A DNA stretch of 64,000 nt from positions 1 through 64,000 of the forward strand of contig JBBISH010000016.1 of assembly GCA_037441385.1 (NCBI GenBank), given 5' to 3'. Shown piece after piece: positions 1 through 64,000 of the stretch. This DNA comes from Myxococcales bacterium. Its GTDB lineage: Bacteria > Myxococcota_A > UBA9042. The notes under the pieces are model-generated. The model saw only the letters and a program-made list of their open reading frames with translations. It did not search any database and had not been told where the DNA came from. How positions within the stretch are numbered: the stretch's first letter is position 1; each line of letters starts with the position of its first letter. Position numbers and translations under genes: made by a program.

Positions 1-1441
1 CCGTACCGTCGGGAATCGGTTGGCCTTGCTCGGTCACCGCCGCCGACGCCGACAGCACGAAATACTTGCGCTGCGGCGACATCGCCAGCCACTCGATCAC
101 GTGATTTTTCGCAGAGTTATCGTGTGGGTTGTTGGTGTAGTTCACCCAATCGCCGGGCTTGAGATCCGGCCCGATCTTGGCGACCGGCAAGCTCATCACG
201 TCCGTCCACAGCTTGTTGCCGGTGCCGCCGCACTTGGACTGCCCCACAAAGTACACCGTGCTGGCATCCGCGCTGAACCACGGCTCGTACTTGACCTCGC
301 CGTGTTGACCGGGCTGCAAGAATGGGCAATAGGCCTGGAGGTAGGCACCGGCGCCTGCGCCGCTCTCGACCAAATTGGCAAATACTCCGGGAGCTTCTGA
401 GCCGACCTCGTACTTGCGCACCCGCAGCCAGCGATCCCAGATCGAAAAGGTCACGATCAGCTTGCCGTCCATCGACACCGCCGCCGGATCGCTGTCGTGG
501 TACTCCGAACTGCTGCCCACGCACTTGACCCCGTCGAAGTTGGGGCAAATGTAGTCCACCTTTGCCAAGTTGCCCGCGTGCCACACGTACAGGGTTTGCG
601 AGCGAATCGTGGGCGACAGAAAGACCACGGTCGACGCGTCCGCGCTCACGCGGAAATAACCCTCGTAGGTTGTGTCGCCTTTGATCACGTCCTCGTCGGC
701 ATCGGGCGCCATCTTCGTCAACACCACATCGGCAAAATCCTCCGCGCCAAACGGCCCTTGGCGGTGAATGTCGTACTGGCACTTGCCCGTGCCCAGGCAG
801 TTCGCCTTCTGCGAGTAAAACAAATACTTGCCAGCAAAGGCCAAGTGCTTGACATCTTTGAGCGTGCCGAACTTGCCGATCTTCACGCTGAGGTCCGGCG
901 CCACCGTGCCCAGGGCATACGTGTACAGGCCCTTGTCGTTGGGCTGGCCCGTCGCCACCACCATGTACTGCATGTCGTCCGACATGAAGCAACCGTAGGC
1001 GCAGTTGTAGCCGCCCGCTGCGGCAAACGCGACCTTGGTCAACTCGAGCGCCGGCTGAGCGGCATCCAGCGGGCTTACACCGGCCTTGAACTTGCCGGCG
1101 GCGGCCGAGGCGGCGGGATTGAAGTTGCCGCTCAGGATCCGATCGTCGGGGTCGGTGCTCCCGGGAATTCGCGGGATGTGCGCGTAATTGACCCAGAACT
1201 CCTCGTCCGGCTTGGTCGCCTCTTGGATGACGTCGCTCTCGACCGTGTCCACCTTGGTGTCGGCTCCGTCCTTGCCGCTGCTGCTGTCGCTGACGGTGTC
1301 GGTCTTGCTGGTCGAGCTTCCGCTGTCCAGCGTCGCCGTTGCGGTCTCACCCGACGAACAACCGGCGATCGCCACGGCCGTCACACAGGCGCCTAGTTCA
1401 CGCAACCTCCAGTACTTGCGCGACAAACTCCACGTCACCAT
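1..1441 (-). CDS. Lipoprotein with Ser/Thr/Asp linker and a probable beta-propeller (TolB-like) body; 3' end runs off the window
   Basis: Absent from the ORF track because there is no stop in the window. Manual translation from ATG 1441 (GAGGAG 6 nt upstream): MVTWSLSRKYWRLRELGACVTAVAIAGC-SSGETATATLDSGSSTSKTDT... It has a lipobox IAGC, recurring motifs (VSADASTVVF, FSADASTVYF, VSMDGKLIV, MSPQRKYFV) and stays open to base 2. Confidence 0.8.
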   Translation of the reverse strand, partial: MVTWSLSRKYWRLRELGACVTAVAIAGCSSGETATATLDSGSSTSKTDTVSDSSSGKDGADTKVDTVESDVIQEATKPDEEFWVNYAHIPRIPGSTDPDDRILSGNFNPAASAAAGKFKAGVSPLDAAQPALELTKVAFAAAGGYNCAYGCFMSDDMQYMVVATGQPNDKGLYTYALGTVAPDLSVKIGKFGTLKDVKHLAFAGKYLFYSQKANCLGTGKCQYDIHRQGPFGAEDFADVVLTKMAPDADEDVIKGDTTYEGYFRVSADASTVVFLSPTIRSQTLYVWHAGNLAKVDYICPNFDGVKCVGSSSEYHDSDPAAVSMDGKLIVTFSIWDRWLRVRKYEVGSEAPGVFANLVESGAGAGAYLQAYCPFLQPGQHGEVKYEPWFSADASTVYFVGQSKCGGTGNKLWTDVMSLPVAKIGPDLKPGDWVNYTNNPHDNSAKNHVIEWLAMSPQRKYFVLSASAAVTEQGQPIPDGT

Positions 1442-1521
1442 CGCCATCTCCTCGCCGTGGGCCCGCAGGCCGCCGTCTTTGCGCCGCGATCAGACCTGGC
1501 CAATCGCGCATCCAAGCCCTC

Positions 1522-1550
1522 ACCCTAGAAAAACCTAGCAGAAACGTCAA
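1522..1550 (-). promoter_or_regulatory. sigma70-type promoter for the lipoprotein gene
   Basis: Minus strand TTGACG-17 bp-TAGGGT, about 80 bp upstream of the ATG. Confidence 0.6.
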
Positions 1551-1780
1551 CTAGCCCAGGTCGCCGCTTGGCGACCCGCCGCGGGCGCAATTTCGCGATC
1601 GCGGCGACTACCTGGTGTGCCCCTCGCAGGCAAAACGATGCCTGAATCGCGGAGAGCGGCGGCATTGTACCGTTAATATCCGCATGTTATCGACAACACG
1701 CCCGCAGGCGCGCCGACCGTGATCACGCGTCCAGGGCCGTTCACCGCCAACGGACCGATGCGACGTGCGACGTTTCCAAC

Positions 1781-1809
1781 TTGACACAATCGGCCTCAGC
1801 CCCTATTCT
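1781..1809 (+). promoter_or_regulatory. sigma70-type promoter (distal rrn promoter candidate)
   Basis: TTGACA-17 bp-TATTCT followed by a GC-rich discriminator (GCCTCCC). Confidence 0.7.
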
Positions 1810-2227
1810 GCCTCCCGTCAAGCCGCTCGGGGCCACGCGCCCCGACCGCAGCGGCAGGGCCCACGAGAGAAATCAGTCCGACATCTTGGCCTCGCTTTGA
1901 GCCTGGCCGCTGTGGCACGCCGTCCGGCGCCGCCAGAGTCCGACATCCCTCGCGAAAATCCGCTCCTTCACGTCAACTACACCGCTGCGGACCTGTCCGC
2001 TGCCAGACTCCTTCCGCCTCGATTGGTGGATTTCTGGTCTTGCGGTGTCCCGCGCCAACCTGGTCCTGCCAGCGTTGGCAGCGTGGCCAACTCGCTGCCC
2101 AAGCGTCAAAGTCGTTCTGCAGAGCGGCAACGGACTTCTCCGCTGCCGCACCAGGTTGCTTTGCACGGACCAATCGGTCTGCCGCAAGCGCCCCGGCGAG
2201 CCTCTCGAAAAACCACCCGACAGCCTC

Positions 2228-2256
2228 TTGACAGCGCCACCGAGTGGCATCACAAT
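2228..2256 (+). promoter_or_regulatory. sigma70-type promoter (middle rrn promoter candidate)
   Basis: TTGACA-17 bp-CACAAT followed by GCCGCTCCC. Confidence 0.65.
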
Positions 2257-2445
2257 GCCGCTCCCGCCGCCAAGGCCGCCGGTTTGTCCGGTCGCCCGGC
2301 GACGGCGAGGGACTGCCTGATTGCTTCGCTTCCGCGAACTTCCAGGTCTGTGTCCGGCCCGCCCATGGCGGACTGACGTGAAATGCCAAGCAGCTGCAAG
2401 CAAGACGAAGTCGGTGACGATTTCGAAAAATCTTCGCCGCAGGCC

Positions 2446-2474
2446 TTGACAGTCAGAAACGATGGCCGTAAGAT
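2446..2474 (+). promoter_or_regulatory. sigma70-type promoter (proximal rrn promoter)
   Basis: TTGACA-17 bp-TAAGAT with an AT-rich upstream tract (TTTCGAAAAATCTT), about 300 bp before the 16S. Confidence 0.75.
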
Positions 2475-2628
2475 TTCGGCCCCCGGGAAGCCTGAGCGGC
2501 ATCCCGAAGCGAAGCGAAAAGTAGAACGTCGGCTCCGGACCCTGCTGGGAACCCGGACTCGACCACTGCGAACTCGCAGTACCGCAGGCGACCTTGCGAA
2601 TCCTCGCAAGCCAGCCGGACAGGTCGTT

Positions 2629-2655
2629 CGCTCTTTGAAAACTGGATAGCAAGCA
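2629..2655 (+). promoter_or_regulatory. boxA-like antiterminator and 5' arm of the 16S processing stem
   Basis: CGCTCTTTGAAAACTGGATAGCAAGCA is complementary to TGCTTGCTATCCAGTTTTCAGGGAGCG at ~4432-4458. A second boxA-like GATCTTTGAAAAC lies at ~4825. Confidence 0.7.
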
Positions 2656-2779
2656 AAGACCAAATGTATTCGTGCGCCTGACGGTGTCTTCGTACACTTC
2701 AGGGTGCATTCGTACACATACGCGTTTGTGGGTTCACAACAATGTCGCGTTTCGGTCGTAAGACCGTAGCGTGAAACAT

Positions 2780-4327
<1,548 letters not shown>

Positions 4328-4531
4328 AAAGGAAAACAGGGAGTACTTCGGTACCTTCCCTCAGAACTCCACAAACGCACATCTACTCAACTAGATGGGG
4401 GCCGCAGTCCTCGGAGTGCGGCACCAGTCGATGCTTGCTATCCAGTTTTCAGGGAGCGACCGCTACGCGGTGCTTCTTGGTAACACGGGCCACGCCCGAC
4501 GCGCACAGGCCGCACAGCGGACGGTGTCTTC

Positions 4532-4608
<77 letters not shown>

Positions 4609-4684
4609 GCGTCGGGCCCGCAACCCCGAATCCCGCAGGACGAAGTTCTTGGGGGACGAGTTTCGGAGCAATCCGCGATTCATC

Positions 4685-4757
4685 GGGGCTGTAGCTCAGC
4701 TGGGAGAGCGGCGGCTTTGCAAGCCGTAGGTCAGGGGTTCGAACCCCCTCAGCTCCA
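4685..4757 (+). tRNA. tRNA-Ala (TGC), CCA not encoded
   Basis: GGGGCTG/CAGCTCC acceptor with G3:U70, anticodon loop TTTGCAA, T-loop TTCGAAC. Confidence 0.97.
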
Positions 4758-5054
4758 CTCGCCTGGGTTGGCCCGCGCGAAACGACAGAGTCAGTCTCCG
4801 AATCAGTCTCTAGCGGACCGATTCGATCTTTGAAAACCTGCTCATAACGTAGATAGACACACCGTTCCCAATCTGCCTTCGGTTCACGCCGGGGGTGGAG
4901 CAAGAACAGCGTAATGAACGCACGCATAGGTGTCTGCAGCAGACAGGGGCAACCCTGAAGCACACGAGGTCGGCCCATCCCAAAGGAGCAATCCGCGGGG
5001 TGCCGGTTGCGAGTCTCCGCTGCAGTCACGAGAACGATAGGATGCGAATGCGGT

Positions 5055-8018
<2,964 letters not shown>

Positions 8019-8146
8019 CCGCATTGGCATCAAATCGTTCTTGTGGCTGCAGCAGAGACCCGCAACGGGTCTGCCAGCCAAAGTGCAAAGCGTCCGAGCC
8101 TACGGGCCGCGTTCAACTCTATCTACGTTATCGAACAGGTCACAGT

Positions 8147-8264
8147 TTCCGGTGGCCATAGCGGAGAGGTTCCACCCGATCACATTCCGAACTCGGAAGT
8201 TAAGCTCTCCAGCGCCAATGGTACTTGATGGGAGACCGTCTGGGAGAGTAGGACGCTGCCGGAA
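8147..8264 (+). rRNA. rrf: 5S rRNA
   Basis: TTCCGGTGGC...CCGAACTCGGAAGTTAAG...GAGAGTAGGACGCTGCCGGAA with complementary ends. Confidence 0.97.
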
Positions 8265-8272
8265 TCTACGAT

Positions 8273-8326
8273 GAAAGGCCCCCGAGATCGCGCAACGCGT
8301 GGTTTCGGGGGCCTTTCGCATTTTTT
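8273..8326 (+). terminator. Intrinsic terminator of the rrn operon
   Basis: GAAAGGCCCCCGAGA / TTTCGGGGGCCTTTC stem followed by GCATTTTTT. Confidence 0.85.
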
Positions 8327-8373
8327 GCGCTTGGGGCTTGGGCCTTGCGGTGGCGCGTGGGCGGCCCTGCGGA

Positions 8374-8952
8374 TCAGCGGCGCCGACGCAGCAAGTGTCG
8401 ACGCAGCAAGTACAGCGTGAGCAGTACCGCGGCGCCGACTAGCACGGCGCCGACTAGCACAGCCGCGGTGGTGATGGCATACGCCTTTGGAACCATGGGG
8501 ATATGCGACGGCGGGCCTGGCAGGGCTTGCCGGAGGAGCGCGCTCCGGTCGCTCTGAAGCTGGGCTGCTCGGAGCGCTTCTTGCGGCCCTGGGTCGCGGG
8601 CGGCGACGGTCCACGGGTCACTGGCAAAGGTTCGGCCCAACTCGCCGCGCAAGGCGACGACGGCTTCGGCCGGCCAGTCATTCGGAGTGCGAATCGCAAA
8701 CCAGGGAGGATGGTCCGCCCGGGACAGGACGACGTCGCTACCGGGTTCACCTGTCCGACCGATCAGGACAGCAGCCTTGGGTTCCAGGCGTGCACCGCCA
8801 AGGGGGTGACTGTGCCCGTAGGGCAAGGCCGCCCACCGGTGCAACAGTTGCTCGATGGCGGCTTGAGCGGTCGGCGCCAGGACCAGCTCGCCCGACGGGG
8901 GGCGGTCTGGAGCCGGCACATGGGACGGCACTGGGCCAAGTGGCGCAGCCAT
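8374..8952 (-). CDS. Hypothetical protein with a C-terminal membrane anchor and basic tail
   Basis: Start overlaps the upstream stop (TGATG). Ends in a hydrophobic helix followed by LLRRHLLRRRR. Confidence 0.6.
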   Translation of the reverse strand: MAAPLGPVPSHVPAPDRPPSGELVLAPTAQAAIEQLLHRWAALPYGHSHPLGGARLEPKAAVLIGRTGEPGSDVVLSRADHPPWFAIRTPNDWPAEAVVALRGELGRTFASDPWTVAARDPGPQEALRAAQLQSDRSALLRQALPGPPSHIPMVPKAYAITTAAVLVGAVLVGAAVLLTLYLLRRHLLRRRR

Positions 8953-10772
8953 CAGGGTACCTCTGGGCGCGGCGCGGGCGCTTCAAGTTCGAGTAAACAC
9001 GGTGGGTTGGCGGTGGTGCCCGCCCAACCGGAGCAGCGGCGGCCGATGGCCTTGCCTAGCTCCAGGGTTGTTTGGGTGCCCAGCGCCGGAAGCGTCACCG
9101 AGCGGCGGTCGTTGGACAGCTGGGCTCCTGGGTGCGCGGTGCGCGTGATCGTCCAGGGGCAGTTGGGGTCGTTGTCCAGCAAGAACACGGTGCGATCGGT
9201 GTCTCCGCCGCTGTGGACCTGGAGCGAAAGAGTGACCTGGGCGGTGGCGGTGGGGTCGACGGGCAGTTGGAACGACTCGGGCATCGCCCGTGTATGGAGT
9301 GGCGCTCCGGGGCGAACGGTGGGCTGGCTCGAGGGCGATAGCCATAGTCCAGGAGTGATGGTGGTGCAGGTCCGGCCATTGGGGCCGTCGAGGCAGGCTT
9401 CGCCGCGGCTGGCGTCGACCCAGAGCGGAACCATGCGCCACCAGGTGGTCAGATCGGCGCGAACGGCCGCGGCTTGCCAGCCGGGCGGCTGCGGCTGGTC
9501 GCTCGGCAGGTCCAACACTTGTACGCCAAGGGGCGAGGGCGCCTGAAGCTGCCACGGGTGGCCCGGCGCGTCGACTTCGACCGCTCCGGCGAGACGCCTG
9601 CAGCCGTAGCCCTGGATCCGTGCCGCGCTGAGCGGGTAGGCCAAGCCGGCGACTTGGAGGGCATTTTGCACCTGGACCACCACCGGCCACGGGTGTCCCA
9701 CAGAAACGCGGCCCGGGCCGTGCAGCCCAGCGAATAGGGCTGCGGCGATCAGGGCGGGCAACGCCGTTGGCGCCCGATGTGCCGGCCAAGGGGCGAGCGT
9801 CACCGCGGCCACGCCCACGAGCAGGCTCGCGGTCAGGTAGCGCGGCTCAAGGGGCCGGTCGAGCAGGACCGTGCCGACTAGCAGGCCGCACGCCGACAGA
9901 GCAGACACGATGCAGAGGCCCAAGAGGGGGACCGATCGCCAGGAGCGCAGCAGCCGGCGGCTGGCCAGCGCAACCGCGAGCACGGCGCAGACGGCGGCGA
10001 GCGGCGGCACGGTCTCCCAGGCGGGGCGCAGGTTTTCGAACTGGGTCTGTGGGGCGAGCAATCCCGTCGCCGCCAAAAATCCAACCCCAAGCCACGCCAG
10101 GGCGGCAAGCGGCCTGGTGTCTGTGACCAGCACTGCGACCAACCAGGCAGCCACGCAGGGCCAGGTCGCCGGGTGGCTATCCGCTAGCAGCGCCAGCAAC
10201 GCGCCGTGAACCAGCGGGCCCCACGGTCTGGGCGGCGGATCGCTCTGCCAATGCAGCCACCATGCGATCGCCAGGGCCGTCAGCCACGGCCCCAGCGCCG
10301 GTGACCACACGGTATTGGGGGTGCGCTCCACCGCCAGCACGGCCACGGCAAGCACTGCCGCCCAAGCACTGGCTTGGGGGCGGTGGCGCTGGACTGCAGC
10401 ATAGATCAAGGCGACTGCCGCCGCGTCGCAGGCCAGCACGCACCAGGCAATGGCCGGCGTTGGCACCTGCATCGACCGCAGAAGCACCAGTAGGAACGGC
10501 CACAAAGCCCCGTTGTGCAAGCCAGCCAGGCTGGAGGCCGCCCCTTCAGCGGCGCAGTCGCCGCGGTCGACACAGTCGCGCGCGGCCAACAGGTCGCGCA
10601 AGGTGTCTGGATGGTCCGAGAGCGGCAGGCCGCAGTAGCCCACAACCGCGGCAGCCACGGCGCACCAGAGCCAAGGGCCCGCAGATTGCAGCCGTGCTTC
10701 CAGCGGGGCGAGACCTTGGATTGCCCTGCCCGCTTGGCCAGCCCAGGTGCGGACGCGTCCGGCTACCGCCAT
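8952..10772 (-). CDS. Polytopic membrane protein, GT-C (ArnT/PMT-like) glycosyltransferase candidate
   Basis: About 10-12 hydrophobic segments, an acidic motif after TM1 (DHPDTLRDLLAA), EPRYL in a late loop and a soluble C-terminal domain. Start moved to ATG 10772, downstream of the glnS stop. Confidence 0.6.
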   Translation of the reverse strand: MAVAGRVRTWAGQAGRAIQGLAPLEARLQSAGPWLWCAVAAAVVGYCGLPLSDHPDTLRDLLAARDCVDRGDCAAEGAASSLAGLHNGALWPFLLVLLRSMQVPTPAIAWCVLACDAAAVALIYAAVQRHRPQASAWAAVLAVAVLAVERTPNTVWSPALGPWLTALAIAWWLHWQSDPPPRPWGPLVHGALLALLADSHPATWPCVAAWLVAVLVTDTRPLAALAWLGVGFLAATGLLAPQTQFENLRPAWETVPPLAAVCAVLAVALASRRLLRSWRSVPLLGLCIVSALSACGLLVGTVLLDRPLEPRYLTASLLVGVAAVTLAPWPAHRAPTALPALIAAALFAGLHGPGRVSVGHPWPVVVQVQNALQVAGLAYPLSAARIQGYGCRRLAGAVEVDAPGHPWQLQAPSPLGVQVLDLPSDQPQPPGWQAAAVRADLTTWWRMVPLWVDASRGEACLDGPNGRTCTTITPGLWLSPSSQPTVRPGAPLHTRAMPESFQLPVDPTATAQVTLSLQVHSGGDTDRTVFLLDNDPNCPWTITRTAHPGAQLSNDRRSVTLPALGTQTTLELGKAIGRRCSGWAGTTANPPCLLELEAPAPRPEVP

Positions 10773-10803
10773 GATCCAACGCCAAGCGCGGCCGCAGGTG
10801 CCG

Positions 10804-13089
<2,286 letters not shown>

Positions 13090-13148
13090 GGGAACCTCGC
13101 GCCCATGGCCGGGCGGGACGGTAGCATAGCGATGCAAAGTGAATTCTT

Positions 13149-13940
13149 CTAGCGACCGCGGAACTGCGGGGGTCGCTTGGCCAGCAGCGCCTCGACCCCT
13201 TCGCGGGCGTCGTCGGTCTGCAGGGTGGTCGCCTGGGCAAAGGCTTCGCGCCACGCGGCGGCCCGCGGATCCCAGCCCAAGTTCTGGTAGATCGACCGCT
13301 TCATCAGGCGCACAGCGATCGGCGCCGAGCGGGCAATGTCGGCGGCCAGCGCCAGCGCTTGGGGCAGCACTTGATCGGCCGGGACCGCGCGGTTGAACAA
13401 TCCCCAGGCCGCGCCTTGGTCGCCCGAGATCAGTTCGCCGGTCATGAGCAGCTCCATGGCCCGTGGCACGCCGATGAAACGCGGCAACAGGTCGCTGATG
13501 GCCAGGCCAGACGAGATGCCCAACTTCGCAAAATTGGCGCCGTAGCGCGCTGTGCTGCTGGCTACCCGCAAGTCGCAGCACAGCGACAGGCCAAAGCCGC
13601 CGCCGACCGCGTGGCCTTGCAGCGCGCCGATCACGGGCACTTCCACGTCGATGAGACTCAGGAACGGCGCATACATCGCGTACGAGCGCTCGCCGGTGGT
13701 GCGGCCGTGGCCTTCGCGCTGAACCGCGGCGCGGAAGTCGGCGCCGGCCGAAAAGCAGCTGCCCGTGCCCGTGACCACGACGCAGCGTAGATCCTCGTCG
13801 GCGCGGAGTTCGGCGACGCGCCCGGCAAACGAATCCAGCAGCTCGGGCGTCATGCTGTTGCGGTTGTCCGGCCGATTCAGGCGCAGAACGGCGATCGGGC
13901 CGGATTTTTCGATGACGACGGCCGGCTCGGGGCTGGACAT
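13149..13940 (-). CDS. Enoyl-CoA hydratase/isomerase family protein
   Basis: LRLNRPD, FSAGAD, PVIGALQGHAVGGGFGLSLCCDLR, AMELLMTGE. Confidence 0.93.
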   Translation of the reverse strand: MSSPEPAVVIEKSGPIAVLRLNRPDNRNSMTPELLDSFAGRVAELRADEDLRCVVVTGTGSCFSAGADFRAAVQREGHGRTTGERSYAMYAPFLSLIDVEVPVIGALQGHAVGGGFGLSLCCDLRVASSTARYGANFAKLGISSGLAISDLLPRFIGVPRAMELLMTGELISGDQGAAWGLFNRAVPADQVLPQALALAADIARSAPIAVRLMKRSIYQNLGWDPRAAAWREAFAQATTLQTDDAREGVEALLAKRPPQFRGR

Positions 13941-14015
13941 GCGCTTCTCGTACCGGATCCGTTCAAACCGGATCCAAGGCTCGGGCATTTCTTTGGGCCC
14001 GAATTGGGGGGCGGA

Positions 14016-14891
14016 TCACATGGCGGCGGCCGCCGACGCGTCTCCGTACAACAAACGGCCGCCATCGTCGAGTGCGTCCAGAGTCTGGTAGCGACGCTGC
14101 GCGGGGTCCAGGACCCACACCCGCCCGTCGCGACTGGCAAAACGTACCCACGCGTGACTGAACCAGCCCGCCACGAACTTGCGCTCGAGCGACGCGGTCC
14201 CCTGCAGCCAGCCCTGATCGGCCAGACGCTCCAAGATCGCGCCGACAAAGCAGACTTGGTGGCGGCAGACGCCGCCCTTGGCGTGCAAGAACAGGTCCAG
14301 GTCCACCGGCTCGTCGGGCTGCAACACGCCCAAACGCTCGAGTTGGTGCACCGCGGCCTCGTCGTAGGGCATGTAGGTCGCCACCAACTCGGCCACGTGG
14401 CGCGCCAGGTTGTCGTTGAGATCACGGCGGACGTCGGCTGCTTCGCGGACGCCGCAGATCGCCTGGACCCAGTCGTCGTAGACCTGGCGCAGGGTGCTGC
14501 CGGGCCGGCGCATGTCCACGACGATCGCCTCGCGCGGCTTGCGGCCAAAGTAGATACCGCCGTCGACCCGGCTGCCCGAGCCGATCACCTGCCAGCCACA
14601 GTAGTAGCCGTACGGCGACCCAGGGCCGTCGCTCGGCTCCAATTTTCCAGCATTGCTGAGCCGTTGCATGGCGATCACGGTGTTGCCGGCGCGGGCGCGG
14701 TCAAAGCGGTGCAGCGCCTCGACGCGCAGGGGATCGCTGCTGCTTAAGCTGGGGAGCACCCCGGTGCGGTCGTCACTTTCGTCGGCCAAACGCGTGTCAA
14801 AACCGCCCGATTGCGACCAGTTACGCAAGTTGCCCCAGGTCCGCACGGGGAGTGGGTCGCCAAGGTGCACGTCGCGGTCGCGCTCGATCAT
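14016..14891 (-). CDS. Transglutaminase/cysteine-peptidase-like protein
   Basis: Putative Cys-His-Asp triad: GVCRHQ ... HAWV ... VLDP. Confidence 0.7.
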   Translation of the reverse strand: MIERDRDVHLGDPLPVRTWGNLRNWSQSGGFDTRLADESDDRTGVLPSLSSSDPLRVEALHRFDRARAGNTVIAMQRLSNAGKLEPSDGPGSPYGYYCGWQVIGSGSRVDGGIYFGRKPREAIVVDMRRPGSTLRQVYDDWVQAICGVREAADVRRDLNDNLARHVAELVATYMPYDEAAVHQLERLGVLQPDEPVDLDLFLHAKGGVCRHQVCFVGAILERLADQGWLQGTASLERKFVAGWFSHAWVRFASRDGRVWVLDPAQRRYQTLDALDDGGRLLYGDASAAAAM

Positions 14892-14949
14892 GGCGACAGC
14901 CTACGCGAATGGCCGGGCCCAGTCCAATCGCCCGCGCGCGCCTGGGGTG

Positions 14950-14978
14950 TTGACGTCCTGCTGCGGCCTTGCCAGCAT
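14950..14978 (+). promoter_or_regulatory. sigma70-type promoter candidate for the zinc-ribbon gene
   Basis: TTGACG-17 bp-CAGCAT, about 60 bp before the ATG. Confidence 0.45.
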
Positions 14979-15037
14979 CGCAGCCGCTTGCGTCCGCCGT
15001 GCCGTGCGGTCGCCGCAATTTGCGAGGAGAGTTCACC

Positions 15038-16564
15038 ATGTCCACGGGTAGTCCGAAATTCTGTGCGGCGTGCGGTCACGCTCTGCAGCCTGGGGCCAAG
15101 TTCTGCCCCGATTGCGGCGAGAAACTCACGCCGGCCCAAGCGGCCGAACAAGCCAAGATCGAAGAGAAAAAGGCCGAGCCCGCCGCCGCCGAGCCAGCGC
15201 CTGCCGCTCCCGCCAAGCCGGCCGCCGCCAAGCCTGCTCCGGCGCCGAGTGCCGCCAGCGATCACGACGATCACCTGCCGCCGCCGGATCACGACGACGA
15301 CCTGGACGAGTTGCACCCGCACAAGCTGCACAGCGGGCCGTCTACACCGCTGATCGCGGGCGGGATTGCCCTGGTGGTCATGCTGGGCGCGGTCCTGTTC
15401 CTGACGACCAACCCCGAGCGTTTGGCGGCCTTCCAGTGCCGCGTGCTCGGCCAGGCCGACAAGTGCGAGACCGAGGCGATGAAACTCGCCAAGCTGAAGA
15501 AGCAGCAGAACGAAGAAGAGCAGCAGCTGATGGTGTCGGCGGCGGCGCAGTTCGATCTGAGCTTCGACCCCAAGGAGTCGTGGGTCACCATCGTGCAGAA
15601 GCGCTACGAAGAGCCGCGCGACGACTTCGTCAAGCGGGTGCGCGACAACGGCCCCGACGCCCGCAAACTGGTCGAGACCCGCTTTGGCGACTACGTCGTC
15701 AGCAAGGCCAAGGGCGAGCAAGGCCAAATCAAGGGCGCTATTGCCTTTGTCACCGCCGAAGAGTGGACCGCCAAGCACTCGTCGCCCGAGACGCAGCCTG
15801 CGCTGATCCCCGAGTCGCCTCCGCCGCCGCCCAAGCCGGGTGATCCGCCACCGCCGCCGCCGCCGCCGGTTCCGGTGCCGCCCAAGGGGCCGATCTCGTG
15901 GTGGCCCAAGAAGAATCAAGAAATCACGCTGCCCATGGCGGTGCAGAACTTGCCCATGCTCGAAAAGGAGCAGGCCGACGGCGCCGGCAAGCGCCTGACC
16001 GCCGAGGCGATCGCCGAGTTGCAAAAGAAGATCGAGGAAGCGGCGAGCGCCAATGCCGCGCCCAAGAAGGAAGGGGAAGAGGTCAAGAAGGAGGATCCGA
16101 CCAAGGATATCAAGACTGTGGCCGTGTCGACCTGGATCTACGAGGTGCACCTGTGGGCGCCCGGCTACTTCCAGCGCGACATCGTCTTCTTCGACGATCC
16201 GCTGCCGCCCGACCTGGACAAGAAGAAGCTGGAGGCCGACAAGTGGACCGTGCGCAAGTTCAAGAAGACGCCCGACGGCAAGCTGGTCATCGACAATGCT
16301 AGCTTTGACCTGTTGCCCGAGCCGCGCACGCTGCAGGGCCGCTATCTCCGCGTCCTGAAAGAAATCCACTGCATCAAGCAGAGCAAGGAATACCAGGGCA
16401 AGAGCGCCCAGGGCCAGAAGGACGACGAGGAATTGCTGTGGGAGCAGGCGGCCTTCACCAAGGAGAAGAAGGAGATCGCCATGAAGAACGACGGCGATCC
16501 CCAGTTCGAGGCCGAGCGCCAGAAGATGCTCAAGGAAGCCAAGTGCGAAAAGGCGCCCCAATAA
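15038..16564 (+). CDS. Zinc-ribbon, single-TM membrane protein with a Pro-rich periplasmic region
   Basis: GAGGAG RBS, FCAACGHALQPGAKFCPDCG, Ala/Pro linker, TM LIAGGIALVVMLGAVLFL, poly-Pro tract. Confidence 0.85.
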   Translation: MSTGSPKFCAACGHALQPGAKFCPDCGEKLTPAQAAEQAKIEEKKAEPAAAEPAPAAPAKPAAAKPAPAPSAASDHDDHLPPPDHDDDLDELHPHKLHSGPSTPLIAGGIALVVMLGAVLFLTTNPERLAAFQCRVLGQADKCETEAMKLAKLKKQQNEEEQQLMVSAAAQFDLSFDPKESWVTIVQKRYEEPRDDFVKRVRDNGPDARKLVETRFGDYVVSKAKGEQGQIKGAIAFVTAEEWTAKHSSPETQPALIPESPPPPPKPGDPPPPPPPPVPVPPKGPISWWPKKNQEITLPMAVQNLPMLEKEQADGAGKRLTAEAIAELQKKIEEAASANAAPKKEGEEVKKEDPTKDIKTVAVSTWIYEVHLWAPGYFQRDIVFFDDPLPPDLDKKKLEADKWTVRKFKKTPDGKLVIDNASFDLLPEPRTLQGRYLRVLKEIHCIKQSKEYQGKSAQGQKDDEELLWEQAAFTKEKKEIAMKNDGDPQFEAERQKMLKEAKCEKAPQ

Positions 16565-16629
16565 CCAGCGCTTGGACAGCCTGTTGAAGTTTCTTGCAAG
16601 TCGCATCGGCCCGGAGCAGGATCGGGTCG

Positions 16630-19074
16630 ATGCGTTTCGCCCGCACCAGCGCCGTTGTCTGCCCTCGCCACCCCGCTAGACCGGTGATCTGTCTAGCGAT
16701 CCTTGCGACGCTAGCCATCGCCACGACGGGGCCTGCCCAGGCCGCCGAAGACGGCGAAGATGGTGAACCGGAGACCTCGCCGGTCTGCGAAAATGCGGCC
16801 GAAGCTGCGCCAGCAGCTAGCCAGGGCCGAATTTCGACCGAAGAACTCTACGATCTGACGCTTTTCGAGGAGCAGGACCCCGGCTTCCGGGCGCTGCGCG
16901 AGGCCTACTCCAAGCGCCAGTGGGCGGCGGTGGTCAAGCTGGCCCCCGACGTGGCGGAGCACAGCCGCGTGCCCGGTTTGGCCGCGGCGACGTGGATGCT
17001 GCGCGCCCAGGCCCACGAGGCCCTGCGACAATGGCCCGACGCGGAGCGCAGTTGGCAGCGTTTGGCTCAGTCCGGCGTATTGGCCCAGCGGGCGCGCCTG
17101 CACTTGGCGGAGCTGGCGCTCAAGCGCAAAGACGTGGGCGAAGCGCTGGTGCAGCTCGCAGCCGTGGCGCTGTGGCACGTGGCCCGCGACGAAGCCACGT
17201 TGACCATGGCGCGCCTGGAGTTGGAGCGCGACCACGTGGGGCCTGCGCGCGATGCCCTAGAGCGGATCGAGGCGCATCACCTGCGGCCCGAGCAGCGCGC
17301 CATGTACGCGTACTTGCTGGGAGAAGTGCGCCATCGCTCGGGGCACGACGACGAAGCGCGCGGCCAGTACCGCCAGAGCTGGAACTTGGACAGCGAGCCT
17401 TATTCGGCCAAGGCTGCCAAACGTTTGGCTGACTTGCAGGCCGCGCCCAGCCCGGCTGACCAGATCGAGCGCATCTTGCGTCGCCGCGAAGTCAAGCCCG
17501 GCCAACTCAAGGCTTGGCTGCGCGAGGCTGAGGCGATCACCGAAGAAGACAGCGGTCTGCGCCTGTACGTGCAGGGATCGCTTTGGATTCGCGAGCGCAA
17601 CAGCCGGACGCGGGCCGTAGAGGCTTTGCAGAAGGCGACGGACCTGCTCACCGATCCCGTGCAACTGGCGCGGGCCCTGTACGCCTATGCCGACGCGCTG
17701 GGCAAGACGGGAGACGATCAGGCCGGCATCGAAGCACTGCAGCGGATCGCTACCGTGATCCAAGGCGAGACGAGCCCAGCCGCAGCCGAGGTGTCGGCCC
17801 GCAGTCTGGCCCGGCTGCACCGCCTGTACAACGCCGTCGATCGGCCCGGCGACGCGCTCGCGGCGCTGCGCAAGTTGCTGGATTTGCACCCCGATGCCCA
17901 AGAGCGCGAGTTGGCGGTGTGGGGCCTGGGCTGGCAGCACTTCTTGGCGGGCAATTACCCGGCCGCGCTGGAATTGTTCGTCAAGCTAGAGCGCGAGCAC
18001 GGCAACCTGTGGACCGGCGCGCAGCAGCCCTGGCGGGCCAAGGCCATCTACTGGCAAGCGCGCTGTCTGCAGCAGATGGGCCAGGTCGACGCTGCGCTAG
18101 ACGCGTGGTCCAGCGTCACCAACACCTACGCCCAGACCTACTATGGCATCTTGAGCTTGGACCGCATCGCCGAGATCGACGCCGATCGCGCGGCCCGCCT
18201 GCAGGGACCGCCACCCAGCCCCACCGGTACCGACACGCCGCCGCCCAGCCTGGCGAGGTTGCGCGTCACCCGCTCGCAAGCGCTGGACGAAGCGGCGATC
18301 TTGCTCAAGTCCGGGCTGCAGGGCGAGGCCAAGGCGTTGCTGTCGGAACAGCTGGCCAAGGGGCTGCCGCGCGACGGCGTGCACTTGCTGGCGACCCTGT
18401 ACGACATCGGTGGCAACCGACGGTTGGCCTACGGCGTGATGAGCCGCCACACCCGTCGGGCGGCCCGGCCCGACGATTCGACTGCGCAGGTCTGGCGGCA
18501 GTCCTTCCCGCGCGCTTTCTACGAAGAAGTCGACGCCGCCACTGCCCAGGCCGCGATCGGTCGCTCGACGTTGTATGCCATCGTTCGCCACGAGAGCGCG
18601 TTTGTGCCCACGGTGGTCTCCAAAGCTGGTGCCTACGGCCTGGTTCAAGTGCTGCCCAGCGCGGCCCGGTCGATCGCCGAGCTCTACGGTGTGGCCTACA
18701 GCGGTCCGGGCTCGCTGCTCCGGCCGGCGACGAACCTGCAGATTGGCGCCCTGTACCTGGCCCAATTGATGAGCTTTTACAAGGGCAATCTGCCCGTGGT
18801 CGCAGCGGCCTACAATGCCGGGCCCTACGCGGCGCGCGACTGGGTCAAGCGCTGGCAAAATCAGCCGACCGACGTGTTCGTCGAGAACATCCCTTACCCC
18901 GCCACGCGCGCCTACGTGATGCAAGTGACCGCCAGCGCACAGACCTACGCCTGGCTGTATCCCGAGTGGCAAGAGATCAGCGCCGGCCCGCTGCTGCGCA
19001 CGCCCAACCTGCCGCGCGGCTTTGGCCCGTTCATGCAAAAGCCGGGCGTCGGCGCCACCGCCCTCGTCAATTGA
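16630..19074 (+). CDS. slt: Soluble lytic murein transglycosylase with TPR-like N-terminal region
   Basis: AIVRHESAF...AGAYGLVQVLP, NLQIGALYL and AAYNAGP SLT motifs, plus a signal-peptide-like N-terminus. Start uncertain. Confidence 0.88.
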   Translation: MRFARTSAVVCPRHPARPVICLAILATLAIATTGPAQAAEDGEDGEPETSPVCENAAEAAPAASQGRISTEELYDLTLFEEQDPGFRALREAYSKRQWAAVVKLAPDVAEHSRVPGLAAATWMLRAQAHEALRQWPDAERSWQRLAQSGVLAQRARLHLAELALKRKDVGEALVQLAAVALWHVARDEATLTMARLELERDHVGPARDALERIEAHHLRPEQRAMYAYLLGEVRHRSGHDDEARGQYRQSWNLDSEPYSAKAAKRLADLQAAPSPADQIERILRRREVKPGQLKAWLREAEAITEEDSGLRLYVQGSLWIRERNSRTRAVEALQKATDLLTDPVQLARALYAYADALGKTGDDQAGIEALQRIATVIQGETSPAAAEVSARSLARLHRLYNAVDRPGDALAALRKLLDLHPDAQERELAVWGLGWQHFLAGNYPAALELFVKLEREHGNLWTGAQQPWRAKAIYWQARCLQQMGQVDAALDAWSSVTNTYAQTYYGILSLDRIAEIDADRAARLQGPPPSPTGTDTPPPSLARLRVTRSQALDEAAILLKSGLQGEAKALLSEQLAKGLPRDGVHLLATLYDIGGNRRLAYGVMSRHTRRAARPDDSTAQVWRQSFPRAFYEEVDAATAQAAIGRSTLYAIVRHESAFVPTVVSKAGAYGLVQVLPSAARSIAELYGVAYSGPGSLLRPATNLQIGALYLAQLMSFYKGNLPVVAAAYNAGPYAARDWVKRWQNQPTDVFVENIPYPATRAYVMQVTASAQTYAWLYPEWQEISAGPLLRTPNLPRGFGPFMQKPGVGATALVN

Positions 19075-19099
19075 GCGCGCGGACTGCTATGCTCGCCGC

Positions 19100-20905
19100 A
19101 TGAGCGAAGCCCCGCGCATCCACCTTCTAGACGCTGCTGTGGCCAACCAGATCGCCGCGGGCGAAGTGGTGGAGCGCCCGGCGTCGGTGGTCAAGGAACT
19201 CGTCGAAAACTCGGTAGATGCCGGTGCGCGACGCATCACCGTGCGTCTGGTCGACGGTGGCCGCACCTTGGTGGCGGTCAGCGACGATGGCTGCGGCATG
19301 AGCGCCGGCGACGCCCGCCTGGCCTTTGCCCGCCACGCCACCAGCAAAATCGCCAGCGCCGAAGACCTCATCGACATCGGCACCTACGGCTTTCGCGGCG
19401 AGGCCCTGGCCTCGATCCTGGCGGTGGCGCGGGTCACGCTGACCACACGCCGGCAGCAAGATCCGGTGGGCACGCGCCTGCGCGGCGCTGGGGGCGTCGA
19501 CCTGGACGAGAGCCCGGTTGGCTGCGCGGTCGGGACCAGCATCGAGATCGCCGACCTGTTCTGGAATGTACCGGCCCGCCTGAAGTTCTTGCGCACCGCC
19601 GCCACCGAGCTGGGTCAGGTCGTCAAGTACCTGGACGCCTTGGCGCTGGCCCGCCCCGACCTGCACGTGACGCTGTTCTCGGGCGACCGCAAGCTGCTGG
19701 ACTATCCGCCCGACCCGGATCTGCCGCGGCGGGCGGCGGCCGTGCTGGGGCGTGAGGTGGCCGATCGTCTGTATCCTGTGGAAGAGAATCAGGAATACGT
19801 GGTGCGCGGCTTGCTCTCGGACCCCGGGCTGACCCACGGCGGCCCCGGCCAGCTGACCCTCCTCGTGGGTGGACGACCAGTCAGCGACCGCGTGCTGGCC
19901 CAAGCGATCGCCCAGGCTTACGGCACGTTGCTTGAGCGCGGCCGCTACCCGATGGGCGTGCTCCGCATCGACTGCCCGCCCGGTACGGTGGACGTCAACG
20001 TGCACCCCGCCAAGACCGAAGTGCGCTTTGCCTCCAGCGGGGCCGTGTTTGGCGCGGTGCTGCGGGCCCTGCAGCCGATGCTAGCGGCGACCCCGTGGAT
20101 TGCTCAGCAACTGCAAGAGGATGCCAGGCCTGCGTCCAGTGTCAGTGCCCTGCCGCGCTCGCCCTCTGCCACCCGACCGAGCGACTGGTCCGCGGGCCTG
20201 CCATCGGTGCTTCGGCCGCAAGCGGTGTGGTCGGGGGGCGTTGCCGATGCCGGTCCGGCGCGGTCGGTGGCGTTGGAGTTGCCCGCCGCGCCCGCGTTGG
20301 ACGCCGTGGGCGCAGGCACGGGGCCGTGGTCCAGTCTGCGCTATGTCGGGCAGGTGGGCCGCTGCTACCTGGTGTGCGAGTCGCCCGAGGCGCTACTACT
20401 CATCGATCAACACGCCGCCCACGAGCGCATCCTTTACGAGGAGTTCAGCCAGTCGATCCACGCCGGCAACTACCCGTCGCAGCGGCTGTTGTCGCCGATC
20501 GCCGTGCCGCTGCCCCCGGCGGAAGTGGCGGCGCTGCAGGCCGATACAGAACTGCTGGACCGCCTGGGCTTTGAGATCGAGCCGGGCGGCGAGCGGCTCG
20601 TGCGCGTGCGCGCCTATCCGTCGCTGCTGAAACCCGCGGCTGTGGCCGGCGAAGTCCGCGAAATTGCTGCGTCGCTGGTCCAGGGCGGCCAGGCCCAGTC
20701 CACTAGCGAGCGTTTGCAGCGCTTTGTGGCCACGCTGGCCTGCCATGCAGCGTTCCGCGCCGGCGATCCGATGTTCGAGGCCGACGTGCTGCGCCTATTG
20801 CAGCAGATGGACCGCATCGATCTGGCCGCCTATTGCCCGCATGGCCGACCCGTGTGGATGCGCGCCAAATTCGACGACGTCGGGCGCTGGTTCCACCGGA
20901 CGTAG
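19100..20905 (+). CDS. mutL: DNA mismatch repair endonuclease MutL
   Basis: IAAGEVVERPASVVKELVENS, GFRGEAL, DQHAAHERILYE, ACH, CPHGRP. Confidence 0.98.
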   Translation: MSEAPRIHLLDAAVANQIAAGEVVERPASVVKELVENSVDAGARRITVRLVDGGRTLVAVSDDGCGMSAGDARLAFARHATSKIASAEDLIDIGTYGFRGEALASILAVARVTLTTRRQQDPVGTRLRGAGGVDLDESPVGCAVGTSIEIADLFWNVPARLKFLRTAATELGQVVKYLDALALARPDLHVTLFSGDRKLLDYPPDPDLPRRAAAVLGREVADRLYPVEENQEYVVRGLLSDPGLTHGGPGQLTLLVGGRPVSDRVLAQAIAQAYGTLLERGRYPMGVLRIDCPPGTVDVNVHPAKTEVRFASSGAVFGAVLRALQPMLAATPWIAQQLQEDARPASSVSALPRSPSATRPSDWSAGLPSVLRPQAVWSGGVADAGPARSVALELPAAPALDAVGAGTGPWSSLRYVGQVGRCYLVCESPEALLLIDQHAAHERILYEEFSQSIHAGNYPSQRLLSPIAVPLPPAEVAALQADTELLDRLGFEIEPGGERLVRVRAYPSLLKPAAVAGEVREIAASLVQGGQAQSTSERLQRFVATLACHAAFRAGDPMFEADVLRLLQQMDRIDLAAYCPHGRPVWMRAKFDDVGRWFHRT

Positions 20906-20907
20906 CC

Positions 20908-21849
20908 ATGCTCGCGCCACCCCTTCGTATTGCGGCCATCGTGGGGCCCACGGCCGCCGGCAAATCGGCCCTGGCGCTGCGCCTTCACGCGGCCGGGCTG
21001 CCGGTCGAGCTCGTCAACTGCGACGCGCTGCAGGTGTACCGCGGCCTGGACGCGGGGACCGCCAAACCCGATGCGACCGAGCGGGCGCAAGTGCCGATCC
21101 ACCTGTTGGATCTGGTCGAGGCGCACGAGGCCATGACTGCCGGTCGCTGGGCCGACCTGGCGCGGCCGCTGTTGGCGGATATCGCCGGGCGTGGGCACCT
21201 GCCGCTGCTGGTGGGCGGCACGGGGCTGTATGTGCGGGCACTCCTGCGCGGCTTGGCGCCGATCCCGCCGGTTGACTCGCAGTTGCGCGCCGATCTGGAG
21301 CAGCGCTACCGCGGCGCCGGCGCCCTGGCCCTGCACGCGGAGCTGGCGGCCCTGGACCCCGAGTACGCTGCCCAGACGCCGGCCGCCAACCGCCAGCGCG
21401 TGTTGCGGGCCTTGGAAGTCGCCCTGGGCACGGGCAAAGCGTTTTCGCAGTGGCACCGCGAACATCAGGCGCAGCCGCCCGCCTACGACTGCTTCTTGGC
21501 CGTGCTGCAGCCGCAGCGGGCCTGGTTGATGGAGCGCATCGACCGCCGCGCCGCCGCGATGGCGGAGCCTTTGCTCGCCGAGGTTGCGCAACTGCTCGCG
21601 ACCGGGGTCGACGCCACGGCGCCCGGCATGCAGGCCCTGGGCTACCGCGATGCCGCCCTGGTCGCCACGGGTCAAGCCGACGCGGCAGGATTTGCCCAGC
21701 GCCTGGCCCTGGCCCATCGCCAGTACGCCAAGCGCCAACAGACTTGGTTTGCCGCCGAGTCAGCCGACCTGCGCTTGGACAACGCCCAAGAGGACCCGCT
21801 CGCCGCGCTGCGGCAGGCCGTGGAACTGCACTTCACCACTGCACTTTGA
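20908..21849 (+). CDS. miaA: tRNA dimethylallyltransferase
   Basis: GPTAAGKS, DALQVYRGLDAGTAKP, VGGTGLY, YAKRQQTWF; directly follows mutL. Confidence 0.96.
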   Translation: MLAPPLRIAAIVGPTAAGKSALALRLHAAGLPVELVNCDALQVYRGLDAGTAKPDATERAQVPIHLLDLVEAHEAMTAGRWADLARPLLADIAGRGHLPLLVGGTGLYVRALLRGLAPIPPVDSQLRADLEQRYRGAGALALHAELAALDPEYAAQTPAANRQRVLRALEVALGTGKAFSQWHREHQAQPPAYDCFLAVLQPQRAWLMERIDRRAAAMAEPLLAEVAQLLATGVDATAPGMQALGYRDAALVATGQADAAGFAQRLALAHRQYAKRQQTWFAAESADLRLDNAQEDPLAALRQAVELHFTTAL

Positions 21850-22330
21850 GTAACTGTACTTTGATCCACTGCGCCAGCCGCAGCGGCAGCGCATCGCGGG
21901 CCACCTGGTCCTGCCAGCCCGGCGTACCAAAGAAGTCGACCAGGCGTGCCGCCCAGAACACCGTCAAGATCAACAGCATCGCCCCGCCCAGCCAACGCGG
22001 CGACCGCGGCAGCGACTGTCCGCGCACCCGCCGCAGGATCGCCAGGCCCCACCAGCCCAGCGCCCAGGTCCACCACAGCGGCGCCAGCAGGTTGAAGCCC
22101 AGCGCCGCCCGCCATTCGCCGTGCATCAGCGCCACCGTCGCCCGTGTCAGGCCGCAGCCCGCGCAGGGCACCCCAAAGCTCAAGCGAAAGACGCACAGGA
22201 TCGGCCCTGCCTTGACTTGCGGCAACTCCAGGGCTAGCGCCACGGCCAGCGCCAGGGGAATCGCCCACAGTCCGGGCTGGTCCCTCAGGTCGGTCCACAG
22301 GGCTTGGCGCTGGAAAGGGGCAATGCGCAT
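21833..22330 (-). CDS. DUF2752-like small membrane protein
   Basis: CVFRLSFGVPCAGCGLTRA motif flanked by TM helices; convergent overlap with miaA. Confidence 0.85.
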   Translation of the reverse strand: MRIAPFQRQALWTDLRDQPGLWAIPLALAVALALELPQVKAGPILCVFRLSFGVPCAGCGLTRATVALMHGEWRAALGFNLLAPLWWTWALGWWGLAILRRVRGQSLPRSPRWLGGAMLLILTVFWAARLVDFFGTPGWQDQVARDALPLRLAQWIKVQLLKVQW

Positions 22331-22514
22331 CGCAACCGAGCATTGTCCGCCAGCCCCGGCCCGCCGTCTACCGGTCGGTGAATGCGTCGGGTCAGGCATG
22401 CGTATCTGCCTGTGACGGGGGCGGTTCGCTGCCGGTTGCGCCGATCGCCGCGCCGGGCTACCCTGCTGCCGACGAACCAGGCTGCTCGCCAGCCGCTCGC
22501 CTTTGGAGTCTGCC

Positions 22515-23342
22515 ATGCGCCGGATGTTCCCTCAATTCGCCATGATGTTCGCGATGGCGGCCGCTGTTGGCTCTGCCGTTGCCCCCGTCGCGCCTGCCTT
22601 TGCCGAAGCGCCCGATGCGCCCAAGACCGACGAGCCGGCCGACCGCGCCGCCGAGCGCCTGAACGAAGAGGGCAAGAAGCTGGTGGTCTCTGGCAAGTAC
22701 GAGGAAGCGCTAGAGAAGTTCCGTGCGTCGCTCAAGCTTTTCCCGCTCTCCAACGCGATCTTCAACGTCGGCTCGATGCTCTACACGCTCAAGCAGTACG
22801 AAGAGGCGTTCCCCTACCTGGACTACACGCTGCGCGCCCCACTGGACCCGCGCCAGCGCGAGATCGTGCTGCAATACCGCGAAAACGTGATCACCCAGCT
22901 CAAGGGCACCCACGCGGTCATCCAGGTCGAGTCCAGCCCCCCGGGTGCCCAGGTGGCCCTCAACAACAAGCCGCTCCCCTTCGAAACGCCTATGAAAGTG
23001 CTGGTGCCGTTTGGCGCCGCAGATGTCACGGTGACGCTGCCCGGCTTCAAGGCCACCACCAAGGTGGTCACGAGCAGCCGCGCCGATCCGCCCAAAGACG
23101 TGCGGGTGCGCCTAGAGCGCGACGATCCCGACGCCGCCGTCACCGTGTTTTGCCCGCCCGGTGCCGACGTGTTCATCGACGGACAAATGGTGGGCGTCGA
23201 GCAGGTCCGCACGCGGCTCCTGGTTGGCGCGCACATGGTCCGGTGTGGCAAAACGTCCAAAAACAAGGCGTTCGAACGTGAGATCCAGGTGCGCCCTGCG
23301 CCGCAAGCCAACGCCTTCGAATTCAGCACGGTCAAGCAATAG
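22515..23342 (+). CDS. Secreted TPR + PEGA domain protein
   Basis: GGAG RBS, signal peptide ending AFA, TPR-like helices, and PEGA-like VESSPPGAQVALN and PPGADVFIDG. Confidence 0.85.
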   Translation: MRRMFPQFAMMFAMAAAVGSAVAPVAPAFAEAPDAPKTDEPADRAAERLNEEGKKLVVSGKYEEALEKFRASLKLFPLSNAIFNVGSMLYTLKQYEEAFPYLDYTLRAPLDPRQREIVLQYRENVITQLKGTHAVIQVESSPPGAQVALNNKPLPFETPMKVLVPFGAADVTVTLPGFKATTKVVTSSRADPPKDVRVRLERDDPDAAVTVFCPPGADVFIDGQMVGVEQVRTRLLVGAHMVRCGKTSKNKAFEREIQVRPAPQANAFEFSTVKQ

Positions 23343-23372
23343 TCCATTGCCCCGTCCAAAGTAGCCAACCTC

Positions 23373-24452
23373 ATGAATCCCTCTGTTGCCCCCGGCTTCT
23401 CCTTCCGCAGTGGGGGTGACGCGCTCGGTCTATGCCGCGTCATCGAACCCCTTGGAATGCTTCCCCAAGCTGCTGAGCGCGTCGACAATCAACTGCCGCC
23501 CTACGCCAGCGAGGTCTGGCTCGATGTCGAGACCCTGAACATCGACGCGGCTTCGTTCGTGCAGCTCGAGGCCACTGAAAAGGCGGGCGGCCCGCCGGTG
23601 GCTCAACAGATCCTTGATATTATTGCGGTTCGCGGCAAGATGCAGAACCCGGTCACGGGCTCGGGCGGCATGCTGCTGGGCCGCATCAAGGCGCTGGGTC
23701 CCGACTACACCGGCCCGCTGCAGGGCGCCCCCGTGGGTACCCGTGTCGCCACCCTGGTCTCGCTCACGCTGACGCCGCTCCATATCGACCGCATCGTCGA
23801 GTTGCGGCCGCAGGCCCATCAGGTCGTCGTTCAGGGGCGCGCGCACCTGCCGTCGTCGGCGCCCATCGCGGTGCTGCCAAATGATTTTCCCGACGCCCTG
23901 GCGCTGTCGATCCTGGACGTGGCGGGCGCGCCCGCGCTGGTCGACCGCTGGGCCAAGCACCTGCCCCACGGGGGCTCGCTGCTGGTCATCGGCGCCGGCA
24001 AGGCGGGCATCCTGTCGCTGGCGGCTGCTCGCCAGGCCCGTCCCGACCTGAAACTGTTCGCGATTGACTACCACCAGGCCTCGGTCGACGCCGTGTTGGC
24101 TGCCGGGCTGTGCGACGACGGCCTGGCCCTGGACGCCAGCCGCGCCATCGACGTGCGGGCCGCCGCGCAGCAGTGGACTGCGGGCCAGGGCATGGACGCG
24201 GTGGTCAACATGGCCAGCCTGCCCGGCACCGAGATGGCCACCATCCTGGCCGCCAAGTCGCGCGCCTTGTGCTTGTTCTTTGGCATGGCGACGTCGTTCA
24301 CCCGGGTCGCGCTGGGCGCCGAGGGCGTGGGCGCCGACGTCGACCTCCTCATCGGCAACGGCTACGCCATCGGCCACGCGGACTTCGCGCTGGATCTGGT
24401 GCGGTCGATGCCGGCGGTCCGCGAGTTGCTGGTGCGGCGGTTTGCGGCCTAA
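23373..24452 (+). CDS. kdd: L-erythro-3,5-diaminohexanoate dehydrogenase-like protein
   Basis: RVIEPLGMLPQAAER, LNIDAASF, GKMQNPVTGSGGML, ATLVSLTLTPL, LGAEGVG..LLIGNGY. Confidence 0.85.
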   Translation: MNPSVAPGFSFRSGGDALGLCRVIEPLGMLPQAAERVDNQLPPYASEVWLDVETLNIDAASFVQLEATEKAGGPPVAQQILDIIAVRGKMQNPVTGSGGMLLGRIKALGPDYTGPLQGAPVGTRVATLVSLTLTPLHIDRIVELRPQAHQVVVQGRAHLPSSAPIAVLPNDFPDALALSILDVAGAPALVDRWAKHLPHGGSLLVIGAGKAGILSLAAARQARPDLKLFAIDYHQASVDAVLAAGLCDDGLALDASRAIDVRAAAQQWTAGQGMDAVVNMASLPGTEMATILAAKSRALCLFFGMATSFTRVALGAEGVGADVDLLIGNGYAIGHADFALDLVRSMPAVRELLVRRFAA

Positions 24453-24469
24453 GTTTGCACATTTGCCCT

Positions 24470-24510
24470 AAAAAACGTCGAAGCCGACGACCGCAAGGCC
24501 GCCGGCTTCT
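24470..24510 (-). terminator. Intrinsic terminator downstream of the OmpA gene
   Basis: Minus strand GAAGCCGGCGGCC-TTGC-GGTCGTCGGCTTC followed by GACGTTTTTT, between convergent genes. Confidence 0.7.
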
Positions 24511-24532
24511 TCGTCTTGGGTCTGGGGAGCGC

Positions 24533-25714
24533 CTACTTTTCGGGCGGCAGGAAGTTGAACTCGACGCGGCGGTTCTTCTCCCACGCGGCTTCGGTGTGAC
24601 CTGGGTCCAGCGGCCGTTCTTCGCCAAAGCCGATCGGAATCAGGCGGCTGCGGGCAATTCCGCGACCGACCAGCGCCGCTACCACGCTCTCGGCGCGGGC
24701 CTGGCTCAGCTTCTTGTTCTTCTTGTCCGGACCGCGCTCGTCGGTGTGGCCTTCGACCTGCACCTTGACCTCTGTCTTCTCTTTCAGGGCCTGGGCGCAC
24801 TCGTTCAGGATGTCTTCGGACAACTGCCCGACGATCTTGGCCGAGTTGGTGGCGAACTGGATCTGCTTCTTGAACACGATGCGATCCGACTCGACCACGA
24901 TGTTCTTGAATTCAGGCGGCGGCGGCGGCGCTTCGGGCAGCTTGTCCGGGCAGCCGTCGGTGTCGTCCAGGCCGTTGAACACTTCGGGTTCGTTGGGGCA
25001 ATTGTCCACCTTGGTGGGGAAGTCGTTCAGGCCGTCGCCGTCGTTGTCGCAGTCGGGGCAGCCGTCGGCGTCGTCAAAGTTGTCGCGATCTTCGGCCACG
25101 TTGGGGCACTTGTCCTTCTTGTCCGGCACGCCGTCGGCGTCGTTGTCGTCTTCGGGGCAGCCGTCCTCGTCCAGGTAGCCGTCCTTGTCCTCGGCCTGAT
25201 CGGGGCAGCGATCGAACTGATCGTGAATGCCGTCGCCGTCGCGGTCGTACTCGGGGCAGCCGTCGTCGTCTTGATCGTTGTCAAAATCCTCGGGATCGTC
25301 CGGGCACTTGTCCTCGGCGTTGCAGATCTTGTCGCCGTCGTTGTCCGCGCAGCAGCCCTTTTGGCCCTTGACCGCCATCACTTTTTCGGTGTGGGCCTTG
25401 GCCTGCTCCAGGTGATAGGCGGCGTTGATCGAGTCGCCACGCTCACTTTCGTAGCGGGCGTAGTCTAGATTGGCCTCGGCCAGCGCCAGATCGCGCGGCG
25501 CGCAGTAGTAGGCCGGCTCGCGCACGGATCGCACCTGCTCGGCCAGCTCGGTGGTCTGCTTGTCCACATCGGCGCTGGTCACACAGGCCGGCGCCGCCAG
25601 CGCTGCCAGCACGGTCGCTAGCCAAGCGGTCCGTGTCGCCAGCGGGCGATGGGGCGGCGTGGCCTGGCGGCGGCAGGCTTGCTGGTCGAATTGGGCTCGC
25701 GGCATCCAGGCCAT
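24533..25714 (-). CDS. OmpA-family lipoprotein: DUF4398-like helices, four thrombospondin type 3 repeats, OmpA C-terminal domain
   Basis: Probable lipidated Cys (AAPAC), four ~33-aa DxDxDG..DxCP..DGCP repeats, VEGHTD...LSQARAESV...NRRVEF. Confidence 0.92.
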   Translation of the reverse strand: MAWMPRAQFDQQACRRQATPPHRPLATRTAWLATVLAALAAPACVTSADVDKQTTELAEQVRSVREPAYYCAPRDLALAEANLDYARYESERGDSINAAYHLEQAKAHTEKVMAVKGQKGCCADNDGDKICNAEDKCPDDPEDFDNDQDDDGCPEYDRDGDGIHDQFDRCPDQAEDKDGYLDEDGCPEDDNDADGVPDKKDKCPNVAEDRDNFDDADGCPDCDNDGDGLNDFPTKVDNCPNEPEVFNGLDDTDGCPDKLPEAPPPPPEFKNIVVESDRIVFKKQIQFATNSAKIVGQLSEDILNECAQALKEKTEVKVQVEGHTDERGPDKKNKKLSQARAESVVAALVGRGIARSRLIPIGFGEERPLDPGHTEAAWEKNRRVEFNFLPPEK

Positions 25715-25771
25715 TGCGTCCTCGTTGGCGGTCGCGCTTGTTGGCGGTCGCGGTTTGCGCGTGGGAGCGAC

Positions 25772-26212
25772 CTACTTGTCCTCGGCTGGCACGCTGGGGG
25801 CCTTCTCGCGCTCCCCATTCTTGGGCGCGAATTTCTCGCGGCGGCTGGCTTGGTCGCGGCCCTGGCGGGCCATTTCCAGGGCCTTCTCGCTTGCCCCCTG
25901 GCTGGTCCGCGCGTACTCGGTGGCCACTTGGAATTGGCCCATGCCGTTGCACTCTTTGGCTTTGGCCAGGTACGACTCGGCGCGGGTGTAGTAGTACACC
26001 GCGTATTCGGGCGCCTTTTGCGCTTCGGTCTCGCGCAGGTCGCGGGTCGCGTCCGAAATGGCCGACGATGCCGAGACGGACCCACAGCCCACGGCGACCA
26101 AAGCCAACGCGACGGAGCCCAGGGCTGCGATCCACCGGCCGCGCCGGTGGCTGCGACCGGTGCCGCATCGAGTGTCGCGGCAATTTGCGCAAGCTTCTGT
26201 ATTTGCGAGCAT
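25772..26212 (-). CDS. DUF4398-like lipoprotein
   Basis: Lipobox VAVGC, APEYAVYYYTRAESYLAKAKE; directly upstream of the OmpA gene. Start uncertain. Confidence 0.8.
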   Translation of the reverse strand: MLANTEACANCRDTRCGTGRSHRRGRWIAALGSVALALVAVGCGSVSASSAISDATRDLRETEAQKAPEYAVYYYTRAESYLAKAKECNGMGQFQVATEYARTSQGASEKALEMARQGRDQASRREKFAPKNGEREKAPSVPAEDK

Positions 26213-26291
26213 CTCTGGCCTCTCCCACCTGCGGGCGCTCACCGGGTCCACGCCTGCCAAGCCCAAGCTGTGCTCCGGGCCGGTGCCGTCT

Positions 26292-26320
26292 ACTGTCGCG
26301 CTCGCCCGCAACCCTGTCAA
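26292..26320 (-). promoter_or_regulatory. sigma70-type promoter candidate for the DUF4398-OmpA pair
   Basis: Minus strand TTGACA-17 bp-GACAGT. Confidence 0.45.
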
Positions 26321-26474
26321 GCCGCAGACCCTGCGCAGCGAGGCACACTTGTGCCGGGGCCGGGTTCGCGCCAAGATGCACCGTCGCGGCGCGGTGGGGC
26401 GCGGCGGCTCCTTGGGGTTCTGCACGGGATCCCCTGTCGGTTGCAGCGGCATGAAGACAGCGAATTGGAAAGCA

Positions 26475-27098
26475 ATGTCAGGCGCGTACCCAGGTTTTGG
26501 CCTGGTGCGACGCGTGGCTGTTGTGCTGGTGTGCGCGGCTGCGTTTGGGGCGGGCTGTAGCCGTGTCTCGGCCGACCGCGCCCAAAACCAGGTGCTGGCC
26601 CAAGCCGCCAAGGCCATCGAGCGCTATTCCACTGCGTCCGAAGACGCCAACACGGCCCACAAGAAGGTCATGGAGGCCTTTGCCAAGGCCAACGCCGCCA
26701 CGACGCTGGCCGAGTACCAAGAACGGCTGCGCAACGACGTCATTCCTGCCCTGAACACGTTTGTGGGCGTGCTGCGGGCCATGCCCACCGAGACGCCCGA
26801 GCTCAAGGCCATCCACGCCCGGTTGGTCGAGGCCTACAACAAGGCCAGCAACCGCATCCGCGACTTTGAGCAAAAGCTGCAGGATCCTCGGGGACTTTCG
26901 GAGTTCGACGCCATTCGCAAGGAATTGCAGGACGCGGTGGCTGCCTACAAGAACGAGCTGAACCAGTACTACGCCAAGAACAAGCGGCAGTTGCGGTTCG
27001 AGGGCCGGGTCGGCGGCGTGCCGGAGTCGGCCGCCCCCGCGGCGCCCGCGACCCCAGCCAGCGCCGCCGCTTCGGCAAGCGCAACGTCCGCGCCGTAA
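26475..27098 (+). CDS. Helical-bundle lipoprotein, unknown function
   Basis: Lipobox FGAGC, amphipathic helices, Ala/Pro tail. Start is 26451 or 26475. Confidence 0.75.
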   Translation: MSGAYPGFGLVRRVAVVLVCAAAFGAGCSRVSADRAQNQVLAQAAKAIERYSTASEDANTAHKKVMEAFAKANAATTLAEYQERLRNDVIPALNTFVGVLRAMPTETPELKAIHARLVEAYNKASNRIRDFEQKLQDPRGLSEFDAIRKELQDAVAAYKNELNQYYAKNKRQLRFEGRVGGVPESAAPAAPATPASAAASASATSAP

Positions 27099-27126
27099 CG
27101 GCCCAAGGTGCCATGGCGAGCCGGGG

Positions 27127-28074
27127 TTGGTGTCGCCGCCGCCAAAGAGGAACGAAGCCGCCTTGTCTGCACCTTCCCGTAGCTTGTCTCCTTTGGTGGC
27201 CTTGCGCGCCATGCGGCCGCACCAATGGGTCAAGAATGCCTTTGTGCTGATCCCCGCGGTTTTCGCCGGGCCCGATCTGCTCGCCACGGGGCAGGTGACG
27301 TCGCTGCTCGCGGTGCAGGTGGTGCTGGCCGCCATCGCCTTCAGCCTGGCTTCCAGCGCGACCTACTTACTGAACGATATTCATGATGTCGAGGCGGATC
27401 GCCGCCACCCGGTCAAGTGCAAACGTCCCATCGCGTCCGGCGAATTGCCGGTACGCACGGCTTGGGTGCTGTTCGGCGTCTTGCTCGCCACCGCGCTGGG
27501 AATGGGGACGTGGGTCCGGCCGAGCGTCGCCGGCATCGTCTTGGGCTATTTTGCCGTGAACGTGGCCTATTCCAAGGGCTTGAAGCGGCTGGCATATGTG
27601 GACGCCGCGATCATCGCGCTGGGCTTCTTGCTGCGCCTGTTGGCCGGCGGCGAGGCGGCGCAAGTGCACCTATCGCGTTGGCTGGTCTCGTGCACCGTGC
27701 TGCTGGCCTTGTTCTTGGCGCTGGGCAAGCGGAAACACGAGGTGCTGACCACTTCGGTGGGACACCGCAAGTCGCTCGAGCGCTATCGGGTCGAGCACCT
27801 CAACTTTGCGCTGGGCGTGTTGGCTGCGGCTACCGCTGGCGCCTACTTGGTGTACACATTGGACCCGGCCACCCGCGCGCGCTTCCACACCGAAAGTCTG
27901 CCGCTGACCACGCCGTTCGGCGTGTTTGGCCTGTTGCGCTTCTACCAGCTGAGCGACGACGCCAAGGTCGCCACCAGCCCCACGGACCGGATGCTCCGCG
28001 ACCCCGCCTTTGTGATCAACGCCGTGGTGGGGGCCGCCGTGATTGTGGCGATGATCTACCGAGTCGCGGCGTGA
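27127..28074 (+). CDS. UbiA-family prenyltransferase, decaprenyl-phosphate phosphoribosyltransferase-like subfamily
   Basis: MRPHQWVKN, YLLNDIHDVEADRRHPVKCKRPIASG, LFLALGKRKHE. Start uncertain. Confidence 0.88.
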   Translation: MVSPPPKRNEAALSAPSRSLSPLVALRAMRPHQWVKNAFVLIPAVFAGPDLLATGQVTSLLAVQVVLAAIAFSLASSATYLLNDIHDVEADRRHPVKCKRPIASGELPVRTAWVLFGVLLATALGMGTWVRPSVAGIVLGYFAVNVAYSKGLKRLAYVDAAIIALGFLLRLLAGGEAAQVHLSRWLVSCTVLLALFLALGKRKHEVLTTSVGHRKSLERYRVEHLNFALGVLAAATAGAYLVYTLDPATRARFHTESLPLTTPFGVFGLLRFYQLSDDAKVATSPTDRMLRDPAFVINAVVGAAVIVAMIYRVAA

Positions 28075-28517
28075 CGCGGGCGCGCCTGACCGCAGCGCTG
28101 CTGGCGCTGACCGTGGGCTGTGGGGCGGCCGATGGCCAGCGCAGTCCGCCCAATCCGCAAGCGGACCGGCTGCTGGCTGATCTGCGCGCCGCCAGCGACA
28201 AGCCGATCGTCGCCCGCTGGAACCCCGCCCCTTGCGCCTGCCCGCCTTTTGAGGTGCTGGTCGGCGCGACCTGGGTGCGCGCCGAGTTTCTGGCTACCGA
28301 TGTCGAAGCGCTCCTGGGCTGGCAAGCGTTCTTGGCGGCCACGCCAACCGAGGCGCTGCCGGTGCCCCTGCAGATCGAGGGGCGGATCGAGCGGCAGATC
28401 CTGCGCACCAGCACCGGCGCCTACGCGGTCCGCGTCGAGGTGTCCTCTGTGCTCGGGCCCAAGCCCGCCGAGGCGGTCCCAGCCAGCGCGGTCAACCCTG
28501 CGCCCGCCCCACCTTGA
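28071..28517 (+). CDS. Small lipoprotein, unknown function
   Basis: GTG overlaps the upstream TGA; MTRARLTAALLALTVGC lipobox; CACP motif. Confidence 0.7.
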   Translation: MTRARLTAALLALTVGCGAADGQRSPPNPQADRLLADLRAASDKPIVARWNPAPCACPPFEVLVGATWVRAEFLATDVEALLGWQAFLAATPTEALPVPLQIEGRIERQILRTSTGAYAVRVEVSSVLGPKPAEAVPASAVNPAPAPP

Positions 28518-28602
28518 GGCGAGCGGGCCGGGGCGGCGCGGTGCCCGGTAAAAAAGTGGACGCGGCCGCCGGTGCGCGCCATGATCCAGGGCGGAGGTTC
28601 GT

Positions 28603-29427
28603 ATGTCTGCACCCTTGGCGTTCTTTTCCCGACTTGCCCCCACTTGGACTCGCGCTGGCGTGCCGCTGGCCGCGCTGGCGCTACTGGGTGGCACAGCGGC
28701 CACTGCCGTAGAGGATGCCAAGCCCAAGGGCGTGGAACTGCAGGTGTTCTTGGGCGACAAGCCGGTGGGCACCGAAGTGTTTCGCAGCAGCAAGGGCAGC
28801 GAGGCGCACTTCTTCTCGACCGAGGCCCAGCTGCAGGACAAGGTCGGCAAGGCGGCTTGGAAGGCTTTCAAGCAACGGGCCGCGTTGCAGACCGGCACGG
28901 ACGGCGTTCTGCAGCAGTACGATCGCTGGATCGACGTCACGGGCGCGACCCAGCAAAGCAAGCTTTTCAATTTCCAGGGCAAGTGGCGGATTTCGGTGGT
29001 CGACGCGGCCTTCGAGGGCAAGAAGCCCAAACCCAAGGTCACCGACGTCAAGGCCGGCAACCCCACGGTGGTCTTTGACGAGCGCCTGCCGTCGCTGGTG
29101 GTCCTGGCTGCCGAGCGCGCCGAAGGCAAGGGCGAGGTCGAGTTCGTGCGCGTCGACGACGCGAGCTCGGGCAAAGTCCACGTAGCCACGGAGCATTTGA
29201 GCGACGCCAAGGGCGGCAAATTCACCCGCACCACGCTCAAGGGCGACAAGGTCGACGCCTGGGTCCTGCGCGACGGCAGCGGCGCCGTGGTCGCGATCAA
29301 GGGCATGGACAATTGGCGCGCGGTCGCCAAGGGCGCCAAGGTACCCGCCGATGGCAGCCTGAAGCCGGCCGAAGCCCCGGCCAAGGCCGCACCGTTGCCC
29401 GCAGCCAGCACGCCCGCCAGTCGTTGA
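28603..29427 (+). CDS. Secreted beta-rich hypothetical protein
   Basis: GGAGG RBS, signal peptide, coding-like codon bias. Confidence 0.75.
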   Translation: MSAPLAFFSRLAPTWTRAGVPLAALALLGGTAATAVEDAKPKGVELQVFLGDKPVGTEVFRSSKGSEAHFFSTEAQLQDKVGKAAWKAFKQRAALQTGTDGVLQQYDRWIDVTGATQQSKLFNFQGKWRISVVDAAFEGKKPKPKVTDVKAGNPTVVFDERLPSLVVLAAERAEGKGEVEFVRVDDASSGKVHVATEHLSDAKGGKFTRTTLKGDKVDAWVLRDGSGAVVAIKGMDNWRAVAKGAKVPADGSLKPAEAPAKAAPLPAASTPASR

Positions 29428-29479
29428 GTCTCGCGCGCATTCTGGGCATACTCTGCGGCCATCGCGCCGGAGTCTTGCC

Positions 29480-29968
29480 ATGCCCACGCTGTCTGCCCCT
29501 CGTTCCCTGTCGCGCACTTGCGCTCTGGTCCTGCTGACTCTTGCTGGCACGGCCTGCGGCGCCAGCGTGCAGTTCGAGCGGAGTGCCGGCGTGCCCAAGT
29601 ACAAGGCCCTGCCGGCCAAGACCGCCGTGCAAGTGGTCGAAAGTGCCGACACGCTGCCGCAACCGGTGGTGGTGGTGGGCAACCTGCACACTGCGTCGCC
29701 CAAAGGCGAGGCCGATCGCGCCGAAGTCACCGCTGGGATGCAAAAAGAGGCCTTCCGCTTTGGCTGTGACGCGGTCGTGGGCCTGAAGCTAGAAGATCAT
29801 GTCGAACGGTCGATGAAGTGGGTCGACAAGCCGGGGCCGGCGGGCAAGTCGGTCCGTCAGCAAGAGCCGGTCGAGAAGCACACCTGGAATTGGAGTGCTC
29901 AGTGTGTCCGGTCGGCCCAGCAACCGGCTACGCTGCCGGCGGCGCCTGGCAAGTCTTCTGGCAAATAG
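29480..29968 (+). CDS. Lipoprotein, unknown function (weakly YbjQ-like, EAFRFGCDAVVGL)
   Basis: GGAG RBS, lipobox LAGTAC. Confidence 0.7.
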   Translation: MPTLSAPRSLSRTCALVLLTLAGTACGASVQFERSAGVPKYKALPAKTAVQVVESADTLPQPVVVVGNLHTASPKGEADRAEVTAGMQKEAFRFGCDAVVGLKLEDHVERSMKWVDKPGPAGKSVRQQEPVEKHTWNWSAQCVRSAQQPATLPAAPGKSSGK

Positions 29969-30005
29969 CCTAGTTTGGAGCGCGGGCTCTCAGCCCAAGG
30001 CGGCA

Positions 30006-30941
30006 CTACAGCGGTGGGCAGAACTTGTCGTCGCAGCCGGGGCCCGTCTTGGTGCTCTCGTCTTTGGCACACACGGCGCAGTAGTAGCCACAGGGCAGCA
30101 CATCGTAGTTGCCGGGCGCGCACGGTGGCTGGAATTCCTTGGGCAACGCCATCGTCGAGCACTGCCGCCACTGATCGGCCGGATCCACATTGGGATTGCC
30201 CGGCACCGACAAGAGGCAGCCCCAGCACACGTCCAAGGGGTACTCCATAGTGCCCGAGACCACGTTGTTGCCGCCGGCGGTCTTGCCCTGCAGCTGGAAC
30301 TTCAGCACCACTCGCTCGATGGTGCGGGCGCGGTCGGTGAACTGAGAGAACCGTTGCTGCCACTCGGCGCCCACCGGCTTGCCCGGCGCCGCAAAATCGG
30401 GCACCAGATTCATCCCGATCAAGGCTTTGCTGTTGGCCGGGATGAAGGCCTGCACGGGCAGGTCCCACTGGGCCAGGTTCTGACCGGTGATGGTCTTGTT
30501 GACCTTGACCGTGCTGCTCGGCAGCGAGAACGGCGACGTGGCCTTGGTCGACGGCGAACGCACCATAGTCACGTTCACGTTGGTGATGTTGACCGAGTTA
30601 GGATCCAGACGCAGCGAACTGGGCCCCGAGCCGTTGATCAGCTGCAGCGACGGCAGGTTGTTCTTGACCGACCCGACGAACTTGAACTCGCGCGACAGCG
30701 CCACATCCATCACGCCGTCCAGATAGAAGTTCTGACCGCCGGTGTACGAGCACTGCAAGATGCCGTTGACCACCGTGGCTTGCGGCACCACGTTGCCTTC
30801 GACCGCCAACGCCGTGTTGTTGTAGGAGTCGCAGCCGGCTGCCAACGCGGCCAGTCCCAGGCCCGCGACACCGATGCAGACACGGCGCACCGGCAGCTGG
30901 CGGGTCGCTCCACTAAGCAATCCGTCGAAATTAATCTGCAT
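30006..30941 (-). CDS. Cys-rich lipoprotein, last gene of the pil-aro run
   Basis: GAGGAGG RBS before ATG 30941, lipobox LAAGC, about nine Cys in the C-terminal ~85 aa; overlaps the aroKB 3' end. Confidence 0.8.
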   Translation of the reverse strand: MQINFDGLLSGATRQLPVRRVCIGVAGLGLAALAAGCDSYNNTALAVEGNVVPQATVVNGILQCSYTGGQNFYLDGVMDVALSREFKFVGSVKNNLPSLQLINGSGPSSLRLDPNSVNITNVNVTMVRSPSTKATSPFSLPSSTVKVNKTITGQNLAQWDLPVQAFIPANSKALIGMNLVPDFAAPGKPVGAEWQQRFSQFTDRARTIERVVLKFQLQGKTAGGNNVVSGTMEYPLDVCWGCLLSVPGNPNVDPADQWRQCSTMALPKEFQPPCAPGNYDVLPCGYYCAVCAKDESTKTGPGCDDKFCPPL

Positions 30942-32631
30942 TCTTGCCTCCTCGCTGCTGTGCAAAACCGCCCGGCAGCGGCGACGACGCGGCCGGCAGG
31001 GAAGTTCGCACATGGGTCGGCGCCGTCGCGCCCAGTTCGGCCAAGCGGGTTTGCCAGAGGCCGGCGTCGACCGCCAGCAACTCAGCATGCCCGACGCCGC
31101 GGAGCAGTGGCAACCACAGCTGGTGCCCGCGGCGTTTCTTGTCAGTAGCGGTCCGCGCCAGCGTAGTGGCGGTCGCCCATCGTTCCCATTGGGTTTCCAA
31201 ACCCAACGCTTCCAGTCCCAGCCGCACCGCTTGCGCTGTGCCGACTTCGGCCAGGCCCAAGCTCTCGGCACACTCGGCCTCGCCCACCAATCCCAGCGCC
31301 ACGGCCTCGCCGTGCAGCACCGCGAACTTGCTCTCGGCTTCGATGGCGTGGCCCAGCGTGTGGCCCAGGTTGAGCAGCGCCCGCGCCGATGCGTGGCCGG
31401 GGCCCTGCCGCTCTTCTGGATCCGCGGCCACCACCGCGGCTTTGTGGCGAATCGCCGCCCGCAGGTGCGGGGTCAGCGCGGCCAGCGAGCGCCGCCGCAA
31501 CGCCGGGGCGTCGGCCAGCAACGCCTGCCAAGCCTGGGTATCAAAGGTAAGGAAAATCTTGGCGATTTCTGCCAGACCGGCCCGGAACTGCCGCGCCGGA
31601 AGGGTCTGCAGGGCCTGCAGCGGCAGCCACACCCACTCGGGGCTGTGGAACGCGCCGACTAGGTTCTTGCCTTCTGGTGTGTCGATCGCGGTCTTGGCGC
31701 CCACCGACGCATCGGCCATCGCCAGCACCGTCGTGGGCAGCAAGGCCGTGCGCATGCCGCGCTGCCAGGTCGCCGCACAAAAGCCGGCCACATCCGTCGT
31801 CGCGCCGCCGCCGATCGCCACCAGCAGATCGCTGCGACCCACGCCGGCGGTGGCTAGCGCCGACCAGATCCGGCTGGCGGTGCGCAGGTCCTTGCACTTC
31901 TCGCCCCCGGCCACTTCGATCACCGCGGTGGCGAGTCCGCGCGCTTGCAGCATCTCGACCAGCGGTTGCGCCCACTTGGCCACGCCCCGATCGATCACCA
32001 GCGCCACCTTGCCGCCCGCCGCCAGCGCCACAATGGCTTCCGCAGCTTGGGCCGGTGCGCCGCCGTGCAGCCACACCGGGTGGGTCTGGGCGGCCACGGT
32101 CGCGTCCAGCACGGGCTCGGCCGGCTCCAGCGCACCCAGCACCGCCGTCACCACCGCGCTCAGCGGTTGCGCCGCGTCGACATGCGCGTGGGCCTTGGCA
32201 TAGATCGGCCGGCGCCGCAGCTCTAGCTCCACGAGCGCTGTGCGTGCGCTTTGCCGCGTGTCGCCCAGCAGCGGCCGGTCGGTGTCGTCGTGCAGGGCGC
32301 GCTCGCTCAGCACGTCGACCGGCGCGTCGAGCCACACCACTTGGGCCTTGTCGCGCATGCGCTCGATGCCATTATGGAAACACGGCGCACCGCCGCCAGC
32401 GGCGATCACGGCGGGCGGACCTGCCAGCACTTGCTCCAGTAGCGCCGCCTCGTGGATGCGAAACACCGTCTCGCCCTCGCGACGTAGCATTTCGGCAGCC
32501 GTGCGGCCACTTTCGCGCTGAAGCACGGCGTCCAGATCCAGGCACGGCATGGCCAGCCGCTCGGCCACACGGGCGGCGACGGCGGTCTTGCCAGCTGCGG
32601 GCATGCCTATGATCACGACGCTTTGCCTCAC
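30931..32631 (-). CDS. aroKB: Fused shikimate kinase / 3-dehydroquinate synthase
   Basis: GMPAAGKT P-loop and RPLL (AroK); GGGATTDVAGF, PTTVLAMADASVGAKT and LNLGHTLGHAIE (AroB). Confidence 0.93.
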   Translation of the reverse strand: MRQSVVIIGMPAAGKTAVAARVAERLAMPCLDLDAVLQRESGRTAAEMLRREGETVFRIHEAALLEQVLAGPPAVIAAGGGAPCFHNGIERMRDKAQVVWLDAPVDVLSERALHDDTDRPLLGDTRQSARTALVELELRRRPIYAKAHAHVDAAQPLSAVVTAVLGALEPAEPVLDATVAAQTHPVWLHGGAPAQAAEAIVALAAGGKVALVIDRGVAKWAQPLVEMLQARGLATAVIEVAGGEKCKDLRTASRIWSALATAGVGRSDLLVAIGGGATTDVAGFCAATWQRGMRTALLPTTVLAMADASVGAKTAIDTPEGKNLVGAFHSPEWVWLPLQALQTLPARQFRAGLAEIAKIFLTFDTQAWQALLADAPALRRRSLAALTPHLRAAIRHKAAVVAADPEERQGPGHASARALLNLGHTLGHAIEAESKFAVLHGEAVALGLVGEAECAESLGLAEVGTAQAVRLGLEALGLETQWERWATATTLARTATDKKRRGHQLWLPLLRGVGHAELLAVDAGLWQTRLAELGATAPTHVRTSLPAASSPLPGGFAQQRGGKNAD

Positions 32632-32652
32632 GCTGATGCCTTGCCTATCCGC

Positions 32653-35600
32653 CTACTTGCCCACCGTCAAAGACGACGAGCGGTTGACGATGCGGGGGGT
32701 GATGAAGATGAGCAGTTCCGTGCGCTTGTCTTCTTCGCGGCGGGTGCGGAACATCGCGCCGATCAGCGGAATGTCGCCAAAGAACGGCACCTTCTTGGTC
32801 GAGAGCGAGGTGTTGCGGGTATAAATGCCGCCGATCACCGTCGTCTCGCCGTCGCCCAGCAAAAGCTCCGTATTGGCTTCGCGTTGCGTGATGGTCGGGT
32901 TGCCGTCTGCCGCGCGGTTGCTGAAGTCCGGCTCGTTCTTGGTCACGTTCACGGCCAGCTTGACGTTGCCGTCCTGGGTGATATGCGGCGTGGCCGAGAG
33001 CTTCAGGTCGGCGCTGAAGAAGCGCGTCTGCACGCCCTGGGCCGACACGACCGAGATCGGGATCGAGATGCCTTGCTTGATGGTGGCCTGGTAGTTGTCC
33101 AGCGTCAGCACCTTGGGACTCGAGACGATCTTGACCACACCTTCTTGCTCGGCCGCGCTCAAGCGCAGGTTCAAGTTGCCCGCGCCGCCCAGCGAACCCA
33201 AGGTCAGACCGATCGCACCACCGGCGCCGGTACCCACGGCGGCCGGCAGGTTCACGGCGTAGTTCGGAATCGCCGTCGCAACGCCGTCTTTGTTGGGCGC
33301 CTGGCTGTCCGCGCCGCCGCCCACGCCCACCACGCTGGGGAAGGGCAGGCCGGTCTCGTTGCCGTAGACCGAGCTCATGGCGTAGTTGCCGCCCCACTGG
33401 ATACCGACTTCCTTGCTGAACGCCGAGCTGGCCTCGACCACTCGCGCTTCGATCAGCACTTGCGGCGTCTGCCCGTCCAGCTTGCGCACCAGCTCTTCTA
33501 CGGCTGCCACGTGGTCTTCGGTGTCGGTGACCACCAGCGAGTTGGTGCGGGCGTCCATCGTCACCGAGCCCTTCTTGCTCTTGATGGCGTTGGCCTGCGG
33601 CACGAGCTGTTCGGCCTGGGCGTAGTTGACCGGAATGATGCGGACGACCAGCTGCTTGACCTCTTCCAGCTTCTGCCGGCGCTCGACTTCGGCGTCGAAC
33701 TCCTTCTTCAGCGAGTCGATGGTCGCGACGCGGATCACGCCGGCCTGGCGCACGTAGTCGTAGCCGCGGGCGCGCAGGATCACGTCCAGCGCCAGGTCCC
33801 ACGGGATGTTCTCCAGGTGGAACGTGACTTTGCCTTGGACTTCCGGCCCGGCGATGATGTTCAGCTTGCCTTCCTTGGCCAGGAACGTCAGCACGTGCTG
33901 GATGTCTGCGTCCTTGATGGTCAAGTTGATGCGCTTGCCGGTGTAGCGGCGGTTCTTGCGCCACGGCGTCTTGATGTCGCCGCCCCCTTCGCCGCCACCG
34001 CTGGGGCCGCCGGCATCTTCGGGCGCCATCACAGGTTGCGGGGCCGCGGCCAACACATCGCCGCCCGACTTCACGGCGCGCGACACGCCCTTGGGGCCGT
34101 CGGCCACTTCTTGGCGCTCGGCGCCTTCCACGCGGTCAAAGTCCCACATCAGCTGGCCGTCACGCAGCGTCACGCGGTCGGCGGCGCGATCGCTCAGATC
34201 GACCACGACGCGCACTTCGTCCTGCACACCCTCGGGCCGGAACACGGTGACGCGCTCGAGCGGACCTTGCAGCGCCTTGGTGTCGTAGGCGCGCTGCAGG
34301 TGCTCGGGCAGGCGCACGCCGCGCACGGCCAAGACGACGCGGTTGGGCTGGCGGCTGACCACTTCGGCGCGCGCCATCTCGGCGCCGCCACCCAGGGCTA
34401 GCTCGACGTGGCCGCGGCGCCGACCTTCGGCCGTGATGCGCACGTCGTCGATGCGGCCCATGTCGTCGCTCTTGGCGGCGCGCTCGTTGCGGGCCTTCTG
34501 CCGCTCTTGCTCGGCTTCGCGGCGCAGCACCTGGGCCTGGGCGGCGGCCTGCTCGGCGGCAGCCTCGGCATTGCGGCGCTGCTCGGCACCCTGGGCCTCG
34601 CGGCGGGCGCGCTGCAACTCGTCGGCCAGGCGCTGCTTCTCGGCGCGCTCGGCCGCCAAACGCTGCTCCTGCTCGGCGATGCGGCGCTCGGCGTCGGCGG
34701 TCTGGCGCGACTCGGCCTCGCGCTCTTGCCGCTCGCGCTCGGCGCGCGCTTCCAGAACGGCGATGCGGGCCTGCTGGCGCTGCACGTAGTCGCCACCGCC
34801 CTTGCTGCCCGCCGCCGCTTCGGCCTGCTTGCGCCGGTTCTGCTCGGCGGCCAACTGCGACTGCAGGTCCTGCTCGCGCTGGACGTACTTCTCTTCCAGG
34901 GCTTTTTCGCGGGCCTCGTGCTCGGCCTGCAGCTGGGCGCGCACGGTGGCCAGCTCTTTCTCTACGCGCTCTTGGGTGCGCTTTTGCTGCTCGGCAGCGG
35001 CCTTTTCGGCCATGGCCACCTTGGCGCGCACGTCGTCGACCGCGCGTTCGGCCGCCACGATGCGAGCGCGCGACGAGGCGCGATCGCTGCGCATGGCTTC
35101 GAGCTCGCCTTCGCGGGCACGCAGGTTGCGCGACAGATCACCCATCTTCTCTTCGGCTTGCCGGCGAGCGGCCTGCTCGCGTTCGGCTTCGCGCCGCGCC
35201 GCCGCCACCGCCTGGTCGCGGTCGTGCAGCGCCTTCTTGGCCATCTCGGTGTCCTTGCTCAGGCGCTGCGTCTCGCGCTGCGCGGCCTGCGCCTCCTGGT
35301 GCCGACCGGCCGCCGCCGCCGCCTGCTCGCGCCGCTTGGACTCGCCCAGGGCGCGGTTCAGGGCGTCGATGCGCTCTTGGGTCTTGGCCTGCAGGTTGCG
35401 CAGCTCGGCCTCGCGCTGGTCCAGCAGACCCTGTACGGCCTCGGCCTGCTTGCTGGCGGCCGCAGCCTGCTGGCTTGCGGCCACGGCCTTGCGCGACTCT
35501 TGGGCCCGCGCCGCTTCCTTTTCGCGAAGTTGCGCCTCGTACGAGTTGCTGAGCGCCTGCTCGCGACGGGCCAGTTCGGCCTTCAACTCCATGCGCACCT

Positions 35601-38600
35601 GGGCCACACGATCTTCGGCATCGCGCTCCATCTTGCGGACTTCGGCGTCGCGGGCGGCCATCGACGCGTCGATCTGCTTGCGCAGCGCGGCCACCTGAGC
35701 CTCGGCCTGAGCGACCGACTTGCCTTGATCCTGGCCACCCACGCGCAACCGCTGCAGCTCCGCCTCGCGCTCGGCCAGGGCCGTCTGCAGGCGCTGTGCC
35801 TCTTGCTCTGCCGCCGCGCGGGCTTCGGCTTGCCGCTTGGACTCGCCGACTGCATTTTGCAGCGCCGTCTCGCGGGCCTTCAGATCCGTTTGCAGGGATC
35901 CCAGCGCCGTCTCTAGGCTCTTGCGCTCTTCCTTCGCCTTGTCCGCCTCGGCCGCGCGGCCCTTGGCCTGGGCGTCCTTTTCGCGCTGGCTGGCTTCGTC
36001 CAGCTGGGCTTCCAGAGCCGCCTGGCGGACTTGCATCTCGTCGTGCAGCCGTTGCAGCTCTTGCTCGCGGTCCTTCAGCAAGCCTTCGACGCGGGAGGCG
36101 CGCTCTTGCGCCTGGCGCGCCTGCTCGCCGCGCTCGCTCTGGACGCGGGCCAACTCGCGGGCGTGGGCCTGCTCCAGCTCTTGCCGCATCGCGCCCAGCC
36201 GGCTGTCGAACTGCTCGGCCATGGCCCTTTCGCGGCGGGCCTGATCGGCAAGCTGACTCTGCAGGCGCTGGCGGGCCTCGGCCACGGCGCGCTGGGCGCT
36301 GGCCATTTCGTCCGCTTTGGCGGACTTGCGGGACTTCAGGCTGCCCAGCTCGCGCTCGCGGTCGGCCAGGGCCTTTTGCAGGCGATCCGCCTCTTGCTCG
36401 GCTTTGTCACGGGCTTCGGCCTGCAGCTTCGCCTCGCGGCGCGCGGCGGCCACCGCGTCGGTCTGGCTCTGCAGATCCTTGCGCAACTGGGCCTGTGCGG
36501 CTTCCAGCCGCTGGCGCTCTTGGCGGGCGCTCTCTTGATCGGCGCGTCGACCCTCGCGCAGCGCCTTGTCTTCGGCCGCCTTGACCTCGCGCATCTGGGC
36601 CGCAAGTTTGTCCTCGCGCTCGCGGACCGACGCCTTCAGGGCGGCCACTTCTCGCTCACGCGCGGCCAACTGCTGTTCCACGCCCTGGGCGCGCTGAGCC
36701 GCAGCCGAGCGCTCGCGTTCCAGATCCGCCACCGCCGCCTTGGCGCGCTGCAGCTCGGCCTGCGACGAGGCCAGCTCGGCGCGGACACCCTGCAACTGCC
36801 CCTGCAGCTTGGCCTGCAGCTCGGCCACCTGGCGATCCTGGTCGGCTTGCTGGGCCGCAAGTTGCTGGCGCGCCTTCTGCACCTCGGCTTGGGCCGCGGC
36901 GATCTGATGGTTCGAAGCAGCTTTGCCCTTGGCCAACTCGGCCAGCGCTGCTTCGCGCTCGGCCAGACTGTTGCGCAGCTTTTGGGCCTCGGCCTCGGCC
37001 TGCTGACGCGCCTTGCCGTTGCGCTCCGCCTCGCCGCGGGCCGTCGCCAACTCGCGATCGCGACTGGCCAGCTCTTTGGCCAGCTCGGCCTGCTTGGCCT
37101 CGATGTCGCCGCGCGCCTTTTGCGCCGCCGCCAGCTCACTCTGCTTGCCGGCCCGCTTGGCTTCATCTTCGCGGGCCTTGGCCTGACTCAGCTCGGCCTT
37201 CAGGTTTGCCTCGCGGTCCTTCAGGGCGGTGCGCAGGTTCTGCAACTCGCGCTCGCGCTGATCCAGCAGGTCTTGCACTTGCGCTGCCCGCTGGGCTGCC
37301 GCGGCGTTCTCGCGCTGCAATTCGGCCTTCTCGGCGCGCAGGTCGGCCAGCTGGGCTTGCGCCGCCGCCAAGTCCTTTTGCACGCCCTGCAGCTGACCCT
37401 GGAGCTTTTGCTGCAGCGCGGCCAATTGCGCATCGCGCTCGGCCTCTTGATCGCGCAGCTTGGCGCGCGCGGCTGCCACTTCCGCTTCGGCCTTGGCGAT
37501 CTGCTGACGGCTCGCAGCGGTGCCCTGACCGAGCGATTGCAGGGCGGCCTCGCGCTCGGCCAGCGCCGACCGGAGCTTCTGATTCTCGACCTCGGCTTGC
37601 TGCCGGGCCTGGGTGGTCTTTTCGACTTCGCGGCGCGCGGCCTTCAACTCCTCGTCGCGGCGGCTCAATTCGCGGGCCGCTTCGGCCTGACGACGCTCGA
37701 CGTCGGCACGGGCCTGGCGGGCGGCCTCGACTTCGGCTTGCTTGCCGGCTCGCTCGGCCGCCTGCTCGCGCTGGCGGGCTTGCGCCAGTTCGGCCTGCAG
37801 ACCCGACTCCTTGTTCTGCAGCGTTGTCCGCAGGTTCTGCAGCTCGCGCTCGCGCTGGGCCAGCAGGTCTTGGACTTGCTCGGCGCGGGCGGCGGCGGCG
37901 GCCTTCTGCCGCTCCAGATCGGCGTTTTGCTTCTTCAGGCCTGCGACTTCGGCTTGGGCCGAGGCCAGATCGCGCTGCACTTCGTCCAGCTGACCCTGCA
38001 ATTTTTGCTGCATGGCCTGCAGTTGCCGGTCGCGCTCGGCGGCCTGCGCCACCAACTGCGCTCGGGCCGCGGCAACCTGGGCCTGCGCCTGCTGGATCTG
38101 CTGGGCGCTCGCGTCCTTGCCCTTGGCCAGGGACTGCAGCGCAGCCTCGCGGTCGGCCAGCACGTTGCGCAGGCGCTCGGCTTCCTGCTCGGCTTGCTTG
38201 CGGGCCTGGGTATTGCGCTCCACGTCTTGACGGGCAGCCGCCAGATCCGCGTCGCGCTTGACCAATTCCTTGCTCAGTTCGGCTTGGCGGGCGCGAATGG
38301 TCTCTTGGGCTTGCTGCGCAGCCGCGACTTCCGCCGCCTTGCCGCCTTGCTTGGCCTGCGCTTCGCGGGCCTTGGCCTCGGCCAATTCCGCGGCCAGCGA
38401 CGACTCGCGATCCTTCAGGGCCAGGCGCAGGTTTTGCAGCTCGCGCTCGCGCTGCCCCAGCAGATCCTGGACGCGACCGGCGCGCTCGGCCGCGGCAGCC
38501 TTCTCGCGCTCAAGGTCGGCCACCTTGGCCTGGCTGGCCGCCAGCTTGCGCTCACTCTCGGCCGCCCGCTCTTCGGCCAGGCGCCACTTGCGCTCGGCCT

Positions 38601-39777
38601 GCTCGCGCTCGTAGTCGGCGCGCTTGGCCTTTTCCAGGGCGTTCTCGGTGTCCATCAAGCGGCTGCGCGCCGCGGCGAGTTCGCCGGCCAGTTGCTCCTG
38701 CTTGCGCTTGGCCTCGGCGTCCGAACCCGCGCGCGCGGCCTGCAGATCGCGGTCTTTTTCGGCCAAGATCTTCTTGAGGTGCTCGACTTCTTCGGCTTGG
38801 GCTTGCCGGCGCGACTCGCTGGCCCGGCGCATCTCGTCGCGGAGCTGCTCGGCCTGTTGCTTGGCCCTTTCCAGCTCGGCTTGCAGCACCGCCAAACGCT
38901 CGTCGCGGGCCGCGCCTTCTTGCTTTTGCAGCGCGGCGATCTGCTGGCGCAGCAGTTCCACGCGCGCTTCCTCGGATTGCCGTTGCGCGACCACAGCTTG
39001 CAGCGAGGCGCGCTCTTTGTTCAGCTCGGCGCGCAAGGCGTCAGCGGCCTTCTGCTCGCTCGCCAGCCGGGCGGCGGCAGCTTGGGCGGCCTGCTCGGCG
39101 TCGGCTAGGCGCTTCTTGAGCGCCTCTTGGGCCTGCAGGTCGGTCTTGGCGCGCGCCAGTTCGTCGGCCAGGCGGTTGCGCTCGTCTTGCGCTTGCTTAC
39201 TGGCCAGCGCGGCTTGCTCTTCGCGGGCGCGGGTGGCGCGCAGTTCGTCGGCCAGCTGCTTTTCGCGCGCGGCGGCGGTCTTGACGGCCTGCTCGTTGGC
39301 CGCCACCTGGGCGCTCTGGGCCTGGTTCAGCTTGCGGTCGCTGCCGTCGACCACGACCACGACGGTATTGCCGTCGGCGCGGACGTGGTACAGGGCATCT
39401 TGTTCAAAGGTCACGACAATTCGACCCACCGGCGCGCCCGACTTCTTGGTCGACTGCACCTCGATGGACCGCACCACGCCGTTGCCCACGTACTTGGGTG
39501 CTTCCAGCCCTTGCACGTCGCTGCCCGCCACGTCGATGAACAGGCGCGAGGGCTTGTCCAGGCGGAAAGTCGTAAACGTAGGCGCCGCCAGACCGCGCAC
39601 CGTGATGACGGTGGTCTGGGTCGCTTCTTGCACGTCGACGGCGGTCAGGGTGTTGCTCGCCTGGCCAGTGCCCTCGGCCGCGAACAAAGGCGTCGCCGGC
39701 AGGGCCATGGTCGTCGACAAGAACAAGCCCATCGACGAGCGCAGCAGCCGCTTGGCCATCGTTTGCTTGGTTCTCAT
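32653..39777 (-). CDS. pilQ: Type IV pilus secretin PilQ, giant form (2374 aa): signal peptide, AMIN, ~1620-aa helical insert, AMIN, N0/N1, secretin
   Basis: GAGGAG RBS. AMIN-like FRLDKPSRLFIDV near the N-terminus and a second AMIN-like segment from ~aa 1775. YTGKRINLTIKDADI...IPWDLALDVIL, PQVLIEARVVE and TELLIFITPRIV. Follows pilMNOP. Confidence 0.95.
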   Translation of the reverse strand: MRTKQTMAKRLLRSSMGLFLSTTMALPATPLFAAEGTGQASNTLTAVDVQEATQTTVITVRGLAAPTFTTFRLDKPSRLFIDVAGSDVQGLEAPKYVGNGVVRSIEVQSTKKSGAPVGRIVVTFEQDALYHVRADGNTVVVVVDGSDRKLNQAQSAQVAANEQAVKTAAAREKQLADELRATRAREEQAALASKQAQDERNRLADELARAKTDLQAQEALKKRLADAEQAAQAAAARLASEQKAADALRAELNKERASLQAVVAQRQSEEARVELLRQQIAALQKQEGAARDERLAVLQAELERAKQQAEQLRDEMRRASESRRQAQAEEVEHLKKILAEKDRDLQAARAGSDAEAKRKQEQLAGELAAARSRLMDTENALEKAKRADYEREQAERKWRLAEERAAESERKLAASQAKVADLEREKAAAAERAGRVQDLLGQRERELQNLRLALKDRESSLAAELAEAKAREAQAKQGGKAAEVAAAQQAQETIRARQAELSKELVKRDADLAAARQDVERNTQARKQAEQEAERLRNVLADREAALQSLAKGKDASAQQIQQAQAQVAAARAQLVAQAAERDRQLQAMQQKLQGQLDEVQRDLASAQAEVAGLKKQNADLERQKAAAAARAEQVQDLLAQRERELQNLRTTLQNKESGLQAELAQARQREQAAERAGKQAEVEAARQARADVERRQAEAARELSRRDEELKAARREVEKTTQARQQAEVENQKLRSALAEREAALQSLGQGTAASRQQIAKAEAEVAAARAKLRDQEAERDAQLAALQQKLQGQLQGVQKDLAAAQAQLADLRAEKAELQRENAAAAQRAAQVQDLLDQRERELQNLRTALKDREANLKAELSQAKAREDEAKRAGKQSELAAAQKARGDIEAKQAELAKELASRDRELATARGEAERNGKARQQAEAEAQKLRNSLAEREAALAELAKGKAASNHQIAAAQAEVQKARQQLAAQQADQDRQVAELQAKLQGQLQGVRAELASSQAELQRAKAAVADLERERSAAAQRAQGVEQQLAAREREVAALKASVREREDKLAAQMREVKAAEDKALREGRRADQESARQERQRLEAAQAQLRKDLQSQTDAVAAARREAKLQAEARDKAEQEADRLQKALADRERELGSLKSRKSAKADEMASAQRAVAEARQRLQSQLADQARRERAMAEQFDSRLGAMRQELEQAHARELARVQSERGEQARQAQERASRVEGLLKDREQELQRLHDEMQVRQAALEAQLDEASQREKDAQAKGRAAEADKAKEERKSLETALGSLQTDLKARETALQNAVGESKRQAEARAAAEQEAQRLQTALAEREAELQRLRVGGQDQGKSVAQAEAQVAALRKQIDASMAARDAEVRKMERDAEDRVAQVRMELKAELARREQALSNSYEAQLREKEAARAQESRKAVAASQQAAAASKQAEAVQGLLDQREAELRNLQAKTQERIDALNRALGESKRREQAAAAAGRHQEAQAAQRETQRLSKDTEMAKKALHDRDQAVAAARREAEREQAARRQAEEKMGDLSRNLRAREGELEAMRSDRASSRARIVAAERAVDDVRAKVAMAEKAAAEQQKRTQERVEKELATVRAQLQAEHEAREKALEEKYVQREQDLQSQLAAEQNRRKQAEAAAGSKGGGDYVQRQQARIAVLEARAERERQEREAESRQTADAERRIAEQEQRLAAERAEKQRLADELQRARREAQGAEQRRNAEAAAEQAAAQAQVLRREAEQERQKARNERAAKSDDMGRIDDVRITAEGRRRGHVELALGGGAEMARAEVVSRQPNRVVLAVRGVRLPEHLQRAYDTKALQGPLERVTVFRPEGVQDEVRVVVDLSDRAADRVTLRDGQLMWDFDRVEGAERQEVADGPKGVSRAVKSGGDVLAAAPQPVMAPEDAGGPSGGGEGGGDIKTPWRKNRRYTGKRINLTIKDADIQHVLTFLAKEGKLNIIAGPEVQGKVTFHLENIPWDLALDVILRARGYDYVRQAGVIRVATIDSLKKEFDAEVERRQKLEEVKQLVVRIIPVNYAQAEQLVPQANAIKSKKGSVTMDARTNSLVVTDTEDHVAAVEELVRKLDGQTPQVLIEARVVEASSAFSKEVGIQWGGNYAMSSVYGNETGLPFPSVVGVGGGADSQAPNKDGVATAIPNYAVNLPAAVGTGAGGAIGLTLGSLGGAGNLNLRLSAAEQEGVVKIVSSPKVLTLDNYQATIKQGISIPISVVSAQGVQTRFFSADLKLSATPHITQDGNVKLAVNVTKNEPDFSNRAADGNPTITQREANTELLLGDGETTVIGGIYTRNTSLSTKKVPFFGDIPLIGAMFRTRREEDKRTELLIFITPRIVNRSSSLTVGK
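34840..38472 (-). repeat. Six diverged ~597-bp (199-aa) coding repeats inside pilQ
   Basis: Anchor V[QE]xxLxxRExE[LV] starts at 38472, 37875, 37278, 36681, 36090 and 35436 (spacings 597, 597, 597, 591, 654 bp). Confidence 0.9.
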
Positions 39778-39837
39778 TGCGGTTCTCCTCGCTGGTCTCG
39801 CTCGCCGTCGGCCACGATGGGGCCGCGTCGGGCGGGG

Positions 39838-40509
39838 TCAGGGTACGTCGCCAACATCTTCGTCGCCGGGTTCGCCCACCGAGATGGGCGGAGCCAGCGA
39901 CAACGTCACCGGTTTCTCTTTGCCGGGCACAGACAGAATCACCTTGTACTGGGTGATCGCCGTCACGCGCGCCCCGTCGTTGCCCAATGCGTCGCCGCGC
40001 ACCACGTCGCAGCGCCCGCCATCGGGATCCGTAAACACGGCCTTGGGTTGCGCCACGCCGGTCATGATCATGAACAGGACATAGCGCTCGATTGGGCCTT
40101 TGGTCGCACAGGTGTCAGGCAGGTCCGCGGGCCGCTCGTCCATGCCCACGGGCTGGTCCACCACGGCTTGCTCGGGCACCTTGGGCCACTCGACGACCTT
40201 GGTCGTGTTGTCCAGCGACCAATTCACCACGCCGTCGATGGGCTCTTTGGTATACCGGTCGAACAAACCCTTGATGGGCCGCCACTTGGGATTCTCGCCC
40301 AACACTTGATACGCGCCCGAGGCGGCGCTGCTGCTCGAGTTGCTGGACTCCGTGCCGGCCAAGCGGTTCAGGGCCTGGTTCATGTCCTTGGGTGGCGGCT
40401 TCTTGGCCTCGCCGCCGCCGCCACATGCCACCAGCGCCAGCGATGCCAACGCCAGCAGCGCGCGCGCCGCTGGCTTGCCCAGCATGTTCAGGACAGCTGA
40501 CTGCAGCAT
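39838..40509 (-). CDS. pilP: PilP-like lipoprotein
   Basis: Lies between pilO and pilQ with a TGATG overlap. Lipobox LVAC, beta domain IMTGVAQPKAVFTDPDGG...GDALGNDGARVTAI. Confidence 0.85.
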   Translation of the reverse strand: MLQSAVLNMLGKPAARALLALASLALVACGGGGEAKKPPPKDMNQALNRLAGTESSNSSSSAASGAYQVLGENPKWRPIKGLFDRYTKEPIDGVVNWSLDNTTKVVEWPKVPEQAVVDQPVGMDERPADLPDTCATKGPIERYVLFMIMTGVAQPKAVFTDPDGGRCDVVRGDALGNDGARVTAITQYKVILSVPGKEKPVTLSLAPPISVGEPGDEDVGDVP

Positions 40510-41255
40510 CAGGTCCTCTTCTTCTTCGGCTTTTCGCGCCGAGCCATGCCTTCTTTGAGCTCGGCCGGCTTGCCGGTCCACACAAAGGCGTAGGCGGTAA
40601 AGGTCGCCCGGATGGTCGTGCGGTCGCGCGCCATGTCGGCCATCTCGAACTTCTCGTACAAAATGGCCTCGGGGCTCTTGTTCGTTTCTTGCTTTTTGTC
40701 GCCTTCCACGGGCTTGTGCGCCGAGTCGTAGGCCGCGCGCACCAGACCGGATTCTGGCACCACTGTTTCGACGCTGATGCCCCGGATGTTGATCAGGCGT
40801 CGGCTCATGCCCGCGTACAACCGCAAAAATTCGATGAACTGCTGGACGGTGCCTTCCAACGTCACCTTGATCGGGATGGCGTTGTAGAGGTCTTCGCTCT
40901 CTTCCTGCAGGCGGTCGAAGCGCTTGATGGTCAAGTGGATGTCGGTGGCGTCGGCCTGGACCCCGTCGATGAACTTGGGGATCTCGTCGGCCGAGGGGAA
41001 GCCGGCGCGGCGCCGTTTGTCCTCTTCGACCAGATCGTCCTTCTCTTTGCGCAGCTTGTCCGCCGCCTCGCTACTGGCCGAGGACTTCAGCGCATTGACG
41101 TCGCGCTCCAGCTTGGTCAACTGCGCGCGCGCTTGATCGGCTTTGCCCAACTCGGGATCGACCAGGCCAAAGTACAGGCCCAGCGCGACGACCACCAGGA
41201 TGCCTGCCAACACCGCGGCCTTTTGGGCGGGCGGCAACTTCATGAACTGTTCCAT
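40509..41255 (-). CDS. pilO: Type IV pilus alignment protein PilO
   Basis: N-terminal TM, coiled coil, FPSADEIPKF, YNAIPIKVTLEGT, RRLINI; operon position. Confidence 0.88.
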   Translation of the reverse strand: MEQFMKLPPAQKAAVLAGILVVVALGLYFGLVDPELGKADQARAQLTKLERDVNALKSSASSEAADKLRKEKDDLVEEDKRRRAGFPSADEIPKFIDGVQADATDIHLTIKRFDRLQEESEDLYNAIPIKVTLEGTVQQFIEFLRLYAGMSRRLINIRGISVETVVPESGLVRAAYDSAHKPVEGDKKQETNKSPEAILYEKFEMADMARDRTTIRATFTAYAFVWTGKPAELKEGMARREKPKKKRT

Positions 41256-41273
41256 GAGTCCTCCTCCCTTGGG

Positions 41274-42344
41274 TTATTCCGCTGCCGGCATCTTGTCGGC
41301 CGGTGCAGCTGCGGGTGGTGGTTCGGCGGCTTGATGGGCAGCCGGCATGGCCGCTTTGCCGTCGTCGCGCGGCAACTCGTCGGCCTTGGCTTTGCCGGCC
41401 TCGGCCTTGGCGGGCTCGGCTTTGGGCGCTTCGGCCTTGGCGTCCGGCGCAGTCGCCGTGTCGGGCTCGCTGTCTTTGGCCTCGGCCGGCGTGTCCGGCG
41501 CCGACCCGGCATCGATGTCGTCGGCTGCCGTCGCCGCTGCGGGCAGGGGCAGTGCCACCTTGGTGCCGATGACGGCCGCGTCGTCGCCGGTGCTGCCTGC
41601 GTCGGCGGCGCCGCCATCCGTAGAGCCAGCGTCCGCGCCATTGCCCGCAGCAGCGCCTTCTTCGGGTTTGGCCGGATTCAGCGGTTCGATCAGATAGACC
41701 AGCGAAGCCCGGATCGAGAATTCGACATAGGTGATGCCGATCTGGTCGTCGCGCTTCTTTTCTTGGTAAATCAGCTTGGGTTCGCGGAAGTACGGGCTCG
41801 ACTCCAAGCGCCACTGCAGCTCGGCCACGTCTTCGTGCCCCAGCGCGCGGCCCTGGATGGTCACCTCGCCGCCCGACTCGCGGTACGTCGTGACCCACGC
41901 GCGGCGCGCGTCCCAGCCCACGTGCCAACCCGCGGCCTCAAAGGCCACCAGATCGGCCGTGGGCGTCTCGTGTTGCTGGCGCGGCTGCAGGATGAACGAC
42001 AGGTATTGCAGGGCGCCCGCCGGCCCGTCCTTTTCGGCAAACAGCTCGTCGAGCACGGCCTTCTGATCGCGGAGTTTCTTGATCTCTTCGGTGGCCAGCG
42101 CGATCGCCTTCTTGTTCTCTTCCAGCTTGACGAGCTCCAGCTTGCGCCGCTCGAGCTGGGACTTGGCGCGCGTCGCCTCTTCCGCGGCGGTGTTTTGCCA
42201 CAGATAGAAAACGGCCAGTTCCATGACCAAGAACAGCACGAACAGCAAGATGCCGACGTTGGGGATATCGGGCAGGCGCAAGCCCGCGCCGCCCTTGCGA
42301 CTTTTCTTACCGGCGCCGCCACCGATCAGGTTGATGCGAATCAT
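41274..42344 (-). CDS. pilN: Type IV pilus alignment protein PilN with a long acidic low-complexity tail
   Basis: MIRINL PilM-binding motif, TM, coiled coil, VTIQGRA..LESSPYF. True start is ATG 42344. Confidence 0.9.
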   Translation of the reverse strand: MIRINLIGGGAGKKSRKGGAGLRLPDIPNVGILLFVLFLVMELAVFYLWQNTAAEEATRAKSQLERRKLELVKLEENKKAIALATEEIKKLRDQKAVLDELFAEKDGPAGALQYLSFILQPRQQHETPTADLVAFEAAGWHVGWDARRAWVTTYRESGGEVTIQGRALGHEDVAELQWRLESSPYFREPKLIYQEKKRDDQIGITYVEFSIRASLVYLIEPLNPAKPEEGAAAGNGADAGSTDGGAADAGSTGDDAAVIGTKVALPLPAAATAADDIDAGSAPDTPAEAKDSEPDTATAPDAKAEAPKAEPAKAEAGKAKADELPRDDGKAAMPAAHQAAEPPPAAAPADKMPAAE

Positions 42345-42352
42345 GCCAGCAC

Positions 42353-43408
42353 CTACCGATCTCCCAGCCGGCGCATCGCCAGACCCACCGCCACGCCCGC
42401 CACCGGCGCCATGCGCTGCAGCATTTGGGCGTCGAACTTCTTGGGGTCGACGACGACGTTGTTGAAAGGATTGAGCGCCCGCACCGTGGTGCCCAGGCGA
42501 CGTTCGATGCCTTCGATGAGGCCCGCTTGCACAGCCGCGCCGCCGCACAAGTAGATGGCGGCGATGTCCGAGTTCATGGCCGTGGCGGCAAAGAAATCGA
42601 GCGAGCGCTGGATTTCGTTGATGAGCACCTCGGACACGCGTCCCGAAATGCGCTGCACCTCGCGCAGCACGCCCGACATGGACAGCGTCGTCTCCGACGT
42701 GGTCTTCATGTGCTCGGCTTCGTCCCAGGGCACGGCGAATTGTTTGGCGATTTCGTCTGTGAGCAGGTTGCCGCCTACGGTGATGTCGCGGGTGAACGAG
42801 GTCGTGCCGTCGCTGACGACGTTGATGTTGATGGTCGAGGCGCCCACGTTGACCAGCGCCACCGTCTCGTGCGTCGGCACCGCAAAGTTCAACTCGAACG
42901 CATTGTAGAGGGCAAAACAGTCGACGTCGACTACCACCGGTTCCAGCTTGCAGGCCCGCACCACGTCGAGCATTTCCTCGATCACCGCCTTCTTGGCGGC
43001 CACCAGCAGCACGTCCATCTGGCCCTGGCCGGCGTGCGGGTTGATGATCTGGTAGTCGACGTTCACATCTTTGATATCAAAGGGGATGTACTGCTCAGCC
43101 TCCCACTGGATCTGTTCGTCCAGCTCGGCCGGCGTCATCTCGGGCAGCGAGATCTTCTTGATGATGACCGAGTGGCCCGACAGCGACACGGCCACGCGCC
43201 GCTCGCGCACCTTGTTGGCCGCGATCAACTCGCCCACGCGCTGCGCCAGCAGCGGAGCGTTGAGGATCACCCCATCCTTGATGGCATCGGGCGGGAGCAT
43301 CATCGTGTCAAAGGCCAGCAGCTGCGCGCCCTTGGATGTCTCCTTGAGGTGGGCGAGCTTGATCGACGACGAGCCGATGTCCAAGCCGACGGCATTTCTG
43401 GTCGCCAT
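42353..43408 (-). CDS. pilM: Type IV pilus assembly protein PilM
   Basis: GLDIGSSSIK, WEAEQYIPF, DVLLVAAK, EIQRSLDFF, LCGGAA. Confidence 0.97.
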   Translation of the reverse strand: MATRNAVGLDIGSSSIKLAHLKETSKGAQLLAFDTMMLPPDAIKDGVILNAPLLAQRVGELIAANKVRERRVAVSLSGHSVIIKKISLPEMTPAELDEQIQWEAEQYIPFDIKDVNVDYQIINPHAGQGQMDVLLVAAKKAVIEEMLDVVRACKLEPVVVDVDCFALYNAFELNFAVPTHETVALVNVGASTININVVSDGTTSFTRDITVGGNLLTDEIAKQFAVPWDEAEHMKTTSETTLSMSGVLREVQRISGRVSEVLINEIQRSLDFFAATAMNSDIAAIYLCGGAAVQAGLIEGIERRLGTTVRALNPFNNVVVDPKKFDAQMLQRMAPVAGVAVGLAMRRLGDR

Positions 43409-43532
43409 GCTCGCGCTGCTCCTGCACGGGCCGAAGTGGCCCAAACCCACCGACACGCTTCCGGTATGCCTTTTTGGTATGCCGTTGCGGTGGGAGGTGC
43501 GCCGGGCCTAGCCCAACACACTCCAAGGGGCA

Positions 43533-43561
43533 AGGCTAGAAGGGGTGGCGCAAGCCGTCAA
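43533..43561 (-). promoter_or_regulatory. sigma70-type promoter of the pilM operon
   Basis: Minus strand TTGACG-17 bp-TAGCCT, about 125 bp upstream of pilM. Confidence 0.6.
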
Positions 43562-43815
43562 GAAAACCAAAGGATCCGTCAGATCCTGTGCGGATCTTGC
43601 CGGCGCCGGCCGCGCGCCATCGCCGGAGCTGGGCAATTCGCTTGCGCGGCGCGCCCTTCCACGAAGCCATGACGCCCACTTCCCGCGGATCCTGGCAGGC
43701 GGACCGGCGGCGCGCTATGCTGCCGGCCCGGCGCCAGTGCGCGCCCAGGGCCATGCCGATGCCGAACCCCGCCGTCAGCCCCACTGCCGCCCATCGTGGG
43801 CAACTCAATGAAGTC

Positions 43816-45114
43816 ATGAACAAAGATTCCGCAATGCCTCAGGTCCGTCCGGCCGCCGGGGTATTTCGTCCGCCCGCGTTGGCCGATTCCGAGGTTTTCG
43901 CGCTGGCGCAGCGTTACCTTACGCCCAATTACAAGAATTCGCCGATCGTTTTCAGCCACGGCGAGGGGCCTTGGAACATCACCAGCGACGGACGCCGCTT
44001 CTTGGACATGAGCGCTGGCGTGGCGGTCAACGCGCTCGGCCACGGCCACCCCGACCTGGTTGCGGCGATCGCCGAGCAATCGGCGCGTTTGGTTCATCAG
44101 TCCAACTATTGGCACAACCAGCACGCGGCGCCGCTCGCCGCCGATTTGTGCCAGCGCTTCGAGAAGGCGGTGCTCGCCGCGACGGGCAAGGTCGAGCAAG
44201 GTCGCATCTTCTTTTGCAATTCTGGCGCAGAAGGCACCGAGGCGGCCATCAAGACCGCGCGCCGTTACCACGCTCGCGTGCTGGGCAAGGCGCGGCCCGG
44301 TATCGTGACCGTCCAGGGCAGCTTCCACGGCCGTACTTACGCGGCCATGACCGCCACCGCCCAGCCCAAGTACCAAGACGGCTTCGAGCCGCTGGTGCCT
44401 GGGTTCCGCTATGCCAAGTTCGGCGATTTGGACAGCATTGCCGCGCAGATCGACGACACGGTCGGCGCCGTGCTCATCGAAGTCGTGCAGGGCGAGGGCG
44501 GCGTGTGTGTGGCGCCTGCCGGTTTCTTCAAGGCGCTGCGCCAACTTTGCGACGATCGCGGCGTGCTGCTGTGCCTGGACGAGGTCCAGACCGGCATTGG
44601 CCGCACCGGCACGTTCTTTGCCTTCGAGCAAGAGGGCATCGCCCCCGACATCGTGTGGCTGGCCAAGGCTCTGGGCGGCGGCATCCCGGTGGGGGCGATG
44701 ATCGCCCGCGAGGCGGTGGCCCAGGCGCTGCAACCTGGTACCCACGCTACGACTTTTGGCGCCAACGCGCTGTGCATGTACGTGGGCCGCGTGGTGCTAG
44801 GCGTCTTGGACCGCGACGATCTGGTGGCCAACGCTGCTGCGATGGGCGAGCTGCTGCTCGGCGAGTTGAAAAAAGCCCTGGGCGACAAGCCCTATGTCGT
44901 CGACATCCGCGGCCGCGGCCTGATGTGTGGGGTGCAGATCCGCGGCGACGTCAAGGCCGTGATCGACGCGGCCCGCAGCATGGGCCTGCTGGTCTCGCTG
45001 GCGGGCAGCGACGTCGTGCGCCTGACGCCGCCGCTGATCATCGGCCCCGAGCACGTGGATTTCGCCGTGTCGCGCTTGCTGGCGGCGGCGGAGCAGGTGC
45101 TCGCTAACGCTTGA
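43816..45114 (+). CDS. argD: Acetylornithine aminotransferase (class III PLP enzyme)
   Basis: FFCNSGAE, SFHGRT, EVVQGEGG, DEVQTGIGRTG, LAKALGGG. Start is 43816 or 43834. Confidence 0.88.
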   Translation: MNKDSAMPQVRPAAGVFRPPALADSEVFALAQRYLTPNYKNSPIVFSHGEGPWNITSDGRRFLDMSAGVAVNALGHGHPDLVAAIAEQSARLVHQSNYWHNQHAAPLAADLCQRFEKAVLAATGKVEQGRIFFCNSGAEGTEAAIKTARRYHARVLGKARPGIVTVQGSFHGRTYAAMTATAQPKYQDGFEPLVPGFRYAKFGDLDSIAAQIDDTVGAVLIEVVQGEGGVCVAPAGFFKALRQLCDDRGVLLCLDEVQTGIGRTGTFFAFEQEGIAPDIVWLAKALGGGIPVGAMIAREAVAQALQPGTHATTFGANALCMYVGRVVLGVLDRDDLVANAAAMGELLLGELKKALGDKPYVVDIRGRGLMCGVQIRGDVKAVIDAARSMGLLVSLAGSDVVRLTPPLIIGPEHVDFAVSRLLAAAEQVLANA

Positions 45115-45186
45115 ACCCTGCGACTGGTCTGCTACCCTATTGCCTCGCCTTGGTGCCTTGATTGGGCACCCCAATCTGGAGTTTTT

Positions 45187-46098
45187 ATGCGCATCCGCTC
45201 CGTGACCACCCTTGCTGTCTTGGTTTCTTCCTTTGTTCTGGCCAGCTGTGCCGACACCGGCGGCGGTGGTGGCGGTGGCGGCGGAACCACGACCGACACC
45301 TCCACGGGCACGGGCAACGACACGAGCACCAGCACGGGCGGCGACACCAGCACCACCAAGACCGACACCACGTCGCAGGCCGGGACCGAGAAGTCGATCG
45401 TCGACATCCAGAAGGCCTCGGTCGCCTGCAAGGCGGGCGCCGACGGCAAGGAACCGCAGTCGTTTGGCGCAGCTGCGGGTATCACCATTCGCAACGCGGT
45501 GGTCACCTCGCCCGGCAGCAAGGCCAACAAGGATGGCAGCTTGGTCGGCATTTACGTGCAGCAAAAGGGTGGCGGCCAGTTCTCGGGCATCTACGTGACC
45601 GGCAAGAAAGACAGCGAAGTCGGCCAAGTGGCTCCCGGCGACGTGATCACCATCACCGGCGATGTGAGTGACTACTACTGCTTTACCGAAATCTTTAACA
45701 AGTTTGCGGTGATCGAGTCGCAGGGCCAAGAAATGCCGATGCCCGTCACCGTCACCACCGACGACATTGGCGACATCGCCGGCAAAGACAAGACCGAGCC
45801 GTACGAAGGCGTGCTGGTTCAGCTGCACGACGTGACCGTGGGCGACGACGCCCTGGGCAGCGATGGCAAGCCGCACGGCGAGCAGTACGTGGGCAAGACG
45901 GCCGACGACAAGGCGTTGCGCATGGGCTCGACGTTCTTTGGCGTCTACCTGAGCGACAAGAACGCCGACGGCACCTACACTCCCAAGTACCCCAAGGGCA
46001 CCAAGCTGGGCACCGTGACCGGCGTGCTGCAGTACAGCTTTGGCGCCTTTACGTTGGAGATCACCAAGGATCCCGAGAACGTGATCAAGGCGAAATAA
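45187..46098 (+). CDS. Lipoprotein with Gly/Thr linker and two probable OB-fold domains
   Basis: GGAG RBS, lipobox LASC, GIYVQQ..SGIYV..VAPGDVITITGDVSDY, EPYEGVLVQL, VTGVLQYSFG. Confidence 0.8.
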   Translation: MRIRSVTTLAVLVSSFVLASCADTGGGGGGGGGTTTDTSTGTGNDTSTSTGGDTSTTKTDTTSQAGTEKSIVDIQKASVACKAGADGKEPQSFGAAAGITIRNAVVTSPGSKANKDGSLVGIYVQQKGGGQFSGIYVTGKKDSEVGQVAPGDVITITGDVSDYYCFTEIFNKFAVIESQGQEMPMPVTVTTDDIGDIAGKDKTEPYEGVLVQLHDVTVGDDALGSDGKPHGEQYVGKTADDKALRMGSTFFGVYLSDKNADGTYTPKYPKGTKLGTVTGVLQYSFGAFTLEITKDPENVIKAK

Positions 46099-46310
46099 CG
46101 CCGGTAGCCCAAGGGTTGCATGGGCGGCGACGCGGGCGGCGCAGCGAGCGGACCCGTCATACGGAATCCGCCTGAATCGGCTCGAAATCTCCGGCAATTC
46201 CCCGGGCTCGAACCGGGGTCCACGCCTGATTCTCGCTAGTTGCACAACAGGTCAGAGAAGCCATGCAGGCGCGAATCAGGTGGGGTTCGTACTACAACTG
46301 AGGAAAAAGA

Positions 46311-47276
46311 ATGGACAAGAGCAATCTCTATGCCCTGTGCGCCTTGATTGGTGTGGCGGGGTTCGCCGTGGGGCGCTTCGATGCGAACGGTCGCGCCGGT
46401 GGTGCCCCTGCGCCGATGCCGGCCATTGCTCAGCCGGCGGCCGCGCCGGCCGCGGAACCGCCCAAGGCGGCCGAAGCGCCCAAGCCCGCCGAGGCCCCGC
46501 CCAGCCAAGCCGCCCAGGCCCCGGCCGCGGTGGCCGCCAAGCCAAGCGAGCCCAGCAAGCCCAGTCTGCTGGATACCCAGAGCGACGAGGGCGCCGGCAA
46601 GGGCGTCGACGTCGCCAAGGTGGGCGTGTCGCCGCCGGGCATGGCCAGTCCGTACATGGGGCCCAAGGACGCGCTGGTTGTGGTCAACGTGTATTCGGAT
46701 TTCCAGTGCCCGGTGTGCAAGCGGTCGGCCGACCCGATCAAGCAGCTGGCCGCCGACTTCCCCGGCAAGGTCAAGGTCTACTTCCGCAACAACGCCCTGG
46801 CCATGCACGGGCGCAGCAAGCCGGCGGCGCTGGCGGCTTGGGCGGCCAAGAACCAAGGCAAGTTCTGGCAGTACCACGATAAACTGTTCCAGTCCGGCCA
46901 GCTCGACGATGGCAGCCTGGAGCAGGCCGCCAAGGATCTGGGCCTGGACGTCGCCAAGTGGAAGGCCGACATCGCCGACCCCAAGAACGGCGAGCGCCTG
47001 GATCAAGAGGCCAAGTGGGCCGAAAGCATGGGCGCCACCGGCACGCCCGGCTTCTTTGTCAACGGCGTCCGCCAAGTCGGCTGGGGCTCGTACTTGGCGC
47101 TGAAGTCGATCGTGCAGCGCGAGCTGGACAAGGCCGACGAGCTGATCGCCCAGGGTACGCCCAAGAACCAGGTGATTCAGAAGCGGATTGCTGCCATGGC
47201 CAGCCAGAATACCAAGGGCGAGGGCGAGGCCGCCATCAACGGCGAGCTGTGGGTCAAGCAATTGGCCGCCGACTAG
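46311..47276 (+). CDS. DsbA/thioredoxin-fold protein with N-terminal anchor and Pro/Ala linker
   Basis: SDFQCPVC and GTPGFFVNG. Confidence 0.9.
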   Translation: MDKSNLYALCALIGVAGFAVGRFDANGRAGGAPAPMPAIAQPAAAPAAEPPKAAEAPKPAEAPPSQAAQAPAAVAAKPSEPSKPSLLDTQSDEGAGKGVDVAKVGVSPPGMASPYMGPKDALVVVNVYSDFQCPVCKRSADPIKQLAADFPGKVKVYFRNNALAMHGRSKPAALAAWAAKNQGKFWQYHDKLFQSGQLDDGSLEQAAKDLGLDVAKWKADIADPKNGERLDQEAKWAESMGATGTPGFFVNGVRQVGWGSYLALKSIVQRELDKADELIAQGTPKNQVIQKRIAAMASQNTKGEGEAAINGELWVKQLAAD

Positions 47277-47292
47277 CTCAACGGAGGGTCGT

Positions 47293-47724
47293 ATGCGCTA
47301 TGGCTGGATGATCCTTGCTGTTTTGTGGTCCTCCACTGCCTGGGCCGGCGATGGCGCCGACTCCCCGGCGCAGATCGACAAGTTCACCAAGCAGTTGGCC
47401 AAGATCAAGAAGTGCACGCTGCAAAGCGGCGAGGTCAAATTCGCCCCGGCACCGTGCAAGGCCACGCCCACCCAAGCGAAAGCCCCCAACGGCGCCACGC
47501 TGTGGCAATTCAGCTACAACGGCAAGGCGCAAAAGCTGAGCGGCACGCTGGCGCCAGAGAACGGCAAGGTCACCTTTGCCGGCACGTCCACCTGTTCCGG
47601 CGCCAAGTCCACGGTCTACAACGGCATTCTGGAACGCGACGGCCCTACGGTGTGGTTCGGCACGCTCTCGCCGCAGCCCAAGTCGGCGCTGTGCGGACCG
47701 TTTGAACTCACGCTGGGCAAGTAG
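47293..47724 (+). CDS. Small secreted hypothetical protein with four Cys
   Basis: GGAGG RBS, signal peptide ending TAWA. Confidence 0.75.
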   Translation: MRYGWMILAVLWSSTAWAGDGADSPAQIDKFTKQLAKIKKCTLQSGEVKFAPAPCKATPTQAKAPNGATLWQFSYNGKAQKLSGTLAPENGKVTFAGTSTCSGAKSTVYNGILERDGPTVWFGTLSPQPKSALCGPFELTLGK

Positions 47725-47742
47725 AGCAAAAACAAGCCAAAA

Positions 47743-50328
47743 CTAGCCGGCGCTCGGCGCGAGCACGACCTCGACGCAGTGCTGCGGGTCCAAAAAGTGC
47801 TGGGCTGCAGCCTGCACATCCGCTGCCGTCACGGCCAGCAGCGCCTCGATCTGGCCGCGGTAGGCTTGGCGCCCCAGGCCATACAGCTCGTTCAGGCACA
47901 GGGTCGCTGCCCGCGACGACCGCCGCTGCAGACCGATGGCAAACGCCCCCACCATCGACTGGCGGGCACGCTGCAACTCCTCTGCACCAATCGGATGTTG
48001 TCGCAACCGGTCCAGCTGGTGGTACAAACCGGTCAGACCCTGCTCCACTTTGTCGGCGCCCGTGCCCAGGTAGACGGCAAAATAGCCCTCGTCTAGGCCC
48101 TCGACGTGCATCGCGCTCACGGCGTAGCCCAGCGACTGCCGATCGCGCAGCTCGATGAACAGCCGCCCCGACTGACCCGACAGCACGGTAGCCAAGATAT
48201 CCAAGGCATAGCGCGACTTGTCGTCCAGCCGTGCCCCCACATACCCCAGAGCCAGGTGGGCCTGCTGCTTGTCCGTCCGGCTGCGGACCTGGATGGGTTC
48301 CCCAGGGCGGGCCACGGGTTGCGATGGCGGCGGCGGCTCGCCTGGGGCGGCGGTCGGCGAATGGGCGACGATGGCCGCGGCCAGTTCGTCTGCGTCGATG
48401 TCGCCCGAGGCGGCGTAGACCAAGCGACCGGGGGTCAGCCGCCGGCGCAAGTACCCGCGCAACGCGTGCGCCTGCAGGCCGGTGACTGCGGGGATATTGC
48501 CAAGGAGATCCAGCGAGTAAGGATGCCGCCCATACAGCGTCGTCGCCAGTAGGCGCAGGGTCTGGCGGGCCGGCGCGTCGCTCTGGTGGCGCAGGTCTTC
48601 TAGTTGCACGGCGCGCTCTTGCTCCAGGTCCGCTTCCGGCAGATCCGAGGCAAACAGGCAATCAAAGAACACTTCCAGCAGCCGATCCCGCCCCGACGAT
48701 AGCCCCGTGGCCATCAGGCCCAGGGAATTGCGCCCGGCGAACCCAGCGAGTCCGGCGGCCAGGGTCTCGACCTCTTTGGCGATGGCACCCGAGGAACGGG
48801 TCGCGGTGCCGCGGGTCAGCATCTGGCCGCACAAGTACGCGCGGCCGTTGACGTCGGGCGTCTCGTCGCGCAGACCGCCATGCGCCGCCACCCGCAAGCC
48901 CATCAGCGGCACCGAAGGGTCGCGCTGGACGATCAGCACGTCGCCGGTGGGCAGCTCCAAGCGCTCGATGCCGTCGACCAAGTCGCGCAGGCGCCCTGGG
49001 TGCGCCGTCCGCAGCGGCCGCAGCTGATCCTGCAGGGTCTTCCACGTCGCCGGCGCATCGACCTGCCCCGCGCCGTCCTCGCCAGGCAGCTCGACCCAAG
49101 TCAGCTGGTCGGGAGCAAGGTAGCGCTGGGCCACGCGCTGCACGTCGGTGGGCTGCAGTCGGCTGACCGCTTGCACGTAGTGGCGATCCCAGTGCGGATC
49201 GCCGGTGGCGGTGGCAAAATACCCCAGCGAGTGCGCAAGTCCCTGCACGGTCTCTTGTTTATAGATTGCGTCGGCCAGCACGTTGTGGCGCGCTTTGTCC
49301 AGCTCGGCGCTGTCGACGCCGCGCTCGCGCAAGAGCTGGATCTCGGCCAGGATGGCTTCGCGCGCCGCGGCCAGCCGCTCTGCCGAGGTGAGGGCCGTCA
49401 CCGAGAACAGACCACCCCGCAGCGGAGTCCACGACGCCGCGCCGACATCGTTCACCAACCCATCTTTGCGCTGCACCCGCTGCACCAGTCGCGACGAGTC
49501 GCCTTGGCCCAGCACGATCGCCAGCACGTCCAGCGCGGGCACGTCGCGGTGGTCCAGCGCCGGCACTGGCCAGGCCAGGATCAGCCGCGACTCGGAAAAC
49601 GCCGTGTGCTCGTAGTGGTGCCCAGCGCCCGCGGCGCCCGCGGTCACTGGCTGCGGCGGCGTGGCGGGCTGCGCTGGCAAGTCGGCAAACGCGTGGGCAA
49701 TGGCCGCCAGGGCCTCGTCCGCGTCCACGTCCCCGGCGGCCGTAATCGTAAGGTTCGAGGCCACATAGTGCTGCTCGTAGAACTGCAGCATCGCGTCGCG
49801 CGTCATGGCCCGGACACTGGTCTCGCTGCCCAACACGGGCCGCCCGTACGGGTGGTTGCCAAAAGTGCAGGCGAACAGCCGGCGCCACGCCACCTGCCCC
49901 GGGCTGTCGTCGGCGCGGTGGATTTCCTCCACCACCACCTCGATCTCGCGGGCCAGCTCCTGAGCGTCAAAGGTGCTGTGGCAGACGGCGTCGGCCAAGG
50001 TCTCTAGGCCCTCGCGCCAGGTGCTGGTCGGCATGACCACATGGAAGCAGGTGTGATCCGTGCTGGTCCAGGCGTTGATCTGGCCACCGGCGCGCTCGAC
50101 CGATGCGGCGATCTCGCCCACGCCGCGGAGCGCAGTTCCCTTGAACAGCATGTGCTCGTGCAAGTGCGCCAAGCCGTGCTGCCCGGGCTGCTCGTGGTAG
50201 CTCCCCACGCCCACCCAGACTTGCACGGCCACGACGGGCGCACCCGGCACCGACTGCACCACGGCCCGCAGGCCCGACGCCAAGCGCACATCGCGCACGC
50301 TCTGGCCGGCCGGCTGGTGCGGGCTCAC
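47743..50328 (-). CDS. M16 (pitrilysin-like) zinc metallopeptidase
   Basis: GLAHLHEHMLFKGT (HxxEH), INAWTS, and a duplicated C-terminal half lacking the motif; GTG overlaps the mtnA stop. Confidence 0.93.
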   Translation of the reverse strand: MSPHQPAGQSVRDVRLASGLRAVVQSVPGAPVVAVQVWVGVGSYHEQPGQHGLAHLHEHMLFKGTALRGVGEIAASVERAGGQINAWTSTDHTCFHVVMPTSTWREGLETLADAVCHSTFDAQELAREIEVVVEEIHRADDSPGQVAWRRLFACTFGNHPYGRPVLGSETSVRAMTRDAMLQFYEQHYVASNLTITAAGDVDADEALAAIAHAFADLPAQPATPPQPVTAGAAGAGHHYEHTAFSESRLILAWPVPALDHRDVPALDVLAIVLGQGDSSRLVQRVQRKDGLVNDVGAASWTPLRGGLFSVTALTSAERLAAAREAILAEIQLLRERGVDSAELDKARHNVLADAIYKQETVQGLAHSLGYFATATGDPHWDRHYVQAVSRLQPTDVQRVAQRYLAPDQLTWVELPGEDGAGQVDAPATWKTLQDQLRPLRTAHPGRLRDLVDGIERLELPTGDVLIVQRDPSVPLMGLRVAAHGGLRDETPDVNGRAYLCGQMLTRGTATRSSGAIAKEVETLAAGLAGFAGRNSLGLMATGLSSGRDRLLEVFFDCLFASDLPEADLEQERAVQLEDLRHQSDAPARQTLRLLATTLYGRHPYSLDLLGNIPAVTGLQAHALRGYLRRRLTPGRLVYAASGDIDADELAAAIVAHSPTAAPGEPPPPSQPVARPGEPIQVRSRTDKQQAHLALGYVGARLDDKSRYALDILATVLSGQSGRLFIELRDRQSLGYAVSAMHVEGLDEGYFAVYLGTGADKVEQGLTGLYHQLDRLRQHPIGAEELQRARQSMVGAFAIGLQRRSSRAATLCLNELYGLGRQAYRGQIEALLAVTAADVQAAAQHFLDPQHCVEVVLAPSAG

Positions 50329-51440
50329 GATTGCCCCGCCCGTCTTCGCTGGGCCTGCGCCACAAAACGCTGCAGATCGTCGGCAAAAGGTGCCCGCGCC
50401 ACGCCCTCTTCCGTGATGATCGCCGCAATGAGTTCGGCCGGCGCCACGTCAAAAGCCGGGTTGAACACGCCCACGCCCGTCGCCGCAAAGGGCACGCCGC
50501 GCGGGGTGGTCACCTCGTCGGGGCTCCTCTCTTCGATGGGGATTTGCTCACCCGTGGGGCAGTCCAGGTCGATGGTCGAGGTGGGCGCCGCCACATAGAA
50601 CGGGATGTTGTGGCGAGCACACAGCACCGCCACGCTGTAGGTGCCGATTTTGTTGGCCGAGTCGCCGTTGGCCGCGATCCGATCGGCGCCGACGATGGCC
50701 GCCTGCACCCGCCCGGACTTCATCACCCAACCCGCCATGTTGTCGCAGATCAGCGTTGCCGGAATGCCGTCTTGGGCGCACTCCCAGGCGGTCAGCCGCG
50801 AGCCCTGCAGCAACGGACGGGTCTCGTCGACCCAAACATGCAAGTCCTTGCCCATGGCTAGCGCGCTGCGGACCACGCCCAGGGCGGTGCCGTGGCCGCC
50901 GGTGGCCAGTCCGCCCGTGTTGCAGTGCGTCAGGACCCCGCCGCGATCGGGCAACAGTGGCGCTCCGTGGCGGCCCATGTCCAGGCAGCACTGCACGTCG
51001 TCAACGTGGATGGCGCGCGCCTGATCGACCAAGTCCTGGACGCGCTCCGCCACTGGCTTGCCCGTGCTCGCTTGGCCGTGGGCACGCATACGCTCGATGG
51101 CCCAGAACAAATTGACCGCGGTCGGCCGCGTCGCCGCGTAGTCTGCACAGCTCTTGGCCAGGGTGCTGTCAAAGTCTGCCGCGATCATGCCAGCTTGCAG
51201 CGCCAGCAGCATCTCTTGCGCGATGCCATAGGCCGCCGTTACGCCGATCGCCGGCGCACCGCGCACCGCCAGCGTGCGGATCGCCTGCCGGACCGTGTCG
51301 CCGTCGCGGCAGTCCAGATAGACCGTCTCGCCGGGCAGGCGGGTCTGGTCCAGCAGGGTGACCACCGGGCGGCCATCGTCGAGCTGCCACAGCATGGTCG
51401 CAAAATGTTGGTTGGCGGGAATGGGCGGGGCGAAGGGCAT
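50325..51440 (-). CDS. mtnA: S-methyl-5-thioribose-1-phosphate isomerase
   Basis: LLDQTRLP, VRGAPAIG, RPTAVNL, LTHCNTGGLAT, ETRPLLQGSRLTAWE, ANKIGTY. Confidence 0.96.
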   Translation of the reverse strand: MPFAPPIPANQHFATMLWQLDDGRPVVTLLDQTRLPGETVYLDCRDGDTVRQAIRTLAVRGAPAIGVTAAYGIAQEMLLALQAGMIAADFDSTLAKSCADYAATRPTAVNLFWAIERMRAHGQASTGKPVAERVQDLVDQARAIHVDDVQCCLDMGRHGAPLLPDRGGVLTHCNTGGLATGGHGTALGVVRSALAMGKDLHVWVDETRPLLQGSRLTAWECAQDGIPATLICDNMAGWVMKSGRVQAAIVGADRIAANGDSANKIGTYSVAVLCARHNIPFYVAAPTSTIDLDCPTGEQIPIEERSPDEVTTPRGVPFAATGVGVFNPAFDVAPAELIAAIITEEGVARAPFADDLQRFVAQAQRRRAGQS

Positions 51441-51470
51441 CCGAACTCGCTTTGCAGGGCCCGCGCTGGC

Positions 51471-54400
51471 TCAGCGCACCTGCAGGTGGCCGATGGTGAC
51501 GCGGTTGTCGCCGTGCTTGATGACCCCCGGCCCGGTGGCCGAGAGCAGGGGCAGGCGGGTGTCGCTGGACGGGTTGTACCAGCCCAGGATGATCTCGCTG
51601 GGGCCGGCGTTGGTGCCAAGCGGCACCTCTTGCTCGAAGTAGTCGGCGATCACGTCGCCCGGCATCCAGTGGTTGGTCTGGAAGCAGCCGTTGCACGGCT
51701 TGTTCTCGTCTTCGCTGGGGTCCGGCTGGGTCAGGGGCCAGCGGTCCAGGTGCAGCGGGTGCGGGTGCATGAACAGCTTCCACGACACGCTGGTGGGTTT
51801 GATCACCTTCCAGTAGAGGGTCATCTTGTACTTTTGCGACCGCGACACCGCCGAGTCGGCCAGCTTGTAGCCGATCAGATGGATGGTGTTGTCAAAGTTG
51901 GCAAAAATCTTGCGCAGACCCTTCTGCTGCGCCACGTCCGCCTCGGTGATCAGCGCTTTTTTCAGCCAGTTCTGGTCTGGCTGGCTGGGCAGCAAGACGT
52001 TGGCAGCCAGCACCAGCCGCGACGAGCTGTCGTCCAGCAGGGGGATGTGCCGGCCGGCGTGCGCCTGGCGGAAGGTGTGGTTCAGGTCCGAGAAGCTGTC
52101 GCGGGGCAAAATCACAAACCGCTGCACGGCCTTTTCTGCGGCGTGTTGCCAGTCGTTTTCGCCCTTGGCCTTGTCCAGCACGATCCAGCCCTTGTTGCCG
52201 TCGTCGCCGGCCAAGCTGAGCGGTTGCGACAAGGTCAAGTCATCCTTGCCGTTTTCGACCACCGTGGCCGTCTGCCCGGCCGGCGCGTACACCGCGGCGC
52301 CCTGCCACTGGTTGGGCTGCCAGGTTGCCTTGGCCAACTTGACGCGGGTGCCCTCGGCCTTGGCGACCAGGCCAAAATACGCAGGTTGATCGCGCTGGCC
52401 GTTGTTGTCCGTGTCCAAGGCTGGCTCCCAACCCGGCAGTGCCACCAGCCGGGTCGCGCCGCCGTTGGCGTTGTCCACCACCCGCGCGGCCACGTTGTCG
52501 CCGCCCAGCATCGACAGGACCGTCTGACGATCTTCGATGATCGGCAGCGACTGCATGTAGAAGTTGTTGTCGCCGCCGCTCTGGCCGCCGTGGGCAAAAG
52601 TGCGCGGTTCGCCGTGCTCGTCGGGTCCGCTGCCACCGGCGTCGGCGATGCGCTGCAGCAGGTGCTTTTGCGAGAAGTGCAAAGACAGGTCGGGCAAGAG
52701 GTTGAACGCATAGCCGCTGGCAAAGGACACACCCCCAACCACCAGGGCCGCCATCGCCCAGCGCGGTTGCTCCAAATGGCCAAGCAGGGCCACGCCGCGG
52801 TCCAAGCCATCCCGCAACTTGGCGCGATCCAAGGCCCAGCGATTCACCGCCACTGCCGCCGCGGCCACCAGCCACAGCGCGCTGTCGGGGCTGGCCACCA
52901 GCACCTTGGCCAGGTACAGGTAGGCCTCGGAACTTGGCTGAGTCTCTTGGATATAGCGCGCGGCAAGCGGTCCGAACAGCACCTGCATGGTGACGACGCC
53001 CGCCGCCACGCTGGGCCAGGCCAACAGCGCCGGATCTCCCGCCGCAGTGCCCACCGCGACGAGCACGCCCAGCAGGGCCAACCACCAACAGCCGACCAGG
53101 TACAACGGCCAGCTCCAAGTGCCCGAAGCCTGCGACGCGCCCACGCCGATGCCGGCCACCGCTAGCAGTCCCAGCAGTCCAAGGGCCACCCCAGCGTGGT
53201 TGCGCATCCACCGCGCCAGCGGCGACCACAGCGAGTCCCGGTCGTCGTGCGGCAGCACCAGCCGCGCCACCGCCGCCGCCACCACCAACGCCACGGGCGC
53301 CAAGAACGCCGAAGAGCTCAGGCCCGCCGCAAGCGCGCCGCCGGTGCCCAGATTCGGTTGTAGCTGCAACAGCTTGCTGATCCCGCTGAACAGGACCATC
53401 GCCGCGCCCACGGCGCCCAGGGTCAGAGCCGGGACGGGGCGCGCCACCAGGCCGGCCAGGCGGGCCAGCGGCCGAACAAAGCGCCGCCATCCCGTTGGGT
53501 CGCCACCGGTCAGCAGCGTGGTCAACAGCAGCAGGCCCACGGCCGCAGCGCCCGCCATCACCTCTGGGCGCGTATCCTGGATGGTCACCCACAGCCGATC
53601 GTAGTTGTAGTTGGTTGTCTGCGCTTGGGTTTTGAGCAAGACATCCAACTTGGTGCCCAGCGACACCAGCGCGTCCAGCGCCCACGCCAGACCCAACAGG
53701 CCCAGCGTCCAGCCGGCCGCCCGCGGCGTCCGCAGCCGTTCAACCGCCGTGCGCACCGCGGCAAAGGGCTGACCCAGGCCGACCGCAAACGCCATCACTG
53801 CCAGAAGCGTGAGCATATGCAGGGGCTTGGGCAGCGTCAGCGCCTCGGGCCACACCAAGTTGCCGGTGCCGCCGGGCGGCTGCAGCGGCGGGTCAAACGC
53901 CAAGAACCGCGTGACCGAGTCGGCGCCGTGGCTGATCTCGCGGTGCAAAAGCAGCGTGGCCAGCGCGACAAACACGGCCGCTGTGCGGCCTTTGATTCGC
54001 CCTTCGAGCAAATCGACCAGCATGGCCGTGGCCGCCAGGACCATGGCTCCCGCGGCTGGCAGCACGAAGTGGTTGAAATTGTGAATGAGCACCGCCACAA
54101 CCGCGTACGGCACCGCCAGGCCCAGCAGCAGCGCCGCCCCCGCCTGCCACCGTTGCGGCGACGATTGCCGATCGCTGGCGAGCAAGCTCCCCAGGCCTAC
54201 GGCCACGGCTGGCCCCCAGGGAAAGCTGGCGAAGCCCACTTGACCAACGAACCAAGCAAAATCACGATGGTACTGATCGGGACCGCTGGAGAATGGCGCT
54301 TGGGTAAAGCGCAGCCCGCGCAGCAGCCACGAGTCTTGGTTGCCCAATACGACCATCGCCGCCACGGCCAGGAGCGCGCCGCTGCCCACCGCCACGGCCC

Positions 54401-55583
54401 AATGCGACCAGCGGCGTTCGGGCGCCACTACCAGCCACGCCATCGCCAGCGACGCGGCCACAACGGCGCCGGCAAGCCCTTGACCGAGCAAAAGGATCGC
54501 CGCGCCCAGCCCGTACCACAGCCACCACGAGCGCGCCGCCGCCGTGGCCCCCAGCGCCAAAGCCCCCACCACCAGCGCGGTGCCCAAGACCGGCGCCGTC
54601 TCCAGCGTCAGAATGCGCGCAAAACCGACCATACTGGGTAGGGTTGTCGCCGCCAACAGCGCCAGCCAGCCCGCCCGCAGCCCCCACAAGCGGCGCGCCA
54701 CGAACACGCACCACAAGCCGGCCAGCAGGACCATCAACGCCGACGGCAGCCGGGCGGAGGCCTCGCTGGGCCCCAATGCCCGCAGACTGGCCCCGGTCGC
54801 CGCTGCGTCTAGCCAGGGGATGGCCTGCAACTGCGTGTCGCGTTTGTGCACCGGCCAGGTCCACGGCGATGGCACGCCTTTGCCCAGCGATTCGCCCACC
54901 TGGGCGCGAGTTGTGGCCGCCTCCGTGCCCGCAAATAGGGGCCACAAGGATTCGCCACCATTGTCCTTTTCTAGCCAGCCCGCGGTGAGCGGCCCGCGCC
55001 AGCCTTGCGCCAGATTGCGGGCTCGCGCCTTTGCCAGGGCCTCGGTCAGCTCGCGTTGCGGCGCGCTGCTCACGAGCACGACGGCGATCCCCTTGTTCTG
55101 AGCTTCGATGGTGGCAACAGCTGCGGCTGCGTCGGCCAGGTTGCCGCCCCCTTGCACCAAGGCGTCGCCATCGATCACCAGCCCGTGGGCCACTTCGCGC
55201 CCCAGCCGCTGCGAGGCCTGCTGCAAGGCCGCCAGTGCGCTCGCCTCGGCCCGGTTGCCTGCGCGCGAAAACTGATAGCTTGCGCCGTACTTCTGCTCCA
55301 GTTCGGCCAGCAGCGTGCCCGCGGGACCGTCGACCACCAGCACCCGCGGCGCCATCGCCATGCGCCGGGCCACCGCCGCGCGGTCCATTTCCCAGGGATC
55401 CAGCAAGCCAGCGCGCCCCAAGCCGGGCAGCAGCACCGCCGCGAGCACGGCGATCGCGATCGGCCACTGCCAGCGGGTCAGCCGATCCAGCCACGCCGAC
55501 GCCGGCGCGCCGCCCGAACTCATTGCGTCGGGTGTTGTCGCGGCTTCTTGGTCAATTGAGCTGTTTTCGCGGGGTTCTGACAT
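51471..55583 (-). CDS. Large GT-C (ArnT/PMT-like) glycosyltransferase, about 1370 aa, with a C-terminal Ig-like domain
   Basis: GLLDPWE after TM1, ARLPSAL, FPWGP, more than 20 hydrophobic segments, and C-terminal NFDNTIHLIGY..TLYW..HWMPGDVIAD..GWY. Start is ATG 55583 with GAGG upstream. Confidence 0.8.
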   Translation of the reverse strand: MSEPRENSSIDQEAATTPDAMSSGGAPASAWLDRLTRWQWPIAIAVLAAVLLPGLGRAGLLDPWEMDRAAVARRMAMAPRVLVVDGPAGTLLAELEQKYGASYQFSRAGNRAEASALAALQQASQRLGREVAHGLVIDGDALVQGGGNLADAAAAVATIEAQNKGIAVVLVSSAPQRELTEALAKARARNLAQGWRGPLTAGWLEKDNGGESLWPLFAGTEAATTRAQVGESLGKGVPSPWTWPVHKRDTQLQAIPWLDAAATGASLRALGPSEASARLPSALMVLLAGLWCVFVARRLWGLRAGWLALLAATTLPSMVGFARILTLETAPVLGTALVVGALALGATAAARSWWLWYGLGAAILLLGQGLAGAVVAASLAMAWLVVAPERRWSHWAVAVGSGALLAVAAMVVLGNQDSWLLRGLRFTQAPFSSGPDQYHRDFAWFVGQVGFASFPWGPAVAVGLGSLLASDRQSSPQRWQAGAALLLGLAVPYAVVAVLIHNFNHFVLPAAGAMVLAATAMLVDLLEGRIKGRTAAVFVALATLLLHREISHGADSVTRFLAFDPPLQPPGGTGNLVWPEALTLPKPLHMLTLLAVMAFAVGLGQPFAAVRTAVERLRTPRAAGWTLGLLGLAWALDALVSLGTKLDVLLKTQAQTTNYNYDRLWVTIQDTRPEVMAGAAAVGLLLLTTLLTGGDPTGWRRFVRPLARLAGLVARPVPALTLGAVGAAMVLFSGISKLLQLQPNLGTGGALAAGLSSSAFLAPVALVVAAAVARLVLPHDDRDSLWSPLARWMRNHAGVALGLLGLLAVAGIGVGASQASGTWSWPLYLVGCWWLALLGVLVAVGTAAGDPALLAWPSVAAGVVTMQVLFGPLAARYIQETQPSSEAYLYLAKVLVASPDSALWLVAAAAVAVNRWALDRAKLRDGLDRGVALLGHLEQPRWAMAALVVGGVSFASGYAFNLLPDLSLHFSQKHLLQRIADAGGSGPDEHGEPRTFAHGGQSGGDNNFYMQSLPIIEDRQTVLSMLGGDNVAARVVDNANGGATRLVALPGWEPALDTDNNGQRDQPAYFGLVAKAEGTRVKLAKATWQPNQWQGAAVYAPAGQTATVVENGKDDLTLSQPLSLAGDDGNKGWIVLDKAKGENDWQHAAEKAVQRFVILPRDSFSDLNHTFRQAHAGRHIPLLDDSSSRLVLAANVLLPSQPDQNWLKKALITEADVAQQKGLRKIFANFDNTIHLIGYKLADSAVSRSQKYKMTLYWKVIKPTSVSWKLFMHPHPLHLDRWPLTQPDPSEDENKPCNGCFQTNHWMPGDVIADYFEQEVPLGTNAGPSEIILGWYNPSSDTRLPLLSATGPGVIKHGDNRVTIGHLQVR

Positions 55584-55630
55584 CAAGCGCCTCGTGCTGG
55601 CGGTGCCTCTGGCCAGCAGCCGAGCCGCGA

Positions 55631-55659
55631 AGTCTAGGCGTGCACGCGCAAATTGGCAA
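55631..55659 (-). promoter_or_regulatory. sigma70-type promoter for the GT-mtnA-M16 run
   Basis: Minus strand TTGCCA-17 bp-TAGACT. Confidence 0.6.
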
Positions 55660-55714
55660 ACGGTCGGCCGATCTTGCTGCTTGCTTGGGCGCCTTGGCCC
55701 GCGGGTACGCCCAC

Positions 55715-55742
55715 TTGACAGGTCGGCTGGGGCCGCCATACT
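55715..55742 (+). promoter_or_regulatory. sigma70-type promoter pointing toward dnaG-rpoD
   Basis: TTGACA-16 bp-CATACT, divergent from the promoter above. Confidence 0.6.
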
Positions 55743-55745
55743 AAC

Positions 55746-55872
55746 GGGCCGCGTTGTTGGGCAACTGTCCAGTACCGCACTACAATTTGGATAGCCGCGA
55801 AGGCCAGCGTCAGCTGGCCGAAAATCTCAGGCTTTGTCCTGAGTTGGTCAATCGGGTCGCCTGGTACGGCCC
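55746..55872 (+). ncRNA. Candidate structured RNA of unknown family
   Basis: Begins just after the -10 box. Closing stem GGGCCG/CGGCCC encloses three hairpins. No family recognised. Confidence 0.35.
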
Positions 55873-56115
55873 GGCTCCGCCAGCCTTGGCTGGCCGCTGC
55901 AAAAAACGCTCCATTCGGGAGCCAAAACCCTTGCGGGCCTGGGCACTTGCTGTGCCGCTGCGTTTGGCTTGCCTTTGGGTTCGGTTCAGCTCTGGCAGCG
56001 CACCTTCCGTCTGTTCGCCCAACCCTGCCGCGCTCTGCCGCCGGGGTTTGCAGTGGGTTGCAGCCGGCACGTCAACGAAGTTCGCGAGAGGCGTCGCGCC
56101 TACGGGTCGGCGACC

Positions 56116-56217
56116 CAAGCTAGTGTGCAGTTCAAGCCGGTGTGCAGATCAAGCTGGTGTGCAGATCAAGCTGGTGTGCAGATCAAGCTGGTGTGCAGAT
56201 CAAGCTGGTGTGCAGAC
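56116..56217 (+). repeat. Tandem repeat, 6 x 17 bp (CAAGCTGGTGTGCAGAT)
   Basis: Units start at 56116, 56133, 56150, 56167, 56184 and 56201. Units 3-5 are perfect and the others carry 1-2 mismatches. No spacers. Confidence 0.95.
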
Positions 56218-56420
56218 TTGCCTTGCGTCGGCGCGGTGGCAACCGTGCCGAGCCGGTAGATCGACCGCCGCCTTTGGCCTGGCGCAGCGTGCGTCGGCAA
56301 AAGCGGCCGCGCGATCCGGGACCGTCGCGTCGCGCGGCGAACGAGGCGGGCTGCAACAAGGCGATCCTACGGGCGAGGCCACTGCGAAGCAGGCCATTGT
56401 GGACACGGCGGAGTGAGTTG

Positions 56421-58319
56421 GTGAGCGGGCGGATTCCAGACAATCAGATTCGCGAGGTCGTCGAACGCAGCGACATGCTGCAGATCGTCGGCGACGTGGT
56501 CGAATTGCGCCGCGCGGGGACCAGCTATAAGGGGCTGTGTCCGTTCCATACGGAAAAAACACCAAGTTTTCACGTCAATCCCGGCTTGAAGCTCTACCAC
56601 TGCTATGGCTGTGGCGCAGGCGGCGACGCGATCCGCTTCGTGCGCGAGACGCGCGGCCTGTCGTTTGTCGAGGCGGTGGAATTCCTGGCTGATCGCGCCG
56701 GCCTGACCTTGGAGCGCGAGGCCGACGACCCGGCCCAAGCGCGGCAGCGCGCCCAAGAGCGCAGCGAGCGCCAGCGTCTGCTGGAGCTGGCCCGCATCGT
56801 GCAGCAATTCTTCCGATCACGCTTCGACTTGCCCGTAGGGCTGGCCGCGCGCCGCTACGCCGACAGCCGCCGCCTGGGCCCCGAGATCGCCGCTCGCTAT
56901 GGCCTGGGTGCGTCCGGGACGGGCTGGAGCGACCTGTGCGACCACTGCAAGCGCCTGGGTTGGGGCGATCGCGACCTCTTGCAGCTCGGCGTCGCCAGCG
57001 CGCGCGACTCGGGCGGGGTCTACGACCGCTTTCGCAACCGCTTGATGTTCCCGATCTTCAACGCGCAGGGCGACCTGGTGGGCTTTGGCGGTCGCACGGT
57101 GGCCGATCCGCCCGACGATGCCAAGTACATCAATTCACCTGAAGTCACCTTGGGTTCCGAGCAAGAGGGCAGCCGCTTCAAGTATTTCTACAAGAAGGGC
57201 GACACCGTCTTTGGCCTATGGCAGGCGCGCGAGGCGATCCGGCAAAGCGGCTATGCGATCTTGGTCGAAGGCAACCTGGACGTGATGACCTTGGCCCAAG
57301 CCGGCTTTCGCAATGCCGTTTGCGCCATGGGCACCGCCCTGACCGAGCAGCAGGTGGCCGCGCTGCGCCGCTTTGCCGAAAAAGTGGTGCTGGTCTACGA
57401 CGGCGACAAGGCCGGCCGCGCCGCAGCCATGAAAGCGGCGCCGCTGCTGATCGGTGCCGGATTCGATGGCAAGCTGGTGCTGATGCCCGACGGCGAAGAC
57501 CCCGACAGCTTGGTGCGCGATCACGGGCCGCAAGCCCTCCAGCAGCGCATCGACACTGCGGCGCCGCTGCTCAATGCCTACCTGGACAATTTGCTGGGCG
57601 AGTGGGACGGCTCGATCCAGGGCCGTGTCAAGATCCTGCAGGCCGCCGGGCCGTTGCTCGCGGTCATGAGCAGCCGCGATCCCACGGCCCGTGATCTCGC
57701 CTACGACTACCTGGTGGGTCGCCTGGCCAAGGACGAGACCTTGGAGCGCGGCCGCGCTCAGTACGGTCGCTACCTCGATCGCTCGATGCAGGCCGCTCCC
57801 GCCGCCAAGGCCGAGGCGCCGCTGCCGGATCCCACCTACGGCGAGCAGCCCGTGGCCACCCGCGATCAGCAGTTGCTCGAGATCCTCATTTGGTACCCGG
57901 TGTTCCTGCCCCAGGCCGAGCAGAGCGGGGTGCTCGACTGCATCGACAGCACCACGGTGCGGCTGGCGCTGCGCGACTTGTGCGCCCACGGCCGCGATCA
58001 CCACCTGGAGCTCGACGAAGTGAGCCGATGGGCTCAGCAATTGTCCGATGGGGCGATGCGCCGGCTGGTGTTGGACCGTCTGATGGCGGCAGTAACTGTG
58101 CCGGCGGCGGCGGCGGCGGCCGAATTCGAGAAGCGGGCCACGCTGGTGCTGACCGAGCATCTCAAAGATCAATTCGACGAAGCGACCCAAGCTTTGCAGT
58201 CCACGCCGCAGTCGGCGGCGCACTGGCCCGAGCTGTATGGGCGCTGGCAGAAACTGAGCGCAGAGATGCGCCGGGTGCAAAAAGGGCGCGGCCAAAGCGC
58301 GGCGGCGCGCTCGGCTTAG
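56421..58319 (+). CDS. dnaG: DNA primase
   Basis: GTG 56421 with GGAG upstream. CPFHTEKTPSF..CYGC zinc finger, DRFRNRLMFPI, KYINSPE, TOPRIM VEGNLD and YDGD. Confidence 0.97.
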   Translation: MSGRIPDNQIREVVERSDMLQIVGDVVELRRAGTSYKGLCPFHTEKTPSFHVNPGLKLYHCYGCGAGGDAIRFVRETRGLSFVEAVEFLADRAGLTLEREADDPAQARQRAQERSERQRLLELARIVQQFFRSRFDLPVGLAARRYADSRRLGPEIAARYGLGASGTGWSDLCDHCKRLGWGDRDLLQLGVASARDSGGVYDRFRNRLMFPIFNAQGDLVGFGGRTVADPPDDAKYINSPEVTLGSEQEGSRFKYFYKKGDTVFGLWQAREAIRQSGYAILVEGNLDVMTLAQAGFRNAVCAMGTALTEQQVAALRRFAEKVVLVYDGDKAGRAAAMKAAPLLIGAGFDGKLVLMPDGEDPDSLVRDHGPQALQQRIDTAAPLLNAYLDNLLGEWDGSIQGRVKILQAAGPLLAVMSSRDPTARDLAYDYLVGRLAKDETLERGRAQYGRYLDRSMQAAPAAKAEAPLPDPTYGEQPVATRDQQLLEILIWYPVFLPQAEQSGVLDCIDSTTVRLALRDLCAHGRDHHLELDEVSRWAQQLSDGAMRRLVLDRLMAAVTVPAAAAAAEFEKRATLVLTEHLKDQFDEATQALQSTPQSAAHWPELYGRWQKLSAEMRRVQKGRGQSAAARSA

Positions 58320-58391
58320 GCCGAGTTCGGACAGGGTGTAACCTCGCAAACGCCAAGCCTTCGCGGGCCGCTGGCGGAAAGGATCAGAGCG

Positions 58392-61102
<2,711 letters not shown>

Positions 61103-61106
<4 letters not shown>

Positions 61107-61131
61107 CGAACGCGCTCGCCCTCGCCATCCT
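61103..61131 (+). promoter_or_regulatory. Promoter candidate for the tRNA, overlapping the rpoD stop
   Basis: TTGACG-17 bp-CATCCT. Confidence 0.45.
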
Positions 61132-61210
61132 ATTGCGCCGCGGCGCGCACCCCCAAGGTTCGCCCGCACGGTCGGTCTTTGCGGCGGACCGGGGTCACCA
61201 AGCGGGCCTG

Positions 61211-61283
61211 GGGCCTATAGCTCAATGGTCAGAGCTGCCGGCTCATAACCGGCTGGTTCCTGGTTCGAATCCAGGTGGGCCCA
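61211..61283 (+). tRNA. tRNA with CAT anticodon, most likely tRNA-Ile2 (lysidine); CCA not encoded
   Basis: GGGCCTA/TGGGCCC acceptor with paired 1:72 (not an initiator), anticodon loop CTCATAA, T-loop TTCGAAT. Position after rpoD matches ileX-type genes. Confidence 0.9.
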
Positions 61284-61324
61284 CTGCTCGCACGCGGTCC
61301 GCGCGCCGGACACTCGAGGTCAAC

Positions 61325-62086
61325 ATGCAAGCCAATCCTTCGCCGACTGCCACCACGCCCCGCGAGATCATCGACGAGCTGCGCAAGTTGCAAAACCTCG
61401 ACGACGAGATCCGCGAGATCCGCGAACGCCGCGCCGCCCGTCAGGAACAACTCGACAAGCTCCGCAAGGTCATCGTCCACCTCGAGCGCGAGATCGACGA
61501 CAAACGCGGCAAGCTGACCGAAGCCGAGCAGTGGCACCGCACCAAGACCCTGGAACTGACCCTCGAGCGCGATCGCGCCACCAAGTCCAAGGGCAAGCTG
61601 TCCGGCGTCACCCGCTCGCGCGAGTACGTGGCCGTCAACAAAGAGCTCGACGTCATCCGCAAGAACATCGCCAAGGGCGAGGACGAAGTCGAGAAGTTGG
61701 ACAAGGCTATCGCCGACTTCCGCGCTGCCATCGCCAAAGAGCAAGAGAAGCTGGCCGATTGGCGCGCCGAGAGCGATCAAGTCGAGCGCGAGAACCAGGC
61801 CAAGCTGGCGGTGATGGACGCCAAGATCGCCGAGGTGGACGAGCGCCGCAAGGTGATCACCGACCGACTCGAGCGGGCGATCGTCCGCCGCTACGAGAAA
61901 ATCGCCGAAGCCCGCGCGGGCGCCGCGGTGGTCGAAGTGGTCGCCGAGGCGTGCACGGGCTGCAACATGAGCCTGCAGCCGCGCTTTGTCGAGATGGTGC
62001 TGCGCGCGTCCAGCCTGGTGCAGTGCCCGCACTGCAACCGCTACCTGTTCGGCGAGGCCGACCGCGCCACCGCCACGCCGGCCTGA
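61325..62086 (+). CDS. Coiled-coil protein with C-terminal C4 zinc ribbon (DUF164 family)
   Basis: GAGG RBS, LQNLDDEI, long coiled coil, CTGCNM...CPHCNRYL. Confidence 0.9.
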   Translation: MQANPSPTATTPREIIDELRKLQNLDDEIREIRERRAARQEQLDKLRKVIVHLEREIDDKRGKLTEAEQWHRTKTLELTLERDRATKSKGKLSGVTRSREYVAVNKELDVIRKNIAKGEDEVEKLDKAIADFRAAIAKEQEKLADWRAESDQVERENQAKLAVMDAKIAEVDERRKVITDRLERAIVRRYEKIAEARAGAAVVEVVAEACTGCNMSLQPRFVEMVLRASSLVQCPHCNRYLFGEADRATATPA

Positions 62087-62117
62087 TCGCACCGAAAATC
62101 GTCCAGACTCCGCCTCG

Positions 62118-62885
62118 TCAGCGCTTGAGCGACCGCAATCCCTTGGTCGCCAGCGCGTCGGCGTACTCGTTCCAGCGGCTGCCGTCGTGGGCCTTGATCC
62201 ACTGCAACGTCACGCCCGGGTGCTCGCGGAACACTTCGTAGGCGTGGATCACCAGGTCCAAATTGGCGATCGGCGCACCGCCCTTGCGCACCCAGCCTTT
62301 GGCCTTCCAGCCCTTGGCCCACTCCGTCAACGTCTTGACGCAAAGATCGCTGTCCGAGTGCACGGTCACTTCGGCGTCGCGCGGCAGGTACTCCAGCGCC
62401 CGGATCAGCGCCGTCATCTCCATGCGGTTGTTGGTGGTGTCGCGATCGCCGCCGCAGGCCTCGTGGACGATTTCGCCTTTGCTCACATACACAAAGCCCC
62501 AGCCGCCCGGTCCGGGGTTGGGATCGCAGCCGCCATCCGTAAAGATGCCGTGCTGCGGGCCCGCGGTGTATTTTTCCAAGACTTCATCGGTGGTCAGCAC
62601 TTCGCGCTCGGGAAGGCCGCGGCCAAAGGTGCGCGAGCCGTAGGCGTGGCCGGGGGGCAGTCGCCGGGGCACCACGGGGCCCGCCGGGGCGGCCGGCGCG
62701 GCCTCCGCAGTCGCGGGCGCTGGTGCGGCGGTCGACGGGCTTGGACGCCTTGAAAATCCAGCGCTTTTTTTGCCCGCGTCGCGATGCTGCATGCAGTAGC
62801 GCGGCGTCCAGTTGGGGTACTTTTTCAGGGTCTCGTCGGCAATCTCGAACGGTTTGTTGCAGACGGCACAGGTGAACTCGGCCAT
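62118..62885 (-). CDS. rnhA: Ribonuclease HI with N-terminal zinc-ribbon-like domain
   Basis: FTDGGCDPNPGPGGWG, TTNNRMEM, HSDS, WIKAH, NEYADALA; N-terminal CAVC...CMQH. Confidence 0.92.
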   Translation of the reverse strand: MAEFTCAVCNKPFEIADETLKKYPNWTPRYCMQHRDAGKKSAGFSRRPSPSTAAPAPATAEAAPAAPAGPVVPRRLPPGHAYGSRTFGRGLPEREVLTTDEVLEKYTAGPQHGIFTDGGCDPNPGPGGWGFVYVSKGEIVHEACGGDRDTTNNRMEMTALIRALEYLPRDAEVTVHSDSDLCVKTLTEWAKGWKAKGWVRKGGAPIANLDLVIHAYEVFREHPGVTLQWIKAHDGSRWNEYADALATKGLRSLKR

Positions 62886-62945
62886 TCGATCTCCGGGCGT
62901 GCGCAGGGGCTCCGCCGTGGGGCGTTTTGACAGGGAAGTTGTGAA

Positions 62946-64000
62946 TTATTGGCTGCGGGCGCGGGCCATCTCGGCCGTGCGCACTTTGAGGGCCTTCAGC
63001 GTGCGGAGGGTGGCGCCCAGGCCGCCGCTGCGCTGGCGATCGATGACCGCCTTCATCAGGTCGACCATCGCGGGGCCGTAGGGGTACCACCACGCCTCGA
63101 TGGCGGTGGCCTTGTCGATCACGATGAGGTGCGGCCGCGTCAGGTGTTCCAGGGCCTCGGGCGAATTGGTCACGCCGGTGCCCGAGTCGCCAAGCCCCAC
63201 CCACGGCAGGTCGGGCAAGGCCCCAGTAAAGCTGTGGTTGTTGACCCAGACCATGCCCGAACGGACTTGGCGAGCCACGCGCTCGGCGCGCTGCAGATCG
63301 CTGCCCCACACCGATGCGCCCAGACCGTAGCGGCTGTCGTTGGCCAGCGCGATCAACTCCGCATCGTCTTTGGCGATCGCCAGCACGGCGATGGGGCCAA
63401 AGCTCTCGTCCTTCCACGCGGGAGCGTCGCGCCCAACTTCGGCAAGCAACAGCGGCGGCAAGGGCCGTTCTGGCGCCGTCAGTTCACCGGTGAGCAGCTT
63501 GCCTCCGCGGGCCAGTGCGTCGCGGACGTGCTCTTCCACGATCCTGCGCTGCGCCGGGGTCACCAGCTCGGGCACGTCGGCCGCGGCCCGCTCCAGCTCG
63601 CGCACCAAGGCCGGCACGAAGCGATCCGCGATGGCCGAGTGCACGGCGACTCGCTCAATTCCCGAGCAATTCTGACCAGCGTTGGTCAGGATGCCCCAGG
63701 CCACGCCCGCCGCGCTGCGTTCGATCTCCGCGTCGTCCAGCACGATCGCGCAGTCCTTGCCGCCCAGCTCCAGGTCGCACGGAATACCGCGCTCGGCACA
63801 CGCCACTGCCACCTTGCGGCCCGTGCGCGTCGAGCCCGTGAACACCACTTGGTCGGGCCCCGCTTCCACCAGCGCGGCCCCCAGGGCGCCATCGCCCTCG
63901 GCCACTTGGATCACGTCGCCCAGCACCCCGCGCAGGGCGTCCACCAGCCAGCGGCCCGTGCCGGGCGTGATCTCGCTGGGCTTCAGTACCACCGCGTTTC
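62946..64000 (-). CDS. Aldehyde dehydrogenase family protein, 5' part outside the window
   Basis: VLKPSE, FTGS, LELGGKD, NAGQNCS, ESFGP. Confidence 0.93.
   Translation of the reverse strand, partial: NAVVLKPSEITPGTGRWLVDALRGVLGDVIQVAEGDGALGAALVEAGPDQVVFTGSTRTGRKVAVACAERGIPCDLELGGKDCAIVLDDAEIERSAAGVAWGILTNAGQNCSGIERVAVHSAIADRFVPALVRELERAAADVPELVTPAQRRIVEEHVRDALARGGKLLTGELTAPERPLPPLLLAEVGRDAPAWKDESFGPIAVLAIAKDDAELIALANDSRYGLGASVWGSDLQRAERVARQVRSGMVWVNNHSFTGALPDLPWVGLGDSGTGVTNSPEALEHLTRPHLIVIDKATAIEAWWYPYGPAMVDLMKAVIDRQRSGGLGATLRTLKALKVRTAEMARARSQ

Follow-up and report, generated by a model that had tools for sequence, protein, structure and literature searches.

A giant PilQ secretin with a long helical insert between its two AMIN domains in an uncultured member of Myxococcota

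The pil locus and its giant PilQ

The window (the whole stretch of 64,000 nucleotides that was analysed) belongs, judging from the PilQ tree, to an uncultured member of Myxococcota. Its minus strand carries a pil operon followed by a fused shikimate pathway gene:

42353..43456, minus strand: pilM, 367 aa (Pfam PilM_2, E = 3.6e-71; TIGR01175, 246 bits against a cut-off of 133)
41274..42344, minus strand: pilN, likely start MIRINL..., ~356 aa (Pfam PilN, E = 3e-11)
40509..41255, minus strand: pilO, 248 aa (Pfam PilO, E = 2.7e-13)
39838..40581, minus strand: probable pilP, likely start MLQS..., ~223 aa (by position and a lipoprotein-like N-terminus)
32653..39777, minus strand: pilQ, 2374 aa (putative signal peptide, then AMIN, helical rod, AMIN, N0, N3 and secretin)
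39334..39654, minus strand: AMIN1 of PilQ, the distal peptidoglycan-binding module, aa 42-148 (Pfam and family HMM)
34453..39333, minus strand: helical insert, aa 149-1775, 1627 aa, no proline
34888..39105, minus strand: seven tandem units of ~199 aa within the insert, each a predicted three-helix bundle (R0, aa 225-425; R1, 420-618; R2, 619-816; R3, 818-1013; R4, 1017-1206; R5, ~1214-1403; R6, ~1432-1630)
34126..34452, minus strand: AMIN2, the pore-proximal peptidoglycan-binding module, aa 1776-1884 (Pfam and family HMM)
33946..34125, minus strand: Pro/Gly-rich linker between AMIN2 and N0, aa ~1885-1944, with prolines at 1895-1938 (translation)
32656..33945, minus strand: secretin module, aa 1945-2374 (N0/STN, 1954-2017; Secretin_N, 2045-2106; Secretin, 2208-2364)
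30931..32631, minus strand: fused aroK-aroB (shikimate kinase and 3-dehydroquinate synthase), 21 nt downstream of pilQ

The pilM-N-O-P-Q-aroKB order bears out the intact pilMNOPQ operon described in the initial annotation. PilM, PilN and PilO were identified by Pfam or NCBIfam, and a probable PilP by position; the PilP slot (39838-40581) had zero family matches in these two collections, and BLAST matches to its product were found only in the same slot of three related loci (L016, L030 and L034). The pilQ gene is, as had been claimed, a single uninterrupted ORF of 2374 aa, with an ATG start, 0 internal stops and a Shine-Dalgarno motif (GAGGAG) 7 nt 5' of the ATG. Its third-position GC varied only from 0.82 to 0.91 across all 150-codon blocks, revealing a uniform coding signal. 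By eye, the N-terminus resembles a signal peptide: its n-region is basic, its core is hydrophobic, and it has a site resembling A-x-A.

The NCBIfam model TIGR02515 ("type IV pilus secretin PilQ") matched aa 1947-2365 with 414.7 bits (cut-off 284.35), spanning profile positions 1-428 of 428. Pfam placed Secretin (PF00263) at aa 2208-2364 (E = 9e-48), Secretin_N (PF03958, N3) at aa 2045-2106 (E = 2.4e-15) and STN (PF07660) at aa 1972-2017 (E = 1.2e-6; 28.7 bits against a cut-off of 28.4), while the GspD N0 model scored slightly below its cut-off (25.4 bits against 27). Two stretches matched the Pfam AMIN family (PF11741, E = 1.3e-12), the best at aa 1790-1863, and the AMIN borders were set with custom HMMs from the PilQ family alignment. 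These searches placed the domains within a few residues of the layout first proposed. With a TIGR02515 score above the cut-off, the N0/N3/Secretin order, N-terminal AMINs and the last position in pilM-N-O-P-Q, the product of 32653..39777 is a genuine type IVa pilus secretin PilQ of triple the normal size. It is among the largest of its kind, yet one relative (P0009) is larger, at 2646 aa. Complete PilQ ORFs in loci lacking the insert measured 528-1139 aa, against 2374 aa in the window.

The protein shares its TIGR02515 family, its AMIN-N0-N3-secretin order and its pilMNOPQ operon with canonical PilQ, which carries three AMINs in M. xanthus and two adjacent ones in the Polyangiaceae type. Both AMINs of the window PilQ are homologous to those of its short relatives. 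The difference lies in the linker between them, which has 1627 aa in the window, whereas the same two AMINs are merely 9-45 aa apart in loci of the Polyangiaceae and Sandaracinaceae types.

Composition, repeats and predicted fold of the insert

The insert had been described as proline-free and rich in A, E, Q, R, K and L. Both points hold: residues 116 to 1811 contain no proline at all, and A (24%), E (13.5%), Q (13%), R (13%), L (9.5%) and K (6%) dominate aa 150-1772. Together with D, these residues make up 84% of the insert. The hydrophobic period is 3.55, which indicates coiled-coil character, and LIVMFWY occupy 43% of the a and d positions in the best register against 4% of the others; a shuffled sequence gave 30%. 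Matches to Pedibin, SMC and ASRP inside the insert were far under the Pfam and NCBIfam cut-offs and were rejected as reflecting composition.

The tandem units are 30-63% identical to R1 in protein sequence. At the DNA level, they are 38-65% identical and share exact runs of 20 nt at most, so the repeats cannot mislead an assembler. Tandem Repeats Finder reported merely two trivial 21-nt arrays in pilQ, since the period of ~600 nt is beyond its range and the units are too diverged. The repeat region had no match at E <= 0.001 among shorter proteins, and a repeat profile searched against 1.84 billion representatives matched 19 proteins, the best three of which were giant PilQs (P0016, P0014 and P0004). 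Two other matches were an N-terminal piece bearing an AMIN (P0122) and a coiled-coil protein of 622 aa whose end is OmpA-like at a sub-threshold score (P0124). The weaker matches that could be characterised by Pfam were generic coiled coils, and four proteins (P0123, P0125, P0134 and P0137) had no Pfam family. We found no donor protein for the insert among these profile matches. Look-alikes of two units in the ESM Atlas were generic coiled-coil clusters only, with scores of at most 0.90 and low recognition.

AlphaFold2 predicted for one unit an elongated bundle of three antiparallel helices (pLDDT 91.1, pTM 0.74), which lie at positions 2-59, 62-133 and 139-198 (58, 72 and 60 aa). In the model of two units (pLDDT 86, pTM 0.52), an unbroken helix (139-258) crosses the junction. 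The bundle topology was derived from helix lengths, pTM and Foldseek shapes, and the alignment behind the models was shallow (6-7 paralogous repeats). Among 79 units taken from 18 proteins, 99% have a glycine at the first predicted turn (unit position 60), and polar residues and insertions characterise the second predicted break (133-140). However, insertion residues within units are most numerous at position 156, which the prediction places in the third helix, and this counts against the bundle fold. In more distant members of the family, the insert has a different repeat period or lacks one, suggesting that the three-helix unit may be valid for the window's own clade only.

Foldseek returned 0 matches at E <= 0.001 for the one- and two-unit models. 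The closest PDB shapes were a designed three-helix bundle (4tql) and bundles of the BAR, F-BAR and I-BAR type, which likewise have about 200 aa and three long antiparallel helices (TM 0.4-0.5 for one unit and, for two units, as high as 0.59 on the target side, with all E-values >0.02). BAR domains, in contrast, are single bundles that dimerise on membranes, and no sequence similarity of the units to BAR domains or 4tql was found. A head-to-tail series of antiparallel three-helix bundles, as predicted here, is also described for spectrin and EzrA in the excerpted text of PMC4243239, which gives units of ~99-122 aa, against ~199 aa in the window PilQ. As in spectrin, the third helix is predicted to continue into the next unit. 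The rods of spectrin and EzrA are cytoplasmic, whereas that of PilQ would be periplasmic; neither family had a Pfam match on the window PilQ or appeared among the listed Foldseek matches.

The initial annotation gave the insert a span of ~240 nm, "fully extended" at 0.15 nm per residue. This value corresponds to the rise per residue in a straight alpha-helix and not to that in an extended chain, and the estimate assumes one straight helix, about three times the length of the predicted chain of bundles. The bundle-chain prediction implies a rod of roughly 70-90 nm instead. The reasoning that an insert too long to cross the periplasm has to fold back or extend sideways fared better: AlphaFold2 predicts a three-helix fold-back, and AMINs at both rod ends fit a lateral run.

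The same helices could instead pair with the arms of neighbouring protomers or pores and not fold back at all, giving a few thick arms of up to ~240 nm or a lattice at a pole in which many pilus machines are clustered and cross-linked. Secretins are 12-15-mers, so many identical helices would sit side by side, and the insert has a strong heptad-type hydrophobic seam. Moreover, AlphaFold2 monomer runs can substitute a fold-back for helices that truly pair between chains, a concern with an alignment of so few rows. A continuous parallel coiled coil, however, needs neither a glycine at the predicted hairpin turn nor three helices of nearly equal length, and the single unit reached its pTM as a monomer. 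We consider such intermolecular pairing unlikely, though worth weighing.

Distribution of the insert among PilQ relatives

Restricting a search to lengths of at least 1305 aa brought up 382 PilQ relatives. Among the matches listed, 110 of 120 long relatives showed an AMIN, a helical gap of 560-1912 aa, a second AMIN and the secretin; the N-terminus was absent from the other 10. Of 120 shorter relatives listed, 56 carried both AMINs, and the gap between these was helical and 198-562 aa long in 49 of the 56. The insert is thus no one-off, contrary to first appearances. Among the 80 genome loci kept, 11 had the helical insert, and 8 of these 11 had pilM and pilN upstream; none of the 11 had a title naming a cultured strain. 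The architecture recurs in many independent assemblies and is therefore more than chance; the giant-PilQ design is common to many uncultured myxobacteria.

Insert length differed in 50-aa steps among relatives with identical C-termini, and close relatives varied in their numbers of 25- or 50-aa repeats. AMIN1 is well conserved across the family and the rod sequence is not. Throughout a deep clade, the insert has nevertheless stayed open, proline-free and heptad-patterned despite this drift, which points to selection for a long physical arm on the PilQ pore.

We give almost no weight to the insert being an artefact of repeat misassembly or a tolerated, functionless repeat expansion. The gene does contain tandem repeats, close relatives do differ in repeat number, and L001, a contig of the same species with 99% identity over aa 1886-2374, stops inside the gene. 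Misassembly was nevertheless rejected on the diverged repeat DNA, the uniform coding signal, the complete rRNA operon, including a 16S gene, that also lies in the window, and an N count of 0. Complete ORFs of >2000 aa were found on many separate contigs, and the preserved pattern of the insert over a deep clade argues against this reading as well.

A proposed wall-anchored arm and its counterparts in other systems

The reading that we favour, if tentatively, is that each PilQ protomer carries a long, possibly elastic arm that runs along the wall and ends in a second peptidoglycan anchor. To the predicted bundle fold and rod length, we add an inferred lateral geometry and function. The C-terminal 430 residues would build the usual outer-membrane pore, assumed by homology to be a 12-15-mer, and AMIN2 would tie it to the peptidoglycan directly below. 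The inter-AMIN linker, about 20 aa long in Polyangiaceae, would have become the 1627-aa helical rod via tandem duplication. This rod would consist of about eight elongated three-helix bundles placed head to tail, with ~199 aa and a length of ~9-11 nm per bundle, linked spectrin-style through continuous helices, with AMIN1 at its tip as a second, remote anchor. Because both its ends bind the wall, the rod probably lies along the sacculus. The pore would then bear a corona of 12-15 arms, which could distribute the pilus-retraction load across a wide patch of wall, perhaps yield elastically, and stake out space around each pilus machine. The lateral geometry, load sharing and elasticity are suggested here by analogy only, and the load-spreading tether, the spacer and the polar scaffold of the initial annotation are likewise candidate functions.

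The arm might have no mechanical role and act as a targeting line, with the AMIN1 tether widening the search for septal or polar peptidoglycan and capturing or pooling monomers before assembly. In M. xanthus, the recruitment of PilQ to nascent poles and new ones requires its peptidoglycan-binding AMIN domains, according to the portion of PMC10653833 consulted, and the family-wide conservation of AMIN1 above that of the rod would agree with such a role. But relatives with a 20-aa linker have both of these AMINs and can be presumed to reach their target normally, and a structured rod of 400-1900 aa would be a costly tether. This makes a pure targeting function quite unlikely.

In overall layout, the window PilQ resembles SlpA, OmpM and Ompalpha. 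These connectors of the outer membrane to the cell wall bind the wall through an N-terminal domain, continue as a long coiled coil and end in an outer-membrane beta-barrel, as described in the excerpted text of PMC9388160. Compared with that description, AMIN replaces SLH and the secretin replaces the trimeric porin barrel, the window PilQ has a second wall-binding domain at the barrel end of the rod, and the rod, whose length far exceeds the periplasm, is a predicted bundle chain rather than a trimeric stalk. No SLH or porin Pfam match was found on the window PilQ, nor any sequence relationship to the three proteins. By extension from these connectors, the rods could stand perpendicular to the membranes, either setting or spanning an unusually wide periplasm or forming a sheath around the pilus. 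The somewhat greater length of PilN and PilO in the clade of the window PilQ would agree with this. The extra length of PilN is accounted for by a low-complexity C-terminal tail of ~140 aa, however, and its periplasmic coiled coil looks ordinary in length, as judged by eye from the translation. The unusually wide envelope proposed at first is thus unsupported. A wall-binding AMIN at both rod ends also argues against a spacer, as does a usual periplasm narrower than even 70-90 nm. Inserts of about 200-1912 aa among relatives, with 50-aa steps behind identical C-termini, tell against both a spacer and the precise ruler that had been suggested. A spacer or conduit is accordingly very improbable.

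Secretins are among the best-studied outer-membrane machines, and pilus retraction forces are large. We found no description of a secretin of this design within the literature searched, in agreement with the initial annotation. A whole Myxococcota branch has placed a helical rod of 0.2-1.9 kaa precisely between PilQ's two wall-binding domains, and the giant PilQ bears on how secretins attach to the wall and how the envelope withstands the forces of retraction. If the bundle-chain model is true, a spectrin-like architecture reaches the bacterial periplasm. A bolder extension of the wall-anchored arm, to which we grant only a small chance, is a periplasmic, spectrin-like elastic skeleton. At least a dozen bundle chains would radiate from each pilus pore, with both ends fixed to the wall and perhaps with an interlock between adjacent pores, and the pull of retraction would make them unfold and then refold. 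Such a skeleton would rank as the first extensible protein network to be described from the bacterial periplasm, and PilQ as the first secretin with a built-in mechanical suspension, its arm length being tuned fast in evolution through repeat gain and loss.

The same broad lineage offers a precedent for combining an AMIN with a helical segment: de Souza et al. (2008) reported delta-proteobacterial proteins with an AMIN followed by a TolA-like charged alpha-helical segment (PMC2572700). In the excerpted text of that paper, this architecture is separate from PilQ, and a secretin with an internal helical insert is not described. Some of the relatives found here already bear the database name PilQ, and "PilQ" entries of 1300-2650 aa in MAGs should be taken as real genes and not as fusions.

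Architecture and surroundings of the giant PilQ

The giant PilQ is encoded by a single ORF of 2374 aa (32653..39777, minus strand), with an ATG start and a GAGGAG ribosome-binding motif 7 nt 5' of it. Pfam identified the secretin module and two AMIN stretches, the latter placed by HMMs built from the family alignment.

Layout of the giant PilQ
aa 42-148, distal AMIN domain (family HMM)
aa 149-1775, helical insert
aa 1776-1884, pore-proximal AMIN domain (family HMM)
aa 1954-2017, STN/N0 (Pfam)
aa 2045-2106, Secretin_N (Pfam)
aa 2208-2364, Secretin (Pfam, E 9e-48)

The NCBIfam model TIGR02515 (type IV pilus secretin PilQ) matched aa 1947-2365 with 414.7 bits (cut-off, 284.35), and by all the features tested the protein belongs to the PilQ family. 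Residues 116 to 1811 are free of proline, and residues 150-1772 contain 24% Ala, 13.5% Glu, 13% Gln, 13% Arg, 9.5% Leu, and 6% Lys. The initial annotation was therefore right to describe a single ORF with AMIN, helical insert, AMIN, and secretin, and a proline-free segment rich in A/E/Q/R/K/L. GC at the third codon position was 0.82-0.91 in all 150-codon blocks, showing that the coding signal is unbroken across the insert. Antisense to the insert run open frames reaching 1025 aa (e.g., 36031-39108, plus strand), which was expected, since the coding DNA is 70% GC and Ala/Glu/Arg-rich. They fail the third-position-GC test that singled out the real genes and were rejected as genes.

Upstream of pilQ, on the same strand, pilM, pilN, and pilO were identified by family match. 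A probable pilP was recognized by its position, its lipoprotein-like N-terminus, and BLAST matches at the corresponding place in three loci, while the family search gave no match for it; the pilMNOPQ setting claimed earlier is thus confirmed, with pilP as probable. An aroK-aroB fusion gene starts 21 nt 3' of pilQ. The window also carries mutL, miaA, dnaG, rpoD, and a complete rRNA operon (2780-8264, plus strand), and has no N. The surroundings of pilQ are those of a housekeeping chromosome.

Features of the rRNA operon
2780-4327, plus strand, 16S rRNA
4532-4757, plus strand, two tRNAs
5054-8020, plus strand, 23S rRNA
8148-8264, plus strand, 5S rRNA

Some neighboring products are unusually long. 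PilN (41274-42344, minus strand) has about 356 aa owing to a low-complexity C-terminal tail of about 140 aa, rich in Ala, Pro, Asp, Gly, Glu, and Lys; it has 321 aa in locus L030, 239 in L034, and 178-226 in other loci. PilO is longer too (248 aa in the window, 245 in L030, and 253 in L034 versus 192-214), and both extensions are confined to clades with the longest PilQ inserts. In the RpoD-type sigma factor (58392-61106, plus strand; 904 aa), regions 1.2 (98-130) and 2 (670-740) are separated by an unusually long spacer of about 540 residues. The sole family match of a very large, otherwise unannotated ORF (51471-55739, minus strand; 1422 aa) was a weak PMT_2 glycosyltransferase-type segment (aa 319-462, E 1.7e-7).

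Recurrence and origin of the insert

Using the C-terminal 600 residues as a query against proteins of 1305-4155 aa, we found 382 matches (E ≤ 0.001) among 7999 scored candidates. All 120 long matches listed had a proline-free stretch of 359-1790 aa made of 66-89% A/E/Q/R/K/L/D. In 110 of them, the N-terminal AMIN is separated by 560-1912 aa from a second AMIN, and the secretin module follows; the remaining 10 are without the N-terminus. The longest match listed (P0009) had 2646 aa, and several complete ORFs exceeded 2000 aa, each on a separate contig of 11-284 kb. The uniqueness supposed in the initial annotation is thus not borne out. The same query against proteins shorter than 1305 aa gave 120 listed matches, 56 of them with both AMINs, separated by a helical gap of 198-562 aa in 49 and by at most 72 aa in 7. 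All seven shorter matches with at least 69% identity were N-terminally truncated pieces (301-549 aa), and no complete insert-less form close to the window's protein was seen among the listed matches below 1305 aa.

The scan of species-representative genomes matched at least 598 PilQ loci. Among the best 80, which were examined, 11 carried the helical insert (L002, L004, L015, L016, L018, L030, L034, L036, L037, L038, and L080; pilQ of L036 is interrupted by N), with pilM and pilN upstream in 8 and neither in L002, L018, and L036. L001, a contig of 3.9 kb that matches aa 1886-2374 at 99% identity and whose end cuts the gene, is from the same species as the window. The remaining loci were ordinary, with complete PilQ ORFs of 528-1139 aa (817 in Sorangium, 1010 in Anaeromyxobacter, about 900 in Myxococcus). 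Repeats within pilQ share only 38-65% DNA identity and exact runs of at most 20 nt, so that an assembler could not be confused by them. These diverged repeats, the unbroken coding signal, and the recurrence in other contigs rule out an assembly artefact; the giant PilQ is neither an artefact nor a one-off.

PilQs of the Polyangiaceae and Sandaracinaceae types have homologues of both AMINs spaced by only 9-45 aa, which identifies the insert, at the level of sequence, as an expansion of the inter-AMIN linker. We built a quick maximum-likelihood tree (short search, root not inferred) from the last 430 residues of 114 rows: the window, 74 loci (six right-truncated loci left out, L036 scored as insert-bearing from its tblastn span), and every third long match, these being pre-selected by length. 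Myxococcus, Archangium, and Anaeromyxobacter grouped on one side. The other held a 36-row insert-bearing clade including the window, and further insert-bearing proteins that branch off one after another around a clade of 42 insert-less rows (Polyangiaceae, Sandaracinaceae, and Labilithrix). Insert presence required a minimum of 2 state changes, versus a mean of 38 when shuffled, and the unrooted pattern would fit a single ancient gain with a single loss. The shortest insert form among the best 80 loci, L080 (titled Kofleriaceae MAG; 963-aa PilQ, 243-aa helical inter-AMIN gap), had a long branch and odd composition. L048, L074, and L005 grouped with Myxococcota PilQ, yet are titled as Spirochaetia, Fredinandcohnia (Bacillota), and Pseudomonadota MAGs, probably by binning or labelling errors.

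Repeats and predicted structure of the insert

BLAST of the entire protein with aa 420-618 as query, together with an alignment, revealed a tandem array of seven units (R0 to R6), each of about 199 aa. R1, R2, and R3 are 62-63% identical to one another; identity to R1 is 30-41% for R0 and for R4 to R6. The unit profile found 3-7 copies in 19 of the 201 family proteins scanned, all in the window's near clade (P0001-P0017, L002, and L030), and single partial matches in two more. Against 1.84 billion representatives, only 19 proteins matched at E ≤ 0.001, the top three being giant PilQs; the repeat region had no match among shorter proteins. P0124, a 622-aa coiled-coil protein, matches the unit profile (E 1e-15) and ends C-terminally in an OmpA-like segment just below the Pfam cut-off (26.3 versus 27.2 bits). 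P0124 is perhaps a further helical protein of the periplasm, anchored to the wall and related to the insert.

Inserts of distant relatives have the same composition (72-86% A/E/Q/R/K/L/D) and a hydrophobic period mostly near 3.5, with repeat periods of 170 aa, 25/50 aa, 28/42 aa, or none. P0050, P0053, and P0056 share the same last 430 residues and have inter-AMIN gaps of 1227, 1277, and 1327 aa, reflecting either rapid change of repeat number between strains or assembly variation. A 25-aa internal repeat occurs in the inserts of P0051 and P0056, those examined of the group P0050-P0056. That the insert is junk is very unlikely. The like composition and period, with unlike repeats and gap sizes, indicate that position, helicity, and length are kept, and sequence and exact length are not.

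The insert has a hydrophobic periodicity of 3.55. In the best heptad register, LIVMFWY occupy 43% of a/d positions (62% including Ala) versus 4% elsewhere and 30% in shuffled sequence, and the register shifts every 45-120 residues. AlphaFold2 predicted long helices.

AlphaFold2 models of the repeat unit
aa 420-618, one unit (7 paralogous rows): pLDDT 91.1, pTM 0.74; helices 2-59, 62-133, 139-198
aa 420-816, two units (6 rows): pLDDT 86.0, pTM 0.52; helices 2-59, 62-133, 139-258, 261-332, 338-396

In the two-unit model, helix three of the first unit is continuous with helix one of the second. Helix lengths, pTM, and Foldseek, used without coordinates, suggest a three-helix bundle. Foldseek gave no match at E ≤ 0.001 with the predicted unit models; the top shapes were 4tql, a designed long three-helix bundle (probability 1.00, TM 0.46), and BAR, F-BAR, and I-BAR monomers. 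At unit position 60, where the first turn is predicted, 99% of the 79 instances examined (18 proteins) have Gly, and residues 133-140, the second predicted break, are polar and tolerate insertions, which supports the predicted turns independently of AlphaFold2. The position with the highest total of inserted residues is, however, 156, within the predicted third helix. Instead of folded-back bundles, the chains could form an inter-chain coiled-coil lattice. If the insert is a chain of bundles, each unit would advance by about 60-72 helix residues (9-11 nm), and seven units with flanks would span about 70-90 nm. The span of 240 nm proposed initially needs correction, since it corresponds to a single straight helix (244 nm).

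Proposed arrangement of the rod

In the giant PilQ, a long helical rod separates the distal AMIN from the proximal one and the PilQ pore module. The rod would be attached to the wall at both ends. With both ends so bound, and with even the compact estimate exceeding the periplasm, it most likely lies along the sacculus, in line with the earlier argument that the insert must fold back or run laterally. A rod acting as a perpendicular spacer, or reflecting an unusually wide envelope, is a weak alternative: the PilN coiled coil looks ordinary, as judged by eye from the translation, and the extra length of PilN (356 aa versus 178-226 in most loci) lies in its low-complexity tail. The suggested ruler fits poorly, since insert length varies too freely. 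Overall, the initial description stood, with corrections to uniqueness, the span of 240 nm, and the wide-envelope option.

Each multimeric pore would be surrounded by a corona of arms with remote anchors, which may spread load, possibly give elastically, and mark territory around each machine. The role of the arms is most likely mechanical and positional. Alternatively, the arm may be a targeting tether; in M. xanthus, recruitment of PilQ to nascent and new poles requires its peptidoglycan-binding AMIN domains, according to the sections covered of PMC10653833.

The giant PilQ works like connectors of the SlpA/OmpM type, in which a wall-binding domain and an outer-membrane barrel occur together with a coiled coil (PMC9388160, in part), but is not a member. 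It also works like spectrin/EzrA rods, whose hallmark in the parts covered of the EzrA paper (PMC4243239) is helix three running into the next unit, as in the two-unit model; unit length and sequence and structure matches argue against membership. AMIN with a TolA-like charged helical region in delta-proteobacteria is an architecture separate from PilQ in the portion covered of de Souza et al. 2008 (PMC2572700). No secretin with AMIN domains flanking a helical insert was described in the full-text literature searched (most subscription journals and supplements being outside its scope), including the covered parts of PMC10653833, a survey of PilQ architectures, and of PMC13190605. Helical-insert PilQs are real and recurrent, and apparently undescribed in print; their sequences are already public, some under the name PilQ.

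Follow-up and report, generated by a model that had tools for sequence, protein, structure and literature searches.

A giant PilQ secretin of an uncultured myxobacterium with six 199-residue helical units between two AMIN domains

The pilQ locus and its repeat array

We analysed a stretch of 64,000 nucleotides (the window; positions 1 to 64,000 of contig JBBISH010000016.1, assembly GCA_037441385.1) from a Myxococcales bacterium. The genes of interest are all on the minus strand:

30931..32631, minus strand: fused aroK-aroB, downstream of pilQ (Pfam SKI and DHQ_synthase)
32653..39777, minus strand: pilQ, giant type IV pilus secretin of 2374 aa (ORF and translation; Pfam AMIN twice, STN/N0, Secretin_N and Secretin)
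39838-40581, minus strand: putative pilP, by position and size
40509-41255, minus strand: pilO (Pfam PilO)
~42344 to 41274, minus strand: pilN, with its true start at the MIRINL motif (Pfam PilN)
42353-43456, minus strand: pilM (Pfam PilM_2)

From the Pfam searches, we observed that pilM, pilN and pilO lie immediately upstream of pilQ on the same strand. The pilP-sized ORF gave no family match with the Pfam and TIGR profiles. The 2374-aa protein contains the secretin core domains (PF00263, 162.5 bits; PF03958, 56.9 bits; PF07660, 28.7 bits) and an N-terminal AMIN domain, which is preceded by a Sec-type signal peptide (~aa 1-34, read by eye from the translation). Its gene is the last in the order pilM-pilN-pilO-pilP-pilQ, and it scored 419.3 bits against the PilQ model TIGR02515 (cut-off 284.35). 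This protein is the PilQ secretin, and it is encoded within a pilMNOPQ operon. In its AMIN, N0/STN, Secretin_N and Secretin pore domains, in the order of pilMNOPQ followed by aroK/aroB and in its score above the TIGR02515 cut-off, it resembles the canonical type IVa PilQ of Myxococcus xanthus and Pseudomonas aeruginosa. It is far longer than the PilQ frame of a relative from the same phylum (901 aa). A study on M. xanthus PilQ (PMC10653833) describes three AMIN domains in that protein, whereas here two AMIN domains are ~1640 helical residues apart. This helical spacer (aa 150-1790) contains all the six units; it has no Pro in 1641 residues, 79% of which are A, E, R, Q, L or K. From the N- to the C-terminus, the protein is arranged as follows:

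39355..39642, minus strand: AMIN domain 1 (aa 46-141; PF11741, 28.8 bits, cut-off 20.5)
38470..39330, minus strand: helical spacer flank N-terminal to the array (aa 150-436); it includes one degenerate unit, ~aa 166-332
37873..38469, minus strand: unit 1 (aa 437-635; HMM 229 bits; Gly of column 43 is aa 479; alignment A1)
37276..37872, minus strand: unit 2 (aa 636-834; 225.9 bits; Gly of column 43 is aa 678)
36679..37275, minus strand: unit 3 (aa 835-1033; 231.4 bits; Gly of column 43 is aa 877)
36088..36678, minus strand: unit 4 (aa 1034-1230; 203.9 bits; Gly is aa 1076)
35434..36087, minus strand: unit 5 (aa 1231-1448, 218 aa with extra residues in the junction zone; 198.2 bits; Gly is aa 1273)
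34837..35433, minus strand: unit 6 (aa 1449-1647; 205 bits; Gly is aa 1491)
34411..34836, minus strand: helical spacer flank C-terminal to the array (aa 1648-1789), where no unit is recognisable
34189..34416, minus strand: AMIN domain 2 (aa 1788-1863, or aa 1790-1863 in the Pfam search of the whole protein; PF11741, 32.2 bits, cut-off 20.5)
32686..33918, minus strand: secretin core (Pfam; N0/STN aa 1954-2017, Secretin_N aa 2045-2106, Secretin aa 2208-2364)

The sequence-only reading had described six units with spacings of 199, 199, 199, 197 and 218 aa. Anchor motifs and a unit HMM reproduced these values exactly, with unit starts at aa 437, 636, 835, 1034, 1231 and 1449 and an array spanning aa 437-1647 (window 34837-38469, minus strand). 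BLOSUM autocorrelation of the spacer peaked at offsets 199 (z 10.6) and 398 (z 7.2). We also used a profile of 183 units from relatives, a set that is redundant due to the overlap of database proteins and genome loci. On the N-terminal flank, this profile aligned to aa 166-332 (profile positions 14-182; conditional E 3e-5 with Z=1) and to aa 341-435 only at 0.079. On the C-terminal flank (aa 1648-1789), the profile search for a unit gave a non-significant match only (E 1). A half-unit duplication was not detected by hhalign between columns 1-99 and 100-199 (probability 21%).

Units 1-3 were indeed the most alike, as had been noticed earlier, with a mutual identity of ~60%, and units 4-6 were diverged (29-40% to the others). 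Relative to unit 1, units 2 to 6 were 61, 62, 37, 34 and 29% identical in the MAFFT alignment A1. BLASTP with composition-based statistics gave 61.6% over 198 aa for units 1 and 3 (E 1.5e-54), 60.5% over 152 aa for units 1 and 2 (E 1.3e-37), 37.4% for units 1 and 4 (E 3.4e-19), 36.3% for units 3 and 5 (E 9.4e-10) and 37.3% for units 3 and 6 (E 3.9e-6). The same six-unit array is present in an independently assembled relative, and the DNA identity among units 1-3 is no higher than 63-64%. Therefore, the array is not an assembly artefact, in agreement with the earlier argument.

Conservation and predicted fold of the unit

Next, we compared the unit columns. At site 1 (column 43), all six units here carry Gly, as do 182 of the 183 units of relatives (redundant set), and the turn segment around this site (columns 36-51) has an identical length in 183 of 183. 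Site 2 (columns ~115-124) occurs at the same place in all units, where G or P is found in 97 of 183. The corresponding segment (columns 111-128) has between 15 and 28 residues, and its length changes among units (1, 3, 4 and 8 residues) are not heptad multiples. Site 2 is a polar loop of variable length, conserved in position and not in sequence. Hence, of the two conserved turn sites that had been proposed, the first stood as a turn conserved in sequence, the second turned out to be a variable loop, and a third joint was added to them: an indel-tolerant zone of 5 to 32 residues at the bundle junction (columns 168-187).

The helix segments between these joints are fixed in length (columns 4-36 and 51-111 in 181 of 183 units each, columns 139-168 in 180 of 183). 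Among 70 units, the charged residues R7, E8, R90 and R107 are conserved to 97-99%, and columns 4, 11, 25, 58, 100, 104 and 111, among others, are 99-100% hydrophobic with a spacing of 3-4. A single alpha-helix domain is a charged E/K/R helix lacking a conserved hydrophobic seam, and these hydrophobic columns do not fit such a domain.

Over most of its length, the unit shows a strong periodicity of 3.5 residues. At Gly43 the heptad phase jumps by ~160 degrees; smaller shifts occur close to column 148 and where two units meet, and at columns 178-192 the signal is lost. The unbroken register of a canonical continuous two-stranded coiled coil is thus absent, and the indels at site 2 are not of heptad length. 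The consensus phase runs unbroken across site 2, and so an unbroken helix there would fit too. In a mutual information analysis, the top three of ~300 antidiagonals were i+j = 243, 83 and 87, each no more than 4 away from a value that hairpins should give (239 and 87), which weakly favours hairpins at the two sites.

AlphaFold2 was then applied to one and to two units. The two-unit model (aa 636-1033; pLDDT 86.5, pTM 0.58) has helices at model residues 2-42, 45-116, 122-241, 244-315 and 321-397. Its breaks at residues 43-44 and 117-121 coincide exactly with both named sites, and one helix of 120 residues (122-241) spans the unit boundary. A single re-framed module (36718-37347, minus strand) was predicted as a three-helix bundle with helices 2-66, 69-140 and 146-209 (pLDDT 93.5, pTM 0.81; all five models at least 90.7). 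The suggestion that the unit is a modular helical bundle was therefore borne out by the models of one and two units, with helix breaks at both sites. The bundle topology was taken from the secondary structure, the pTM and the ranges of the fold matches, and the monomer models were built on a shallow alignment of 57 rows, many of which are paralogous units of the same proteins. The bundle junction is uncertain, since the two-unit model has its lowest pLDDT of 79-80 and a pTM down to 0.58. From simple geometry, a straight shared helix of 120 residues together with helices of 72 residues forces neighbouring bundles to overlap by ~24 residues.

A known habit of AlphaFold2 is to give long coiled-coil monomers a folded-back shape. 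The fold-back might accordingly be an artefact of single-chain modelling, with two or more PilQ protomers zipped in parallel into a continuous coiled coil and the Gly and polar sites acting as stutters or skips with local unwinding. We consider this rather unlikely. Secretins, PilQ included, are multimeric, and their chains would lie side by side; the lack of Pro in the spacer, the 3.5-residue periodicity and the intact phase across site 2 would also suit a coiled coil, as would the profile matches of the unit, which are generic coiled-coil noise (Sec2p, intermediate filament and crescentin rod). However, the invariant Gly coincides with the ~160 degrees phase jump, indels of 1, 3, 4 and 8 residues at site 2 would not be tolerated, the single-module model is of high confidence (see pTM above), and the antidiagonal covariation indicates antiparallel packing. 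Furthermore, a helix not folded back would measure ~245 nm by arithmetic, which is hard to fit into a periplasm with an ordinary-looking PilN. In the PilN translation, we could make out the start motif, a single membrane segment, a coiled coil of short length and a tail rich in Ala, Pro, Asp and Lys; as this coiled coil is short and ordinary, the periplasm is probably of normal width.

The best structural matches of the single module span it entirely, and all are long three-helix bundles: the amphiphysin BAR domain 4atm (TM 0.62, rmsd 5.1 over 210 columns), the ACAP4 BAR domain (Z 11.4, 187 aligned, rmsd 4.2), the ALIX V arm (Z 11.5, 178 aligned) and the designed three-helix bundle 4tql. Every fold match obtained was either non-significant or generic, with Foldseek E at least 0.076 and VIA Z at most 12.8, below the value of ~13 that the tool calls common among helical bundles. 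For the BAR monomers, TM was 0.52-0.62 and Z 10.5-11.4 over 182-210 residues, with Foldseek E of at least 0.1 and a Z that is common for any helical bundle. The BAR, I-BAR and F-BAR monomers, 4tql and the ALIX V-domain arm share with the module three antiparallel helices of 60-75 residues, but with 7-16% identity they have no sequence similarity to it. Moreover, BAR function needs dimerisation and membrane binding, neither of which is indicated for the 199-aa unit.

The six units are thus predicted to form a chain of long three-helix bundles, a spectrin-like rod. The predicted arrangement resembles the spectrin repeat (PF00435) and the bacterial spectrin-like EzrA in its tandem up-down-up bundles, with each repeat's final helix extending into the opening helix of the following repeat. 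It differs in that the unit is 199 aa long, with helices of 65-72 residues, and is periplasmic and within a secretin; a spectrin repeat has ~106 residues. Spectrin PF00435 gave no match in the whole protein (Pfam, E up to 0.1) or in the six units (E up to 1).

Distribution and copy number of the unit

The unit profile matched no Pfam family, and among 1.84 billion proteins its strong matches were in giant PilQs only. The absence of a known repeat family, foreseen as a decisive point from the sequence, was upheld by these searches. The unit is present in 32 of the 36 other genomes of the host's family (33 of the 37 genomes of the order) and was found in none of the 70 genomes of the other 17 families of the class. 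Hence, PilQ with the 199-aa unit is confined to one family of uncultured myxobacteria.

Comparison of 21 genes, a check proposed earlier, showed that the unit count varies from 4 to 8 among relatives. In the unit tree, the last units (unit 6) formed a clade of 21 of 21 with support 1.0; the second-from-last units (unit 5; 20 of 20) grouped at a node with a support of only 0.09, and the third-from-last units (unit 4; 13 units from five genera) were monophyletic with support 0.865. As had been proposed, the array grew by duplication. From the tree, the three C-terminal units appear to be orthologous across the family and units 1-3 to be lineage-specific copies. The idea of old duplications therefore holds for the last three units, and it fails for units 1-3, which are not ancient in this phylogeny.

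Nearly every family of the class has PilQ frames of 1100-2830 aa. The general layout, with a long helical spacer between two AMIN domains ahead of the secretin, is thus class-wide. In the other families, the same spacer is built from unrelated units of 12, 25, 32 or 94 aa, or is without periodicity, which suggests that length may matter more than the 199-aa fold. Taken to its extreme, any soluble, repeat-prone helical sequence would serve as filler, and the 199-aa unit would merely be what was amplified, with no specific fold or partner; the drift of the unit number and the turnover of the N-terminal units by lineage would be in line with this. We find it very improbable. Paralogous units with 29-40% identity retain the Gly, R7, E8, R90, R107 and the helix lengths, and the three C-terminal units are kept as orthologues, which together point to purifying selection on a defined structure.

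A candidate tether between wall and pore

What sets the PilQ of this family apart is the set of 199-aa modules, predicted to fold back into bundles, between the AMIN domains. According to PMC10653833, polar recruitment in M. xanthus requires the AMIN domains of PilQ, which bind peptidoglycan at septum and poles. Fusion of an AMIN domain to a charged, TolA-like helical region has been noted in delta-proteobacteria (de Souza et al. 2008, PMC2572700); the accessible part of that paper carries no mention of a helical region inside PilQ, of its size or of any repeat unit.

As a whole, the data are best explained by family-specific three-helix modules that form a rod between the AMIN domains and tether the wall to the pore, a reading to which we give slightly better than even credence. 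The six units would be tandem copies of the module in a periplasmic spacer running from an N-terminal, peptidoglycan-binding AMIN domain to a second AMIN domain. As modelled, each period would be an antiparallel up-down-up bundle of ~10 nm, in which helix A (~65 aa) turns at the near-invariant Gly into helix B (72 aa), helix B passes through the polar loop of variable length into helix C, and helix C runs unbroken into helix A of the next module, as in spectrin. The resulting segmented rod would have six clear modules, or about eight with the degenerate flanks, and a length of ~45-80 nm by arithmetic. We infer that it lies in the periplasm and fixes how far the distal wall anchor, AMIN domain 1, stands from the pore. 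With such rods as arms, every PilQ multimer would carry a crown of them that may brace or position it on the polar sacculus, and arm length may have been tuned in evolution through gain and loss of units (4-8). We found no experimental work on any giant PilQ in the literature.

The rod might also be a spring, as had been imagined from the sequence. Its bundles would act as mechanical fuses that unfold singly under the load of pilus retraction and refold later, an elastic suspension like that provided by spectrin for the red-cell membrane. Spectrin-type elastic proteins consist of three-helix bundles in tandem, linked through a continuous helix, and the predicted rod resembles them; it is placed between wall anchor and pore, and a variable unit number would set the extensible length. 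However, nothing observed here puts the rod in the load path: the pilus passes through the secretin pore and is pulled by an inner-membrane motor. The strict helix lengths and the Gly turn suit a stiff strut equally well, and other families have quite different units. A spring thus appears improbable to us.

Beyond the tether itself, one may picture a periplasmic 'spectrin': a dozen or so AMIN-tipped PilQ arms of ~50-80 nm, made of double-length three-helix bundles, would form a crown along the sacculus, distribute the load of retraction across a broad area of peptidoglycan and be elastic by reversible unfolding of the bundles. We regard this picture as speculative and its truth as improbable. 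If true, bacterial envelope machines would include a new mechanical element, with an origin independent of eukaryotic spectrin; the unit number (4-8) would set the reach and compliance of the arms, and the arms may space neighbouring machines at the pole.

The pilQ gene and its repeat array

The sequence-only reading had noticed six helical units of 199 residues in the window. These are located in a single large ORF, in which we identified the following domains.

Features of the repeat-bearing ORF
Window 32653-39777, minus strand: pilQ ORF, 2374 residues (ORF and translation)
PilQ aa 46-141 and aa 1788-1863: two AMIN domains (Pfam, each scanned alone)
PilQ aa 1954-2017: STN/N0 (Pfam)
PilQ aa 2045-2106: Secretin_N (Pfam)
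PilQ aa 2208-2364: Secretin domain (Pfam, 162.5 bits)

The C-terminal 585 residues of the ORF matched NCBIfam TIGR02515, 'type IV pilus secretin PilQ', with 419.3 bits (cut-off 284.35). Adjoining it upstream on the minus strand are pilM, pilN, pilO and a pilP-sized ORF without a family assignment, and a fused aroK-aroB gene is located downstream. From the secretin and AMIN domains, the TIGR02515 score and these neighbours on both sides, we therefore concluded that the gene is pilQ and that its product belongs to the PilQ family. The protein is secreted and has the layout AMIN, repeat spacer, AMIN and pore. The spacer between the AMIN domains (~1640 residues) has no proline, and A, E, R, Q, L and K together make up 79% of it.

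The repeats correspond to PilQ aa 436-1646, within this spacer. Anchor motifs, combined with a profile that we made of the six units, placed the unit starts at aa 437, 636, 835, 1034, 1231 and 1449, which reproduces exactly the spacings of 199, 199, 199, 197 and 218 residues that had been read from the sequence. An additional degenerate unit was found at aa 166-332 (conditional E 3e-5). With composition-based statistics, units 1-3 are mutually ~60% identical (E 1e-37 to 1e-54), and units 4-6 show 35-40% identity to units 1-3 in most pairs (E 1e-19 to 1e-3); one such pair reached 44%, over a short stretch of 52 residues only. The similarity autocorrelation of the spacer shows peaks at offsets of 199 (z 10.6) and 398 (z 7.2). 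At the DNA level, units 1-3 are only 63-64% identical, with 58-60% identity of third codon positions at conserved residues, so that synonymous third positions are near saturation. The six-unit array is also present in a relative's independent assembly. This DNA divergence and the relative's array excluded a recent duplication as well as an assembly artefact, which the sequence-only reading had also argued against. Together with the match statistics and the autocorrelation, they therefore establish that the repeat is real and goes beyond composition. An internal duplication of half a unit (columns 1-99 against 100-199) was rejected, the hhalign probability being only 21%.

We looked for a known repeat family in Pfam (whole protein and each unit), by PDB sequence-profile search and in the ESM Atlas, and obtained only sub-threshold generic coiled-coil matches. 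The sole Pfam match above its cut-off in the array was Pedibin/Hym-346, a family of short Hydra peptides (35.1 bits against 25.8; 17 residues, aa 633-649, window ~37829-37879 on the minus strand), at the boundary of units 1 and 2. It almost certainly matches by chance, the profile being short and hitting the conserved VQDLL-QRERELQ motif. A match to a known family was the outcome that the earlier reading had set against its own claim, and this one apart, which we take as chance, none rose above threshold.

Predicted fold, turn sites and constraint

Two units and a single module were modelled with AlphaFold2. For the former we used units 2 and 3, with an alignment (A2) to which the window and its relatives contributed 57 tandem unit pairs. 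The resulting model (mean pLDDT 86.5, pTM 0.58) has helices at 2-42, 45-116, 122-241, 244-315 and 321-397, and a single helix of 120 residues spans the unit boundary. The single module, for which the input (210 aa, alignment A3) was cut at column 176 of one unit and column 186 of the following one, reached pLDDT 93.5 and pTM 0.81, with all five models at least 90.7, and has three helices, 2-66, 69-140 and 146-209. In these models the helices break at both turns named from the sequence, site 1 (Gly at unit column 43) and site 2 (columns ~115-124).

We derived the topology from the secondary structure, the pTM and the ranges covered by fold matches. The fold searches gave no significant match; their best superpositions span the full module, and all are long antiparallel three-helix bundles.

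Fold matches to the single module
Amphiphysin BAR 4atm: TM 0.62, rmsd 5.1 Å over 210 columns
4tql: designed three-helix bundle
ACAP4 BAR: Z 11.4
ALIX V-domain arm: Z 11.5
I-BAR domains

These matches show arrangement and not kinship, and the Z values are in a range common for helical bundles. In a crude covariation test, the raw top pairs were dominated by differences between unit classes and the antidiagonal summary alone was usable; there, the three strongest of ~300 antidiagonals (i+j = 243, 83 and 87) differ by no more than 4 from the values that hairpins at both sites would give, which lends weak support to antiparallel packing about them. The pLDDT has its minimum at the bundle junction and the two-unit pTM is below that of the single module; the way neighbouring bundles meet is uncertain in the models. 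From the arithmetic of helix lengths, a straight shared helix requires a bundle overlap of ~24 residues, and the rod would measure 7-10 nm per unit. The models predict a chain of three-helix bundles linked through a continuous helix, similar to spectrin and EzrA.

The main rival reading is that the spacer forms an interchain coiled coil. We followed the turn sites across 183 units, taken from 16 proteins of the databases and from 21 genome loci; the set is redundant, as the two sources share some proteins. Gly occupies column 43 in 182/183 units, and columns 36-51 around it have a constant length in 183/183. The helix-forming stretches are almost constant in length as well (columns 4-36 and 51-111 in 181/183 units each, columns 139-168 in 180/183). 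Site 2 keeps its position but not its sequence: A, R, S, Q, K, D and G abound there, 97 of the 183 units have G or P, and columns 111-128 span 15-28 residues, with length steps other than heptad multiples. Of the two conserved turn sites proposed from the sequence, the first is thus confirmed in residue and length, and the second in position only. A third indel-tolerant zone, missed in that reading, lies at columns 168-187 (5-32 residues long). The 3.5-residue phase of the averaged hydrophobicity profile jumps by ~160 degrees at Gly43, continues unbroken over site 2 and fades at columns 178-192. Several charged residues are conserved like the core (R7 99%, R90 99%, R107 97% and E8 90%, over 70 units). 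The spacer is shown to be under strong constraint on helix lengths, one Gly and several charged residues.

The chain of three-helix bundles, which we prefer, invites comparison with spectrin. The unit stands outside the spectrin family: no match to the Spectrin profile of Pfam was found for the whole protein or the units, and a spectrin repeat has ~106 residues, whereas the unit has 199 without a detectable half-unit duplication. As modelled, the unit is predicted to work like a spectrin repeat. We confidently predict that it represents a new repeat family of the long three-helix-bundle class, having a near-invariant Gly turn. EzrA, as its published account describes it, is a bacterial example of three-helix bundles joined in spectrin fashion via a continuous helix (PMC4243239). 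A survey of 2008 has an entry 'AMIN + TolA-like charged helical region' in delta-proteobacteria, and that entry carries no description of the present repeat spacer (PMC2572700). Full-text searches outside subscription journals gave no publication that, judged by title or abstract, deals with a helical-rod PilQ. New here are the reading of the spacer as modules that fold back, its joints, and an origin and turnover of the unit that are specific to the family.

Distribution and history of the unit

Next, we searched 1.84 billion representative proteins with the six-unit profile (E up to 1e-3) and obtained 11 matches. Giant PilQs account for the three strong ones (E 5e-158 to 2e-76), two others are short fragments that have no family assignment, and the remainder are weak matches to generic coiled-coil proteins. 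A word-indexed search gave 15 relatives of 1407-2646 aa, all bearing secretin domains.

The unit is present in 33/37 genomes of the order, which consists of a single family; within the class, it was found in 32/36 other genomes of the window's family and in 0/70 genomes of the other 17 families. One unit-less genome, G025, belongs to the same genus as the window, and its pilQ begins at a contig end; the absence there is due to this cut in the assembly. The other three are all of one genus of the same family, g5 (G009-G011; loci L016-L018, L020 and L021), and have PilQs of 1123-1159 aa, whose short spacer is made up of a 12-residue tandem unit (~12 copies at PilQ aa ~200-350 in L020 of G009). 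In this genus the absence of the unit is real. Its PilQ core is 51-52% identical to that of the window, the corresponding values being 69-76% for the other genera of the family and 50-60% for the class's other families. This points either to a misplaced genus or to a replacement of its pilQ.

Of 107 genomes in the class, 95 have the PilQ core, and the open frames that no contig end cuts measure 1100-2830 aa. Outside the class, among 251 sampled genomes of the phylum, the frames listed, which cover all but 69 rows, have 544-1762 aa; one of them has 901 aa, the length of M. xanthus PilQ. The spacers of other families have periodicities of 94 aa, 25/50 aa or 32 aa, or none clear. Locus L041 (G074) has a 94-aa unit with two Gly-containing breaks in ~5 copies (PilQ aa ~978-1450), L042 (G053) a nearly exact 25-aa unit in many copies (aa ~600-900), and L045 (G080) a 32-aa periodicity in the inter-AMIN spacer. 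It seems that unrelated repeats expanded at this one PilQ site independently of each other. A long helical spacer is thus a class trait, apparently built independently from different units, and the 199-aa module is the version of the window's family.

Unit counts vary among relatives, a comparison that had been proposed from the sequence: the profile detected 4-8 units per gene in 21 fetched family genes, and 6, 6, 6, 7, 7 and 8 in the window's genus. In a FastTree phylogeny of 113 units, the last units form one clade (21/21, support 1.0), as do the second-from-last units (20/20, node support only 0.09) and the third-from-last units of five genera (13/13, support 0.865), whereas the N-terminal units group by lineage; for example, the three N-terminal units of one same-genus genome make up their own clade (support 0.999). 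So, units 4-6 are old and orthologous family-wide, and units 1-3 either arose within lineages or were homogenised there. The earlier inference of old duplications applies to units 4-6, and units 1-3 are lineage-specific copies.

Proposed working of the rod and neighbouring genes

Secretins rank with the best-studied envelope machines, and the action of their AMIN domains is usually placed near the pore. A structured rod of 1640 residues between the AMIN domains, conserved across the order as described, would imply that in this lineage the pore is anchored to peptidoglycan at a distance of tens of nanometres. Such a rod would be too long to stand across the periplasm, given a PilN of ordinary appearance. 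It probably lies along the sacculus, where it would link every subunit of the pore to similarly distant sites on the wall and probably serve for bracing, for tethering or for keeping machines apart. Spring action, raised in the sequence-only reading, would be compatible with the predicted architecture. A distant wall tie raises questions about the positioning, spacing and mechanical bracing of pilus machines. The unit could also serve as a natural model of modular rods, and spectrin-like concatenation may have arisen independently in the bacterial periplasm.

We also noted a few features outside pilQ.

Other features of the window
41274-42344, minus strand: pilN, starting inside the listed ORF, at the MIRINL motif (aa 69)
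43579-44745, minus strand: ORF of 388 aa, no Pfam or NCBIfam match
44797-46245, minus strand: ORF of 482 aa, no Pfam or NCBIfam match
51471-55739, minus strand: ORF of 1422 aa, sole match PMT_2 (dolichyl-phosphate-mannose-type glycosyltransferase) at aa 319-462
2780-8264, plus strand: complete rRNA operon (16S, two tRNAs, 23S, 5S)

After its core domain, PilN has a ~130-residue tail with a high content of Ala, Pro, Asp and Lys, which is unusual for PilN. The 388-aa and 482-aa ORFs are directly upstream of pilM on the same strand and could be further accessory genes of the pilus machine. The low-GC stretch at 2-8 kb of the window is due to the rRNA operon located there.

Follow-up and report, generated by a model that had tools for sequence, protein, structure and literature searches.

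Why would the outer-membrane pore of a type IVa pilus carry, between two peptidoglycan-binding AMIN domains, a helical stalk of 1625 residues? The question is raised by a pilQ gene on contig JBBISH010000016.1 of a Myxococcales bacterium (GCA_037441385.1), of which positions 1 to 64,000 (hereafter, the window) were analysed, following up an earlier note made from the sequence without database searches.

The pilQ gene, its protein and its operon

By every sequence feature tested, the protein is identified as the type IVa pilus secretin PilQ. The 2374 translated codons, which start with an ATG provided with the ribosome-binding site GAGGAG, include no internal stop and no N, and the computed mass of the product is 260.7 kDa, which makes it about threefold larger than a usual PilQ. 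Searches against Pfam revealed two AMIN stretches, STN/N0 (residues 1954-2017), Secretin_N (2045-2106) and Secretin (2208-2364). With the PilQ model TIGR02515, the score of 414.7 bits exceeded the cut-off (284.35), whereas the GspD, SctC and MshL models all remained below their cut-offs (230.7 versus 351.35 bits in the case of GspD). The pore module and the proximal AMIN are conventional. What sets the protein apart is that it contains just two AMINs, 1625 residues from each other, and not the three closely linked AMINs of the Myxococcus xanthus type. The stalk between them is helical and free of proline (there is none between residues 116 and 1811), A, E, Q, R, K and L make up 79% of it, and a heptad pattern with a hydrophobic period of 3.55-3.56 runs throughout. 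The distal AMIN at the other end of the stalk is well conserved across 84 stalked PilQs (R78, 100%; D82, 97%; R119, 100%), in keeping with the Rxxx- signature of AMIN domains (PMC2572700).

The gene is the last of a pilMNOPQ operon (Table 1). PilM, PilN and PilO were recognized by Pfam. PilP had no family match in Pfam or NCBIfam and was assigned from its position, a lipobox-like LVAC motif (by eye) and its homologues in 90 pilQ loci. Elsewhere in the genome, reading of the translations pointed to a TsaP-like LysM protein (a 376-aa open frame without a stalk), a PilA-like pilin, and PilB-like and PilT-like ATPases. The PilN, PilO and PilP cores do not scale with stalk length, and these partners at the inner membrane show no lengthening: the PilN core measures 202-228 aa wherever fully aligned, from loci lacking a stalk through stalks of ~2000 aa, and over the same range the segment of PilO from membrane to core does not change in length among the rows listed.

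Overall, the main elements of the earlier note hold up, namely, a giant PilQ encoded as one open reading frame at the end of an intact pilMNOPQ operon, with a proline-free A/E/Q/R/K/L-rich insert between two AMINs followed by an N0/N1/secretin module. The layout is confirmed by Pfam, which found all three of the domains for which the note had proposed HMM searches (AMIN, Secretin_N and Secretin), and by alignment to the solved M. xanthus PilQ (PDB 3jc8). The view of the stalk as tipped by an AMIN anchor is supported by the conservation of the distal AMIN, whereas the ordinary lengths of the PilN, PilO and PilP cores, with or without a stalk, speak against the unusually wide envelope that the note had considered.

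Table 1. Features of the pilMNOPQ locus in the window (aa, residues of PilQ or protein length).
Feature	Coordinates	Strand	Basis
aroK-aroB fusion, 21 bp downstream of pilQ	30931..32631	-	Pfam
pilQ, 2374-aa type IVa pilus secretin with helical stalk	32653..39777	-	ORF, Pfam, NCBIfam, 3jc8 alignment
Sec-type signal peptide, aa ~1-33	39679..39777	-	read by eye
Distal AMIN, aa 42-147	39337..39654	-	aligns to N-terminal AMIN of M. xanthus PilQ
Non-repeat N-terminal stalk, aa 148-435, helical, proline-free	38473..39336	-	conserved within family f1
Repeat U1, aa 436-634	37876..38472	-	repeat profile
Repeat U2, aa 635-833	37279..37875	-	repeat profile; modelled alone
Repeat U3, aa 834-1032	36682..37278	-	repeat profile; in U1-U3 model
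Repeat U4, aa 1033-1229	36091..36681	-	repeat profile
Repeat U5, aa 1230-1447	35437..36090	-	repeat profile
Repeat U6, aa 1448-1652	34822..35436	-	repeat profile
Non-repeat C-terminal stalk, aa 1653-1772	34462..34821	-	sequence
Proximal AMIN, aa 1773-1885	34123..34461	-	aligns to M. xanthus PilQ from residue 337 (last AMIN)
N0, N1/N3 and secretin domains, aa ~1945-2374	32656..33945	-	Pfam, NCBIfam, 3jc8 alignment
pilP, 223 aa, probable lipoprotein	39838..40509	-	position and homologues
pilO, 248 aa, periplasmic stalk of normal length	40509..41255	-	Pfam
pilN, 356 aa, normal core and low-complexity C-terminal tail	41274..42344	-	Pfam
pilM, 351 aa	42353..43408	-	Pfam, NCBIfam

Authenticity and distribution of the stalk

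Although the source genome is a fragmented metagenome assembly of 221 contigs, the possibility that pilQ is an artefact of assembly or gene calling is refuted for practical purposes by internal DNA repeats only 66-67% identical over ~1190 nt, which is too diverged for assembly expansion, by uniform GC3 along the stalk (0.82-0.90), by a contig from another study that spans positions 31541-38631 at ~90% identity, taking in the pore module as well as all six of the repeats described below, by the presence of the same six repeats in a congener (L035), and by 324 database proteins of at least 1305 aa that match the C-terminal part of PilQ. Contigs from a further sequencing run, which is possibly the source of the assembly and hence not independent, tile pilQ without differences and at even depth. 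Compared with L035, the closest complete congener, dN/dS amounts to 0.07 for the repeats, 0.08 for the N-terminal part of the stalk and 0.04 for the pore module, and values of 0.29-0.35 were obtained for the repeats against three more distant congeners, indicating that the stalk evolves under purifying selection. The misassembly or split reading frame against which the earlier note had cautioned is thus contradicted by the divergence of the repeats, their low dN/dS and the contig from the other study.

A survey of PilQ across the Myxococcota, as proposed in the earlier note, yielded a strong match in 39 of 40 related genomes. The assembled set, which is not a random sample, comprised 155 loci, 127 of them distinct and 101 complete and free of N, and in 84 of these 101 a proline-free stalk of at least 150 aa is present. 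The stalk is found in all 20 members of family f1, 17 of which have 1338-2029 aa between the AMINs and three, from a single genus (g5), 336-372 aa; in all 19 PilQs from other families of the same class (469-1627 aa); in 13 of the 25 loci hand-picked across the phylum; and in 32 of 37 named records from Kofleriaceae, Haliangiales, Polyangia and unclassified Myxococcota, the five without it being the most distant ones. Across families, stalk lengths are continuous, from 240 to 2030 aa, and every complete stalked locus examined is a single open reading frame. A database search with 8000 candidates returned the 324 long proteins mentioned above (1305-4155 aa); among the 120 of them that were listed, the two AMINs are present in order in 110, and 109 contain a stalk that is helical and measures 560-1913 aa. 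Cultured carriers belong to the Bradymonadales, namely, Lujinxingia litoralis, L. vulgaris, L. sediminis and Persicimonas caeni, with PilQs of 1113-1167 aa and proline-free runs of 365-476 aa. In the two Sorangium and two Polyangium PilQs checked, the AMINs are adjacent and the stalk is missing, and no cultured Haliangium appeared among the best 120 matches to a Kofleriaceae protein. As a separate observation, recoding of TGA was considered for pilQ of family f7, where loci had been flagged as containing one TGA; in the two loci checked, this codon is the terminal stop.

The repeat that builds the present stalk is far more restricted. It occurs in 22 of 25 family f1 loci, with four to seven copies in the complete ones, and in four named loci from the same tree clade, and was found nowhere else in the set. 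Between the present stalk and those of other families, no sequence similarity was detectable (best score, 21 bits), although composition and heptad period are common to all. A FastTree phylogeny of 128 core sequences, built without M. xanthus and accompanied by long-branch warnings, requires two stalk changes, with 80-82% support at the relevant forks. Taken together, these comparisons mark the stalk as an old and widespread design and the 199-aa repeat as the way in which family f1 builds it. The earlier note knew of no described secretin with this design. The literature searched, with most subscription papers outside its scope, contained no description of a stalked PilQ; the design is not a one-off, being widespread in Myxococcota, cultured Bradymonadales included. 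In the portion of a survey of myxobacterial pili that was available, including the first 15 PilQ rows of its supplement, PilQs consist of just AMIN, STN, Secretin_N and Secretin (PMC6060248), and type IV pili have been reported at the prey contacts of Bradymonas in a paper whose accessible part does not discuss PilQ (PMC7460792).

Repeats of the stalk and their predicted fold

Autocorrelation showed that the stalk sequence recurs with a period of 199 aa (self-identity at this lag, 29%), which the earlier note had overlooked. Six repeats of ~199 aa span residues 436-1652; U1-U3 share 60-62% identity and the other repeats 29-37%. They were detected by autocorrelation, BLASTN and profiles, whereas BLASTP self-comparison showed none. 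A profile of the repeat unit had no other match in the genome and none in shuffled or reversed controls, and a scan of 45,464 open frames turned up no second periplasmic stalk that was free of proline and of comparable length. Over 123 repeat units, the most conserved positions are G44 (99%), A40 (98%), A52 (95%), and A33 and E37 (91% each). The heptad phase jumps at G44, which, together with the conservation of this glycine, provides sequence support for the first of the turns predicted below.

The AlphaFold2 modelling suggested in the earlier note was run on U2 alone and on U1-U3, and in both cases produced helices joined by hairpin turns. For U2, with an alignment of 123 rows, the best model (pLDDT 93, pTM 0.76; the five models range from 88 to 93 in pLDDT) places helices at residues 2-43, 46-117 and 123-198. 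In the model of U1-U3 (55 rows, depth 24-55; pLDDT 86, pTM 0.51), helices of 120 and 72 residues alternate and both turns recur in every repeat, one of them at the 99%-conserved glycine. In a structure search, residues 2-81 and 83-158 of the unit overlaid known antiparallel hairpins with rmsd 1.3-1.9, as did residues 193-291 of the triple-repeat model. The ESM Atlas contributed one weak match (0.81; an AMIN cluster from Myxococcota). Mutual-information covariation over the 123 units (Neff 77) enriched the hairpin registers ~1.3-fold at best, with a few of the top pairs on hairpin anti-diagonals, and so lent the fold no independent support, and a register/complementarity score for the hairpins was flat; monomer models of coiled coils, moreover, can fold back for want of a partner chain.

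According to these models, the six repeats would form a zigzag of antiparallel 120- and 72-residue helices making up at least two-thirds of the stalk in family f1. Each repeat is predicted to advance the chain by ~48 residues (~7 nm), so that the six-repeat block would measure ~47 nm and the whole arm, with straight flanks of 43 and 18 nm, at most ~110 nm; these lengths are arithmetic on helix lengths with collinear packing assumed and are not taken from coordinates. Fully straight, the stalk would reach a calculated 244 nm. The conclusion of the earlier note that a stalk of this kind has to fold back or extend laterally is supported, with the fold-back now predicted in detail, whereas its figure of 240 nm is not supported as a working shape.

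Possible roles of the arms and comparison with known systems

For the function of the stalk, we put at about even the chances that each subunit carries a lateral outrigger that pins the pore to distant peptidoglycan. The pore would sit at the normal distance between membrane and wall, presumably held there by the proximal AMIN and TsaP, while 12-15 arms would extend sideways through the periplasm and attach to peptidoglycan at a distance of tens of nanometres. Such arms could widen the capture radius for septal or polar wall during assembly and spread the retraction load across a wide wall patch; all of these functional steps are putative. Normal PilN, PilO and PilP cores and a second AMIN beside N0 suggest an ordinary envelope, in which the arm must lie sideways, and the retention of length and helicity despite sequence turnover across families is what would be expected of a mechanical spacer. 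As far as the available portions of the sources go, AMIN domains bind to the peptidoglycan of septum and poles and recruit PilQ to the poles (PMC10653833), and those of Pseudomonas aeruginosa project laterally in situ as spikes to the wall and are thought, with TsaP, to brace the pore (PMC11525922). For assembly at the pole, M. xanthus needs no more than a single AMIN (PMC10653833, available portion), so that a stalk is not required for localization as such. Against the outriggers counts the need to fit 14 arms (~2.5 MDa) between outer membrane and wall, which is left unexplained, and the prediction of their fold-back is weakened by the low pTM of the triple repeat and the weak covariation described above.

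Alternatively, the arms of neighbouring secretins might pair, either as antiparallel dimers of the BAR type or as parallel coiled coils, into an inter-pore scaffold or ruler that sets the spacing or clustering of pili at the pole, with the distal AMIN pinning the lattice to the wall. The heptad pattern along the entire stalk, the integer number of repeats (four to seven) among complete family members, which is ruler-like, and the overlay of the modelled repeats on the three-helix arrangements of BAR and I-BAR proteins, which are dimerizing folds (~200 aligned residues, rmsd 5-6, VIA Z ~11), all point this way. However, a Z of ~11 falls within the range of generic helical bundles, among which the matches scored 10.9-12, Foldseek returned no match at E<=0.001 for either one repeat or three, and stalk lengths vary continuously across families. 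We regard the scaffold as unlikely, albeit worth serious consideration.

A related and rather doubtful possibility is that the repeats constitute a new fold-back module acting as an extensible spring, which would moor the pores to the wall or cross-link neighbours in a lattice. Each repeat might then store ~23 nm (30 nm straight versus ~7 nm folded), furnishing every pore with 12-15 guy ropes that surround it and absorb shocks or, in the lattice version, a periplasmic spacing set by repeat number. If true, this would amount to a load-bearing or force-sensing layer of the pilus without counterpart in model organisms.

The hairpins themselves could be artefactual. In that case the arms of adjacent subunits would form parallel two-stranded coiled coils of 200-240 nm with glycine hinges, which would still be lateral tethers, with much longer reach. 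Leucine-rich heptads with R or E at core-flanking positions, the hydrophobic period of 3.55, weak matches to SMC-type proteins and the lack of confirmation of the hairpins by covariation are in line with such rods, and the stalks outside family f1, having no 199-aa repeat, may well be plain coiled coils. Nevertheless, the near-invariant A..E..A...G.......A motif and the change of heptad phase at G44 are more in keeping with a tight turn than with an uninterrupted core, the single-unit models are confident, and the same turns appear in all three modelled repeats, so that we consider straight rods improbable for the repeats.

Two further explanations appear very improbable. The first is a vertical spacer between outer membrane and wall in a wide envelope, comparable to Deinococcus SlpA, OmpM and Thermotoga Omp-alpha, with which PilQ shares the tripartite logic of a wall-binding domain, a long helical stalk and an outer-membrane protein; in the accessible part of PMC9388160, the length of the SlpA stalk equals the measured distance from membrane to wall. 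Against such a spacer, the second AMIN of PilQ adjoins N0, the PilN, PilO and PilP cores are ordinary in stalked and unstalked loci, the TsaP-like protein has no stalk, and the scanned open frames included no second stalk of this kind. The other is that the AMIN-stalk part is released from the fusion by proteolysis or represents a near-neutral periplasmic expansion. Stand-alone AMIN proteins with a TolA-like helical region do exist in deltaproteobacteria (PMC2572700), stalks in genus g5 are short and some lineages have none; yet all complete stalked loci examined are single open reading frames, purifying selection is strong and a 180-kDa addition per subunit is costly.

Returning to the outriggers, it is an open question how secretins are anchored against retraction, how they locate the peptidoglycan of the poles and by what the number of pores and their spacing are limited (discussed in part in the available portion of PMC10653833). 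Nature offers a series of PilQs with stalks of 0-2000 residues in an otherwise unchanged machine, amounting to a length-titration experiment, and as the cultured predators Lujinxingia and Persicimonas carry stalks, the job of the arm can be tested without a new isolate. If the predicted zigzag is true, it would be a new type of helical repeat and a possible molecular spring or ruler.

Among solved structures, the best match is PilQ of M. xanthus (PDB 3jc8/3jc9, 901 aa; E 2.9e-150), an organism that shares the pilMNOPQ arrangement. Its N-terminal AMIN region aligns with residues 28-218 of the present protein and its residues 337-896 with residues 1773-2368, so that ~190 residues comprising a linker and the middle AMIN correspond to the 1625-aa proline-free stalk. 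Given that M. xanthus PilQ has three AMINs joined by flexible linkers (PMC10653833, available portion), the stalk occupies the place of a linker and the middle AMIN. The PilQs of P. aeruginosa and Neisseria (PDB 6ve2 and 4av2) agree with the present protein in domain order (two AMINs, N0, N1, secretin), but at 714-761 aa for the whole protein leave no room for a long inter-AMIN stalk. The deltaproteobacterial proteins cited above (architecture viii of PMC2572700) likewise fuse an AMIN to a charged helical region, but are kept apart from PilQ in that work, the main text of which mentions no secretin, second AMIN or repeats. The likeness to SlpA, OmpM and Omp-alpha is one of working principle: these combine SLH, a trimeric straight coiled coil and a barrel and cross the envelope vertically (PMC9388160, accessible part), whereas PilQ, in which Pfam found no SLH domain, combines AMIN with a 12-15-mer secretin instead of a porin-type barrel and has a second wall anchor beside the pore. 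With BAR and I-BAR domains, the predicted repeat shares three long antiparallel helices at 5-20% identity, and the helix lengths of BAR and spectrin differ from the 120 and 72 residues of the repeat. In spectrin, a helix continues from one repeat into the next, just as in the predicted PilQ repeat.

Charge of the PilQ stalk and absence of its 199-aa repeat in genus g5

The charge of the PilQ stalk varies widely among the pilQ loci of related genomes. Strongly basic stalks are found at L041, L049, L178, L083 and L062 (net charge of +10 to +15 per 100 aa) and acidic ones at L160 and L169 (−10 to −12 per 100 aa); the stalk of the window PilQ is near neutral. These differences could reflect habitat or the binding of polyanions.

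In genus g5, which belongs to f1, the family of the window's bacterium, the stalks (L066, L067 and L182) are short, contain proline and show a 12-aa periodicity, and none of the three carries the 199-aa repeat. The g5 secretin core forms a very long branch (0.77). g5 appears to be a case of stalk loss with accelerated evolution.

The window PilN carries a low-complexity C-terminal tail rich in Ala, Asp, Pro and Lys, as do other f1 loci; the tail measures 90–169 aa in f1, whereas in non-f1 loci with a full-length match it measures 0–59 aa.

Another helical stretch and further secretins in the genome

Besides the PilQ stalk, the genome encodes a single other very long proline-free helical stretch, which is acidic, unrelated to the PilQ repeat and lies in a gene cut by the contig end. 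Two further secretin loci were identified, one of which, adjoined by an ATPase and several pilin-type genes, is T2SS-like; the other has another ATPase nearby.

Other genes in the window, and positions of all features

Features of the window and of other contigs (C115, C58, C22) of its source genome, G000
Feature	Contig	Position	Strand	Detail
GlnRS/GluRS	window	10804-13581	-	C-terminal GatB/Yqey domain
Lipoprotein-like ORF	window	30006-31271	-	Cys-rich C-terminus; next ORF after aroK-aroB
aroK-aroB fusion	window	30931-32631	-	single 566-aa ORF
PilN	window	41274-42344		C-terminal tail
PMT_2 ORF	window	51471-55739	-	1422 aa; glycosyltransferase match at 319-462
RpoD-type sigma factor	window	58392-61106	+	904 aa; region 1.2 at 98-130, region 2 at 670-740
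Locus of the helical stretch	C115	1-3567	+	stretch of 773 aa
Secretin locus	C58	~23000-32500		1041-aa open frame
Secretin locus	C22	~16900-20700		513-aa open frame

In the RpoD-type sigma factor, regions 1.2 and 2 are separated by ~540 aa, which is unusually long. PMT_2 is the sole domain match in the 1422-aa ORF. The ORF following aroK-aroB looks like a lipoprotein and has no match in Pfam or NCBIfam. A GatB/Yqey-type fusion similar to that of the glutaminyl/glutamyl-tRNA synthetase is carried by Deinococcus GlnRS.
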